Shown here piece by piece: positions 1-64,000 of a DNA stretch of 64,000 bases. A program made the position numbers and the translations under genes. Positions within the stretch are counted from its first letter, which is position 1. Each line of letters starts with the position of its first letter. This DNA is from Heterodontus francisci (Eukaryota): positions 96,976,352 to 97,040,351 of the forward strand of contig NC_090382.1 in NCBI RefSeq assembly GCF_036365525.1, written 5' to 3'. A model generated the notes under the pieces. That model did no database searches. It was not told where the DNA came from and saw only the letters and a program-made list of their open reading frames with translations.

Positions 1-449
1 AGAGACACACAGGGATCACAACCCTTATTATTAATACACGCCATCATGATATTAAACAGTGTATCATACACTCCACTATCCTTTTCATTACATAAAATAA
101 TAAGTATGCATTCAACATAGAAAGTAGATATAAACAGATTTCGAATAGTTTATTTGTTGTAGCTTCCATCTGGCCTACTGTCCTTGCTGATTAGTTCAAA
201 CGTAAAATAAACAAGTTATTTAATGATATATGATTAAAACATCTTCTAAGTTATACTGCAAAAAGGCACTGGACAACTGTATCTCTCATAATTACATTGC
301 ATCAACATTGATCCATAGAAGTCTGCGTTTTAAAAAATCAATATTGATTGAATAAATAATCGTTGCCAATGGCAAAGATGTCTGTAACTGAATGCGATAG
401 CTTAAACAATTCACACCGAGACATCCCATTGTGTCAGCCAAAGAAATGC

Positions 450-451
<2 letters not shown>

Positions 452-490
<39 letters not shown>

Positions 491-493
491 CAT
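452..493. repeat. (TA)n microsatellite
   Basis: Run of TA dinucleotides with TG/TACA flanks. Confidence 0.95.
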
Positions 494-1213
494 AATTATG
501 ATCAGCAGGCTGTACATTTACAGGATTTATTCACGCAGACATATATTCCTTCCATAATGATAAGTTTTTTAAATTCCCTCTAGGCCACAGGTACCAACAA
601 TCTTCATCATCTGAACTAATGTTGGCAGGTTTTCCAACCACAGGTTAAGTGAGGGAAATTACAGTCAACCTGATCCCTTCCTCAAACACATGTTCATAAA
701 CATAACACTTTGCAGGAATACTGCTTAATTTTCTTTGCCCCTCTTCCAGTCCATGATCAGTGAAGTCAGCTGTAACTGCTCAATTCCTGTCCCAGCTATG
801 ATGAAAAAATGTATCATGCACAAATTGAATCTTGTTCTTTCTACTGCATTTGCCTCTATATAACATAAGCCAGTGCATTCACTCACTAAACCATCCAGGA
901 AATGGCATCTTTCTGAAAAAAAATGATGCCCAAGTATTTTAACTTCCTCAATTACTAAAACTAACACTTAGGCCAAAGTAATGATTAAATTTGAATGTTC
1001 CTAATCATGGCGGAGCAGGCTCGAGGGGCCGAATTTGTAGGTTCGTATGTGATCAGTTTGGCTCTCACACTGCACCAAAATACTATACTAATGCCACTCT
1101 TGCAATAGGATAACATTCACTATGAATGAAAAGAACCAAACTACAACTGAATAATGACTAAAAATAATTGAATAAATAAAATTAAAAGGGCGATGTATTT
1201 TCTTCAGCAGTCT

Positions 1214-1219
1214 TTTATT
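1214..1219 (-). terminator. Candidate polyadenylation signal of the SPCS3-like gene
   Basis: AATAAA on the minus strand about 110 nt after the stop codon, followed by T-rich sequence. Confidence 0.5.
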
Positions 1220-1327
1220 AAAAACAATGTGCATTTTTGAGTTAAATTACAATAGGTTATACATGGCAATGAAAGCTTTTCAAATATAGTCTCATGGTTC
1301 AGACTTGTATCCAACCCTTTCTTTGTA

Positions 1328-1460
1328 TCAATAACTTTTGAATTCTTCATATTTTTCAGGTAATGGAATTACTTTCTGATGAGAGGCAGGCATCAGATGC
1401 AAGATTCCAGCATTTGGAACAATATTCCACGAAAGGGACAAGGATACATTCTTATTTCCT
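1328..1460 (-). CDS. SPCS3: SPCS3-like, coding exon 5 (terminal)
   Basis: cccag|(K)GNKNVSLSLSWNIVPNAGILHLMPASHQKVIPLPEKYEEFKSY*; total CDS 534 nt = 177 aa + TGA. Confidence 0.95.
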
Positions 1461-1789
1461 CTGGGGGAGGGGTGGGGGGAAGAAAGTTTAAAAAAAATGT
1501 TAATGGCAACTGCAATAATGGCATAGTTCAATTCACAATCATCTGACAATTCCAGAATCATGGTATTGACAATGCGACTGTTAAGATTCATATTAGGATA
1601 TGTAGAATATCCCCCTCTGGTTTGCTCTGATCTGGAGAAGGGAAGTACTCTTCCTGCACCACGGAGCGATGCTTATTGGTCCATCGCAGTTTTTAGAATA
1701 AACCTTTTCAACAAATGAAATTACACTGATGGAGTAGAAGGGATAGAGGACTATCAAGTATATGTCACAAAAACGTTGGTGTTACTTCT

Positions 1790-2075
1790 GCACTCCTCCA
1801 ATTCTAGCCTCTCGCACATCCCCAATTTTAATTACTCCACTATTAGTGGTGCTGCCTAGGTCCTAAACTCTGTAGTTCTCGCCCTAAACTCTCCTACTCT
1901 CTACCCTCCTTTAAGACGCTCCTTAAAACCTATATTTCTGGCCAAGCTTTTGGTCACTTATCCTAATTTTTCCTTACATGGCTTAGTGCCAATCTATTTT
2001 GATAACCCTCCTGTGAAGCAACTTGTAACGTTTTATGATGTTAAGGGCACAGTATAAATGCAAGTTATTGTTATA
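1790..2075 (+). mobile_element. L2-like LINE 3' end
   Basis: Tail ...ccttaaaacc...cctgtgaagc...ataaatgcaagttattgtt recurs at about 15300-15460, 30630-30855, 34185-34545, 52295-52850 (-) and 62930-63135. Confidence 0.7.
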
Positions 2076-3654
2076 GGTCACAATTCCCACACAGTAATTT
2101 CTCAATCATGAATGAAGCTTAGACAGGAAGCTGTTAAAATTTAGTAGCCCCCACTACCCGCAACACACTCCATCCGTTTGCACAATAACAAGATAGACTG
2201 CACTGTCATGCCCACATCTCTTATGGACTTAATTGGTCAGTGTGCCACAGGATTAAGTTACCCTTTAAGTGAATTATTTTGCACTGGATGTCCACGACAA
2301 ATTCCTGATCACTTAAATATGCAGAAAAAAATATCACGCTGACAGCCCATATTATTCAGGCAAGAAATTATAAGAAATAATAACACAGAAGCAAGATAAA
2401 CTACCAGATAAACAAAAACACTGCAGATAAGCTGCAACTGTACTGAAGCCATAGTAATTTGCACCACTGACTCTATACTCCTTGTTTTCCTCCAAAATAA
2501 AAATTTGCATTTGTATAGCAACTTTAATGTAGAAAAATGTTTCAAGTTGCTTCGCAGAAGTATAATCAGACAAAAATTGACATTGTACCAGAGAAAACAT
2601 AAGGTGGTGGAGAAAGGTGACTAAAAACTTATTCACATCGGCTGCTTTTAAGCAGAGTCTTAAGAGAGGTACGTGGTGGGGTTTCGGAAGGCAATTCCAG
2701 AGCTCAGGGCTGAGATGGTTGAAGGAATGGCTGCCAATGATGAAGGTATTTCATGAACACAAGGGGCCAGAACTTAAGGAATGCCAAGTTCTCAAAGGAT
2801 TTTAGAGATTGACAAGCTTACAGAGATAGAAAGTGGTGATGCCATGAAGGGATTTGATCACAAGGGTGAGAATTTTTAATTTGAGACATTGGAAAACCAG
2901 GAACCAATGTAGATCAATGAGTACAGGAGATTCTATTTGAAGTGGTCTTTGCAGGTTAGAGCAGAGTTTTGGAAGAGCTGAAGTTTATGGAGAGTGGAGG
3001 ATGCAAGCCCAACCAGGGGAGCATTGGATTGGTTGAGTCTGGAGGTGAGAAAGGCATGCATGAAGGATTTCGCAGCAAATGGGCTGAAGCAGGGACGGAA
3101 ACACACAATTTTGAAGGTAAAAGTAGGTGTTTTTTGTGATGGAGAGAGAGGATATGGGGTCAGAAGCTCATATCAGAGTCAAAAAGGATGCGGCAGTCGC
3201 TAACAGTCTGGTTCAATTTGAGACAATAGCTGGTTAAGGAGTTGAAATCAGTGGCAAGAATATGAGATTTGTGGCATGGGCTGAAAGATGATGGCTTTGG
3301 TTTTCCCAATGTTTAACTGCAGGAAACTGTGACTCATCCAGGACTGAATGTCAGACAACACAAAAGCAGTCGAGAGAAGTGGTGGAGAGATAGTGCTGGG
3401 TGTCGACGGTGTACATGTGGAAGCAGAGCCCAGGTTTTCAAATGATGTCACCGAGGGACAGTATGTAGATGAAGAACTGGACCTAAGGAGGGGCACTTCA
3501 GAGGTAATGATGCAGAAAGAAAAGCTATTGCTGGAAATTCTCTGGCTATAGTTGCAGAGTTAAGAGTGGAACCAAGTGAGAATAGTCTCACTGAGCTGGG
3601 CAACAAAGGAGAGGTGTTGGAGATGATGTGATCATCTGTCTCAAAGCCTTTAGA

Positions 3655-6600
3655 GAGAACATAAGAAATAGGAGCAGGAGTAGGCCATTCAGTCCCTCAA
3701 GCTTGCCCCGCCATTCAATAAGATCATGGCTGATCTGTCCCAGGCCTCAACTCCTCTTTCGGGCCTGCTCTGCATAACCCTCAACTCCCCGAGATTTCAA
3801 AAATCCATCTACCTCCTCCTTAAATACATTTAGTGACCTAGCCTCCACAACTCTCTGAGGTAGAGAATTCCAGAGATTCACCACCCTCTGAGAGAAGAAA
3901 TTCCTTCGCATGACAGTGTTAAATGTGTGACCCCTTATTCTGTAACTATGTCCCGTAGTTCGAGATTCACCCACCAGTGAAAACATATTCTCTACCCTGT
4001 CAAGCCCCCTTAGAATCTTATATGTTTCAATAAGATCACCTCTCATTCTTCTAAACTCCAATGAATAAAGGCCTAACCTGTTCAGCCGTTCTTGATAGAC
4101 AACCCCTTCATCCCAGGAATCAGCCTAGTAACCTTTTCTAAACTGCCTCCAATGCTAGTATATCCTTCCTTAAATACGTGAACCAAAACTGTATGCAGTA
4201 CTCCAGGTGTGGCCTCACCAACACCCTGTACAGTTGTAACAAGACTTCCCTATTTTTAAACTCTAACCCCCTAGCAATAAAGGCCAAAATTTCTTTTGCC
4301 TTCCTCATTACTTGCTGCACCTGCATGCTAACTTTTTGTGTTTCATGCACAAGAACACCCAGATCCCTCTGTGCTGCAGTATTTTGTAGTCTTTCTCCAT
4401 CTAACTAACAATCTGCCTTTTTATTCTTCCTACCAAAGTGGATGACCTCACACTTTCCCACATTGAACTCCATTTGCCAAGTTTTTGCCCACTCACTTAA
4501 CCTATCTATATCCCTTTGCAGATTCTTTGTGTCCTCATCACAACATGCCTTCCCACCTATTTTTGTATTGTCAGCAAATTTGGATACACTACACTCTGTC
4601 CCTTCCTCCAAATCATTAATATAGATCGCAAATAGTTGAGGCTCTAGGACCGATCCTTGTGGCACTCCACTAGTTAGGGCTTTCCAACCTGAAAAAGACC
4701 CATTAGTCCCGACTCTCTGCCTTCTGTGTGTAAGCCAGTCCTCAATCCATGCCGACACATTACCCCCAATACCGAGCTCTTATTTTGGGTAATAACCTTT
4801 TATGTGGCACCTTATCAAACGCCTTCTGAAAATCCAAATAAACTACATCTACAGGTTTCTCTTTATCCACTCTGCTTGTTATATCCTCAAAGAACTCTAA
4901 CAAATTTGTCAAACATGATTTCCCTTTCATAAAACCATGTTGACTCTGTTTGATTGCATCATGTTTTTATAAATGTCCTGCTATTTCTTCCTTAATAAAG
5001 GACTCTAGCATTTTCCCAATGACAGATGTTCAGCTAACTGTTTTGTTTAGTTTAGTTTAGATACAGCACTGAAACAGGCCCTTCGGCCCACCGAGTCTGT
5101 GCCGACCATCAACCACCCACTTATAATAATCCTACACTAATCCCATATTCCTACCACATCCCCACCTGTCCCTATATTTCCCTACCACCTACCTACACTA
5201 GGGGCAATTGCTAATGGCCAATTTACCTATCAACCTGCAAGTCTTTGGCATGTGGGAGGAAACCGGAGCACCCGGAGGAAACCCACGCAAACACAGGGAG
5301 AACTTGCAAACTCCACACAGGCAGTACCCAGAATTGAACCCGGATCACTGGAGCTGTGAGGCTGCGGTGCTAACCACTGCGCCGCCCACTGTGTAACTGG
5401 TCTATAGGTTCCTGCTTTCTGTCTCCCTCCTTTCTTGAATAGGGGCGTCACATTAGCGGTTTTTCAATCACTGGCACCCTACCGGAATCCAGTGAGTTTT
5501 GGTATATTACGACCAATGCCTCTACTATCTCTGCAACCACTTCTTTTAAAACCCTTGGATGCAGGCCATCAGGTCCTGGCGACTTGTCTGTCTTTAGTCC
5601 CATCAGTTTGTCAAGCACTTTTTCCCTCGTGAGAGAGATTGTTATAAGTTCCTCCCTCACATTTACACCTTGCTCATTTATTATTGTTGGGATGTTTATA
5701 GTGTCCTCCACCGTGAAGACCGATGCAAAATATTGGTTTCAGTTATCTGCCATTTCCCTATTCCCTGTTACTAATTCCCCAGTCTCATCCTCTAAGGGTC
5801 CCACATTTACTTTAGCTACTCTCTTCCTTTTTATATACCCGTAGAAGCTCTTACTGTTTGTTTTTATATTTCTTGCCAATTTGCTCTCATGATTAATTTT
5901 CTCCCTCTTTATTAGTTTTTCAGTCATCCGCTGCTGGTTTCTTAAAAAATCCCAATCTTCTGGCCTACCACTAGTTTACACCGCTTTGTATGCCTTTGTT
6001 TTTGATTTGATACTCTCCTTAACTTCCTTAGTTATCCACGGGTCATTCATCGTTCTCATCGAGTCCTTCCTTCTGACCAGAATAAATGTTTGCTGAGTTT
6101 TATTAAATATCTGCTTAAAGGTCTGCCACTGCTCATTGACTGACTTTCCTTTTAGTCTATTTTCCCAGCCCGCTTCAGACAACCCTTTCTTTATACCTCT
6201 GTAATAGCTCTTGTTTAAGTTAAGGACACTGGTTTGAGACCCGAGTTGCTCAGCCTCAAACTGAACTTGAAATGCTACCATGTTATGATTGCTTCCCCCT
6301 ACAGGATCCTTAATTACGAGATCCCTTATTAATCCTACCTCATTACACATGACCAAATCTAAAATAGCCTGTTCCCAGGTAGGTTCTGTAACATATTGTT
6401 CTAAAAAGCAATCCCTAATGCACTCTACAAATTCGTCTTCCACGTTACCCTTGCCAATTTGATTTAACCAGTCTATATGCAGATTAAAATCACCCATGAT
6501 AATTGTAGTGCCCTTCTTACATGCCTCCATCATTTCCTGATTAATACTTTGTCCTACAGAGAGGCAACTTCTCGGGGGCCTATAGATCACTGCCACCCGT

Positions 6601-6860
6601 GATTTCTTTCCCTTGCTATTCCTTATTTCCACCCAAACTGATTCTACATCACGATCTATTACACCTATATCATTACTCACAACTGCACTGATCCCTTCCT
6701 TTAATAACAAAGCTCCCCACCTCCTTTTCCTTTCTGCTTATTCTTCCGGAACGTCGAATATACTTGAACATTGGGTTTCCAGTCCTGGTCATCCTGCAAC
6801 CACGTCTCTGTGATAGCTATCAAATCATATTCATTTGTTTCTATTTATTCCGTCAGCTCA
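3655..6860 (-). mobile_element. CR1 LINE, most of ORF2 (APE endonuclease + RT), frameshifted
   Basis: ORFs 5976-6710 (VIYRPP, IIMGDFN, ILDLV), 5448-5711 (KSPGPDGLHPRVLKE), 4405-4758 ([14 protein letters not shown]), 3747-4061 (RRMRGDLIETYKI). Confidence 0.95.
5041..5393 (-). mobile_element. HE1-type V-SINE inserted in the CR1
   Basis: tRNA-like head GGCGCAGTGGTTAGCACC...GGTTCAATTC, V-domain core GTGGGTTTCCTCCGGGTGCTCCGGTTTCCTCCCAC, CR1-like tail with (CTAAA)n; TAACTG duplicated at 5035-5040 and 5394-5399. Confidence 0.9.
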
Positions 6861-8093
6861 TTAGAGGTTATTGTGATAGTGCACCACAGTCAGAGGATGC
6901 CATTTGTGACTTTGATTAGGGCTGATTCAGTGCTGTAGCAGGACAGAAACCTAATTGGAGAGATTCAAATATGGAGTTGAGGGAAAGACAGACACAGATT
7001 TGGTTAGTTACATTACGTTCAAGCATTTGAGAAGATTGAAAATAGGATGCTAATTTGCAATGCCAGACAGGTCAAGGATAGGTTTCTTCAGGAGGGATAA
7101 TGACTGCAGTTTTGAAAAGTGTGCCTAAGAAGAGAGAAAACAATTTAAAATGTCAGCTAGCAATGGACCAGGAAGAGAAGTTGGGTGATCGGCAGTTTTG
7201 TGGAAATAGAGTCAAAAGAGCAGGAGATGGATCTCATGGACAAGTTGAGCTCAGAGAGGGCACAGGGGAGATAGGAGAGAAAGTAGAGCAAGATGCTATT
7301 ACTTGACATTTCTCCATATTAAATTGCTTCTTCCACCTGATTTCCCATTTCTCCAATCTGTTTACATTGTCCTGAAGTGCTTTATTGCCCTCCTACTTCT
7401 GTGTCACCCGCAAATTTTGATGCATCCCTATTCTCAAGTCCAAATAATCAACTGTGTACAAAATGGATCCAGAACCAATCCTTGGGGTACATCACTTCCC
7501 TTCTCCAATCCAAGCAGCACAGTTTAACCCAAATTCTTTGTTTCCTGTCCATCAACCTACATTCTATCTATGCTGCTTTGTTTTTCCTATCCTATAAACT
7601 GGATTTTTTTTAAACAAGCCTCCCATTTTCCCTTATCCATTGGCCTCTAAAAATCCATAGACACCACATCTTCTTTACTGACATAACTTCAAAAACTCTA
7701 TTAAATTTACCAAAAGCTACTCAGATTTAGCAAATGCATGCTGGTTTTTCTTTACTATTCCAAGCATTTATAAATTCCCACTAATTTCACCTCGAATTAT
7801 GAATTTTAAGAGTTTGCCTATGACAATCATTCAATGAACTGATCTACAGTTACCAGTTTATACTACTCAAACAACTATTTCAGAATAACTTCCAGACACT
7901 GGAGCTTATAGCTTAAGAGTATTAAAAAGTCTTATTTTATTGAAGATCGTGATTGATGCAAGATGCCAACCCTCCAAAACATTGAGTTCTACAGCAGCAA
8001 AATGCAGTTAACGAACAAAAAAGGTTCACCAACAACCTTTTCACATTCTCTTCCCATTTTCTTGGGAGAATTGTACAAATATTTTTCACTTAC

Positions 8094-8209
8094 TTCAGAC
8101 CATTTCCATCATCCAAGAATAAATATTTAGGACTCATATCATGAAGATTAAGTCTAGGATTCTCTCCTCGCTGAAGGATTTTATCCCATAGAACCACTTG
8201 ATTCAATGT
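8094..8209 (-). CDS. SPCS3: SPCS3-like, coding exon 4
   Basis: catag|[38 protein letters not shown](K)|GTAAGT; 116 nt. Confidence 0.95.
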
Positions 8210-8508
8210 CTATGTTGTAAGTTAACACAGAACAAAAACATAAGAGGAATGATCAAATTTCAAAAAATTAATAAAAATTTCAAGGCAGCACTATACCATG
8301 AAGGTAAATGTTACTAAAAGGCAAAGAATAAAGCAGTAAGATACTGCTGTGCTATATTACAAAAGAATCAGGTTACTGAAAAGATCGAACATAGTACTGA
8401 AGCAAATAATGCATGAAGGCCAGAATATGTAAACAGCACATCCTAATAGATGTATTTTAGGCAATCTGTATAGCATCAATGCACCACACCTATGCACAAT
8501 CAACTTAC

Positions 8509-8585
8509 ATTGTTCTCTGTAGTATATTCTGCTGCTAGATACAGGAAAAGCTGCTTAACATTCCAGTTAAATACAGGGCCCAGAT
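8509..8585 (-). CDS. SPCS3: SPCS3-like, coding exon 3
   Basis: (D)LGPVFNWNVKQLFLYLAAEYTTENN contains the family hallmark WNVKQLFLYL; preceded by an AC acceptor, ends AAT|GTAAGT; 77 nt. Confidence 0.95.
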
Positions 8586-8739
8586 GTAGATAAATAGTTA
8601 AAGGAAATATGGGTTCTGGATAAATTCATACAATAGAAGCCCTGCACTACAATGAGAGCTTTGACAGAATGCAATTCATCAAATGAGAATCATAAAATGC
8701 CCTCATAATATCATCCTTTCCAGACTGTGTTCTGTCTTT

Positions 8740-9600
8740 CCTTTTCTTGGGCCTATCTATCTAGGCCCCCACCTGCCAAGAATGAGGCACATCAATTTTG
8801 TCATGAACATTGATTTTTAACTGTTGTTGGAGTGAGGAAATGACTTGTTAAACGGATCTTCCATGGCTGGAAAAAAACATTTACATACTAACAGACATCG
8901 AAGGTGAGGAAGCGCATTCCAGGGCCTGCTAAGGAGGATACAATCCACCAGGGCCAAGACTGGTTATACCAGCTGGTCACATGATTAACTGGCTGTTCCA
9001 GGGTTTCTTTTGAACTAGCCCCAGAGGGTTTGAACTCAGAAAGACTGTTTGCTCCTGGACTGAGAAGATCTTTCCTGTCTGCTCCCACCTCTTTCTCACA
9101 AGCCTCTGAATCCACTGAAGACACATGAACCCCAAGAGAGAAAAGTCTCCTCTAGCAAACAAGGTTTAAGAAGAATACTAGGCCCCAACAAAAAGCAAGA
9201 TCTACCTACAATCAAGAACTCTACAGTGAGCTCGAAGAACCATACCAAAGACTCTTCATATATTGCCTCAAATTTTTCCACTTTATTTTTCTTCAGTTCT
9301 TTTCTGTCTCTATTTGCATGTGTATACTATGTATGCATGCTAGCGTGGGCATGTCATGCATCCATAGGCATCAACCTAATTAGAGTTTAACTTCAAGTTT
9401 AATAAATTTCAACTTTTCCTCTTGAAACCGAAGAAAACCTGTTTGTGCTGGTTTCTTTGCCTTATAATTGGAAAGCGGTGAACAAGGATTCACCAAGGGG
9501 GAGCTAAAAACACGGTGTGTTTAAAATTAAACCCTGTTATGGTAAGACCAGGTGAAGGCTGAGAGGGATCCCTGGACACCTTTCTCACATAGTCTTAACA
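8740..9600 (+). mobile_element. Probable partial solo LTR inside the U12 intron
   Basis: Non-coding block with internal AATAAA (9401) ending ...GTCTTAACA like an LTR 3' terminus; matching 5' terminus and TSD not found. Confidence 0.45.
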
Positions 9601-9744
9601 CATGTTTCTGTCAAAACAACTGCTCAGGTGCACAAGAGCAGCCAAGGATGACTGTTGCAGTGATCTACTCTCAAGGAAGACAGAGAACAAGCAGAAAATG
9701 GGATAACAAAAAAGATATTAGAGAATTTGAAAAGGTTAAGGGAA

Positions 9745-10065
9745 TTTGGTGGTGAAGGGGGCTAGATACTGCTCTTTCTACTTCTTGCACCTTGATTCAA
9801 AGCCCACCCAAACCTCTCTTCTGTCTGCTGACCGTAAGGGCCTTACGTGAAGCCAGTTTGGGCATTCTAAATTTGATCTCCGATTTGTTTTGCAGCCAAA
9901 AATCAACCATTATTCAGCATTAAATACTGCTAAATTTACATTACCAATCCAAAATCACATGGAATGGCTGGAGTGTGAAAGGAAAAACATTACACTGGTG
10001 CATTAAGGGATGTTCTTGAGTTTGGGCTGAGGTATGCGGTATGGACAGCTTCACTGTGCACCTAT
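9745..10065 (+). mobile_element. Degenerate LF-SINE-like element
   Basis: Colinear patches resembling the LF-SINE consensus as recalled (GGCCTTACGTGAAGCCAGTTTGGG, GGGCTGAGG...AGCTTCACTG); related to the reverse copy at 35495-35890. Confidence 0.4.
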
Positions 10066-10985
10066 GTTAATTCAATGAGGGAGTGGTAAATCTATGGAAC
10101 TGGCTCTCTAGGAATATAGTGGAAGAAAATTGTATTGAATCATTCAATATGATTAAATGCAAATGAGTTACATTTCTTTCAGAAAATATTTTGGGGTACA
10201 GTATGAATAATTTGACATGGTAAATGTAACATGCTTGGGAAGAACAGGTGACTTTGGACCTTTGATTCCCAAAGATTTCCACAGTTGGGGGTTTCTTCAC
10301 CTCACCGAATCATAGAGCACAAGATGAGGTCATTTGGTTCACTGTGTTTGTGCCGCATCTTTAAGGACCAATCCAATTAATCCCACTCCACTATTGTTTT
10401 GCATTAGGTCTGCAATTTTCTCTTTTTCAGCTAATTCCTTTTGAAAGATGCTATTGAATCTGTTTCCACAACCTTTTCAAGTAGTGCATTCCACATCCTA
10501 ACAAACTGCTGCATTACAAAATGTCTCCTCATTGCTCCTCTGGATTTTTTTGGTCATTTTATCTGTTTCTTCTGGTTACTGACCCTCCTGCTAGTGGAAA
10601 CAGTTTTTTTTTTGCCCTGGTTAGCCTTTGATTTTTTTTTTCCTTCTTTAATATTTTTCACAGGAGATATAAGACTGATGGTGGGCAGGTGGATATTGAT
10701 GCTTCACATGTTGCAGGTTGTGCGAGGCAGACTCGATGGAACAGCCGGTCTTTTGCGATTTTGTATGTTTCTATGTCGGGGTCTGTTGTAGACTAATTGC
10801 CATGATTAGACAGCATCATCATTATTGTGGTACAATGTGACTAACAGGATGGTAGAAGGCAAACTCAATGGACCGTAGTCTTTTTCATCTGGCCGTTCAT
10901 TACCTAACCTGGGATTCCCGGAAATGGAAAGTGTCAAATCCTCATCTTGATGAGCATAACAGTGAATCAAGCACAAAAAGGATAT

Positions 10986-11050
10986 CAACATAGACACTAA
11001 AATTTACTGATCCTAAATCATAGTTTCCAGTATAGTCTTCGTATTTTTTT
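10986..11050 (-). CDS. SPCS3: SPCS3-like, coding exon 2
   Basis: tttctatttcag|A AAA AAA TAC... gives KKYEDYTGNYDLGSVNFSVYV(D); 65 nt; followed by U12 donor ATATCCTTT; phases match both neighbouring exons. Confidence 0.9.
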
Positions 11051-11807
11051 CTGAAATAGAAACAAAAAAGTACTCCAAAACACAAACAACACTCTACCTT
11101 TTCCCCTCCCCCCAGCACTATGCTCTTATATTCTTTACATTTAAAGCAGATGAAGCTTTAATTTACCATTTCACACACTTGAAGCATTTTTTTTTATACT
11201 GTGAAAGATATACAATCCAGAAAATCTTACTTTAGGGGTGAAAAACCGGTTAGCCTATCACTACCTAGGCAATGTTCTAGTATACACCCATTACAGTTTA
11301 AATACAGAAAAGGCAACAGGAATGTTTTTAAAAGTGAGAAGTTATTCAGCCATTTTGCAGAATTTTCCAGGGTGAAGAGGCTTTAGGATTTGTGCTAGTG
11401 TTGTACTTCTTTGCACTTGTGGCAAAGAGACAAACAGCGTGCACCACACACTGGTAGCTGCTACAGATACTTTCATACTATAATAAGAGTTATTTTCACT
11501 GCTGTGAAATATCATTGGTACTCACAATGTGAATACAAGATAGGTGTTGGCTGGTAGGGAGCCACTAGGTAGTAATTCAATCAGTTCTGATATTATAAAC
11601 TGCGATAGCAAAGCTCATGTAATACCTTGCTTAAATTGACACCTGGTGCTGTAATCCGGGCTCACCAATCAAATCCGTGCAGCGGCATCGTTCATGCATG
11701 ATGACGTTCACACTGAAAAGAGTAACAATTGTGTCGTCATTACTGTACGGATTCCAAGGGAATTTTTTGCCACACAGTATGTAAAAGTAATGGGTGTATA
11801 TTTAAAG

Positions 11808-12962
11808 CATAGAGTCGTACAGCATAGAAACAGGCCCTTCGGCCCACCGCGTCCATGCCGACCATAATGCCTATCTATATTTATCCCACCTGCCTGCATT
11901 AATTCCATATCCCTCTATGCCTTGCTCAATTAAGCACCTGTCCAGATGCCTCTTAAATGTCGCTACTGTTCCTGCCTCCACACCTCCTCAGGCAGCTCAT
12001 TCCAGATACCCACTATTCTTTGTGTGAAAAATTTACCCCTTTGATCCCCTTTAAAGCTCCTCCCTCTCACCTTAAATCTATGCCCTCTAGTTTTAGTCAC
12101 CCCTACCATAGGAAACAGACTCTGGCTATCTACCCTATCTATGCTTCTCATAATTTTATATACCTCTATCATGTCTCCTCTCAGCCTCCTTCACTCCAGG
12201 GAAAACAGACCCAACCTATCCAATCTCTCTTTATAACTCAAGCCCTCCAAACCAGGCAACATCCTTGTGAATCTTTTCTGCACCCTCTCTAGCTTAATCA
12301 CATCTTTCCTGTAGTGCGGTGACCAGAACTGCACACAGTACTCCAAAAGCGGCCTAACCAACATTATGTACAACTGTAACATGACGTCCCAACTCTTGGA
12401 CTCAGTGCCTCGGCCGATGAAGGCAAGCATGCCATACGCCTTCTTCACCACCCTGTCTACCTGAGTTGCCACTTTCAGGGAGCTATGTACTTGCACCCCA
12501 AGGTCTCTCTGCTCAACAACACTCCCCAGGGCCCTGCCATTCACTGTATATGTCCTGGCCTGGTTTAACTTCCCAAAATGCATCACTTCACACTTGTCTG
12601 CATTAAATTCCATTTGCCACTCCCTTGCTCACTTTCCCAGTTGAGCTATATCCTGTTGTAACCTTAGACAACCTTCTTCACTGTCCACTATACCACCAAT
12701 TTTGGTGTCATCTGCAAACTTACTAATCATGCCCCTTACATACACATCCAAGTCATTAATATATATGACAAACAACAGGGCCCAGCACCGATCCCTGTGG
12801 CACACCACTGGTCACTGGCCTCCAATCTGAAAAACAACCCTCCACTACCAACCTCTGCCTCCAATCACCAAGCCAATTTTGTATCCAATTTGCTAGCTCA
12901 CCCTGGATCCCATGTGTTCGAACCTTCTGGACCAGCCTACCATGCGGGACCTTGTCAAAGGC
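11808..12962 (-). mobile_element. CR1 LINE 3' fragment (RT C-terminus + tail)
   Basis: ORF 12191-12613 MEFNADKCEVMHFG...LVRPLLEYCVQFWSPHYRKD; tail GGGCCGAAGGGCCTGTTTC. Confidence 0.93.
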
Positions 12963-13914
12963 CTAAGTTTATAAATTCTTACGATTTACAGAGTTTATGA
13001 AGTTTGCACATATAGAAACAGTATATTGGGGAAAAAACATGAGTAAAATATTTCATACACCTGAACGAGCATAAATTTCCTTTTCTATTCCATTCTTGCT
13101 AGCGGAACAAGTCATTATGATGATCCAAAATTACAACAAAATGTCTTCTGGCAACCAGTTTTGAAGCATAGTGTGTCATTCTCTAAATTATCTTTTTTAT
13201 AATATTTGAAATTATGGACCAATTGAGTAAAATATACTGCAAAATAAGAGGATTAAAGGATCAGGTGACAAGAAGGAGCATAGCCAGTTAATATGAATAG
13301 AAAACAAGAATACTCATGAATAAAACACAAGAACACCAAGACTGAAATACATCGAAGAAGCTAGGTTCAGGGGAAAATACTTTCAAGTATTTCCCTTTGT
13401 AGTCAGGGAACAATACTAATTTCTTAAACTTCCTAGTTTGTACTATTCTCCAGCAACATCAATGAACCCAACACGGAGGTGCTCGGTTAATATCAATCAC
13501 AAACACTGCTCCCATCTGCTCCAAACACTTCAGCAATGATTGGAAATACTCAGCAGGTCTGACAGTATCTGTGGGGAAAGAAATAGAGTTAATGTTTCAG
13601 GTTGATGACCTTGCATCAGAACTCAGCAATGATTAGCACCTTTTTCAATCCTGGATGCTGATTGATGGGCTGGAAAACCCAGTACATCAAAATAGGAAAA
13701 GATTTGAAAAAATGGTCTGGTTTTCCCAAAATGCACTAAACTGAAAGTTATGTACCGACTGCCAAGTATAATATGAATCATTATAATGAAAAACTAAGAC
13801 AACATTACGCAAAACCTCTCTCCGCAGATGCTGCCAGACCTGCTGAGTTTTTCCAGCACTTTTTGTTTTTGTTTCAGATTTCCAGCATCTTCAGTATTTT
13901 GCTTTTATTATTAA

Positions 13915-14790
13915 GCAAAAGAGGATAGCTGTAGACTCCAGAATAATATCAATGCTTTGGTTGAGTGGGCGGAAAAGTGGCAAATGGAATTCAATCCAGA
14001 GATGTGTGAGGTAATGCATTTGGGGAGGGCAAACAAAGCAAGGGAATACACAATAGAAGGGAGGATACTGAGGGGTAGAAGAAGTAAGACACCTTGGAGT
14101 GCATGTCCACAGGTCCCTGAAGGTGGCATGACAGGTAGATAGAGTGGTTAAGGCGGCATATGGAATGCTTTCCTTTATTGGCCGAGGTATAGAATACAAA
14201 AGCAGGGATGTAATGCTGGAACTGTATAAAACGCTGGTTAGGCCACAGCTGGAGTATTGCGTACAGTTCTGGTCACCACGTTACAGGAAGGACATAATTG
14301 CTCTGGAGAGAGTACAGAAGAGATTTACAAGAATGTTGCCAAGACTCGAAAGTTGCAGCTATGAGGAAAGATTGGATCGGCTAGGGTTGTTTTCTTTATA
14401 ACAGAGGAGTCTGAGGGGTGACTTAATTGAGGTGTACTAAATTATAAGGGGCTGAGATAAGTAGACAGGAAGGACCTGTTTCCCCGAGCGGAGAGGTCAA
14501 TTATCAGAGGGCACAGATTTAAGGTGATTGGTAAAAGGAGTGGAGGGGACATGAGGAAAACCTTTTTCATCCAGAGGGTGGTGGGTGTCTGGATTTCACT
14601 GCCCGGATCGTTGGTGAAGGCAGAGACCCTCAACTCTTTAAAAAGGTAACTGGACATGCATCTGAAGTGCTGTAACCTGCAAGGCTACGGACCAGGTGCT
14701 GGAAAGTGGGATTAGATTGGGCGGCTAGTTTTTTCAGCCAGCGCAAACATGTCGGGCTGAATGGCCTCCTTCTGTGCCGTAACATTTCAA
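13915..14790 (+). mobile_element. CR1 LINE 3' fragment
   Basis: ORFs 13957-14142 and 14144-14401 (WAEKWQMEFNPE, LVRPQLEYCVQFWSP). Confidence 0.92.
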
Positions 14791-15689
14791 TGAATCTAAA
14801 AGCAAGGCCAGTGCGATAGTATTATTTAATAAAAAGTCCACACAGTCTGAAGCAATAGGTTAGCAATCAGTATTCTCCTCAGCACCAGCTCAGCTTCAAA
14901 TCCTACACTGATGCAATACCAAAGCCACCTAACTAAACATCACTTGCCTAGATTCCCACTGTGGGCAAAACCTTCATATGCACCTTTGTCACCTCAAAGT
15001 TTGATTTTACTTTTCCAACCTACAAAAAGTCCAATTCATCTAGAATTCTGTAGACTTCATCTTTTCCTATACAACCACCATCCACATCTTTCATCTCTAC
15101 TGGCTCCCTGTCCGTAGGCAGATCAATTTCAAAATTCCTCCACGGCCTTGCTCTATCTTACCTCTGCAATTTTCTCCAGCTCTACGTTCTATTACACACA
15201 CTCTGCTCTTCCAGCACTGGGTCACATGGCGCCTTGCCCTGTCTGCTGTTTCACCATGGGTGTTCAGCCACCATGTCCCTGAACTCTGCATCTCATGTCT
15301 CAAACTTCATTGCCTTGCCTGAACTCTCTTTATTCTCAAAATGTACCTTTTTGTGCTTCTGATCACTTATCATTTCACTCATACCTCCTGCTCAATGCCC
15401 GCTGCTTGTAAACTATCTTTGGTTACACAAACGGCACTAAATAAATATAACTTATTGCTGTAAATTTTCTTAAATATAATTAAAGAGTTATGCCACAATT
15501 TCTACTATCTGTCCCCAGTCAGAATAGTACTATAAATTGAGATATACATGAAAGGCAGTATGTAATTAATGACTGGAATATCAAAAAGTAACAAATTGTT
15601 AAAGATTGGGCTATCAGAGGGGACAAAATGAAGATAAAATAGATGAGAAAATAAGCCAGCTGAACAGGTGTTAATCAAAAAATACAGAT

Positions 15690-16225
15690 ACAATGCCCAG
15701 AAACAGGCCATCCCACTTCATCTAACTCTCTACCAGCATATCCTTCTATTTCTTTCTCCCTCATATGCTTACCTAGCTTCCCCTTCGCATCTATGCTATG
15801 TGCCTCAACTATTCCATTGGATAGCAAGTTCCACATTCTAACCACTCTCTGGGTAATGATATTTCTCCTGACTTCTTTATTGGAGTTATATTTATGGCCT
15901 CGGAGTTTTGGACTCCCCACAAATAGAAGCATCTTCTCTCCGTCTACCCTATCCTTCACAATTTTGAAGACCTACCTGCTTTAGGTCACCCCTCAGCCTT
16001 CTCTTTTCCAGAGAACAGTGACAGATAGCAAAAGAACAAAATGGATTTCAGGTGAAAGTTTTGAACAGTGAAATGTGCTGTATCTTGGTATACTGGGTGC
16101 ATGGATCTGGAATAAGAAAAAGAGCGTATTTGGGGATCTGAATCTTAAGGGGAGAGAAAGAGGGAGGTATACAGTTGGGAGGTCTGAGAACAGTGCCCCA
16201 GCCTTTTCCTGATAACTGTCAATTG
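15690..16225 (-). mobile_element. Decayed CR1 3' fragment, interrupted at 16021-16185 by a templated insertion
   Basis: ORF 15675-15959 (TQRVVRMWNLL); CR1 sequence resumes after the duplicated GAGAACAGTG. Confidence 0.75.
16021..16185 (+). repeat. Composite inverted duplication of 17600-17695 and 16637-16682, flanked by a 10-bp direct repeat
   Basis: 16023-16118 = reverse complement of 17600-17695 (2 mismatches); 16123-16168 = reverse complement of 16637-16682 (2 mismatches); GAGAACAGTG at 16011-16020 and 16186-16195. Confidence 0.92.
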
Positions 16226-16348
16226 TGTTAGGTTATAACTAAGAGCCATGGCCAAGTTTCCACCGTCTACACAGAGTAAATAAGTGCACCCACAAGGTGA
16301 TCACTCATGATCCCTCGGCCCCTCCCCTGTTGCAGCTCCCACACTCAC

Positions 16349-16491
16349 AGAGAGACGCCGCTCACACGGATGCTGACTGGTACCCGGGCCTGCTGGAATA
16401 CTGTACTCAGGAACACCAGGAAGGTCAGCGCCGCCATCACCATCAGCGTGAAGGCAAACAGCGAGTTGAACCGCGACATCAGATTGTTCAT
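16349..16491 (-). CDS. SPCS3: SPCS3-like (signal peptidase complex subunit 3, SPC22/23 family), coding exon 1
   Basis: ATG at 16491; MNNLMSRFNSLFAFTLMVMAALTFLVFLSTVFQQARVPVSIRVSGVS(L) aligns to the SPCS3 N-terminus and signal anchor; 143 nt, ends CT|GTGAGT (phase 2). Probably a divergent paralog, see findings. Confidence 0.93.
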
Positions 16492-17984
16492 CTTCCCTGT
16501 AGTGACGAGGTCTGCATCCGGCCCCAGCACACAAACACTCCGGCTCAACCGCTGCAACTCGAAATAAAGGTTCCCAGCCCCCTCCTTGCCCCCGTATCTC
16601 TGAAGTTTTGTCTTGCACCTACCTGCTCGATCACAGACCTCCCTCTTTCCCTCCCCTTAACATTCAGATCCCCAAATACGCTAATGACATTTTATGAAAC
16701 TCCTTATTAACGTACCAGCAAGCCAGTAATGACATTCATTTTGGATGGGGTGCATTCTAGAAAGCCTGTTTTCCAGCAAAGAAAAGGAGTGAGATGTGAT
16801 CAACAAAAATGACAAATTACAAACACATTTAAACATCTGTAACTGTTATTTTTTCCAGGGTACACACATAAGCACAATACAATAGGTTATAAGTGTGAAT
16901 TAAAATGAATGACACTGGACATGAGCAAGGCTTAACAGATCAGTCACTATTATTGCTGCAAGATAATAGTTAATGCAACAAAACACTCAGTCCAGTGATT
17001 CAGATACATTCCAAGTATAATTCCTGAGATTTCAGTCAGGCATACAATGAATAGAATCAATGAATAACTAGTGTGTGATATTCGATCTGTCAAAAAGCAT
17101 ACGCTAGCCTGAATCAAACCTTGCGCGGTTTGTGACAAGATCAGCAGTGCAAATGTAAAAGCAGGTCTGCCACTTGTGTCCAAGACAAAGCTGCAAATGT
17201 GAAGACTTTAAAAGTAAAAGGGTTACACAATTGACCCTGAAAAAAATTGATCAGTTTGAAGTAGTCTTCCATTGCTCACTTGAGGTTAATAGAATGTCTC
17301 TCAACAACTGAGATGCTTGAGTACAGCATTTAAGCTGATTTTACATGGTTAAAAAATACCTTAAAGACATCCAAAGTAGCATTTGCATCTAACTTCTTTC
17401 GAACTGATCTCTCATCAGTAATCTTAGCTGGACATATACATATATGGAATTGCATGGCAACAGTGCACCATAAATTTACCTTCCTCAACATGACGCAAGC
17501 AGCCAGTGATACATGATTTCCCCTTTGACTTGTAAAAATACAGCCAATATTACATCAGCAATTGCAGTTTAAAAATTAAAATATACTTTTTTCTAGCTCT
17601 TCTTATTCCAGATCCATGCACCCAGTATACCAAGATACAGCACATTTCACTGTTCAATACTTTCACCTGAACTCCATTTTGTTCTTTTGCTATCTAGCAA
17701 AAAGGGAAACATAATTACTGTGATATAGCCTATAGTTCCAAGATCACTTTATTTGTGATGTGGGTTCTGAACTCTACTGCACCCCACCACCCCACCCCAC
17801 CCCACCCCAACCCTTCCATAGGAAGCATAAGAAAAAGATTTTAAAAAGTCTTCATAGTGATATATCAACACCATTTTTTTTTAACGAATAGATGAGACGA
17901 TTCAGGACACTTGAAAGGCAAGGATATAATTCCTGACCATGGATGGAAATGGAGATCAGAGGTCAGGGAAAAGTTTCTCGCATA

Positions 17985-18190
17985 TAAAATACAGAAAATG
18001 CTGGAAACACTCAGCGCATCTGGCAGCAACTGTGGTGAGAGAAATAGTCACACTTCATCTGTTCTGATCAAGTTATTGACCTGATGTGTGGACTCTGTTT
18101 CTGTCTCCACAGGTGCTGTCACACCTGCTGAGTGTTTCAATCATGTTCTGTCTTTATTTCAGATTTCCAGCATCTGCAGTATTTTGCTCT
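17985..18190. mobile_element. Penelope-derived short fold-back element (decayed)
   Basis: Arms GCTGGAAACACTCAGC...TGTGG and CCACAG...CTGCTGAGTGTTTC; same family as the termini of the 57076-59408 element. Other pieces at about 13545-13625, 13815-13910, 21035-21245, 36590-36790, 41005-41055 and 62050-62180. Confidence 0.75.
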
Positions 18191-19213
18191 TGTAACGGAT
18201 TCTCTATCTCCATCCATGGCCAAGAATGATGAAAACAGGCTACTGGAATGTGTGTAAAATATCAGTATTTTGTATCACAAATGAATAATTAGGAAACCTT
18301 TTTGAAGAAAAAAAATAAAAAGACAAAAAATGCAGTTTTGCAATTAAGTGTCTACGTCTCTGGGCAAACTTTCTGGGAGGTAAAAATGGAATTTTAAAAA
18401 AAGGATCATGTTTGCCCCATCTGAAGTTTATTTTTATTTTTCCTGAGAGCATTTCCCAGTCTGAGCTTTTTGAGGGCGAGGAAGGGAAAACCACCTTCAT
18501 CTCAGCGCAGCTCCGAACGGGCCAAGCATGCAGCTATCCTCATGACATCCAATCATCCAGCACATTCCAAATAAGGACATGGTATACAGAGGTGTGTATG
18601 AATGAAAGGATTTTTTTTCTCTATAAAATGAAAGACTTTACACACACAAAGGAACCCAAAGTTATTTCAAGATGACTCTTCACCTTGAATCTTTAATAAT
18701 GGTTTTAAAAATAAAAAAAATGCAGCAGTAAGGCCACAGTTTCTGAATTACTTGCAGTAAAGTTACATGGAAAGCTCATTTCTACAGATGTCAGTGAGAT
18801 AAGCCACGTAAAAGACAAAACATCCCCTCTGGAAGAGCCCTGTGTGCTTGTAGTAATGAGGCTTGACTATTTGCTGTGGCAGAGGAAAATGATATAGTCA
18901 ACATCTGACACTCGCCTTCCAAACAGAATAGAGAAAGGATCAGACAATTGCAGCAGCTTCCTGATGGCTTAAGAATGGCCAAGTCATTGAGAAGCTCAGT
19001 CTTTAAGATTAAAGTGCTTTTGTAAACTCTTGAACAGTCTCGAGATACAGTACAGCCTGAATACATGCTTTCTCTCCTGCTTAACGCAGGAATCAGTAAC
19101 AAGCATTGCCTTATTCCTGTTGTCACGGTTTTATAATTTTGGTCCTTAACCGCATTCTCACTGCAGAACAGTTTTATCAGTTGGGTCATCATGAGTGGTT
19201 TCAACTTAGCATC

Positions 19214-19389
19214 TCAGTTCCCTGACTCACAATCTTCGTTTGCACAGACAGATAGGTCAGATGGTAAATTTTTGGTTTCAGCAATGAGGCGTTTTACTCC
19301 GACCATCCACTGTCCCACTTCATTCACATGGTCAACCATCAAAGATCTGTGGATTTCATCAGCAGAATCCCAGTTGCAGTGCTCCATTT
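19214..19389 (-). CDS. SRA1: SRA1, coding exon 5 (terminal)
   Basis: acag|(E)[57 protein letters not shown]; strong match to the SRAP C-terminal domain. Confidence 0.95.
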
Positions 19390-20009
19390 CTGTCAAAAGA
19401 CAAACATATACCACACGTTCTTAGGATTTAAAGGATGTCATTAACGAAATGCTACTTGCAATATACAGGTGCGCTGGAAAAGCAGGGCGAGGGAGATGGG
19501 AGGCAAGAGGAGAAAAGGTTTAGTTCTGAGTAACCAATTCTGATTTAGTTCCTATATATCAAAAGCACCAAGCCTTTTATCTTTGTGATGCATAAGAAAG
19601 AGCCTCACAGACCAGATATAAAATTTAAAATCAATGTTCCCATTTATTTGCATTTCACTATCTGCTGGTGCTAAAAAAATCTTCATATTTGAACTTAGGA
19701 CTAAGCCATCAATTAGGTAACGACATTAAGATCCAGCCTTTTGAACGTACATATAAATTAGGAGGAGGCGGCCATTCGGCCCCTCGAGCCTGCTCCACCA
19801 TTTGATAAAATCATAGCTGATCTGAATGTGGCCTCAATTCCACTTTCCTGTCTGCCCCCCATAACACTTGACTTTCTTGAAAATGGAGAATCTACCTAAT
19901 TCAGCCTTGAACATATTCAATAACTCAGCCTCTACTGCTCTCTAAGGAAGCACATTCCACTGCCTGACGACCCTCAGGAAAATAATTCTCCTCATCTCCG
20001 TTTAGTGGC

Positions 20010-20928
20010 TCAGAAGTGGGGATGTTCGCTAACCATTGCACAATGTTCAGCACCATTCGCAACTCCTCAAATACTGAAGTAGTCCGCGTAAAAATGCAGC
20101 AAGACTTGGACAATATCCAGGCTTGGGCTGATAAGTGGCAAATAACATTCACGCCACACAAGTGCCGGGCAATGACCATGTCCAACAAGAGAGAATCTAA
20201 CCATCTCCCCTTGACAGTCAATGGCATTACCATCGCTGAATCCCCCACTATCAACATCCTAGGGACTACCATTGACCAGAAACTGAACTGGAGTAGCCAT
20301 ATAAATACCATGGCTACAAGAGCAGGTCAGAGGCTAGGAATCCTGTGATGAGTAACTCACCTCCTGACTCCCCAAAGCCTGTCCACCATCTACAAGGCAC
20401 AAGTCAGGAGTGTGATGGAATACTCTGCACTTGCCTGGATGGGTGCAGCTCCAACAACACTCAAGAAGCTCCTACACCATCCAGGACAAAGCAGGCCACT
20501 TGATTGGCACCCCATCCACAAACATTCACTCCCTCAATCATCGACGCACAGTGGCAGCAGTCTGTACCATCTACAAGATGCACTGCAGCAACACACCAAG
20601 ACTCCTGAGACAGCACCTTCCAAACCCGCGACGTCTACCAACTAGAAGGACAAGGGTAGCAAATGCATTGGAACAACATCACCTGCAAGTTCCCCTCCAA
20701 GTCACGCACCATCCTGACTTGGAACTATATCGCCATTCCTTCACTGTCGCTGGGTCAAAATCCTAGAACTTCCCTTCCCAACAGCACTGTTGGTGTACCT
20801 ACCCCACATGGACTGCAGCGGTTCAAGAAGGCAGCTCACCACCACTTTCTCAAGGGCAATTAGGGATGGGCAATAAATGCTAGCCTGGCCAGCGACACCC
20901 ACATCCCATGAATGAATAAAAAAAAAGA
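20010..20928 (+). mobile_element. Second CR1/L2-group LINE family, 3' fragment, nested in a CR1 remnant
   Basis: RT peptides QQDLDNIQAWADKWQITF and YKAQVRSVMEYS; tail GGGCAATAAATGC...CCCACATCCCATGAATGAATAAAA. Other copies at 23875-24066 (-), 41775-42965 (+), 54405-55100 (-) and 62440-63880 (-). Confidence 0.85.
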
Positions 20929-21328
20929 AAATGGGAGCCCCCTTATTTTTAAACTGTGTCCCCCAGTTCTAGTATCACCCCTAAGTGGATACATCCTTCC
21001 AGCATCCACCCTGTCAAGTCCCCTCAAGATCTTAAAAGCAAAATACTGCTGATGCTGGAAATCTGAAATAAAAACAGAAAGTACTGGAATTACTCAGCAG
21101 GTCAGGAACATCCGTGGAGAGAAGCATAGTTAATGCTTCAGGTCTGTGACCTTTCATCAGAATGAGCAAAGGTTAGAAAAGAATTAGGTTTTTAGCCAGT
21201 GACAGGGAGGGGGGGAGCGGGTTTGGTGGGGACTAGAACAAAAGGGATTCTCCTAAAGAGCTCTCATTTTACAATGGATTTGCTTGATAATTAAGTTTCT
21301 TTCTATGTTTGAATAAACAAATCAATTA

Positions 21329-22027
21329 GGCTGCGTTTGCTGACAATACTACCACTAGGTGGCGCTGCAGTGGCACTTGCGTAAATGCAGCATGTGCCAC
21401 TAAAACATCACAGTCTGCGACTTCAGGCAGCTGCCAGGACTAAAGATGGCGCTGCTCAATCACACGAAGGCAAACACATGGCAGCATACAATGGCGGGAG
21501 GGAGAGAAAGAGCGGCCGGGGCCGTGGGGGTGAGGAATCGCAGCGGGCAAGGGTGGGGGGAGCGGAGCAGTCTAGGGGCGGGCAAGCGAGCGGAGCGGCC
21601 GGAGAGAGCAGCAAGGTGGGGGGGGGAGCGAAGCAGCCGGAGAGAGCAGCGAGGGGGGGGAGCAGAGCGGCCATAAGAGCGGAGCGGCCAGAGAGAGCAG
21701 CAAGGGGGGGGAGCAGTGCAGCCAGAGAGAGCAGCGGGCGGGAGGGGGCGGAGAGAGCAGCGAGGGGGGAAGCGGAGCTTGACGCGTGGGTGAATACCCT
21801 TTAGCGTTGCATTGATGTACGCGTAAAGAGCATGCACAGAGGCGGACCAGGCGCATTGCCCGAAGATGCACACATCATGTGATGACGTCATCGGCGCATG
21901 CGCTAACCAGTCCTGGTAACTCGGATTGCAGCGGACACACAGCGAGCAGGAGACCATCTGCGAATGCGTGCAACTTGGCACAGCCTGATGACGTTAGTGG
22001 CCGGCTGCGTTGTCAGGAATCACTTTG
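21329..22027 (+). mobile_element. GC/CpG-rich non-autonomous element, copy 1 (Zisupton-like architecture, tentative)
   Basis: Shares about 170 bp of left end and about 150 bp of right end with 46171-46807; termini GGCTGCGTTTGCTGACAA ... TTGTCAGGAATCACTTTG; centre is a GGAGCGGCCGGAGAGAGCAGC-type tandem repeat. Confidence 0.8.
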
Positions 22028-22279
22028 TTTCTAATACACAGGATAATGCAACTTAGGGGCTTCAAACATTAGAATCTATAAAGTTAAAGCTTGAGCAGTT
22101 TATCAATCCCAAACTTAACTACTACCTCAGAAATAAGTTTTGCGGTATATAAATGATAAATCATAATTCTACCTTATTACATAACCTTCAGTTCAGATTT
22201 CAATGGCATTTCAATTGAATTGAATCTTCTGCTGTGGAATTGTTGAATTTACAGGGCAATTTAATGGCTTTCTGTGGTA

Positions 22280-23150
22280 AGCTGTGGGGAGGACACAGAG
22301 AGGTTGCAAAGAGATACAGACAGGTTAAGTGAGTGGGCAACAAGATGACAAATGGAGTAAAATGTAAGGAAGTGTGAAATTATTCACTTTGGTCATAAGA
22401 ATAGAAAAGCAGAATATTTTTTAAAACGTGTGAAACTTTTAAGTGTTGATATTCAAAGAGACTTGGGGTGCTTTTACAAGGAACACAGAAAATTAGCATG
22501 CAGGTACAGTAAGAAATTAGGAAGGCAAATGGCATGTTGTCTTTATTTCAAAGGGATTGGAGTACAGGAATAAAGAAGTTTTGCCACAATTTTACAGGGT
22601 TTTGATGAGACATCTGGAGTATTGTATCCAGTTTTAGTCCCCACATTTAAGAAAGGATATACTGGCATTGGAGGCGGTACAGGAAAGATTCACTAAATTG
22701 GTCCCTGGGACGAGGGAGCTGACCTATGATGAGAGGTTGAGTAAATTGGGCCTATACTCTCTGGAGTTTCGAAGAATGAGAGGCAATCTTATTGAAACAT
22801 ACAAGATTTTGAGGTGGCTGCGTAGGGTCGACGAGAGATTGTTTCCGCTGGTTGGAGAATCTAAAACACAGGGCCACAGTCTCAAGATAAGGGGCCAATG
22901 ATTTAGGACCGAGATGAGGAGAAATTACTTCACTCAACGGCTTGTGAATCTTTGAAATTCTCTACCCTAGAGGGTTGTGGATGCTCAATCGTTGAATACA
23001 GTTAAGGCTGGGATAGACAGATTGTTGTTCTCTCAAGGAATCAAGGGATATGGCGATTTGGCGGAAGAGTGAGTTGAAGCCTAAGATCAGCCAGGATTGT
23101 ACTGAATGGTGAAGCAAGATCGATGGGCCATATGGCCTACTCCTTTTTCT
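22280..23150 (+). mobile_element. CR1 LINE 3' fragment
   Basis: ORF 22668-22901 (LEFRRMRGNLIETYKIL) plus CR1 tail. Confidence 0.9.
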
Positions 23151-24201
23151 TGCATTCTGATTAAAATCAATATTTCTACGTATACAGAAGGTGACAGAAC
23201 TGGGCTTTTATATGTAGAGAAGATGACAGAACTGGGTAAGAGGCTGGTTTCTGCTAAAAGAATTTCACCAAGTAAAAAATAATTTTCTTTGCTTATTTAC
23301 AGTTCATGCCAGAGGGAACAGGCAGATTGTTTCAGCACTCATTTCAATATCATCCTATACTTAGCTGGCTAGAAAGTGGCTCTCCCTTCACGTTGTGGCC
23401 CCTGAGGAAATATACCTAGCATCTACATTCTGCTTGGCACCTCCACATAAATACATGCCCAGAGTGCTCAGTGTGGGGAAATTAGTACGAACTGGTGTCC
23501 TATTGAATACATCTCACAGAAAGAGCAAGGCACCTTGTCGCCTTTCTTAATTTCCTGTTTCCTACTTTTAAAATTGTTTTTCTCTCCCCTTCTCAGCTTT
23601 TTCAAAATACACAATTTTCAATACACAAAACATGCTCTCTTTCAATGGTACTGTAATCAGTTGCTCAGACACACATGGAACTAGCACTGAATGAATTACT
23701 TTCTGATGTAGGGGATAAAGCACCTCTTCTCCAATCAGTGCATTTTGAAATAACTTGTCTGGCATTAGGAATTTCACAAGTCTATCCTTCTACTTACAGC
23801 CTTCACAGAAAAAAGTATAACTCCACTCATATTTTGGCATTTGAGAGGTTTTGTTTTCCGTTTCGTGGGATGTAGACATCGCTGGCTAGGCTAGCATTTG
23901 CTGTCCATCCCTAATTGCCCTCGAGGTGGTGGTGGTGAGCAGCCTTCTTGAACTGCTACAGTCCATCTGATGTGGATACTCCCACAGTGCTGTTAGGGAG
24001 AGTTTTCCAGGATTTTGATCCAGCAACAGTGAAAGAATGGGATATACTTCCAAGTCAGGATGGTGTGTTACAGGTCTTTTAAACTTATAGAAGCACAACT
24101 TGCACTTATATAGCATTTTATCACATCTCTCAACACATTCCAAAGTGCCCAATATACAAGAACTTGAACATGATGCAAAACCCAATGAATGAATTGATTA
24201 C

Positions 24202-24310
24202 CTTGTGTGAGCAGGTACATCCTCTTTCGCACTGATACAGATAGCTTTCCAGATTGCCACATGTCCTGCAGTATTATTAGCCGTCTGCCAATATCATCAC
24301 AAACCTGTTT
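24202..24310 (-). CDS. SRA1: SRA1, coding exon 4
   Basis: ccag|[36 protein letters not shown](E)|GTAATC. Confidence 0.95.
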
Positions 24311-24914
24311 CTGGACAGGAATTTTGAAAGTAAAATCCTCAGTTATCAGCTGTTACAGTCACTTAACATTAAAACTTTTGCAAGTATTCAGAATAATGCA
24401 ATGCTCTTCATGACACCTACCAGCTGCCATCAAAATATTGCTTTATTTAAAATAAATTTTTAAAATGTTGGTTTTAGACTATTGTTTCCACTGTTAAAAT
24501 ATACATTTCTTTGTTAAGATTCATCTGCACCACCCATCAATTCTCAAGCATGGACAATCAACCTATTAACTGTAGCTTTTGCTACAAAATAAATTCATAC
24601 TTTGAAGATATGAAACGTGGTAATCACTGAATCAGTCATATGATTTCATTTTCTGGGAAAATATTTGGCTTTCACTCTGTATCTCCTCCTCAATTTATAA
24701 CTTGAAATTGGGAACTCTGTATATGGGGAATCAAGGCTGTGATCCAATTTCATACTATTCTTAATACATCATACTGGTACAATCAACCTATTACCAGGTT
24801 ATTTTACCAATACTAATTTCTGAACAAATCTGACATTTACTTTCAATAGAAACAAAAAGGAAGAACAGAACTATTACTCAAAGATAAGTGTATGCTGCTG
24901 CTTTGCTGCATGTC

Positions 24915-25352
24915 AGCTTCGTTGTCCCCTTTGAATCAGAAAGTTGTAGATTCAAACTTCACACCAGGACTTCAGCGCATCAAGGCTGACATTTCAGTGC
25001 AGAACTGAGGATGTGCCTTATTCCTGGAGGTACCTTCCTTCAGATATGGTGTTAAACCACTGCCTACTTTCCTGCTCCAATGGTTCAGGTGGATTAGACA
25101 GTCTACATATTTATTCAACATGCAGCAAGTTATTCTGAAGTTCTGGTCAATAATCTTCCCTCAGCCAACATGACAGCAAACAAATGAGCGTGTCATTCAT
25201 CTCACTGTTGTTTGCAAACCTTGCTGTGCACATGTGGACTGCCATAATTGCAAACAAAAAAATGGTAGCCTAAAATAATTTGCTGTACATGAAGCACTGG
25301 GATGTTTCGAAGATAGGCAATAAGGTTCTTTAAAAATTGCAAGCTCTTTCTA
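24915..25352 (+). mobile_element. Degenerate Deu-domain SINE
   Basis: Colinear similarity to the better-preserved copy at 51008-51468. Confidence 0.6.
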
Positions 25353-25937
25353 TAAAAACAGAAATCAACTTGGGTTTATTCTGTTGCCACAAGTTAATTG
25401 AATTTATTTCGATACCTGCTACATATATTTTCAACATAATTTTTCCCCTCTTACACCAACTCTGCTGGTGTGCAAGTATCAAGGCTGATTATGTTTGTAT
25501 GCATTTGATATTCTAAGAATATGTATGTCGCATCATTCTTCAGCTGCTTTTAGCCTTCATCCACCATTTCCAATCAACCAGCCACTACACATCTGTTAAG
25601 TTACCTCCACAATCAGGTGCGTGGGAATTCTGGGGTAATCCTCCCTGCCTCCCATTTTGTGGAGAAGTACTTGGCTGGTGTTCAGCATTTCAGAGCCACA
25701 AAACTCAGTGTATAATTAATCAAATACATGAATTGACATCTTCTATTATGGTGCATTGTTTGTTACTCATGATAAGAATTTAATACTGTATATCATGATT
25801 GATTTGGGCAGGAGAATATCAATACATCGGTCAATTCCTTATCAGCTATTAAATCTGTAATATTACCCGTTTTTAGAACCTAGTGGGGTGAGATTTCCTA
25901 AGCCCTGCTGCAGAAATGTCATTCACTCTGTGCTTAC

Positions 25938-26155
25938 CTTAACAGTTTTCCTACAAGCATCCAGTGCCTTATTCAATGGTGCTAAAACATCTTCCACATT
26001 TGCTTCACAATCAGACATATCTGTAGTGTTTTGCACTGATTTACAAGTGTTGGACAGACTAGAGAGTTTTGGAGGTGGTGGTGGTGGCATCTTCTCAGCG
26101 GCTTCGGAAGGGCCAGATGGTATAATTGCAGGAGGAATTCCAGCTGGTCCACAAA
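25938..26155 (-). CDS. SRA1: SRA1, coding exon 3
   Basis: (V)CGPAGIPPAIIPSGPSEAAEKMPPPPPPK...CEANVEDVLAPLNKALDACRKTVK|GTAAGC; Pro-rich linker plus first helix of the SRA1 domain; phases fit. Confidence 0.92.
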
Positions 26156-26544
26156 CTACAGGAAAAATACAGAATATTGTTAGAATCCTGCCACTGAAAA
26201 AACATTTTTATATCACTATGCTGACAGTAAATGCAATACATGGTGTTTCATAGAAGATAAAAGTGGTTTGTACTAGAATTTATGGAGGAATGGAGTAACC
26301 TCTGAAGTAAGCAATACCACTAAATTAATGTGTTGCCATAGAGTTGCATAATGCGCATAGTGGTAGGAAGTAGCTTCTCAGGCTCATTTTCCCATGTGCT
26401 GAATTCCCAATTGTGGTTTGGAGGAAATGCAAACCAGAAAACAGATGATAGGTCTCAGGAGAGGGAGAAAAGGAAGTTGAGGAAGTTATCCAGCTTACTA
26501 ATGTGCATCTCCTAATGGCACACTAAAGATCAGCATATTACGGT

Positions 26545-26981
26545 ACTAGCTATGAGGAGAGGTTGGATAAACTCAGATTGGTTTCACTGGAACGATGGAG
26601 GTGGAGGGGTGACATGATAGAGGTTTACAACGTTATGAGCGGCATGGACAGAGTGGATAGTTAGAAGCTTTTCCCAGGGTGGAAGAGTCAGTTGCTAGGG
26701 AACATAGGTTTAAGGTGCGAGGGGCAAAGTCTAGAGGGGATGTGCGAGGCAAGTTCTTTACACAGAGGGTGGTGAGCGCCTGAAACTTGCTGCCGGGGGA
26801 GGTGGTGGAAGCAAGTACGATAGCGACGTTTAAGAGGCATCTTGACAAATACATGAATAGGATGGGAATAGAGGGATACGGACCCCGGAAGTGCAGAAGG
26901 TTTTAGTTTAGACAGGCATCAAGATTGGTGCAGGCTTGGAGGGCCGAATGGCCTGTTCTTGTGCTGTACTGTTCTTTGTTG
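26545..26981 (+). mobile_element. CR1 LINE 3' end
   Basis: GGTGACATGATAGAGGTTTAC...TTTACACAGAGGGTGGTG...GGGCCGAATGGCCTGTTC; a close relative lies at 56262-56583. Confidence 0.88.
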
Positions 26982-27342
26982 TTATATGTAGAGGTTGCGT
27001 GCCCACCCCCTCAGCTGGAATAGTGAAACAACTCAGAAAATTACAGATAGGAAGAGATGGTTTAAAAAACACACACAAACTGGTAAAAAAAAGAACACTT
27101 TTACACTGGGGCTGCCCAGTAATACAACAGTTGTTGAGAAAGTCAACATTAATCCATATTTGGTCCTCATATTTTGAGGACCATTGGTGGAGATAGACAT
27201 CAAAAGGGGAAGATCGAATATATGAGAAAAACTAGCAATGGCCACAATTTTGATGTAACTGTAATTCAAATACGTATGCTCACCGATTCCAATCAGATAT
27301 TCTGCCTGTGGCTGCCTGTGTAATGTAGTAACTAATGCTCAC

Positions 27343-27471
27343 CTTTTGGTTTATCCAGTTGAGGTGCTGGTACCCTCTTAGTGAGAAAATGTTTCCTTGG
27401 GCCGATCTGTGCTTGTGTCTGCAAACCATACGAAAATTGAGGAGGATCATTCCAGCCTCGCTCCTGGTTTC
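27343..27471 (-). CDS. SRA1: SRA1, coding exon 2
   Basis: (G)[42 protein letters not shown] contains the SRAP hallmark [12 protein letters not shown]; AG and GTGAGC boundaries. Confidence 0.95.
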
Positions 27472-29002
27472 CTGATTTTTTTTTAATAAAAGGTTTATAA
27501 TTAAGCAAGTCAGTATAAGTGATGATACCAAAAAACCATAAACAACTAACTAAAGTAAACCATTCAAAACTACAACTTGCATTTATCTAACACCTTTAAC
27601 AAATAAAGCATCCCAAAGCACTTGAAAACTGAAGTGGACAGAATATTTAAGAATGTTCTGAATACTTTCACAAATGGGCAGACTGCTCTTTGTGTGACAT
27701 CATCAAATCCTTTTACTTCTTTCCAAGTTCCTTAAACCATGAAATTCCTTTTCACAAAAACCTATTTTTCTCCATAAGCAATGAAGAATGAAAATCGTTC
27801 AGAAACCACATTTTTAAAAGCTACATGTTAACGTGATTTTATTAGTTCATTAACTAGAGGAAAACAAGCACCCGTCTTTGTTAAGCCACAATTTTTTATC
27901 TCCCTATACAAATAACCAGCTAAGGACACACACAGCAGACATTGAGAGCTGCTACTGATGAGCAAACAGAGGACCTGGACAACTTGCATTTCCTCTATTA
28001 CTGCTAAAATAAAGAACTCCACAAGCTCTCTGGTGGCCATCCTCAAATCACTCACAAGATATGAAATTAACACAGTGAAAACAGATAGTTTTGTCTTGTT
28101 GCAAAGGTCTTGTTGTTAGGCTTTCAAATAAGACTCACTCACTCTTATAGGGTGACTCTCAACTGAAGGAACACATAACCTCAGATCCAATGGAGGTATA
28201 TTTCTTTTTAAAAGTACGAAAAGACAATATGCAGGATTAAATAAATTCTGCTACAGCGAGTTTGTGTGCATCAAGGTAAGGATATGAATGAAATATACTT
28301 TTCCATTTTGTCATCATGTCAGCATCAAGTAAAGCTCCCCTTGTTCGTCCCAAAAACACTTACTCATACATCAGTGTAAACCGTTTCACTCTAAACTTGG
28401 GAGTCAGAGAGCTAAAGCACAGAAACAGGCCATTCAGTCCAATGGGTCTATTTCGGCTTTAATACTCCACAAAAGACTCCTCTCATCCCTCTTCATCCAA
28501 CCTTATTGGCATACCCTTCTATTCTTTTGTCCCTCATGTGCTTATCTAGCTTCCCCTTAAACGTATCTCTTTCCCACTGTTGTGTAAACATGCAGCAGAC
28601 AAGTGGCAATTCTGTGCTGTGAATATTGATCTTGTTTAACAGTGACAACCATGTTCAGATAGGCTTGTTGGAAAAGTCAATCAACAAAATTAATCCTGGC
28701 CAGGAAATGTAATATGGCAAGTTTTCTCAAGGAAAACCAAGACAATTTCTTCTCCAGCATTTATTATAAACATTGTTTTCAGGAGTGGGGATAAGTTAGA
28801 GTGAATGTACTTTTTCCTCCATTAAATTTATTATTCTCCTTTAAAATGCTTTCAAGCTGTGAACAGGGATAAAGCACTAATTTTAGGAATTCAAAGTTTT
28901 GTTGAAATATAAACTGTTCATAAATGTGTTGCCAGTGTCCATTACATTATTGAGTGGACAGTAATCTTGGCTCTCTTAGCTCTGTATGGTTATTCCTGAC
29001 AT

Positions 29003-30168
29003 GTTTAGTTTAGAGATACAGCACCGAAACAGGCCCTTTGGCCCACCGAGTCTGTGCCGACCATCAACCACCCATTTATACTTTTCTTCTTTTCTTTTGG
29101 GCCTCGTTATCTCGAGAGACAATGGATACGAGCCTGGAGGTGGTCAGTGGTTTGTGAAGCAGCGCCTGGAGTGGCTATAAAGGCCAATTCTAGAGTGACA
29201 GGCTCTTCCACAGGTGCTGCAGAGAAATTTGTTTGTCGGGGCTGTTGCACAGTTGGCTCTCCCCTTGCGCCTCTGTCTTTTTTCCTGCCAACTACTGAGT
29301 CTCTTCGACTCGCCACATTTTAGCCCTGTCTTTATGGCTGCCCGCCAGCTCTGGCGAACGCTGGCAACTGACTCCCACGACTTGTGATCAATGTCACAGG
29401 ATTTCATGTCGCGTTTGCAGACCTCTTTAAAGCGGAGATGTGGACGGCCAGTGGGTCTGATACCAGTGGCGAGCTCGCTGTACAATGTGTCTTTGGGGAT
29501 CCTGCCATCTTCCATGCGGCTCACATGGCCAAGCCATCTCAAGCGCCGCTGACTCAGTAATGTGTACAAGCTAGGGATGTTGGCCGCCTCGAGGACTTCT
29601 GTGTTGGAGATACGGTCCTGCCACCTGATGCCAAGTATTCTCCGGAGGCAGCGAAGATGGAATGAATTGAGACGTCGCTCTTGGCTGGCATACGTTGTCC
29701 AGGCCTCGCTGCCATAGAGCAAGGTACTGAGGACACAGGCCTGATACACTCGGACTTTTGTGTTCCGTGTCAGTGCGCCATTTTCCCACACTCTCTTGGC
29801 CAGTCTGGACATAGCAGTGGAAGCCTTACCCATGCGCTTGCTGATTTCTGCATCCAGAGACAGGTTACTGGTGATTAGTTTATACTAATCCTAATCCATT
29901 TATACTAATCCTACACTAATTCCATATTCCTACCACATCCCCACCTGTCCCTATATTTCCCTACCACCTACCTATACTAGGGGCAATTTATAATGGCCAA
30001 TTTACCTATCAACCTGCAAGTCTTTGGCATGTGAGAGGAAACCGGAGCACCCGGAGGAAACCCACGCAGACACAGGGAGAACTTGCAAACTCCACACAGG
30101 CAGTAACCAGAATTGAACCCGGGTCGCTGGAGCTGTGAGGCTGCGGTGCTAACCACTGCGCCGCCCAT
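29003..30168 (-). mobile_element. HE1-type V-SINE split by an RTE insertion
   Basis: SINE tail at 29003-29082 and body/head at 29896-30168, near-identical to copies at 5041-5393 and 32225-32558. Confidence 0.9.
29083..29875 (-). mobile_element. 5'-truncated RTE-clade LINE with uninterrupted C-terminal ORF
   Basis: 229-aa ORF 29144-29833 (VYQACVLSTLLYGSEAW, RRLRWLGHVSRMEDGRIPK, C2H2-like CSTCGRACHSRIGLYSH); (GAAAA)n tail; TSD CCATTTATACT at 29072-29082 and 29896-29906. Confidence 0.93.
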
Positions 30169-31557
30169 GGTAAACTAAGCTGAGCCATATTTATTCAAAG
30201 TCATTAAAAGGGCCATTGCAGCTTAACCCAGGCGTGTTCCTGACTTTAGTGTTTTTCGTCCTGTTAGATCTGTGGTATCAACAATGCAGCATTTAAATAT
30301 GATTGCATGTACTAAGTACTATTCTTTGACAAAAGCACACTGAATAATTTATTTATATTTATGTTTTTAATAAAAAGATACACACGCAAGTGACATATAC
30401 ACAAAGACTGTGTGCACAAAATAATGGTTGCAACATGGCATGCTTAAAAGTGTCTGCCCTAGTAGGACGAGCAGTGAGTCATGCCCAGCAAGGTGGGCTA
30501 TGTATTTTTTTTTATCTATCCACCATGTTGTTGTTGTCACTCCCTGCGTGACACTGATGTACAGTTCAGCCACCTGGTTGATTCTGCTAGGAGCATATGA
30601 CATTTGCGTCTCTTTTTTAATTTTAATCACTCCAACATTGGTGGTATGCCTTCAGGTGCCTAGGTCTTAGGCTATGGAAATCCCTCCCTAAACCTCTCCG
30701 CCTCACCTTCCTCCTTTAAGACAATCCTCAAAACCTTGGTCATCTGCCTCAATATTTCCTTATGTCACCGAAGGTCATATTTTGTTTTATAATGTTCCTG
30801 TGAAGCACCTTGGGCCATCTTATGTTAAAGACACTACTGAAATACAAGTTCCACTTAACAGCTTACTTTCCAGCCCAGGTCTATTAACTACAATCCTAGA
30901 TGCAACTAACAGTCTCAGAAGTAACCTTTGTCCTCTGAAGGACATTGTTTTACTCAAGCGGACGTGGACTCGGAGTGGGGGGTGGGGAGGATTCAGAATG
31001 AAAGGCCTTTGAAAAGAGGGCGGTCTGATGCAGGAAGCTGAGATTCTCTTTAATTACTCGCGGCATTTTTTTCTTTTTCTCCTCTGTGACTATGAATGTT
31101 ACACCTCCACCTCCTCTGACCCTTTCCTTTCCTTTGTCTTCCATTCTTCCCAGTTTTAGAGCTATCACCTCCGAATGTCACTGACAGGACAATGTTGCTT
31201 TTAAATGGTTTTCCCAGAATTGTTTTTTTTAAATACAAACTGGGCAACGTTTTTAATAAATATATGTTGAAGCATTGCTTCAACTTCCCACTCCATCTTG
31301 TCATATGCAAACATTATCGAAGTGATAAATGAATATAGAACTGCAGCCTCATCAGCCCCAAACCCAAGTACCAGCAGCCTGTGTAGTAACACGTCACCAC
31401 CCACTGCCAGCTCCAACTTAGTGCCACGAAACCAAGGCAACAGTCAGATGCCGGGCCCCTGGCAGCTCTACCACCATCCTGCCCTCATTCACCTCGGCTG
31501 ACTTTAACTCCAGCCGTCATTCCCCGCACGAATTCGTTTGCTTTTCTTTCACTTCAC

Positions 31558-31582
31558 CTGGTTTCACGAACATATCCGACAT
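31558..31582 (-). CDS. SRA1: SRA1 / SRAP (steroid receptor RNA activator 1), coding exon 1
   Basis: ATG TCG GAT ATG TTC GTG AAA CCA G|GTGAAG = MSDMFVKP(G), comparable to MAELYVKPG of SRAP; lies in a CpG-rich stretch. Confidence 0.88.
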
Positions 31583-31589
31583 TTCGTCG

Positions 31590-31700
31590 CTGCTTCAACC
31601 ACCGCTTCCTCACCGGCTGTGCGTTTCCGGTTTACAGGCGTCACTTCCGCAAGCCAGCGTGATCACATCACTGTATGTCAAGATGCAGCCGGAAGTGTCC
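31590..31700 (-). promoter_or_regulatory. SRA1 promoter / 5'UTR with ETS (GABP-type) motifs
   Basis: CpG-rich stretch just upstream of the ATG with TTTCCGG, CACTTCCG and CCGGAAGTG; no TATA box. Confidence 0.65.
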
Positions 31701-31705
31701 ATGCC

Positions 31706-32612
31706 GTACATATGCTGTTCTCAGTACTGTTGAGTGTGCCATGTGCTGCTGTCAGTGCCGTACAGTGTGGCATGTGGCAGTCTCAGTACCGTGCAGTGTG
31801 GCATGTGGCAGTCTCAGTACCATACAGTGTGGCAATGTGCTGTGCAGCCGACTGTGCAACAGCCCCGACAACCAATTTTATCTACAGCGCCAGTGGAAGT
31901 CTGTCACTCTAGAATTGGCCTTTTATAGCCACTCCAGGCACTGCTTCACAAACCACTGACCACCTCTAGGCGCTTACCCATTGGCTTTCGAGACAAGGAG
32001 GCCAAAGAAAGTAGAAGCGAAGACAGTGTGGCATGTGCTGTTCTCAGTACCATACAGTGTGGCATGTGCTGTTCTGTGCTGTGCAGTGCGGCATGTGCTC
32101 TTCTCAGTGTCGTACAGTGTGGCATGTGGCACTCTCAGTACCGTAGTGTGGCATGTGCTGTTCTCAGTACCGTACAGTGTGGCATGTGGCACTCTCAGTA
32201 CCGTACATTGTGGCATATTTTTTTTTTTATTTAGAGATACAGCACTGAAACAGGCCCTTCGGCCCACCGAGTCTGTGCCGACCATCAACCACCCATTTAT
32301 ACTAATCCTACACTAATTCCATATTCCTACCACATCCCCACCTGTCCCTATATTTTCCTACCACCTACCTATACTAGGGGCAATTTATAATGGCCAATTT
32401 ACCTATCAACCTGCATGTGGGAGGAAACCGGAGCACCCGGAGGAAACCCACACAGACACAGGGAGAACTTGAAAACTCCACACAGGCAGTACCCAGAATT
32501 GAACCCGGGTCGCTGGAGCTGTGAGGCTGCGGTGCTAACCACTGCGCCACTGTGCCGCCGTGTGGCATGTGCTGTTCTCAGTGCCGTTAAGTGTGGCCTG
32601 TGGCGCTCTCAG
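31706..32612 (+). repeat. About 31-bp minisatellite upstream of SRA1, interrupted by an RTE 3' end (about 31850-32022, +) and a V-SINE (about 32225-32558, -)
   Basis: Unit approximately GTGGCATGTG(CTGT/GCAC)TCTCAGTACCGTACAGT repeated more than 10 times; the inserts match the RTE tail at 29085-29260 and the SINE at 29896-30168. Confidence 0.9.
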
Positions 32613-33030
32613 TGGCGAGAGCCATTGATTTGATTCAGTGCCATATTGCGAACCCTCCTACTACAAAGCGCAAGTATTACAGTTTAAATGAAATTCAGTC
32701 AGTAGATTTCCTTCTCTGCAAACTATATCTTAATATCATCTTGATTGACTTGATCTATCTTCTCACAAGTTTTAATGTGCATTGTAGGGTTGATCTCAGA
32801 GCTGAAGGAGACATTTTGCAACCTTAGTGATCTGTCTGACCTTGAGATGAGCTTCAGACCCTATGTCCAATACATCACCAAGAACGCCTATTTCCACCTC
32901 TGGAACATCACCCATCACCCTCCCTGCTTCAACTCAATGGCTGCTGATATCCTCATTTATGTCTTCTTGACTTGACTGTTACAATGCTCTGGAAGCAGAG
33001 AATGCTGGAAATAGTCAGGTCAGACTAACC

Positions 33031-33439
33031 AGCTGAATTTTACGTCTGGGGTCGGGACCCTGATGTCAGGCGCATTTCCGGGCCCACACTGCATCATCGC
33101 GCAATTTTTGACAAGCTGGCCAGGGAGCACGCTTGCCCTCCAACTAAGGAGATCACCAGCCCCACCATTAGAGGTGGGAGCGACCGATGTAGATAGGAGA
33201 GGGCGCCTCCAGTAAGCAGAGTGGCATTAATAGGCCCTTAATGATGGCTAATTGGCTACCTGCTGCTTGTGGGTGGGTATCCATTCCCCCAACCCACCCC
33301 AACCCCCTCCCCAAACTGACATGTTCCAAAATGGCCCAGAGCCAGGGACATGCTGGCAAATCAGCATGCCGGCCGAAGGCAGGAAATTGTGGTCCTGTTG
33401 CCTCCAGTCCCAACTCCCCAGCCATTTAAAAATTCGGCT
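33031..33439. mobile_element. Non-autonomous Harbinger-type MITE nested in a Penelope remnant within an L2
   Basis: Termini AGCTGAATTTTA ... TAAAAATTCGGCT are inverted repeats resembling the GGGCTGAATTTTA end at 59730. Confidence 0.6.
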
Positions 33440-34692
33440 CCAACATTTCAGGTCAAATGCTGCCTGACCTGAGTATTTCTTGTTTTTATTTCAAATTTCA
33501 AGCATCTGCAATATTTTGACTTTTTTTATTCCAGTGTTCTCCTGGCCTGTCTTCTTTCTTCCATCCTTTATAAATTTGAACACTTACAAAACTCTGCTGT
33601 CTCTATTCTGACTATGTCGTTCCCAACTGCCCCACTTTCAGCAAGAATCTACCGAATGGGCGACGGGTCACCCGAGCGCTGCTTTGGCAACTCAGGATAA
33701 AAAGCCCTTGTATGTTTTCTGCATGTGCAGTACCCTGGCTTGCAACCAAATTGCTTCATCTGAGCCGCACTGATCCCCCACAATCTCTTGCAGAGTTAGC
33801 ACAGGCTCAACAAGCTGAATGGCTTCCTGCAGTGTTGTGCCCATTCGATGAATGCCATTTCTTTGCAAGTTGTGAGGATGACGGTATGGGGGGCCAACAG
33901 AAACCGCCTGGAAACTCCGTGAGTCCCACAAAAGAAACTGGGATAGGGAAAGAGACAGAGAAACACAAACTGTGTGGGAAGAGGCAGAGAGAGGGAGAGA
34001 ATCACAAACTAGGGAGGTCAGAAAGAAACAAACACAAAGGTCAGAGAAGCTAAACTGGGGAGGAAAATAAAGTGGGGAGGTCAAATATTTTATTTAGGTG
34101 ATATTTAGACAGTCATCTACAGTAAATGCAATAACATTTGCAAATAGTCAGCAAATTTCACGTGATCAAATGTTATGTGATTAAGCCTTGATTTTAAAAT
34201 TCTCATCTTTGTTTACAAATCCTTCTGTGGCCTTGCCCTCCCTACCTCTAACTTCTTGCAGTTCTGACTTCTTATGCATCCCTGATTTTGAATGTTACAA
34301 CATTCGCAGCTGTGATTTCAGATGCTTAGGTCCTAAACTCTGGAAATCTCTCCCCCAACATCTCCACCTCTCTCCTCCTTTAAGACACTCCTTAAAACCT
34401 TCCTCTTTCGATCAAATTTTTGCTCACCTGTCCTAATATCTCCTTAAGTGGCTCCATGTTAAATTTTGTTTGATAACACTCCTGTGAAGTGCCTTGGGAT
34501 GTTTTACTATGTTAAAGGTGCTAATACAAATGCAAGTTGTTGTTCCCTGAAAAACACTGATCTGTTAAAGCTGCCCTTTTGAATTTATGGAATTTTAAAT
34601 TTATGGAATTTCTGTCACCAACCTCATTTAGCATCAGTGTTTGTTTAAAATAATGAGGGAAAAAATCAGGTGTAAATTCCTGTCACATAATG

Positions 34693-35290
34693 TCAGCTGT
34701 GGCTCAGTGGTAGCTCTCTCACCTGTAAGTCAGAAGGTTGTGCTGTAACAATTCTGTTATTCTGTAGATAGTTATCTGAAAAGGAAGAATGTGCAAGGTT
34801 ACAGGGAGAAGGCGGGGGAATGGCACTAAGTAAATTGCTCATTCCGATAGCTGGTGCAGACACGATGGGCCGAATGGCCTCCTTCTGTTCTGTAACAATT
34901 CCGTGATTCAAGTTCTGCTGCAGAGACCTGAGCACTTAATCTAGGCTGACACTCCAATGCAGTCGTGAGGGTGTGCTGCAAGTGGAAGTGCCATCTTTTG
35001 GATGATACATTAAAATGAGGTCCCATCTGCTCTCTCAGCTGGACATAAAAGATCCCATGCATTGTTTCAAAAAAGAGCATAGGAATTCTTGCCGATGTCC
35101 TGGCCAAAAGTTAATCACTAAAATAACTCCATCACATTGCTGTTTGCCGAACATTGCTGTGTGCAAAATAGCTGCTGTGGTTCCCTAAAATATAACAGTG
35201 ACTACACGTTAAAGAAAAAGTACTTAATCAGTTATAAAACACTTGGACGTCCTGAAGTCATGAAAGGTACCACATAAATTAAAATGTTTT
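34693..35290 (+). mobile_element. Deu-domain SINE interrupted by a short CR1-tail fragment
   Basis: Head CAGCTGTGGCTCAGTGGTAGC; body AAAAGATCCCATG...GTCCTGGCCAA...CACATTGCTGTTTG; insert about 34745-34905. Confidence 0.7.
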
Positions 35291-35494
35291 CTGCTTGTAC
35301 AAAGATCTGTATGAATTGCTTGAGTTTTAAATTGCTAAAAAGGTCAATCTGAGCACTAAATTGAAACCACGCATTAATCCTACTGCTTCTGCAATCCTTT
35401 TTAATATGGCATCCATTTTTGCACTCATGGTGATATTAGAGAAACTTTTCCCATTTCAGGGACATAGTGTCAGTACCAAGGACTGGTCAGGTAC

Positions 35495-35890
35495 AGCATA
35501 ACCAGACACAGAGTAAAGCTTCCCCCACTGGTCCAACATTCCCAATTTCAACCTTACTACACCAGTGTGCTTCTTCACATTTCCCACACCAGCTGTCCTT
35601 TGGGTTCTATACAATTCTCAAGGGAAGTTAGGGGTGGGCAATAAATGCTGGCCTTGCCAGTGACACCCACATTCGATGATTTAAAAAAAAAAGATGGCCA
35701 ATTACGACTGAATTAGAAAGTTTTCTGTTGTATGCAAATCAGCACTAGGATCTGGATTGGGGCTTTGCAAACTTATTTTGCAGAGCACTTAGTCAGCAGA
35801 CAAAAAAAGTTTTATCCTATTAGTCTGGGTTAGACTTGAACTCAGATCCCAGAGGTGAAAGGCCAGTATCTAGACCACTCCTACACCACT
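35495..35890 (-). mobile_element. Degenerate LF-SINE-like element
   Basis: Reverse strand reads GATACTGGCCTTTCACCTCTGGGATCTGAGTTCAAGTC...GTGGGGGAAGCTTTACT, resembling the LF-SINE head and 3' region as recalled. Confidence 0.5.
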
Positions 35891-38072
35891 GAGTTTTCAA
35901 TAAGATACATTCCAATGATAATTTCACAAGGACAATTGATACTGATTTCTATAATATATGACTATGGTTTATTTTTAAATTTATTAAAGAAATCTCTTCA
36001 AGGCCTCAAACTTGACTAATCAATCTAAAAGAACAATATCAGGCATTGAAGCCAAGTGAAACAGTATAGCTGTTTGCAATAATTAAATCCACTTTCAGGT
36101 TCATCACTATAGCAGCCCAAGATACTACATTTTAATATAAGGTCCAATTCTTCTGCTGCATTGAACAATGTTAATCCTGTACAGAAGAATGCAGTAAGCA
36201 TATAAGGATTGTGGTTTTCTGGATTAAAGGCTTGAGTTGAATTGTATAAGGATGGTCAGGGAGTTGCTTCAGGGCACTTGAAGCTTTTATTTTGTAAAAA
36301 AAAAATCAAAATGGGAAATCAAGCTTATATCAAGCTGAAATCAAGTGAAGAGAAGACACAGGAATCCGACTTGGATGGAAACCTGCAATATTATCAACTG
36401 GAATTCTACGCCTCACGGCAACATGGCATGGCACCGTGCGCACAAGTGAACTATTTAATGTTAAGAATGAAGACAAAGTAACACCACACTTTGATTTTTT
36501 TTCATATTCTTTCATCTGTCGATTTCGTAAACAATATATTTTGGTGAATTCCTATTATGTAATCAGTGAAGATCAAAGTTTACAGGCACAACAGCAAAAT
36601 ACTGCAGATGCTGGAACTCAAATAAAACCAAAGATTCTGGAAATATTCAGGTCAGGCAGCAGCTGTGGAGAGAAACACAGAGCTAACATGATGGGTCATT
36701 GACCCACAATAAGTTCTGATGAAAAGGTCATCAACCTGAAACATTAACTCTGTTTCTCTCTCCACAGCTGCCTGACCTGCTGAGAAAACCAGAAGATGCT
36801 GAAAATAATTTCAGAATTTTCAGACAACTGTTCAGATCAACCTAAACCACAACAAACCAAAATATTGCTCCAAGATTTTACAAAAATGTCCCACTATTAA
36901 TTCTGCTATGTGCTTCTACAAGTACCATAACCAAGAAACTAACTTCAATATATGAATTCTCATGCAAAATTTTTTTTTTGAAGCAGTAAAATGCATTTTA
37001 AAGCTCACACGTCTGTGGCCCAGAATTTGCTGGGGTGGGGTATTTCGTGGCATGTGCCGTTAGCTCCAATTATTTTACCCTTTAGCTCCAATTATTTTTA
37101 CACCTCAAATTACTGTAAATACAAATCAATAATGACACGGCAGCATGGTAAACTGCAGGATCAACAGTTTATCTCCTTAAAGAAGTTTAAGGATAGTGAA
37201 AGAAATGGATGCTACCAGTGGGAGTGGTTGCTCTGGTTGTCTGCCTGCCTGCCTTTCTTTTGCATCCAGGTGGCCACCAGTACACTTGAGGGCTTCCCTG
37301 ATTAGTAGAGACGGAACTACATTGTCAAGACAGTAGATAATATTCTTACTTAATTTATTAAGTTTCCTTTTTTTAAAGAAAAAGTTCAGCTTTTATTGTT
37401 TATGCTATTTAAAAAAGTGGGGACGCTTTTGTTAGATTACTTTTTATTTGGGCTGATGATCTTATTGGTCTAATTAAGAGGAGGGTGAATGACAGAAAAG
37501 AAAATAGGATGAATTTGAATCAAATTAGATATAAAAAGAGAAATAAATATTGGATTGAGAGAAAAAAAAGAGACAAAGCATGTGAATTTTTTTAAAATTG
37601 AAAAGCCTGTAGGGACAATTTACTATCCGCAGGAGCGAGACTTCAGTTTTAATTGTTCCCTTTCTGAGCCTCCAAGATTGAGTGGCATGTCAGGACTATT
37701 AATCACCCCATTTAACAGGGACCTTATAACGCGAGATGGCTGCCCTAACTTCCTGAGTCGGGTTTCATTGTATTTGCAGTACAAATCCAGCAATTCCTTG
37801 ACACACAAGGGGAGGGTGAGAGCGAGATTCTGTCCAGCAATTTATGGCGATTCACAACTAACGGCATATTTCTTCCTCAACACAAATTCCTGGGTTCTTT
37901 ACACAGTAATAACGGTGTGCTCCGTGAACTCGCCCGTATTTTTCCAGCAAGCTTTGGGCCATTAAATCCTTCAGGCACTTCAACAGTTTGTCTTCTACAC
38001 TGCTCTTCTCAAAGTTCAGTAATACTCTGTAGGAACAATTCGGTCACCACGTCATATGTCTTTAAGTCTTCT

Positions 38073-38156
38073 TTACTTTCCCAAATTTGAGAAATCTGGA
38101 CCTCCACCACCATAGTTCCCAGAAATGTCAGCTCCACTGAAGTCAAAGCCAGGGTG
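38073..38156 (-). CDS. NUDCD2: NUDCD2, coding exon 4 (terminal)
   Basis: acag|HPGFDFSGADISGNYGGGGPDFSNLGK*; total CDS 474 nt = 157 aa + TAA. Confidence 0.95.
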   Translation of the reverse strand, partial: HPGFDFSGADISGNYGGGGPDFSNLGK

Positions 38157-39400
38157 CTGTGTAGGAGGAAAGGGAGCCCATTATAGCAATTAATTTTATA
38201 AACGTTTATGTTTTCCTAATGAGAATATTCTTTAGTTTCCAGTGTTACCTCCAGAAATATCTTACTTTGTCTCAAGGAAAAAGGATTTGCCTGATGAAAA
38301 ATTCCAGTCCACAGCAGAGATAAAGAATTTCTTAGCTTTGTGGGGGTGGGTAGTGGAGGGTTTCAATAGTTGGAAAGTAAAGCACTATCTCAGCTTTGTG
38401 ACCTCTAATTTTGCCTCAAATCTCACTTCTCAAAGATTCCACCTCCACACCTCACACCTGATTATCTCCAAAGTACCCTATTTTGTGTCTCAGATGCCTC
38501 CTTCTTGTTTCTGAAATACCACATCTGCAGCCAACCATGTGCCTCTGCCTCCCAATTCCCCACACAGTGTCAGCTTAATCTCCCTGTCCCTCTCACACCG
38601 CCCATCTCAAATCCTGCCTGTTTTGTTGAAGCAATTGTAACTTCTCCCCTTTTTTCACCTTCTCTTTACTCTCGCCTGACAAGGAGGAGCAGTCAAGTGA
38701 CCCACTGACAGCTTTGTTTGTGGAGCAATCCTGCTCCCCAACAACAGCAAGTTATACCCTGCCAATTTTTCTTTCCTCTCCAGGCCACTGTCATTTTCGT
38801 ACAGAAAAGAACATAACATGAGATGACACAGAGAAGAGGATAAAGGTGAACTATCACATATGTCAGTCTGCCTCTGGTATTTCAGTCAAGTGGCCACTCT
38901 TCATTTTGAGTGTTGTCACTGTTAGCAGGCTATTGACTGCAAAAGAACATTGCAGCCACCCCAGCAATTTCAAGTTATAATATTGTCAATTTAGTACTGC
39001 ATCTTACTCCCTAAAAAGTATTATTTCCACTCTTTAGTGCACTTTCAGATCCACTGCAAAATCAAATCATGCTGCATAGATTACTAGGAGACTTTGACAA
39101 AAACAATGGGTGTGATTAGTGAAATTCAGAAATTACAAAACAGTTTGTCTGATTATCACAGTCAGTTAAGCTTCAGAAATTGATAATTATTTTCTGAGGC
39201 AAGTTTATCTTTTTGACCATCACAAGCTTTTTTAGTTACTGTATTGGGTTACCAACTCGTCTGCTTGATATCTTCTTCTTGTCATATTTCTTTAAGATCT
39301 TAGACATTAGAACAGATCCAGGTTCTAATCTTCTGATATAGCCCTTGTTTCTCTCAGTAACCAACCAGGAAGCTTTACTTTATAAGGTGCCATTACTCAC

Positions 39401-39552
39401 CTCCCTTTGGAACCTTTCCAGTGTGAGTTTCTTCTGCATTTCATCTTGTAGCAATGGGTCAGCATTATACTGTCCTTCCAGCAATGAAGACCAGCAATTC
39501 CCAGCTTCTCGGTTACTTTTCCTTAGCACAATACACACCTGTTTCTTATCCT
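39401..39552 (-). CDS. NUDCD2: NUDCD2, coding exon 3
   Basis: (E)DKKQVCIVLRKSNREAGNCWSSLLEGQYNADPLLQDEMQKKLTLERFQRE|GTGAGT; 152 nt. Confidence 0.95.
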
Positions 39553-39774
39553 CTGCCAGAAAGCAGGTGTTTTATTGGAGGTGGAAAAAAAATAACAATT
39601 GAAAATATATATTTTTAAATTACCCTATTTATTTTGTCCTTTAAAATTATTTTGTCTAAAGACAGTAGAGGGATAGCACATGTTCTCATACTGAAACTCT
39701 AAAGACAAAAAGAAAGCATAAAGGAAAGCTTCTTGTTTGTGAACTTAACATTTTAGTTTAAGGTTGTTGCCTAC

Positions 39775-39823
39775 CTAGTGTCCAGGTTCCTTCATCAGAG
39801 ACAGTAGAATCATAGAGTTTACC
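39775..39823 (-). CDS. NUDCD2: NUDCD2, coding exon 2
   Basis: ttttcag|GKLYDSTVSDEGTWTL(E)|GTAGGC; 49 nt. Confidence 0.95.
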
Positions 39824-40744
39824 CTGAAAATTAAGTGAGATTCACTTTAACAATCCAGTGTGCTGCACAAAGTCAAGATTTAATTTGTTAAAAATAACAA
39901 GTCCTTAATTTTACATATGGTGTCATATTAGCTCAATGTCAACAATCTTGCTTGAGTCAGAAATTTGTGGGTTCAAAGCCCAAACTGGGACCTAAACACA
40001 TAACCTACCACTGACAATGCAGCAATCTCCAAATACTGCATTGAAGAGTGCCATCTTTCAGGGGATAACACTTCAAAAAAATTAACTGGCTGTGAAACAG
40101 TTCGGGATGTTCAGAGGGCATGGAACACTATATCAACGCAGGATTTTTTCTTTCTTTACATGCGAGTATAATAGCAATCTATACAGTTTGTATGCAAGCA
40201 CAGTAATAATCTATGTATTACTAGATTCCTTTGTATATGTCTAACCTGTGCAACTAATCATATTCAATCTTTCGCTTTTATGGTTGCCAACTTTTGCCAA
40301 GTCTAAAGCAGATAAGAGCTCAGGATCAAACTGGAGTTCCAATGAAAATTTTCATGAACAACTAAAGCTTCTCAACATGAGAGGAGGGAAAAACATAGTA
40401 TTTTAAAATAAAAACTCAACATCTTGAAATACCTAGCATGCATGTGAGCATCTGCAGAGAAAACATAGGAAATTTGTTTTTTTAGTAATTCAATAGTCTT
40501 GATGTCCAATTTAAATATCAGATTGTCAATCTAAAGCCTCGCAGGCGACAACTTTCAAGACCGATTTCCGTATTAAGGTCAGGGAGTTATGATGACATTT
40601 ATTATCAGGAAAGTGAGAATACAAACCTGTTTAAACTAATGCAAGTGTGTTCATTTAAAAATGAAATGCATCAAGAATTTCAGACCAAAATGAATGAGAC
40701 TCATTTCTAATGAATGAAACATGAAAGGGAAGGGATATGTTTAC

Positions 40745-40933
40745 CTTCAGCATCTCTGTTCCCTTGACAGATAATGCTATATCTTTATTCCCCAGGCTAC
40801 ATTTGATTTCTTTGGCAGATGTTCCAACTGGAACATGGACATCAATGAAAACTTCTTCCATGGTTTGATACCATTCACCCCAAGGAGTCTTACAGCGCAC
40901 GGTCCCACTTCTTTCATCAAAATGAACTGACAT
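40745..40933 (-). CDS. NUDCD2: NUDCD2, first coding exon
   Basis: MSVHFDERSGTVRCKTPWGEWYQTMEEVFIDVHVPVGTSAKEIKCSLGNKDIALSVKGTEMLK|GTAAAC (CS/p23 domain); the ATG sits 2 nt after a pyrimidine tract plus AAG acceptor. Confidence 0.95.
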
Positions 40934-41387
40934 GACTTGAAAAGTAAAAACACATTAAAAAGTTTTAATGTTGCAAAGATAATTATACTGAACTACAACA
41001 AATGCTAAAATAAAAGCAAAATACTGTAGATGCTGGAAATGTGAAATAAAAATGCTAGTTATTGTAATATCACTAAACTATTATATAGAAACTAACCAAT
41101 GACAGTTAATTAACTAATAATAAACAACCTTTAGAACAGCTGTCGCCTTTTTATTGGATATTTTCAGCATTAAGCACATTCACAACATTGCGATCATTTC
41201 TTTATCAGCAGAAATGTAATTAATTCTTCACATTATTGTTAAACTGTACAGTCATTCCTTTTACTATCTATTAACTTCAAAAGTTAAATTTCAACCATGA
41301 CACATGTACAAACAATGATGGACAGGTAAAGACTCTCTAGTTCATCCAGCCTGTCCCACACCTTGAGCAGGACTTCTCTCCGGGGTT

Positions 41388-44300
41388 GGGCACAGACAAT
41401 TTCCAGGTCCCAACCCCACCTTGTGGGAGTGGGTCGGAGGGGGTGGGGGGGGGGGAGGAGAATAGTCACAGACAGCAATTTTCGGGGAGGCGGGCTGCTA
41501 ATTGCCCGGAGGGCAGGTTGGACGGCCAATTAACAGGTGCGGGATGCAGAACCGATTTAAACGCATCTAAATTGCTGTTTGAAAGAGGAGATGCAGGAAC
41601 CAGGAAGACAGGAGGAGAGGCAGAGGCCTGGCACCAGGGGCAGGCTGCCTCTTGTTTCTCAGTTGCTGACCTCCAGGCCCTCTTGGAGGCTGTAAGGGAG
41701 AGGAGGGAGGTCGGAAAAGGCCACCCAGCCAAACAAAACTCAGTCTGGGTTCCACCAGGGCCACTCAGCTCCTGATCTCATTACAGCCTTGGTTCAAACA
41801 TGGACAAAAGAGCTGAACTCAAAAGGTGAGGTGAGAGTGACTGCCCTTGACATCAAGGCCGCATTTGATCAAATATAGCATCAAGGAGCCCTAGCAAAGC
41901 TGGAGTTAATGGGAATCAGGGGGAAAACCCTCCCCTGGTTCGAGTCATACCTCGTGCAAAGGAAGATGGCAGTGGTTGTTGGAGGTCAATGATTTCAGCT
42001 CCAGGACATCGCTACAGGAGTTCCTCAAGGTAGTGTCCTAAGCCCAACCATCTTCAGCTGCTCCATCAAGACCCTCCTTCAATCATAAGGTCAGAAGTGG
42101 AGATGTTCACTGATGATTGCACAATGTTCAGCACCATTCGCGACTCCTCAGATACTGAAGCAGTCCATCTAGAAATGCAGCAAGACCTGGACAATATCCA
42201 GGCTTCGGCTGATAAGTGGCAAGTAACATTCGTGCCACACAAGTGCCAGGCAATGACCATCTCCAACAAGAGAGAATCTAACCATCTCCCCTGGACATTC
42301 AACGGCATTACAATCACAAAATCCCCCAATATCAACATCCTGGGGGTTACCAATGACCAGAAATGGTACTGGAGTAGCCATATAAATACTGTTTCTACAA
42401 GAGCAGGTCAGAGGCTAGGAATCCTGCAACAAGTAACTCACCGCCTGACTTCCCAAAGCCTGTCCACTATCTACAAGGCACAAGTCAAGAATGTGATGAA
42501 ATACTCTCCACTTGCCTGGATGGATGCAGTTCCAACAACACTCAAGAAGCTCGACACCATCCAGGACAAAGCAGCCCGCTTGATTGTTTGTGGATGGGAT
42601 GTCATTCAGTCCCTCCACCACCAACACACAGTGGCAGCAGTGTGTACCATCTACAAGATGCACTGCAGCAATGCACCAAGGCTCCTTAGACAGCACCTTC
42701 CAATTCCGTGACCCCGATCACCGAGAAGGACAAGGGCAGCGGATACATGGGAATACCACCCTCCAAGCCACTCACCATCCTGACTTGGAATGATATCACC
42801 ATTCCTTCACTGTTGCTGGGTCAAAATCCTGAAACTCCCTTCCTAATAGCACTGTTGGTGTACCTACACCCCAAGGGCTGCAGTGGTTCAAGAAGGCAAT
42901 TAGGGATGGGCAATAAATGCGGACCTAGCCAGCGACGCCCACAACCTCCGAATTAATAAAAAAAACTGGCACGACTGAGAATGTCAGCAGTAGAAGTGTG
43001 GTCCTTAGGAACTGGGTCCAGTACCGTAAAAAGTTCAATGACGTTTTTTGCTCTGGCAAGGTGAGTGCAATGCTGGACTCCGACAACAGGCGTCTGGATA
43101 TTCAACCTCCAGCAGACATATCAGCTGAGGAGATTGAGGGCGCATGCTGCTCCTGAACATCAGAGTAATATGTGCCCAGGGGTACTCACTGACCTCTCAG
43201 CAAGGCTCACAGCCATTGCGCTGTTGCGGATCTGCTGGTACTGATACATACAGCTTTTTATGTCAATGAGCCTCTGGCATTGGTCAGAGAGTACAGCAGT
43301 GCCTTATGTCTGTCTCTCCTTTGTCCTTGCAGGAGAAAAGAGCACACAATGCCAGGGAGAGTGTTCTGACTGGAGGAGGAGTGCTCCACCTCCACATTGT
43401 GACTGCTATGGAAGAGGGAGCCATGAAGATCACAAAGATAGCTCTGCAGAAGTAAGTTGAGGAAGGAGAGATGGACATTCCTGCTGGAGAGGGTGAAAAG
43501 ATGTTGCAATCTGCATATGAAGGGGACGGAGTGCAGGCCTCCCCATCCGACAGCATGCCAAAGACTCAGCTGCATTATGTCTCCTACAGGTTCTGACATG
43601 GAGGGGTACGCCCCAGTTCTGTCATGTGACCAGGGCCATCGGAAGAAACTGATACAGCAGAGCCAGTACCTTCACTTCCTGCAGGCGCACCCTCCACCAG
43701 GGCAGATACACTTATGTCAGTGTGTGCAGCACTTAGATAGGGTGGTACAGGGTGAAGAGCATGGCATTAGTGTGCAGGAGGTGAGAAAGGCAGAGGCAGC
43801 AGTGACCATTGCCCTTGGAGGATGAAGAAGACACAGCCATGCTCAATTGGGTAGAGGTACAAGGCCTCGGGAGACACAGGAAAGAAGGCTCTTAGATCAG
43901 CAGCAGCAGATGTGTACCAATATGTCAGAGCTCCCTGAGGCAGTGTAGAGTCATGAGCTGAGAATGGAAGAGTGCATCCAGCTCATATGTGCCACCATGG
44001 CTCAGGGATTTGACCGCATGAGCTCCTCCATTGAGAGTGATCAACTTCATGGAGAGCAGCAGCACTCAGTGGATGCAAGAGCAGCACACTGACATGCACA
44101 GAATACATGCAACACTCTGTGCATTGAACGGTCAACGGCACTGACGGCACCAAGATCTTTGGACTGGATGTCAGTTGCTCCCCAACTGGTGCTCCCCTCC
44201 AAGGGCTGAGGCAGTCACCGAGGAGGATGAGGCAGCCATCCCTCATGGGATGCCATCATCTGTAGCCTCCTTGGCCCCTCTGACTGAGGGACCATCTAAG

Positions 44301-45351
44301 CAACACGGCCCTCTCACGGGAGCTGCCCCTGCATTGTCGCTAGTGCAACAGCCTCTGGAGGTGCCCCCACTGACACTTCAACGAGAATGACCTCTACGTG
44401 CAACTCAGCTGCAAGCAGACATAAGCAAGTAGGTTGCCTCCAGCTCATCCGAGGCCACAAAGGGAGCACTGCATAGCAGTAGCCAAAAGTGGAGGCCACC
44501 ATGTCAGGCAGGGCACTGAGTGGGTCACTGGGATTTGCTTCACTTGTAAATGTGCACTTTGTAACTTTTGGAAGATGCTGTAAATAGTGGCACATGACTC
44601 CAGACGTGTGAAATTCCATTCTTTAATGACGAAACGGGAAGAGGGGTTGAAGTAGTGAAGGAAAGCAAAGGTCTTTGAAGGGGGCCAGTGAGACTGCTGG
44701 ACAGAAGCGCATCCTTCAGCGGTGGCAAGCATGGATCCATTCAAGGCAGCATCTTAAATGGAAGTGTTCTCACAGGCAACTGACAGCAGGTTCCAGAGCA
44801 TGCCATCCTTCTGGGTTAGAAGGGCTCAGCTGAATTGTGCCTGGATGCTCCCTGACATTGGTGGTATCCCGAAGAGATTCTCGAGTCCTCTGCCTGTCTC
44901 CCTGGGCACCTCTCTGCTCTGCACCTTCCTCCGATGAGCTGTGTCATTTCAGGGCCTCAACCTCTTCATGGCCCACAGCTCTCGAGAGACAGTCTTGTTA
45001 CGAAGAGCTTAGAAAACCACCGCAATGCACGAGACCCTTGCAGGAGGGTACTACAGGACGCCACCTGACTGGTCCAGGCACCATAACTACATCTTCAGAA
45101 ACCAATGGGCTGTTTGATGGTGGTCCTTGTGAGCAGATGGCTTCAATTGTAGCCTCTGTCCAGGGGGTCACATAAAGGGTTTGTAGCCATCTCTTCAAGA
45201 GATAACCCTAGTCCCCAACAATCCATCTGAGTAAAATCATTGGCAGCAGGAATGGCAGCATGAAACTTGTATGCCCGAAACCAGTGCTAATTTTCAAGTG
45301 CACCCGCCCACCTCCAAGCCCATCCACATCAGGACCTAAAAATCCTGACCC
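41388..45351. mobile_element. Fossil PIF/Harbinger transposon (Myb/SANT-like gene on +, DDE transposase remnant on -), split by a LINE at 41775-42965
   Basis: FSVADLQALLEAVRERREV (about 41655-41710) and RNWVQYRKKFNDVF (about 43010-43050) flank the LINE; the minus strand near 45170-45230 reads WIVGD*GYLLKRWLQT; loose inverted termini. Confidence 0.75.
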
Positions 45352-45734
45352 TTCCATGTAACAATCTATACACTCTCCACGTCACTCAAAACCATTTGAC
45401 CTTTTGGTAGACGCAAAAAATACCCAGCTAAAATCACAGGCCAAGTTGGAGGGGGTGGTTGTGGAGCGGGGGCAGGGGAGAAAAATCTGCTAAATTCTTC
45501 TCTGACCCATCGAGATGATCAGATTTAGTCCAGGAACCAACTCTGGCATTCCATGCAATACCTACCTTTTGTAATATTAATTAATTCACATTACTGAATC
45601 TACTAAACTTGAAAATCTTTTCCAATTAGTAAATCCACAAAGCCTTATAATACTCCTCGAGTCCAGATCTGAGACCCTCTCAGTTTGAATCCTCTCTCCT
45701 CATGCAACAAAACATTGGCCAGAAGTGGGAAAGA

Positions 45735-47605
45735 TTTTACACCCGTCAGTCTGACGTTGGTGGTGGGTAAATTATTAGAAACAATTCTGAGGGACAGGAT
45801 AAACTGTCACTTAGAAAGGCACAGATTAATCAGGGATAGTCAGCATGGATTTGTTAAGGGAAAGTCATGTCTTACTAACTTAACTGAATTGTTTGAGGAA
45901 GTAACAAGGAGGATTGATGAGGGTAGTGCAGTGGATGTGGTCTGCATAGATTTTAGTCAGGCATTTGACAAGGTCCCACTTGGCAGACTGGTCAGTAAAA
46001 TAAAAGTCCATGGGATACAGGGGAATGTGGCAGGTTGGATCCAAAATTGGCTCAGCGACAGGAAGCAAAGGGTAATAGTCAATAGATGTTTTTTGTGAAT
46101 GGAAAGCTGTTTCCAGTGGCGTTCCACAGGACTCAATGTTGGGTCCCTTGCTGTTTCTGGAATATATTAAGGCTGCGTTTGCTGACACCACCACTAAGTG
46201 GCGCTGCAATAGCACATGCGCAAATGCAGCCAGTGCCACTAAAACGTCTCAGTCTGCGACGTCAGGCAGCTGCCAGGATTAAAGATGGCGCTGCTCAAAT
46301 AATCACACTATGGCAACCTAAACACATGGCAGCACACAACGGCCGGAGGGGAGGGAGGAAGCGGGCATGGGAGGGGAGCGGGCGAGACAGCGGTCGGTTG
46401 GTGAGGGCAGTGAGCGAGCAGTCCGGGGGGTGGGGGATGGTGAGCGAGCGGGCCAGGTGGGTGAGCGAGCAGGCGGGCGTCAGGGGCAGGCAGTGGGGAG
46501 GAGGAGAGCACACCCGCCACCAGCAAGGTCTTCGGCCGTGCTCTCCCCACTTCCCAGACCCCCTCTGCCCCCCACCCCTGCTCTCTCCAGCCCGGATCCC
46601 CCCACCATCCGCCCGCGTTACACGATGACATCATCTGCGCATGCGCCAACCCTATATCCCCTCATTATGCGATGACGTCATCTGCGCATGCGCCAACCAG
46701 TCCTGGCACTGCGGAACACAGCGCATACGCAGAAGGTAGGAACCAATCTGCGCATGTGCACAGTCAGATGACGTAAACTGCCAGCCACATTGTCAGTAAT
46801 CACTTTGATATATTAATGACTTGGACTTAAATGTGGAAGTTATGATTGGGAAATTTGCTGATTGTGAGTTGATAGTAAGGAGGATGGTCGCAGACTCCAG
46901 AATGATATCAAGGCTTTGGTTGAGTGGGCGGAAAAGTAGCAAAAGCAATTCAATTCTGACAAGTTTGACGTAATACACTTCGGGAGGGCAAATAAAGCGA
47001 GCGAATATACAATAATCAGGAGGATATTGAGAGGAGTAAAAGAAGTGAGACACCTTGGAGTGCATGTCCATAAGTCCCGAAAGGTGGCAGGACATTACAG
47101 GAAAGACATGGTTGCTCTGGCGAGAGTGCAGAGGAGATTTACAAGAATGTTGCCAGGGCTTGAAAGTTGCAGTTATTAGGAAAGATTGGATAGGCTCGTG
47201 TTGTTTTCCCGAGAACAGAGGAGGCTGAGGGGTGACTTAATTGAGGTGTACAAAATTATGAGGGGGGCTAGATAGGGTAGATCGGAAGGACCTGTTTCCC
47301 CTAGCGCAGAGGTCAATTACCAGGGAACATGGATTTAAGATGATTGGTAGAAGGACTAGAGGGGACATGAGGAAAAACTTCTTCATCCAGAGGGTGGTGG
47401 GTGTCTGTAATTCACTGCCAGGAACGATGATGGAGGCAGAAACCCTCACTCTTTTAAAACATACCTGGACATGCACCTGCAGTGCTGTAACCTGTAAGGC
47501 TATGGACCAGGTGTTGGAAGGTGGAATTAGATTGGGCAGCTAGTTTTTTTCGGCCGGCAAGGACACGACGAGCTGAAAGGCCTCCTTTCTGTGCTATAAT
47601 TTTTC
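45735..47605 (+). mobile_element. CR1 LINE RT fragment, interrupted at 46171-46807
   Basis: ORF 45685-46098 (SQHGFVKGKSCLTNL, DFSQAFDKVP); 3' part similar to 13915-14790. Confidence 0.92.
46171..46807 (+). mobile_element. GC/CpG-rich non-autonomous element, copy 2, with TSD
   Basis: Same termini as 21329-22027; ATATATTAA duplicated at 46162-46170 and 46808-46816 inside CR1 sequence. Confidence 0.85.
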
Positions 47606-47752
47606 CATGGACACTATCGTGAAACTTTATACACACACACTCGCTCAGAACAAACATCGTCCACGAAAGCCGCGATGAACGCTGGTGATAATATCCATTA
47701 GCAATAACTATTTAAATTTCTGATCTGTATTTGTGAAGTGACAACACCTTAC

Positions 47753-47930
47753 CGTCCAGCTTGAAGAAGCCGAGTTGGGGAGGGGGGATGATAATGACGT
47801 CTTGATGTCACATCCAATGAATGAATAAAAAAAGGTTCATGGTGACGAGGTGTTCGCCTTGTGTTCTGGGAGTTGTAGGCGGGACACGGGAACCGATCTG
47901 GGTGGTGACGGGTTAAACGGAAGAAAGGAA
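47753..47930 (-). other. Probable non-coding first exon of NUDCD2 (5' end approximate)
   Basis: Donor ACG|GTAAGG at 47753/47752, next to the CpG-rich promoter; the first coding exon has an acceptor just before its ATG and no promoter-like sequence of its own. Confidence 0.6.
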
Positions 47931-48089
47931 AACTACATCTCCCAGACTGCCGCTCTGCGCAGGCGCATTCGGCAGCAGCTCCTCTCCTCCCCTCCCCCTT
48001 TCGGTCGGAGCCGGTTGGGAAAAGCTGTCAGCGGCTCGGTCGCAGCAGGGAGACAGTCAGCCATCCATCCATCTCGTCCTCGGTTAACA
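47860..48089. promoter_or_regulatory. Bidirectional CpG-rich promoter shared by NUDCD2 (-) and LARS1 (+)
   Basis: ZNF143/THAP11-type motif AACTACATCTCCCAGACTGC (47931-47950), NRF1 TGCGCAGGCGCA (47956-47967), ETS CGGAAG (47918-47923), between divergent first exons. Confidence 0.8.
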
Positions 48090-48095
48090 ATGTCG
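48090..48095 (+). CDS. LARS1: LARS1 (cytosolic leucyl-tRNA synthetase), coding part of exon 1
   Basis: acaATG TCG|GTGAGT: two codons then a strong donor, in phase 0 with the next exon ERKGTAKVD. Confidence 0.85.
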
Positions 48096-48304
48096 GTGAG
48101 TTTAAATCGTTCGAAGTCGCAATTCCCACTTTTTGTATTTTGTTGCATGAATTAATAGAAGCTATCTTGCATGGAGGCTGGAGCATGAGGGAGCTGTGTC
48201 GGCGAGTGGCTGGTGTTCAGAGTGAAAGGCCCCGGGCCCGGCTCTCACACTGTGATGTCTGACAGGCCATGCACAGCCGGTGGGGAGTGCACTGAAATGT
48301 CACC

Positions 48305-50995
48305 AGTATCTTTTTCTTAGGTAGTCTTTTGGAACCGAGGATCACTTGCTTCCGCTCCATTTCAGTACCTTCTAACATGGCTAACGAGTCCGATGCTCGA
48401 ACCGCAGACTCTACCCCATAGGAAGAGCATCACAACATAGGATTAGATTAGCGTTGATAATCTACCTGCCACTTTCCCGTGCCATTCCCATCTCTCTTGA
48501 TGTCATTAATACCCAAATATCCAAGGATTGAGCTTCCACAGCCCTCTGGGGTAGAGAATTCCTTTGAGTGAAGAAATTCTTTCTCACCTCAGTCTTAAAT
48601 GGCCTGTCCTTATTCTGAGACTATGTTCCCTGGTTCTAGACTCACCAGACAGGGGAAACATCCTATCTGTATCCATCCTGTCACACCTTGTAAGAATTTT
48701 GTAAATTTCAATGAGATCACCTCTCATTCTTCGAAATACTGAAGAATAGAGGCCCAGTTTCCTCAATCTCTCCTCTTAAAACAGTCACGCCATCCCAGGG
48801 ATTAGTCTGGTGAACCTCCGTTGCACTCCCTCTATGGCCAGTATATCCTTTCATAGACGAATAGACCAAAACTGTACACAGTACTCCAGGTGGGGTCTCA
48901 CCAAGGCTGTATACAATTGCAATACGTTCTTTACTCCTATACTCAAAACCCTTTGTGATGAAGGCCAACATACCATTTGCCTTCCTAATTGTTTGCTGCA
49001 TCTGCATGCTAGCTCTTAATGACTAATGAACAAGGACACCCAGGTCCCTTTGGACATCAACACTTCCCAACCTCTCACCATTTAAGAAATACTGTCTTTC
49101 TGTTTTTCAACTAAAGTGGATCACTTCACACTTATTCACATTATATTCCATCTGCCATGTTCTTGCCCATTCACGTAGCCTGTCCAAGTCCCCTTGAAGC
49201 CACCTTGCATCCTCCTCACAACTTACATTCCCACCAAGGTTTGTGTCATCAGCAAATTTGGAAATATTACATTTGGTCCCCACATCCAAATCAATTATAT
49301 AGATTCTGAACAGCTGTGGTCCCCGCACTGATCCTTGCAGTACCCCACTAGTAACAGCCTGCCATCCTGAGAATGACCCATTTATTCCTACTGTCTGTTT
49401 TCTGTCTGTTAATCAATTCTCAATTCATACCAGTATATTCCCCCCAATCCCATGTGCTCTAATTTTGTTTACGAACCTCCCTTGTGGGACCTGGTCAAAA
49501 GCCTTCTGAAAATACAAATACACTACATCCACTGGTTCTCCTTAATCTATGCTACAAGTAACATCCTCAAAAAAAACTCCAACAGGTTAGGCAAACATGA
49601 TTTCCTTTCATAAATCCATGTTGACTCTGCCCAATCATATCATTATTTTCTGTCTATTTCTCACGTCCTTTATAATAGGTTCTAGTATTTTTGCTACTAC
49701 TAACATCAAACTGTAGTTCCCCGTTTTTTTAAATAGTGGGGTTACATTTGCTACTTTCCAGTCTGCAGGAAGCTTTCCAGAATCTATAGAATTTTGAAAA
49801 ATAACCACCATCCACTATCTCTATAGCCACCTTCTTCAACACTCTGGGATGTAGCTCATCTGGTCCAAGGGATTTATCAATCATCAATCCAGTTAATTTT
49901 TTGAGTACTACCTCTTTATTAATAATTTCTTTCAGTTCCTCATTTTCACAAGTCCTTTGGTTTCCTAGTATTTTTGGAAGGTTTTCTATATCTTCCTCCG
50001 TAATTGTTTAGTTTCTCTGTCATTTCCCAGTTCTCCATTATAAATTCTCCTGTCTTCGCCAGTAATGGACCCACATTTATACTTGCTAATCTACTCCTTT
50101 TCACATACCTACAGAAGCTTTTACAGTCTGTTTTTATGGTTTTTGCTCGTTTACATTCATATTCTATTCTTCCTTTCTTTATCAGTTTCTTGATCATCCT
50201 TTGCTGGATTCTAAATTGTTCCCAATCCTCAGGCAAGCCACTTTTTCTGATTACCTTATAAGCCACTTCCTTTGATCTAATACAATCTTTCACTTCTTTT
50301 CTTAGCCATGGTTGATTCATCGTTCCTGTTGGGTTTTTGTGACTTAGAAGAATGTATATTTGTTGTAGACCATGGAATACTTCTTTAAATACTAGCCATT
50401 GCCTATCTACTGTCAAATCTTTCAGTGTATTTTCCCAATCCACCACAGCCAACTTGCCCCTCATACCTTCTTGTTTTCTTTGTTCAGATTTAAGACCCTT
50501 GTTTCAGAATGAACAATATCACTTTCAAACTTAGTGTAAAATTCTATCATATTTGGTCACTATTTCCCCGAGGCTGCTTTACAGCAAGGTTATTAATTAG
50601 CCCTTTCTCATTAAGTAATACTAAATCTAAAATAGCCCGATCCCTAGTTGGTTCTTCAAGGTACTGCTTCAGAAACCCATCTTGCACACACTCCAGGAAT
50701 TCGTCTTCCACAGCATGTGGGGCAGGTGGTGTTTAAAGAGTTGGATAGGCGAGTTACTTGGGAGGTGGTCTGTGTACTCATTCTGTTCCCTAGACTTCGC
50801 TTCCGCGTGTTCCCGTCACCAGGTGCTTGGAACCTTCCTGAATACATCTTCACTTTGAGCAGTCGAGGGAGAGGGACTTTCATGAGTCGGTAGATATGTT
50901 GGATTTCTTCAGGGATGCCTTGAGAACGTCCCTAAAGCATTTCCTGTGTCCTCTTGGGAGTCTTTTGCCATGGCGAAGCTCAGAGTAGAGTAGAG
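48305..50995 (-). mobile_element. Decayed RTE 3' fragment (about 48305-48425 and 50712-50995) interrupted by a CR1 (about 48440-50710)
   Basis: Minus strand 50995 downward reads LYSELRHGKRLPRGHRKCFRDVLKASLKK (RTE-like); CR1 ORFs 49946-50464, 49107-49328 (ISKFADDT) and 48584-48766. Confidence 0.8.
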
Positions 50996-51007
50996 CTCAC
51001 AGTGTCT

Positions 51008-51468
51008 CAGCCGTGGCTCAGTTGGTAGCATTCTTGCCTCCGAATCACAAGGCTCCGTGTTCAAGTCCTACTCCAGAGACTTGAGCACAAAAATCTAGGC
51101 TGACCGTCCAGTGCAGTAATGAGGGAGCGCTGCACGGTTGGAAGTGCCGTCTCTCAGATTAGAGGTTAAACCAAGGCACCATCTATGTTCTCAGGTTGAT
51201 GTGAAAGATTCTATGGCACTACTTTGAGGAAGAGCTGGTGAGTTATCCCTGGTTTCCTGGCCAATATTTATTCCTCAAGCAGCATCACAAAGACAGATTA
51301 TCTGGTCATTATCACATTGCTATTTGTGGGAGCTTGCTGTGTGCAATTTGGCTGCTGCGCTTCCTGCATTGCAACTGTAACTACACTTCAGAAGTACTTC
51401 CTTGACTATAGAACACTTTCGGATTCCTGAGGTCGTGAAAAGTGCTATATAAATGCAAGTCTTTCTTG
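51008..51468 (+). mobile_element. tRNA-headed Deu-domain SINE (SacSINE1/AmnSINE1-related), near full length
   Basis: A box TGGCTCAGTTGG, B box GTTCAAGTCC, Deu-like core GTTAAACCAAGG...AAAGATTCTATGGCACT...CCTGGCCAATATT, L2-type tail GCTATATAAATGCAAGTCTTTC; reverse copy at about 53255-53715. Confidence 0.75.
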
Positions 51469-53720
51469 TTACACAGTTGGGGAAGGATCTGAGTTTGAAT
51501 TACATTGGGGCTGCTGTATCTCCTGGTAACCAACTTGAATGTGCTAGGAACAGAGGGCTGACTCCCAATATTCCCCTCTTTTTTTATATATATATAAGAA
51601 AGGTAATACGTGTTTTATTGTTTTTGCTGTCATTTGTTATCTTGGGAATGCCATCTTAATGCACAATGTTGCAGGTTCAATGAATAGTCCAGGACTTGAG
51701 CATGTACTCAAAGTTGATACTTCAGTGTAGAATTGATGGAGTGTTGCATTTGTTCATGGTGTTGTTCCTTGGGTGTGATGCTACACATTTGAACAGTAAA
51801 GATCCGATGGCACTATTTGCAGAATAGCAGGGGAGTTTTCTCTGTGTCCTGGCCAACATTTCTCTTCACCACCACCCAAAGTAGATTAATAAGTCATAAA
51901 TAATAAGTAATTGTCTTTTGTCTCCCAATGGCTGTGGTGTTTGCCTGTCTGACTGTATTTTAAACCAATCTCTAGTAAGTGAAGGATACAAATTCTTTTT
52001 CCAAATATAGTAGCCCTCTTTTGCATAGTGTGTTGCGCCTTGTTATAATAGCTTTATTGCTAAATCACATTTGTTTACAAAGAGTCCCATAGTTATCACT
52101 TTTCATGTCTTTGCTTTACCAAGACATTGTAGATCGCACACTTTTCTGTTTTAGTTCATAACTAAATTCAAAAGTTGTTATATTCTGATTTATTATCTAT
52201 AAAATATATTCTTTTTTTGACAGCAGGGAGGCTAAACAATGCCATCACTTCCAAAATCTACTGAGCTGGACTTGCTGAAAGTGAAATTGCTCAACAATAA
52301 CAATAACTTGCACCTATAATGTTGTAAAACAGCCTAAGGCGCTTCACATGAGTGTTATCAAACAGAAACACTAAGTCACATAAGGAGATATTAGAGCAGA
52401 TGACCAAAAGCTTGGTCAGAGGTAGGTTTTGAGGGGCATCTTAAAGGAGGAGAGTGAGATAGAGAGGTTTAGGGAGGGACTTCCAGAGCTTAAAGTCCAA
52501 GCAGCTGAAGGCACAGCTGCCAATGTTGAGGCGATTAAGATCGGGGATGCCTTAGAGGCCAAGATTGAAGGAGTACAGATATCTCAGAGGGTTATGGGGC
52601 TGGAGGGGATCAGAGAAAGGGAGGGGCGAGGCCATGGAGGGATTTGAAAACAAGGATGAGAATTTTAAAATCAAGGCGTTGCTTAACCGGGATCTAATAT
52701 AGATCAGTGAATATATGGGTAATGGATGAACAACACTTGGTGCGAGTTAGGACACAGGCAGCAGAGGTTTGGATGACCTCAAGTTTACGGAAGATAGAAG
52801 GTGGGAGGCTGGTAGTTGGAATAGTCAAGTCTAGAGGTAACAAAGGCATAGTTGGTCAGGTTATTATGATGGTGTTCAACAAATAAAGACTTGGATTTAT
52901 ATGTTTTATCTTGTCTCAAATGTTTTATTATGTAACACATACAATAAATTATTTTGAAGTGCACTGACTAATATGTAGTCAAACAGTAACAAATTAAGTG
53001 TTAAAGTGCTACTGTTAAGTGTGTGTTACTTTAATTTGGTATTAACGTTATCACTGTGGAATAATTCTGTAGCAGGCCTTAAGAATGAGCTGTGGTGATG
53101 AGCTGGAAAGCGAGAATAGACAGAGAAAGTGGTAAACACAAGGTGGGGAGAGACAAAATAAAAATCTATGAACGCATGCTGCTATATCTCCCAAGGGAAT
53201 TGGCTCCAAGGTAGTTTTATATTGTGAAATTTTCTCCTGTGCAGAAATTTAAATGAAAGAGTTTGCATTTATGTGGTACTTTTCACAATCTCAAGACATC
53301 CCAAAGCTCTCCACAACCAACAATGTCATTTTGAAGTGTGATTACTATTGTAATGTGGATTAATGGAACAGCCAAATTTGCATGCGGCAAGGTCCAACAA
53401 ACACAGTAATGAGATAAATGACCACATAACCTCTTGTTGGCATTGGTTGAGGGATAGATGTGACCAAGACACCAGGAGAGCCTTCTTACTCATCTACGAC
53501 TATAGTGCTATAGGATCTTATATGTCCACCATACAGGACAGGGCCTTGGTTTAAAGTCTCATGAAAGATGGCATCAACAGCAGTGCAGCAGCACCCCCTT
53601 CCTACTGCCCTGAAGTGTCAGCTTGGATTATATGCTGAAGTCTCTGGAGTAGGTCCTGAACCCAAAACCTTCTGATTCAAAGGTGGCAGTGCTACTACTG
53701 AAGCAAGGCTGATACTATCT

Positions 53721-53930
53721 GAAATAAAAACCAAGAAATGCTGGAACCACTCAGCAGGTCTGGCAGCATCTGTGAAAAGAGAAGCAGAGTTAACGTTTCG
53801 GGTCAGTGACCCTGACCCGAAACGTTAACTCTGCTTCTCTTTTCACAGATGCTGCCAGACCTGCTGAGTGGTTCCAGCATTTCTTGTTTTTATTTCAGAT
53901 TTCCAGCATCTGCAGTATTTTGCTTTTATT
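53721..53930. mobile_element. Young Penelope-derived fold-back element with 12-bp TSD
   Basis: Near-perfect inverted arms of about 85 bp (53721-53805 and 53813-53896); CTGATACTATCT at 53709-53720 and 53931-53942. Confidence 0.9.
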
Positions 53931-54065
53931 CTGATACTATCTAACTCAGTTATTCACTGAGCCATGGCTGTCAGGCCATGGAATAGGCAATGAGAAATCT
54001 TGTATATCAATAATTTGGAAAGAGCTAATATTTACTTTTTTAAAAAACAAATTTCATCTCTATAG

Positions 54066-54187
54066 GAACGCAAGGGAACAGCTAAGGTTGATTATCTGAA
54101 GAGGATTGAAAAGGACATCCAGAAAAAATGGGAAGAAAATAAATTGTTTGAGATAGATGCTGTCAAGCCAGGGAGTGCAGAGAGTGG
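54066..54187 (+). CDS. LARS1: LARS1, coding exon 2 (gene continues beyond the window)
   Basis: ctatag|[40 protein letters not shown](G)|GTAAGT matches the LARS1 N-terminus; the next exon (FPYPYMNG) was not found before base 64000. Confidence 0.95.
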
Positions 54188-57075
54188 GTAAGTTAATGCT
54201 GATGTAGATAGGTTGTTTGGCTTCATGCATTCATAGCTAGTACATTCAGCTAGGTTTGATGCCTTTTTGATTTTAGATTAAGGCATATTTTTTGAGAAAG
54301 TATTAACAGGTTTATTCAGTGTGGATCACATTCCTAATTATCATTTCTAAAGGATTTAACAATACAGATGATTGATTAATTCAGATGTCTTTTTTAATGC
54401 ATTCTTGTGATATGGGCTTCACAGCTAAGACTGGCATTTATTGCCAATCCCCAGTTGGCCTGAGAAGAAGATGGTGGACCTTCTTGAATCATTGCAGTCT
54501 GTCTGGTGAAGGTGCTCTAACAATGCTTTAGGGGAGGGAGTTCCAGGAATTTGACTGAGAAAATATGACGGTGATATATGTCCAATTTAGGATGGTGAGA
54601 GATTGGGTGTGGAACCCATAAGTGCTGGTGTTCCCATGCACCTGCTATCATTGTCCTTCTAGGTGATGGCAGTCGTGGGTTCGGGAGATGCTACCGTAGA
54701 ATCCTTGGCAAGTTGTTGTTGTGCATCCTGTTGATGGTACACACTGCAGCTATAGCACATGGTGAAGTGGGTGGAGGCTTAGGCTAATGCATGAAGCGCT
54801 GATCAAGCAAATTGCTTTTGCATGGTGGTGTTGAACTACTTAATTGTTGTTGCAACTGCACCTATCCAGGCAAGAAGAGAGTATTCCATCTGACTTGGAC
54901 TTTGTAGTTGGTGGAGAGGCTTTAAGGAATTAGGAGAACCACATGCCACAGAATATCCAACCTCCAACTTAATTTAATAGCCACAGCATTTATGTGACTG
55001 GTCCAGTTGAACTTCTAGTTATTGGCGACCCCAGGATGTTGATGGTGCAGAATTGGCATTGGTAATGCCATTGATGCTATCATGGGGAGCTGTTTAGGCT
55101 CTGTCTGATACAAAAGCTGGAGTTTAACATGTGAACAGGCTCAACAAGTTGCAACTTCCACTTCCCCTCGTTTTTCAGGTATCATGTGTACATCAAAAAT
55201 GTGCGAGGCTCATTGTTGTTACTTAAGACTCTCGCTAATCAGGAGGGAGCTGAGGCTGGCTGAGTTAGTATTGTGCAAACAGACTTAATCAAAAAATTTC
55301 ACAACAGTACCCATTAGAGGTGTGACGTATTCTTGTTTTAAAAACACATACAACTAGCATTCTCTATTCTGTGAAAACATCCAGATTGTGTGACACTGCA
55401 TTACCACCTGATGAGCATACTATTGAATCTCTTGTATAATGCAGAAGCACTGTAGCCAGAATGTTTTATTTTGTGTTCGTGAATTAAATGCTGGAAAGGT
55501 TATTAGCTGTGCTGTATAACAAAGTGCATTCTTCCCATGTTGTTATTTCCAACTCACTGCAACATATCCCACACATGATGTAACAGCATGATTTCTCCAG
55601 CATCATTCATTGGAAAGGTTGGCTGAGCATTTTGTTTGAGAAAACATCTGACATTTAAATCTTAATGACTTTACCTAGCCGAATGATGCCAGATGGACAC
55701 AATATTTTCACAGGAAGAACTAAAAAAGAATCAGTAAGCAAGTCTTTAAAAAATTTATTCTTGGGATGTAAGTGTCGCTGGAAAGCCTAGCATTTATTGC
55801 CCATCCCTAATTGCTCTTGAACAGAGTGGCTTGCTAGGCCATTTCAGAGGGCATTTAAGAGTCAACTGCATTGCTGTGGGTCTGGAGTCACATAAAGACC
55901 AGACCAGGTAAAGATGGCAGATTTCCTCCCCTGAAGGACATTAGTGAACAAGATGGGTTTTTACAACAATCTGGTAGTTTCATGATTATTATTAATGAGG
56001 CTAGCATTTTTTTTTATTCCAGATTTATTTATTGAATATAAATTCTCCCAGCTACCATAGTGGGATTTGAACTCGTGTTTTTGGACATTAGTCCAGGCCT
56101 CTGGATTATTAGTCCAATAATATTACCACTATGTTACCGTTTCCTCTTGCATGCCAACCCTTCCTCAAGGGCACTGAAAGGTTGGCAATGGCACAATCTG
56201 GGAATATGTTATCTGTTTGCGGGTTGGCCCTGGTATTCCACTCTATGAAAATATTAAAAGAAGCTTTTTCCCAGAGTTGGGGATTCAATTACTAGGGGTC
56301 ACGAGTTCAAAGTGAGAGGGGAAAAGTTTAGGGGGGATATGCGTGGAAAGTTCTTTACGCAGAGGGTGGTGGGTGCCTGGAACACATTGCCAGCGGAGGT
56401 GGTAGACGCGGGCACAATAGCGTCTTTTAAGATGTATCTAGACAGATACATGAATGGGCAGGAAGCAAAGAGATACAGACCCTTAGAAAATAGGCGACAG
56501 GTTTAGATAGAGGATCTGGATCGGTGCAGGCTTGGAGGGCCGAAGGGCCTGTTCCTGTGCTGTAATTTTCTTTGTTCTTTGTTCAACATGCCATTGAATT
56601 ATACAGACCAGTAGCTTGCGACTGAATCATACTGACCAGAAGTTCCCAATACTGAGTTAATTGATCACAGCCGAGATAACAGTAGAGGTGCTTTAATTGG
56701 TCCCAATGCCACTGAACCAAGGAAGAAAAAACATGAGTTTCCTGCTCCTTATTGCTGTCCAATGATCCCTGCTGAAAGTGCATGTGTGCAGAAAGCAAGT
56801 GAAGGCAGAATTGAGCTTGGCTTTGACGTCCACAGTGGTCATTGTTTAAGCTCATGCTGAAAAGAATGAATTGGGCAAGGCGCTGTATCTGCGGAACTGT
56901 TCACTCACAGAAGTCAACATCCTCAGGACAGCAGGCAAGAACAATAAAGAAACAAATTATTGGCATTCATTGTCTCTCTCTTTTTGAGCGATTAACTGTG
57001 ACCATGGGTTATCCTTAACAAATCTCTAAACTTATATACAAATCTATCCAAGCAGAACATTTTAAGTCACTAGAT

Positions 57076-59408
57076 TAAAAGCAAAATACTTCAGATGCTG
57101 GAAATCTGAAATAAAACCAAAAAGTGCTGGAAATACTCAGCAGATCTGGCAGCATCTGTGGAGAGAGAAGCAAAGTTAATGTTTCAGGTCAGTGACCTTT
57201 CATCAGAACTGGCAAAAGTTAGAAATATAAGGTTTTAAGCAAATAAAGTGGGGGTGGAGTAAAAAAGAACAAATGGGAAGGTGTTGATAGGACAGGGAGT
57301 CACAGAGAATAACTGACAAGGAGGTCATGGGGCAAAGACAAAGAGTGTGTTAATGGTGTGGTGAAATACAAAGCGTTATTGGAGAGAGGGTGTTAAATGA
57401 CAGAATAATGAAGGCCAAACATGAAAAAAAAAGTGGGCAGGCACCTGATTTAAAAAAAAAAGGGTAATGATGAAACAAACTAAAATGAAATGAAATAAAA
57501 ATAAAAAGTAAAACTTAAAAAAAGGTAGAACTAAAAACTAAACTCCTCTGACGCCCAATGTCATTTTGGCAATTTCCAGTTTCCTGGCCCTAAACGCCTT
57601 CTCTTCACTATGGATGCCCAATCTCTCTACACCTCCGTCTCCCACCAGGATGGTTTGAGGATCTCCTCCTCTTCCTTGAACAGAGGCCCAACCAGTCCCC
57701 ATCCACTACTACTATCCTCCCTCCGCCTGGCTGAACTTGTTCTCACATTGAACAACTTTTCCATCAATTCCACTCACTTCCTTCAAGTAAAAGGTGTTGC
57801 TATGGGTACCCGCATGGGTCCTGGTTATGCCTGTCTTTTTGTGGGATACGTCGAACACTTCCTTGTTCCAATCTTACTCAGGCCCCCTCCTCCAACTCTT
57901 TTTCCGGTGCATTGATGACTGTATCTGTTTCCTGCTCCTGCCCCGAACTGGAAAATTTTATAAACTTTGCTTCTAATTTCCACCCTTCTGTCACCTTTAC
58001 CTGGTCCATCTCCGACACTTCCCTTCCTCGACTTCTCTGTCTCCATCTCTGGGGATAGGCTGTCCACTAGTATTCATTATAAGCCCACCGACTCCCACAG
58101 CTACCTCGACTACACCTTTTCACATCCTGCCTCCTATAAGGACTCCATTCCATTCTCCCAGTTTCTCCATCTCTGACGCATCTGCTCTGATGATGCTACC
58201 TTCAATGACAGCGTTTCTGATATGTCTTCCTTTTTCCTTAACCAAGGATTCCCCCCAACTGTGGTTGACAGGGCCCTCAACTGTGTCCGACCCATTTCCC
58301 GCACCTCTGCTCTCACCCCTTCCCCTCCCTCCCAGAACCATGACAGGGTTCCCCTTGTCCTCACTTTCGACCCCACCAGTCTCCACATCCAAAGAATCAT
58401 CCTCTGCCATTTCTGCCACCTCCAGCGTGATGCCACTACCAAACACATCTTCCCCTCCACTCCCCTGTTAGCATTCCAAAGGGATCATTCCCTCCGCGAC
58501 ACCCTGGTCCACTCCTCCATTATCCCTGACACCTCATCCCCTTCCCTCAGCACCTTCCCATGCAGTCGCAGGAGGGTAACACTTGCCCTTTTACCTCCTC
58601 TCTCCTCACCATCCAAGGCCCCAAACATTCCTTCCAGGTGAAACAGCGATTTACTTGTACTTTCAATTTAGTATACTGTATTAGCTGCTCACAGTGTGGT
58701 CTCCTCTACATTGGGGAGACCAAACGCTGATTGGGTGACCCCGAGCTTCCTGTCGCTTGCTATTTCAACACCACCCCCTCCCCCCGCGCTCTCATGCGCA
58801 CATCTCTGTCCTGGGATTCCTGCAGTGTTCCAGTAAACATGAACGCAAGCTCGAGGTACAGCACTTCATTTACCGATTAGGCACTCTACAGCCTGCCAGA
58901 CTGAGCATTGAGTTCAATAATTTCAGAGCATAACTGCGCACCACCCCCCCCCCCCCCCCCCCCCCCCCGCTTTTTTTAGTTTCACCTTTTTTTCAGTTAT
59001 ACTTTGTATTTTTTATTTTTATTGAATTTTATTTTAGTTTGTTTCATCATTACACTTTTTTTTTTAACCATGTGCCTGTCTACTCTTTTTTTCATGTGTT
59101 GCTTTTGGCTAGGGCTGTCATTATTCTGTCATTTAACACCCTCTCTGCACTAACGCTTTGTATTTCACCACACCATTAACACACTCTTTGTCTTTGCCTT
59201 TGCTCTGTGACCTCCTGGTCAGTTATTCTCTGTGAACCTCTGTTCTATCAACACCTTCCCATTTGTTCTCTTTTGCCCCACCCCCACTTTATTTGCTTAG
59301 AACCTGTTACATTTCTAACCTTTGCCAGTTCTGATGAAATGTTAACTTTGCTTCTCTCTCCACAGATGCTGCCAGACCTGCTGAGTATTTCTAGCACTTT
59401 TTGCTTTC
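57076..59408 (+). mobile_element. Penelope-like retroelement (RT + GIY-YIG remnants) with inverted terminal repeats and 12-bp TSD
   Basis: MDAQSLYT...KGVAMGTRMGPGYACLF, FRCIDD, IHYKPTDSHSYLDY; LVYCISCSQCGLLYIGETKR near 58665-58730; 57120-57410 inverted against 59117-59408; AAGTCAC(T/C)AGAT at 57064-57075 and 59409-59420. Confidence 0.92.
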
Positions 59409-59726
59409 AAGTCACCAGATGTTGCTCGCTCATACATTGTATTTATAGATCTCTTAAAAATGCCAAAGGCACCCAAGTGCATATTTTCTGTTCGGCATAG
59501 TTTAAATTAAAGCTTAACACACGTGTTCTACTTTCCTCTGGCTTGTATTTCGACAGGCATTAATCTGCTCAGCTAACTAAAAATAGATCACAGAAGAATG
59601 TAGTAAGATGTATTCAGCATTACTTTGTGTGTTTCACTAATTGTAAAATAAAGCTCTTGTGTCAATTAAAGGGAAGTGTGCCAGTTATGATTCACTTTGA
59701 TATATGAAAAAAAAATGTATTTGTTC

Positions 59727-62438
59727 ATGGGGGGCTGAATTTTACCAGCCCCTCAATGCCATGGATCACGGCACGGGGGCTGGTAGAATTTTGAGGTGAG
59801 AGGCCCATCTTGACCTCCGATGTCGAGAAGGGCCCGCTGCATATTACCGGCGGCGGGGGGACCTCTGAGCGCGCTCCACCACCTTGCTTGGCGGTGGCAC
59901 CCCAATTACCATATTTAAAACAGTACCTACCTCTGCAGATTATGCAGCCCACTGCCTCTCGATGCACACTTCGACATTTTACGTTGAACAGGCGGCCGTC
60001 ACATGCCGTCCCGTTCACGATCAGAAAAGCCAGCAGGTCATCAGAGGCAGAAGGTTTCGCTACAGAAGGTAAGTTCTGATATTCAGGGGTCTCACTCTGC
60101 ATTCTGGAAGGGAGGAGGGAGGGGGGGATATTCAAGGGTCTCACTCTGCATACTGGAGGGGAGGAGGGAGGGGGATATTCAGGGGTCTCACTCTGCATAC
60201 TGGAAGGGAGGGGGGGATATTCAAGGGTCTCACTCTGCATACGGGAAGGGAGGAGGGAGGGGACTTGGGATTACTGGAGGGAAAGCTGTGTACCTTCCAT
60301 CCATAAACGGTGTATGCTCTGCGTTAGTTTGAGTGTGTGATGGAGCAAGGGCACTCTAGTCACCCTGTGCATGGGGAGGGTGCCAGAAAAGGTAGGAGCG
60401 TTAAGGTTATCTGAATGGTGGGGGCAATCAATGCAGCTGGTAAGATTTTGTGCTGTGCCACTCTTGAGTGTTAGCCAAAATGGGCAATGCCATGCCATGC
60501 CACGTAGTTGATCCAAGAAAGCATCTGATGTACCCATCAACACCGATCACTGCCCTGTTAGGAACCTTCGAATAAATGAAGCGTTCAATTTTATTTATCA
60601 CATGGAAATAGGCATGGCTCATCCTACATTGTGTGATCCTCTGCTCCTGTCACAACTATGCACCCTAGAGGGGGCAGGCCTGACATAATGAGGAGAGACG
60701 TCAACAGGATTCCGCCTCGGACTATGAGGATGCTGAGGACCTACAACAAGAAAGGCGAATGGGAGGGCATATGGCATCCAGGCTCTGCATGCAGGGCTAG
60801 TAGTGAGCTAGGGATGTACGGCAGTGGCTTATCAGACGAAGGCTGTCTTCTCCATAGGAACCGACATGAGCTCTGCAAGCCATACACCTGCTGTGCCGCA
60901 AGCCTCATCTGTAACATCCCTGGGTAAACCATTAGAGGCAGCAGCTGACTGAGCCACTGACCATGTCACTGCACCTGTGGAGACGTTCGTGAGTAATGGT
61001 GGCATGGCAATGATATTGCATATGTTGGTTCTCCTGAAGGGACAACAGTGCAAAGGGATGTGACATTGGCAGTACATGCTGGCGCGCACCAATCACACAG
61101 AGAAGAGGACACACGTTGGTGAGGAACATTTAGTGAAAGACGTATTTACATTGTAGTGACACCCGTGCATTCCCATTTGTGTCAGTGTGTTCTCTGTATA
61201 CGCTTGTGAGTGCCCCTTCTCGGTGCAACCTCTGCACTAGCAGCCTGACTGGAGGAAGGCTGCTGATCTGATTGCACTGTGGCTGCGGATGACTTTGAAG
61301 CTTGTACCCTGTGCGCACGAGGCCTAGAGTGACCCGGCTGGCTGGGGGAGTGCTCATTCATCCTCTTCCGGCATTGGACCCTTTGACACTGGATGGCCCC
61401 ACAGCTACTCACCTCCTCTGCCATCTCCAGCCAGACTGCCTTGTCCAGGTGGGAGGGCCTCTTCTTACCATCGCTGGTGAAAAGGACCTCACGCCTTGCC
61501 CGCACAGCCTGGAGGAGAGTGACCAGGGAGGTTTGCCTTGCACATATTTGAAAACCAATGCAGGACCAGTGAGGGAATCTGTGCATTGTCATGGTTTTTC
61601 AACGATTACACATCAACGCATGTTCACAAGCACTTTGTTTCTGCAGCAGCTGATTATAGTTATTGGTGTAATATTTCTAGTCAGCAATGCAACTAGAATA
61701 TGAACATATGTTCCTGTTTGTTTAACAAAGATTGTCTAATTGCAGTTACATGTATTTTCACATAACACTTAGCAGAGAAATGAGTACAGATTCCAAATGC
61801 ATATCAGTCTACGGCTTTTCACAGTCAGATGATGAGAAGCCTATAGTAAGTAAATATTCTTCAGTTATGGTTTTATTTCTGTTGTGTATTTTCCTTTTAT
61901 GGTACATTTAAGTCTCACGTCCTGGAATGTGCAAAATCAAGGTTATTCACCCAGTTGCGGCATGCCTACAAGAAGCAATGTAACACTTGAGTGGCAGAAA
62001 AGGATCGCAACTTCACAGGACACTGGGACACAGCAGGGTAAGTATGTGGCAGCAAAGCAGAAAGTGCTGGGGAAACTCAACAGGTCAGGCAGCATCTGTG
62101 GAGAGCAAAGCAGGGTTAACTTTCAGGTCTTTCAGATGCTGCCTGACCTGCTGAGTTTCTCCAGCACTTTCTGCTTTGCTGCCAGATTGACAGCAGCATC
62201 ACTCTTCAACAGTGAGGTATGTATTTCTTTGACAGCTGTCAGGAAGCAGGTGCTGGGGCGCTTTAAATAGGGTCCTAGCATCTGCTGCTTAGCTGTCAAA
62301 AGGTCCCTCACTGCGCCGGATGTCCTGACTCTCCCCACGTAATATCGCGGGTGCAAGGCGGTGGCCACTGAATGCGGGCACGCCACTGAGTTCAAAGGGC
62401 ACTGCTGCAGAGTGCAGCACCCGAATAGAATTCAGGCC
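59727..62438. mobile_element. Second fossil Harbinger-type element (Myb/SANT-like remnant on -); right boundary uncertain
   Basis: ORF 61182-61592 LLQAVRARREVLF...WLEMAEEVSS...VQCRKRMN; termini GGGCTGAATTTTA and TAGAATTCAGGCC. Confidence 0.6.
60078..60265 (+). repeat. About 50-bp G-rich minisatellite, four copies
   Basis: Unit GATATTCA(G/A)GGGTCTCACTCTGCATACTGGAAGGGAGGAGGGAGGGGG. Confidence 0.92.
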
Positions 62439-62439
62439 G

Positions 62440-63880
62440 GGATGTGGGCATTGCTGGCAAAAGCCAGGCCTAATTGCCCTTGAGGTGGTGATGAACTGCT
62501 GTTTGTTTGTGTGGTGTAGGTACGACCACAGTGCTGTTAAGTAGGGAGTTCCAGAATTTTGATCCAGTGATGATACAGGAATAGTGATTATAGATCCAAG
62601 TCTGGATGGTGTGTGATTTGGAAGTGAATTTGCAGGTGTCTGTGTTTCCACATGCCGGCTGCTTTTGTTCTTCTAGCTGGTCGTGGTTGAGGGTTGGGGA
62701 GGTGCTGTCGAAGATGCCTTGGTAAGTTGCTGCAGCGCATCCTGTAGATGGTACACACTGTAGCCGTGGTGCAATGGTGGTAGAGGGATTGAATGTTTAA
62801 TTTGGTAGATTGGGCATCAATCAAGTGGGCTGCCCTTGTGCTGGATGGTGTCGAGCTTCTTGGTGTTGTTGGAGCTATACCCATCCAGGCAGTTGGAGAG
62901 TATTTCATCACGCTCCTGACTTGATTGCTCCATCATTGGTAGCCGTGCCTTAAGCTGCTTAGGCCTAAGCTCTGAATTCCCTCCCTAAACCTCTGTCCGT
63001 CTCTACAGATGTTCTTTAAAACTTACCTCTTGAACCCAGGTTTTGGCCATCGGGCATAATATCACCTTAATGTGGCTCGGTTTCAAATTTTGCATTTAAC
63101 TCCTGTGAAGTGCTGTATTAAGACAAGTTTTTGTTGTCTTGTGCCTTGTAGATGGTGTTAAGAGGTGTTGGGGAGTTGAGAGGTGAGTCACTCGCTGCAG
63201 AACACCCACCCTCTGACCTGCTCTTGTAGTCACAGTATTTACATGGGTAGTCCAGTTAAGTTTCTGGTCAATGGCCACCTTCAGGATGTTGTTGGGGGAT
63301 TCAATGCTAGGAGGAGGTGGTTAGACTCTTGTTGGAGATGGTTGTTGCCAAGCACTTGTGTGGCACAAATGTTATTTGCCACTTATCAGCCCAAGCCTGA
63401 ATGTTGTCCAGGTCTTGGGACATGAAGTGCTTCAGTATCTGAGGACTTGTGAATGGAGCTAAACACTGTGCAATTCATCAACGAATATCCCCACTTCTGA
63501 CCTTTTGATGGCGGGAAGGCCATTGATGAAGCAGCTGAAGATGGTTGGGCCTTGGATACTGCCCTGTGGAACTCCTGCAGCGATGTCTTGGGCAGAGATG
63601 ATTGGCCTCCAACAACCACAACCATCTTCCTTTGTGCTAGTTATGATTCCAGCCAGCGGAGAGTTTTCCCTTGATTCCCGTTGACTTCAATCTTACTAGG
63701 GCTTCCTGATGCCACACTCACTCAAATGCCTTCTTTGTGTCTAGGACAGTCACTCCCACCTCACTACTGACATTCAGCTCTTTTGTTCATGTTTGGACCA
63801 AGGCTGTATGAGGTCTGGACTCGCCGAGTGGTTATGGTGGAACCCAAACTGAGCATTGGTGAGCAGGTTATTGGTGAGTA
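62440..63880 (-). mobile_element. CR1/L2-group LINE fragment (same family as 20010-20928), interrupted by an L2 tail at about 62930-63135
   Basis: ORFs 62588-62911 (MKYSPTAWMG, TVCTIYRMRCS) and 63096-63278 (IDQKLNWTTHVNTVTTRAGQRVG). Confidence 0.85.
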
Positions 63881-64000
63881 TTTTAATTGCTGCCATAAAG
63901 GACTATTTCTCACACAATGAGACTACAGGTATTTCAGGTAGGTTCAATTGATACCACTCTTCCTCTTAGTCAGAAGCTTAATACCAGGAGTAAAAACAGA

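What the first reader, a model, noticed from the sequence alone, without database searches (positions are those of the whole stretch)
1328..16491. Intact but divergent SPCS3 gene in an unexpected neighbourhood: candidate second signal-peptidase subunit paralog
Seen: five exons splice into an uninterrupted 177-aa ORF with consistent phases, a retained minor intron and a poly(A) signal, so this is not a retrocopy or obvious pseudogene. By hand alignment to human SPCS3 recalled from memory it is only about 60% identical and has a 3-aa deletion in exon 2. Knowledge: vertebrate SPCS3 orthologs are normally much more conserved and single-copy. Human SPCS3 lies on 4q, while the neighbours here (SRA1, NUDCD2, LARS1) lie on 5q, and 4q/5q are known 2R paralogons. 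Inference: this may be an ohnolog retained in cartilaginous fish. That would allow a second signal peptidase complex defined by its SPC22/23 subunit, in addition to the known SEC11A/SEC11C variants.
Basis: partly seen in the sequence, partly recalled or inferred. Interest (0 to 1): 0.78.

Follow-up and report, generated by a model that had tools for sequence, protein, structure and literature searches.

The report
Second signal peptidase subunit in sharks
Many sharks and rays keep a second, intact and spliced copy of SPCS3, a scaffold subunit of the enzyme that clips signal peptides off secreted proteins; it is likely a leftover of an early vertebrate genome doubling and would give them an alternative form of that enzyme.

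Summary
Confirmed. Five exons give an intact 177-aa SPC22/23 protein with an AT-AC intron; three of four introns are joined exactly in contigs from two studies. The genome holds a second, ordinary SPCS3 on C4 with the same intron positions; the two are 59% identical. The divergent copy occurs in 17 shark, ray and skate species and in no chimaera or bony vertebrate among the listed hits. Its neighbourhood (SPCS3-like, VEGFC-like, teneurin on C12) repeats the order and orientation of SPCS3, VEGFC, teneurin on C4, and the neighbouring VEGFC-like gene groups with teleost proteins. Best reading: an ohnolog from the jawed-vertebrate genome doubling. The SPCS3 tree favours this but does not reject a chondrichthyan-stem duplication (AU p 0.14-0.17). 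It evolves about 4 times faster than SPCS3 yet keeps the fold, 53 of 57 core residues and the N-glycan site (60, 103). No SEC11C exon was found in this genome, so this shark may vary the complex through SPCS3 rather than SEC11. Incorporation into the complex is untested.

The parts
16349..16491 (-). SPCS3-like coding exon 1 (start codon, N-terminal transmembrane helix)
   Evidence: joint 11050/16349 in 4 of 4 runs; helix 4-31
10986..11050 (-). coding exon 2, 65 nt (74 nt in the C4 gene): 3-codon deletion at the tip of the first beta hairpin
8586..10985 (-). intron 2, AT-AC minor-spliceosome type, shared in position and type with the C4 gene
   Evidence: joint skipping 2400 nt in 3 of 4 runs
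8509..8585 (-). coding exon 3
8094..8209 (-). coding exon 4
   Evidence: joint skipping 299 nt in 3 of 4 runs
1328..1460 (-). coding exon 5 with stop; carries the conserved N-glycosylation sequon (N138, human N141)
   Evidence: stretch 1150-1460 held in part by 10 listed runs of 3 studies
1214..1219 (-). AATAAA, candidate poly(A) signal
   Evidence: sequence; use not tested
16492..16602 (-). 5' UTR (at least this long), in a CpG-enriched stretch (o/e 0.64 against 0.33 for the window); holds a short upstream ORF (16517-16488) whose stop overlaps the main start
   Evidence: (X3 record 15)
11625..11712 (-). minor alternative exon in intron 1, similar to the insert of annotated short isoforms in two lamniform sharks; out of frame here
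   Evidence: one contig starts at 11712 (X5 record 26)
19217..26207 (-). neighbour SRA1 (three coding stretches), ending about 2.7 kb upstream of the SPCS3-like start
40745..40933 (-). neighbour NUDCD2, first coding exon
54066..54176 (+). neighbour LARS1, an N-terminal exon

Best explanation
This is an intact, spliced second SPCS3 (SPC22/23) gene of sharks, rays and skates, likely an ohnolog from the whole-genome duplication at the base of jawed vertebrates, whose product is predicted to replace ordinary SPCS3 as the luminal scaffold around the catalytic SEC11A subunit. Shown: intact gene, splicing, a separate ordinary SPCS3 locus, mirrored gene order on two chromosomes, conservation across elasmobranchs, and a 4-fold faster rate. 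Inferred: the copy sits on the gene-poor, fast-evolving beta partner chromosome, was lost in bony vertebrates (and apparently the chimaera), and was kept under relaxed purifying selection. Predicted mechanism: it inserts in the ER membrane by its N-terminal helix, is glycosylated at N138, and its beta sandwich embraces SEC11A through the conserved core. Fixed changes in the helix that helps frame the transmembrane window (G25L, C26V) and a shortened hairpin would tune the complex rather than abolish it.
For: Two intron-containing loci with identical intron positions, phases and the AT-AC intron. C4 order: SPCS3(+) 30.34-30.36 Mb, VEGFC(-) 30.67 Mb, teneurin(+) 36.8-37.15 Mb. C12 order: SPCS3-like(-) 96.98-96.99 Mb, VEGFC-like(+) 96.83 Mb, teneurin(-) 93.2-93.8 Mb, i.e. 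the same order and relative orientation. FNIP and SPARC/SPOCK families also pair C12 with another large chromosome, C1. SPCS3-like and VEGFC-like records share a contig length in 14 of 14 species where both were listed with one. The VEGFC-like clade includes the chimaera and groups with Albula and Umbra proteins (100/99); a chondrichthyan-only duplication of that neighbour is rejected, p-AU 0.0004. In SPCS3 trees the paralog clade (100/100) lies outside bony plus cartilaginous SPCS3 (96/88; 89/77). Two columns (T15, N76) keep the outgroup-majority residue in the paralog while jawed SPCS3 share a derived one, against 0 columns for either rival grouping. A duplication inside elasmobranchs is rejected, p-AU 0.003. 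Pairwise dS about 1.8 and dN 0.33 between the two loci (near saturation). 53 of 57 columns invariant in 39 other SPCS3 proteins are kept, against 42.5% identity elsewhere; the N141-equivalent sequon is kept in 14 of 14 paralogs. The model (pLDDT 87.9) has 7P2P chain B as its only match at E<=0.001 of 1267 listed, E=2e-16. Faster evolution of beta segments and 19 ohnologs kept only in chondrichthyans are reported in PMC10115646 (passages); its SI Table 3 lists the chicken chromosome 13 equivalent as a beta segment.
Against: The SPCS3 tree does not reject a duplication on the chondrichthyan stem (p-AU 0.141; 0.168), and the paralog's stem is long (0.61-0.68), so long-branch pull towards the outgroup is possible. 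No bony-vertebrate or chimaera copy was seen, so at least two losses are needed. The VEGFC tree had no full-length VEGFD, so the teleost rows could be misplaced, although in the shared exon they are 60% identical to VEGFC-like against 49-54% to the shark VEGFD. Which teneurin is TENM2 or TENM3, and the human map positions, are recalled rather than tested. Batoid copies are more eroded (40 of 49 to 47 of 57 core residues in stingray, manta and skate copies), and two of the 14 aligned records lack the first 16-18 residues. No record was listed for Rhincodon, Amblyraja, Hemitrygon or Narcine, although these have VEGFC-like records. Four core residues are changed (C26, P155, G161, F167). No protein-level or binding evidence exists.
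Confidence: 0.8

Rival explanations
1. A later DNA-level (segmental or transposed) duplication of SPCS3 on the chondrichthyan stem, followed by fast divergence, that came to lie beside VEGFC-like on C12.
For: Only elasmobranch copies were seen. The AU test does not reject grouping it with chondrichthyan SPCS3 (p 0.14-0.17).
Against: It would have to land next to the VEGFC paralog in the ancestral tail-to-tail arrangement with a teneurin beyond. The VEGFC-like neighbour appears to predate the bony/cartilaginous split. No column unites it with chondrichthyan SPCS3 alone. An elasmobranch-only origin is rejected.
Confidence: 0.1
2. An ancient ohnolog, but one whose protein has left the signal peptidase and taken another ER role, as proposed for the rodent Arxes retrogenes.
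For: 4.2-fold faster protein evolution than SPCS3 (28 of 28 species pairs), loss of the otherwise invariant transmembrane cysteine, a divergent C-terminal segment (32% identity over 156-177) and an extra sequon at N64 in 10 of 14 aligned paralogs. Arxes precedent: PMC3082915 (abstract and section 16).
Against: The most conserved segments (71-107 and 124-155; 75-78% identical to SPCS3, 85-87% among paralogs) are the family's invariant luminal core, and the fold and glycan site are kept.
Confidence: 0.2
3. A redundant copy in slow decay, transcribed but with little function.
For: Relaxed rate, eroded batoid copies, no record listed for several elasmobranchs, and an upstream ORF overlapping the start.
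Against: Open frames in records of 17 species spanning the shark-ray split; changes concentrated outside the core (53 of 57 core columns kept, 42.5% identity elsewhere); correct splicing including the minor intron.
Confidence: 0.07

Closest known systems
SPCS3 / SPC22/23, non-catalytic subunit of the ER signal peptidase complex (Pfam PF04573; PDB 7P2P chain B)
   Same: Same five-exon structure with AT-AC intron 2, same predicted fold (N-terminal helix plus luminal beta sandwich), same core motifs and glycan sequon.
   Different: Only 59-60% identical to shark and human SPCS3, whereas ordinary shark SPCS3 is 79-81% identical to mammal and bird copies and at least 90% identical across chondrichthyans tested. 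It has a 3-residue hairpin deletion and a more hydrophobic, cysteine-free transmembrane helix, and lies on the partner chromosome.
SPC-A / SPC-C paralogous complexes (SEC11A vs SEC11C; bioRxiv 10.1101/2020.11.11.378711, passages read)
   Same: Two versions of the complex from one duplicated subunit.
   Different: There the catalytic subunit is duplicated. Here the scaffold subunit is, and no SEC11C exon was found in this genome. Complex formation was shown there and is untested here.
Rodent Arxes1/Arxes2 (PMC3082915; abstract and section 16 read)
   Same: Functional extra SPCS3-derived genes in a vertebrate lineage.
   Different: Arxes are intronless retrocopies, 82% identical to Spcs3 and limited to glires. 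This gene keeps all four introns, is 59% identical and is far older.
Ohnologs kept in chondrichthyans and lost in bony fishes (19 genes reported in PMC10115646; passages and SI file 2 seen)
   Same: Same pattern of retention, on a likely beta segment, with a faster rate.
   Different: SPCS3 is not named in the passages or the supplementary text that could be searched. The gene list itself was not in the table as held, so prior listing cannot be excluded.

Membership tests
SPC22/23 (SPCS3) family | Matches Pfam PF04573 and solved SPCS3 chains | tested here: met
   (E=8e-67 to 7P2P_B)
SPC22/23 (SPCS3) family | Single N-terminal transmembrane helix and luminal beta sandwich | tested here: met
   predicted model: helix 4-31 then nine strands, pLDDT 87.9; Foldseek TM 0.70 to 7P2P_B; hydropathy
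SPC22/23 (SPCS3) family | Invariant core residues and the N141 glycosylation sequon | tested here: met
   53 of 57 invariant columns kept; sequon in 14 of 14 paralogs; C26, P155, G161 and F167 changed
SPC22/23 (SPCS3) family | Assembles with SEC11, SPCS1 and SPCS2 | not tested
SPC22/23 (SPCS3) family | Supports signal-peptide cleavage | not testable with these tools
   needs a rescue or in vitro assay
Vertebrate WGD ohnolog | Lies in a paralogous block with co-duplicated neighbours | tested here: met
   SPCS3-VEGFC-teneurin order and orientation repeated on C4 and C12; linkage to VEGFC-like in 14 of 14 testable species
Vertebrate WGD ohnolog | DNA-level duplicate with shared introns | tested here: met
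   4 of 4 introns shared in position and type
Vertebrate WGD ohnolog | Duplication predates the bony/cartilaginous split | tested here: inconclusive
   best SPCS3 trees say yes but the alternative is not rejected (p 0.14-0.17); the neighbour VEGFC-like says yes (p 0.0004; no full-length VEGFD in the set)
Vertebrate WGD ohnolog | Duplication postdates the cyclostome split (second round rather than first) | tested here: inconclusive
   jawed clade 84/83, unstarred; open fork
Processed retrogene (Arxes type) | Intronless | tested here: not met
   four introns; the genome's intronless fragment is a different locus on C4, 97% identical to the ordinary gene

The most novel reading that the evidence does not exclude
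Elasmobranchs run two signal peptidase complexes that differ in the scaffold subunit, not the catalytic one. SEC11A pairs with either SPCS3 or SPCS3-like, SEC11C is absent, and the paralog's altered window-framing helix shifts which signal peptides are cleaved. This would mirror the mammalian SPC-A/SPC-C arrangement and give a natural variant for testing whether SPC22/23 sets substrate choice.
Probability: 0.3. Interest if true: 0.68.

Novelty: new member of a known kind. Interest (0 to 1): 0.46.

Why it matters
SPC22/23 is treated as the constant, essential partner of SEC11, and the known diversity of the human complex lies in SEC11A versus SEC11C, whose functional difference is described as unclear (bioRxiv 10.1101/2020.11.11.378711, passage read). 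An old, selected, 59%-identical SPC22/23 is a ready-made natural variant that shows which surfaces are dispensable and whether the scaffold subunit can alter substrate choice; a rescue experiment is simple. As a by-product, the linkage gives chromosomal context to the duplicated shark VEGFC gene. PMC10328876 called the origin of the duplicated holostean vegfc unknown and perhaps unknowable, and its preprint notes the shark duplicate (passages read). Retention of ohnologs in chondrichthyans is itself a known pattern, and the protein is already in databases under an automatic 'SPCS3-like' label, which limits the surprise.

Tried and rejected
Fast-evolving sole ortholog: rejected, because an ordinary SPCS3 exists on C4. 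Retrocopy or pseudogene: rejected. Search for non-elasmobranch members: one search found 851 hits and listed 120, of which the 11 top-scoring paralogs plus short isoforms were all elasmobranch; the 731 unlisted hits were not seen. One search listed 150 of 1491 representatives; of the 146 new ones, 5 scored best against the paralog, 2 clearly (both shark isoforms) and 3 marginally at low identity (not followed). This does not prove absence in chimaera or bony fish. SAP30 as a paralogon marker gave only a C4 locus, and the PLP/GPM6 family has no C12 copy. Pfam Peptidase_S24 and SPC12 searches of the genome found nothing and are uninformative; SPC25 gave one hit. No Rfam match in the window. No listed run is on record as RNA, so tissue and level of expression were not determined, and contig depths were not used. 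Codon dN/dS across species could not be run because only this genome's DNA was held. No complex prediction was run. Literature searches that found no description of this paralog, judged on listings only: spcs3+paralog+signal peptidase complex (17 papers, 15 listed), vegfc+spcs3+synteny (0), spcs3+shark, spcs3-like/spcs3l/spcs3b/SPC22 paralog (0), SEC11C+SEC11A+duplication+vertebrates+zebrafish (0). The supplement of PMC11979771 and file 1 of PMC10115646 could not be read, and file 2 was cut; they may list or profile the gene. Earlier-findings look-ups returned nothing.
Full report
Observation. The gene is as described. Five minus-strand exons (16349-16491, 10986-11050, 8509-8585, 8094-8209, 1328-1460) give 534 nt and a 177-aa protein without internal stops, identical to database record P0001, which its source labels 'signal peptidase complex subunit 3-like' of a horn shark. 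Intron 2 is AT-AC; the others are GT-AG. Identity to human SPCS3 in PDB 7P2P is 60%, with a 3-residue gap. SRA1, NUDCD2 and LARS1 are confirmed as neighbours.

Transcription. Contigs of public runs join the exons exactly: intron 1 in 4 of 4 runs laid, introns 2 and 3 in 3 of 4, from two studies and two coded organisms. The tool marks these runs as RNA by guess only, but joints that remove exactly the predicted introns, including the minor one, are what spliced RNA gives. The genome's one intronless SPCS3 fragment derives from the other gene (97% against 73%). Intron 4, tissue and level were not determined.

It is a paralog. A family search of the genome found three loci: the window, an intron-containing gene on C4 and an intronless fragment on C4. 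The C4 gene (30,336,690-30,363,762) encodes the 180-aa protein P0124, with the same four intron positions and the same AT-AC intron. It falls in a cluster of at least 90% identity that includes chimaera, sharks and rays, and is 79-81% identical to mammal and bird SPCS3. The window protein is 59% identical to it. Records of the divergent copy were listed for 17 elasmobranch species, covering galeomorph and squalomorph sharks, sawfish, skates, stingray and mantas. None was listed for chimaera, cyclostomes or bony vertebrates among the 120 of 851 hits shown or the 150 of 1491 representatives shown. Four annotated elasmobranchs with a VEGFC-like record (Rhincodon, Amblyraja, Hemitrygon, Narcine) had no listed copy; this may be loss or missing annotation.

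Origin from synteny. On C4 the order is SAP30-family 25.7 Mb, PLP/GPM6-family 29.4 Mb, SPCS3(+) 30.34 Mb, VEGFC(-) 30.67 Mb, teneurin(+) 36.8-37.15 Mb. On C12 it is SPCS3-like(-) 96.98 Mb, VEGFC-like(+) 96.83 Mb, teneurin(-) 93.2-93.8 Mb: the same three genes in the same order and relative orientation. The two FNIP genes and the SPARC/SPOCK genes pair C12 with C1. SPCS3-like and VEGFC-like records share a contig length in 14 of 14 species where both were listed with one; three species could not be tested. That the C12 genes map to human 5q31-35 and chicken 13, and the C4 and C1 genes to human 4q, is recalled knowledge. SI Table 3 of PMC10115646 lists the chicken 13 equivalent as a beta segment whose alpha partners are two large skate chromosomes, which fits a C12 versus C1/C4 split. 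That paper reports more loss and faster evolution on beta segments and 19 ohnologs kept only in chondrichthyans (passages).

Origin from trees. With 53 proteins, the 14 paralogs form a clade (100/100, stem 0.61) outside bony plus cartilaginous SPCS3 (96/88). With 22 rows (the fastest batoid paralogs and distant invertebrates left out) the best tree is cyclostomes, then paralog, then (cartilaginous, bony), with supports 84/83 and 89/77. A duplication within elasmobranchs is rejected (p-AU 0.003). A duplication on the chondrichthyan stem is not rejected (0.141 and 0.168). Two columns unite bony and cartilaginous SPCS3 against the paralog and the outgroups; none supports either rival grouping. 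The neighbour dates the block better. VEGFC-like exists in the chimaera beside ordinary VEGFC and groups with Albula and Umbra proteins (98/100 with 24 rows; 100/99 after dropping one long row and two single-exon rows), and holding it with chimaera VEGFC is rejected (p-AU 0.0004). No full-length VEGFD was in that set; in the shared exon the teleost proteins are closer to VEGFC-like (60%) than to shark VEGFD (49-54%) or VEGFC (52%).

Selection and anatomy. Across 8 matched species the paralog's mean protein distance is 0.258 against 0.061 for SPCS3, higher in 28 of 28 pairs. The change is not random. 53 of 57 columns invariant in 39 other SPCS3 proteins are kept, against 42.5% identity elsewhere. 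Segments 71-107 and 124-155 stay 75-78% identical to SPCS3, while 108-123 and 156-177 fall to 32-38%. The sequon equivalent to human N141 is kept in 14 of 14 paralogs. Between the two loci dS is about 1.8 and dN 0.33 (near saturation, a rough figure). The predicted model has a helix at 4-31 and nine strands (pLDDT 87.9), and matches only 7P2P chain B at E<=0.001. The deletion sits at the tip of the first hairpin. Fixed differences include G25L and C26V in the membrane helix (C26 is invariant in the 39 other rows) and F167L. Stingray, manta and skate copies are more eroded (40 of 49 to 47 of 57 core residues).

Mechanism. In the human structure SPC22/23 forms a beta sandwich that embraces the SEC11 catalytic core, is required for activity, and its helix helps frame the thinned-membrane window (bioRxiv 10.1101/2020.11.11.378711, passages). 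The signal peptide's direct contacts are mainly with SEC11A (PMC13385932, passages), so any effect of this paralog on selectivity would likely be indirect. The most likely function is an alternative scaffold subunit (inferred from the kept core; about 0.7 given a functional protein). A search with the catalytic exon found one intact SEC11A-type exon and one broken 88%-identical partial duplicate, both on C35, and no SEC11C among 5 candidates scored; an incomplete assembly or the search filter could hide it. If real, this shark would vary its complex through SPCS3 rather than SEC11. Binding was not tested.

What is known. The closest precedents are the SEC11A/C complexes and the rodent Arxes retrogenes (PMC3082915, abstract and section 16). 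Searches listed no paper describing this paralog. The skate paper's list of differentially kept ohnologs was not in the table as held, 'spcs3' had 0 hits in the searchable supplementary text, and the catshark supplement could not be read, so an earlier listing is not excluded. The duplicated shark VEGFC is noted in bioRxiv 10.1101/2022.09.19.507521 (passages); its published version has no occurrence of 'spcs3' in the main text.

Verdict. A real, expressed, conserved second SPCS3 of elasmobranchs, most likely an ohnolog (about 0.85 for a WGD origin, 0.8 for the whole reading). It is a new member of a known family in a known evolutionary pattern, with a testable twist about how the complex is varied. 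Interest 0.46.

Noticed in passing
G000:C12:96831252-96831431 (L017), about 145 kb outside the window: VEGFC-like gene tail-to-tail with the SPCS3 paralog. It groups with chimaera, Albula and Umbra proteins, suggesting a jawed-vertebrate VEGFC ohnolog also kept in some bony fishes. Whether teleost genes named vegfd include this ohnolog deserves a check with full-length VEGFD.
   Followed up: partly
G000:C35:38102920-38103084 (L027) and C35:41567516-41567713 (L028): Only one intact SEC11 catalytic exon (SEC11A type) was found, plus a broken partial duplicate 3.5 Mb away; no SEC11C exon.
   Followed up: partly
G000:C4:120286916-120287203 (L001): Intronless fragment 97% identical to the ordinary C4 SPCS3 coding sequence (nt 77-362): a recent truncated processed pseudogene.
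   Followed up: yes
window 11625-11712 (-): Stretch in intron 1 similar to the insert of short annotated isoforms in Cetorhinus and Carcharodon; out of frame here; one low-depth contig begins at its acceptor. Possibly a conserved unproductive exon.
   Followed up: partly
window 16517-16488 (-): Nine-codon upstream ORF whose stop codon overlaps the main start codon; conservation not checked.
   Followed up: no
window 16848-19391: The SRA1 3' region runs to within about 2 kb of the SPCS3-like start on the same strand, and one run has a contig over 16848-17770; read-through or a long 3' UTR is possible.
   Followed up: no
window 8700-9600: High-copy interspersed element inside the AT-AC intron (very high contig depth, sharp ends near 8761 and 9588), LTR-like.
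   Followed up: no
G000:C4:25688817-25701347 (L013, L014): Only one SAP30-family locus was found in the genome; none on C12.
   Followed up: no
window 42034-49412: Three reverse-transcriptase fragments (LINE-like) between NUDCD2 and LARS1.
   Followed up: no
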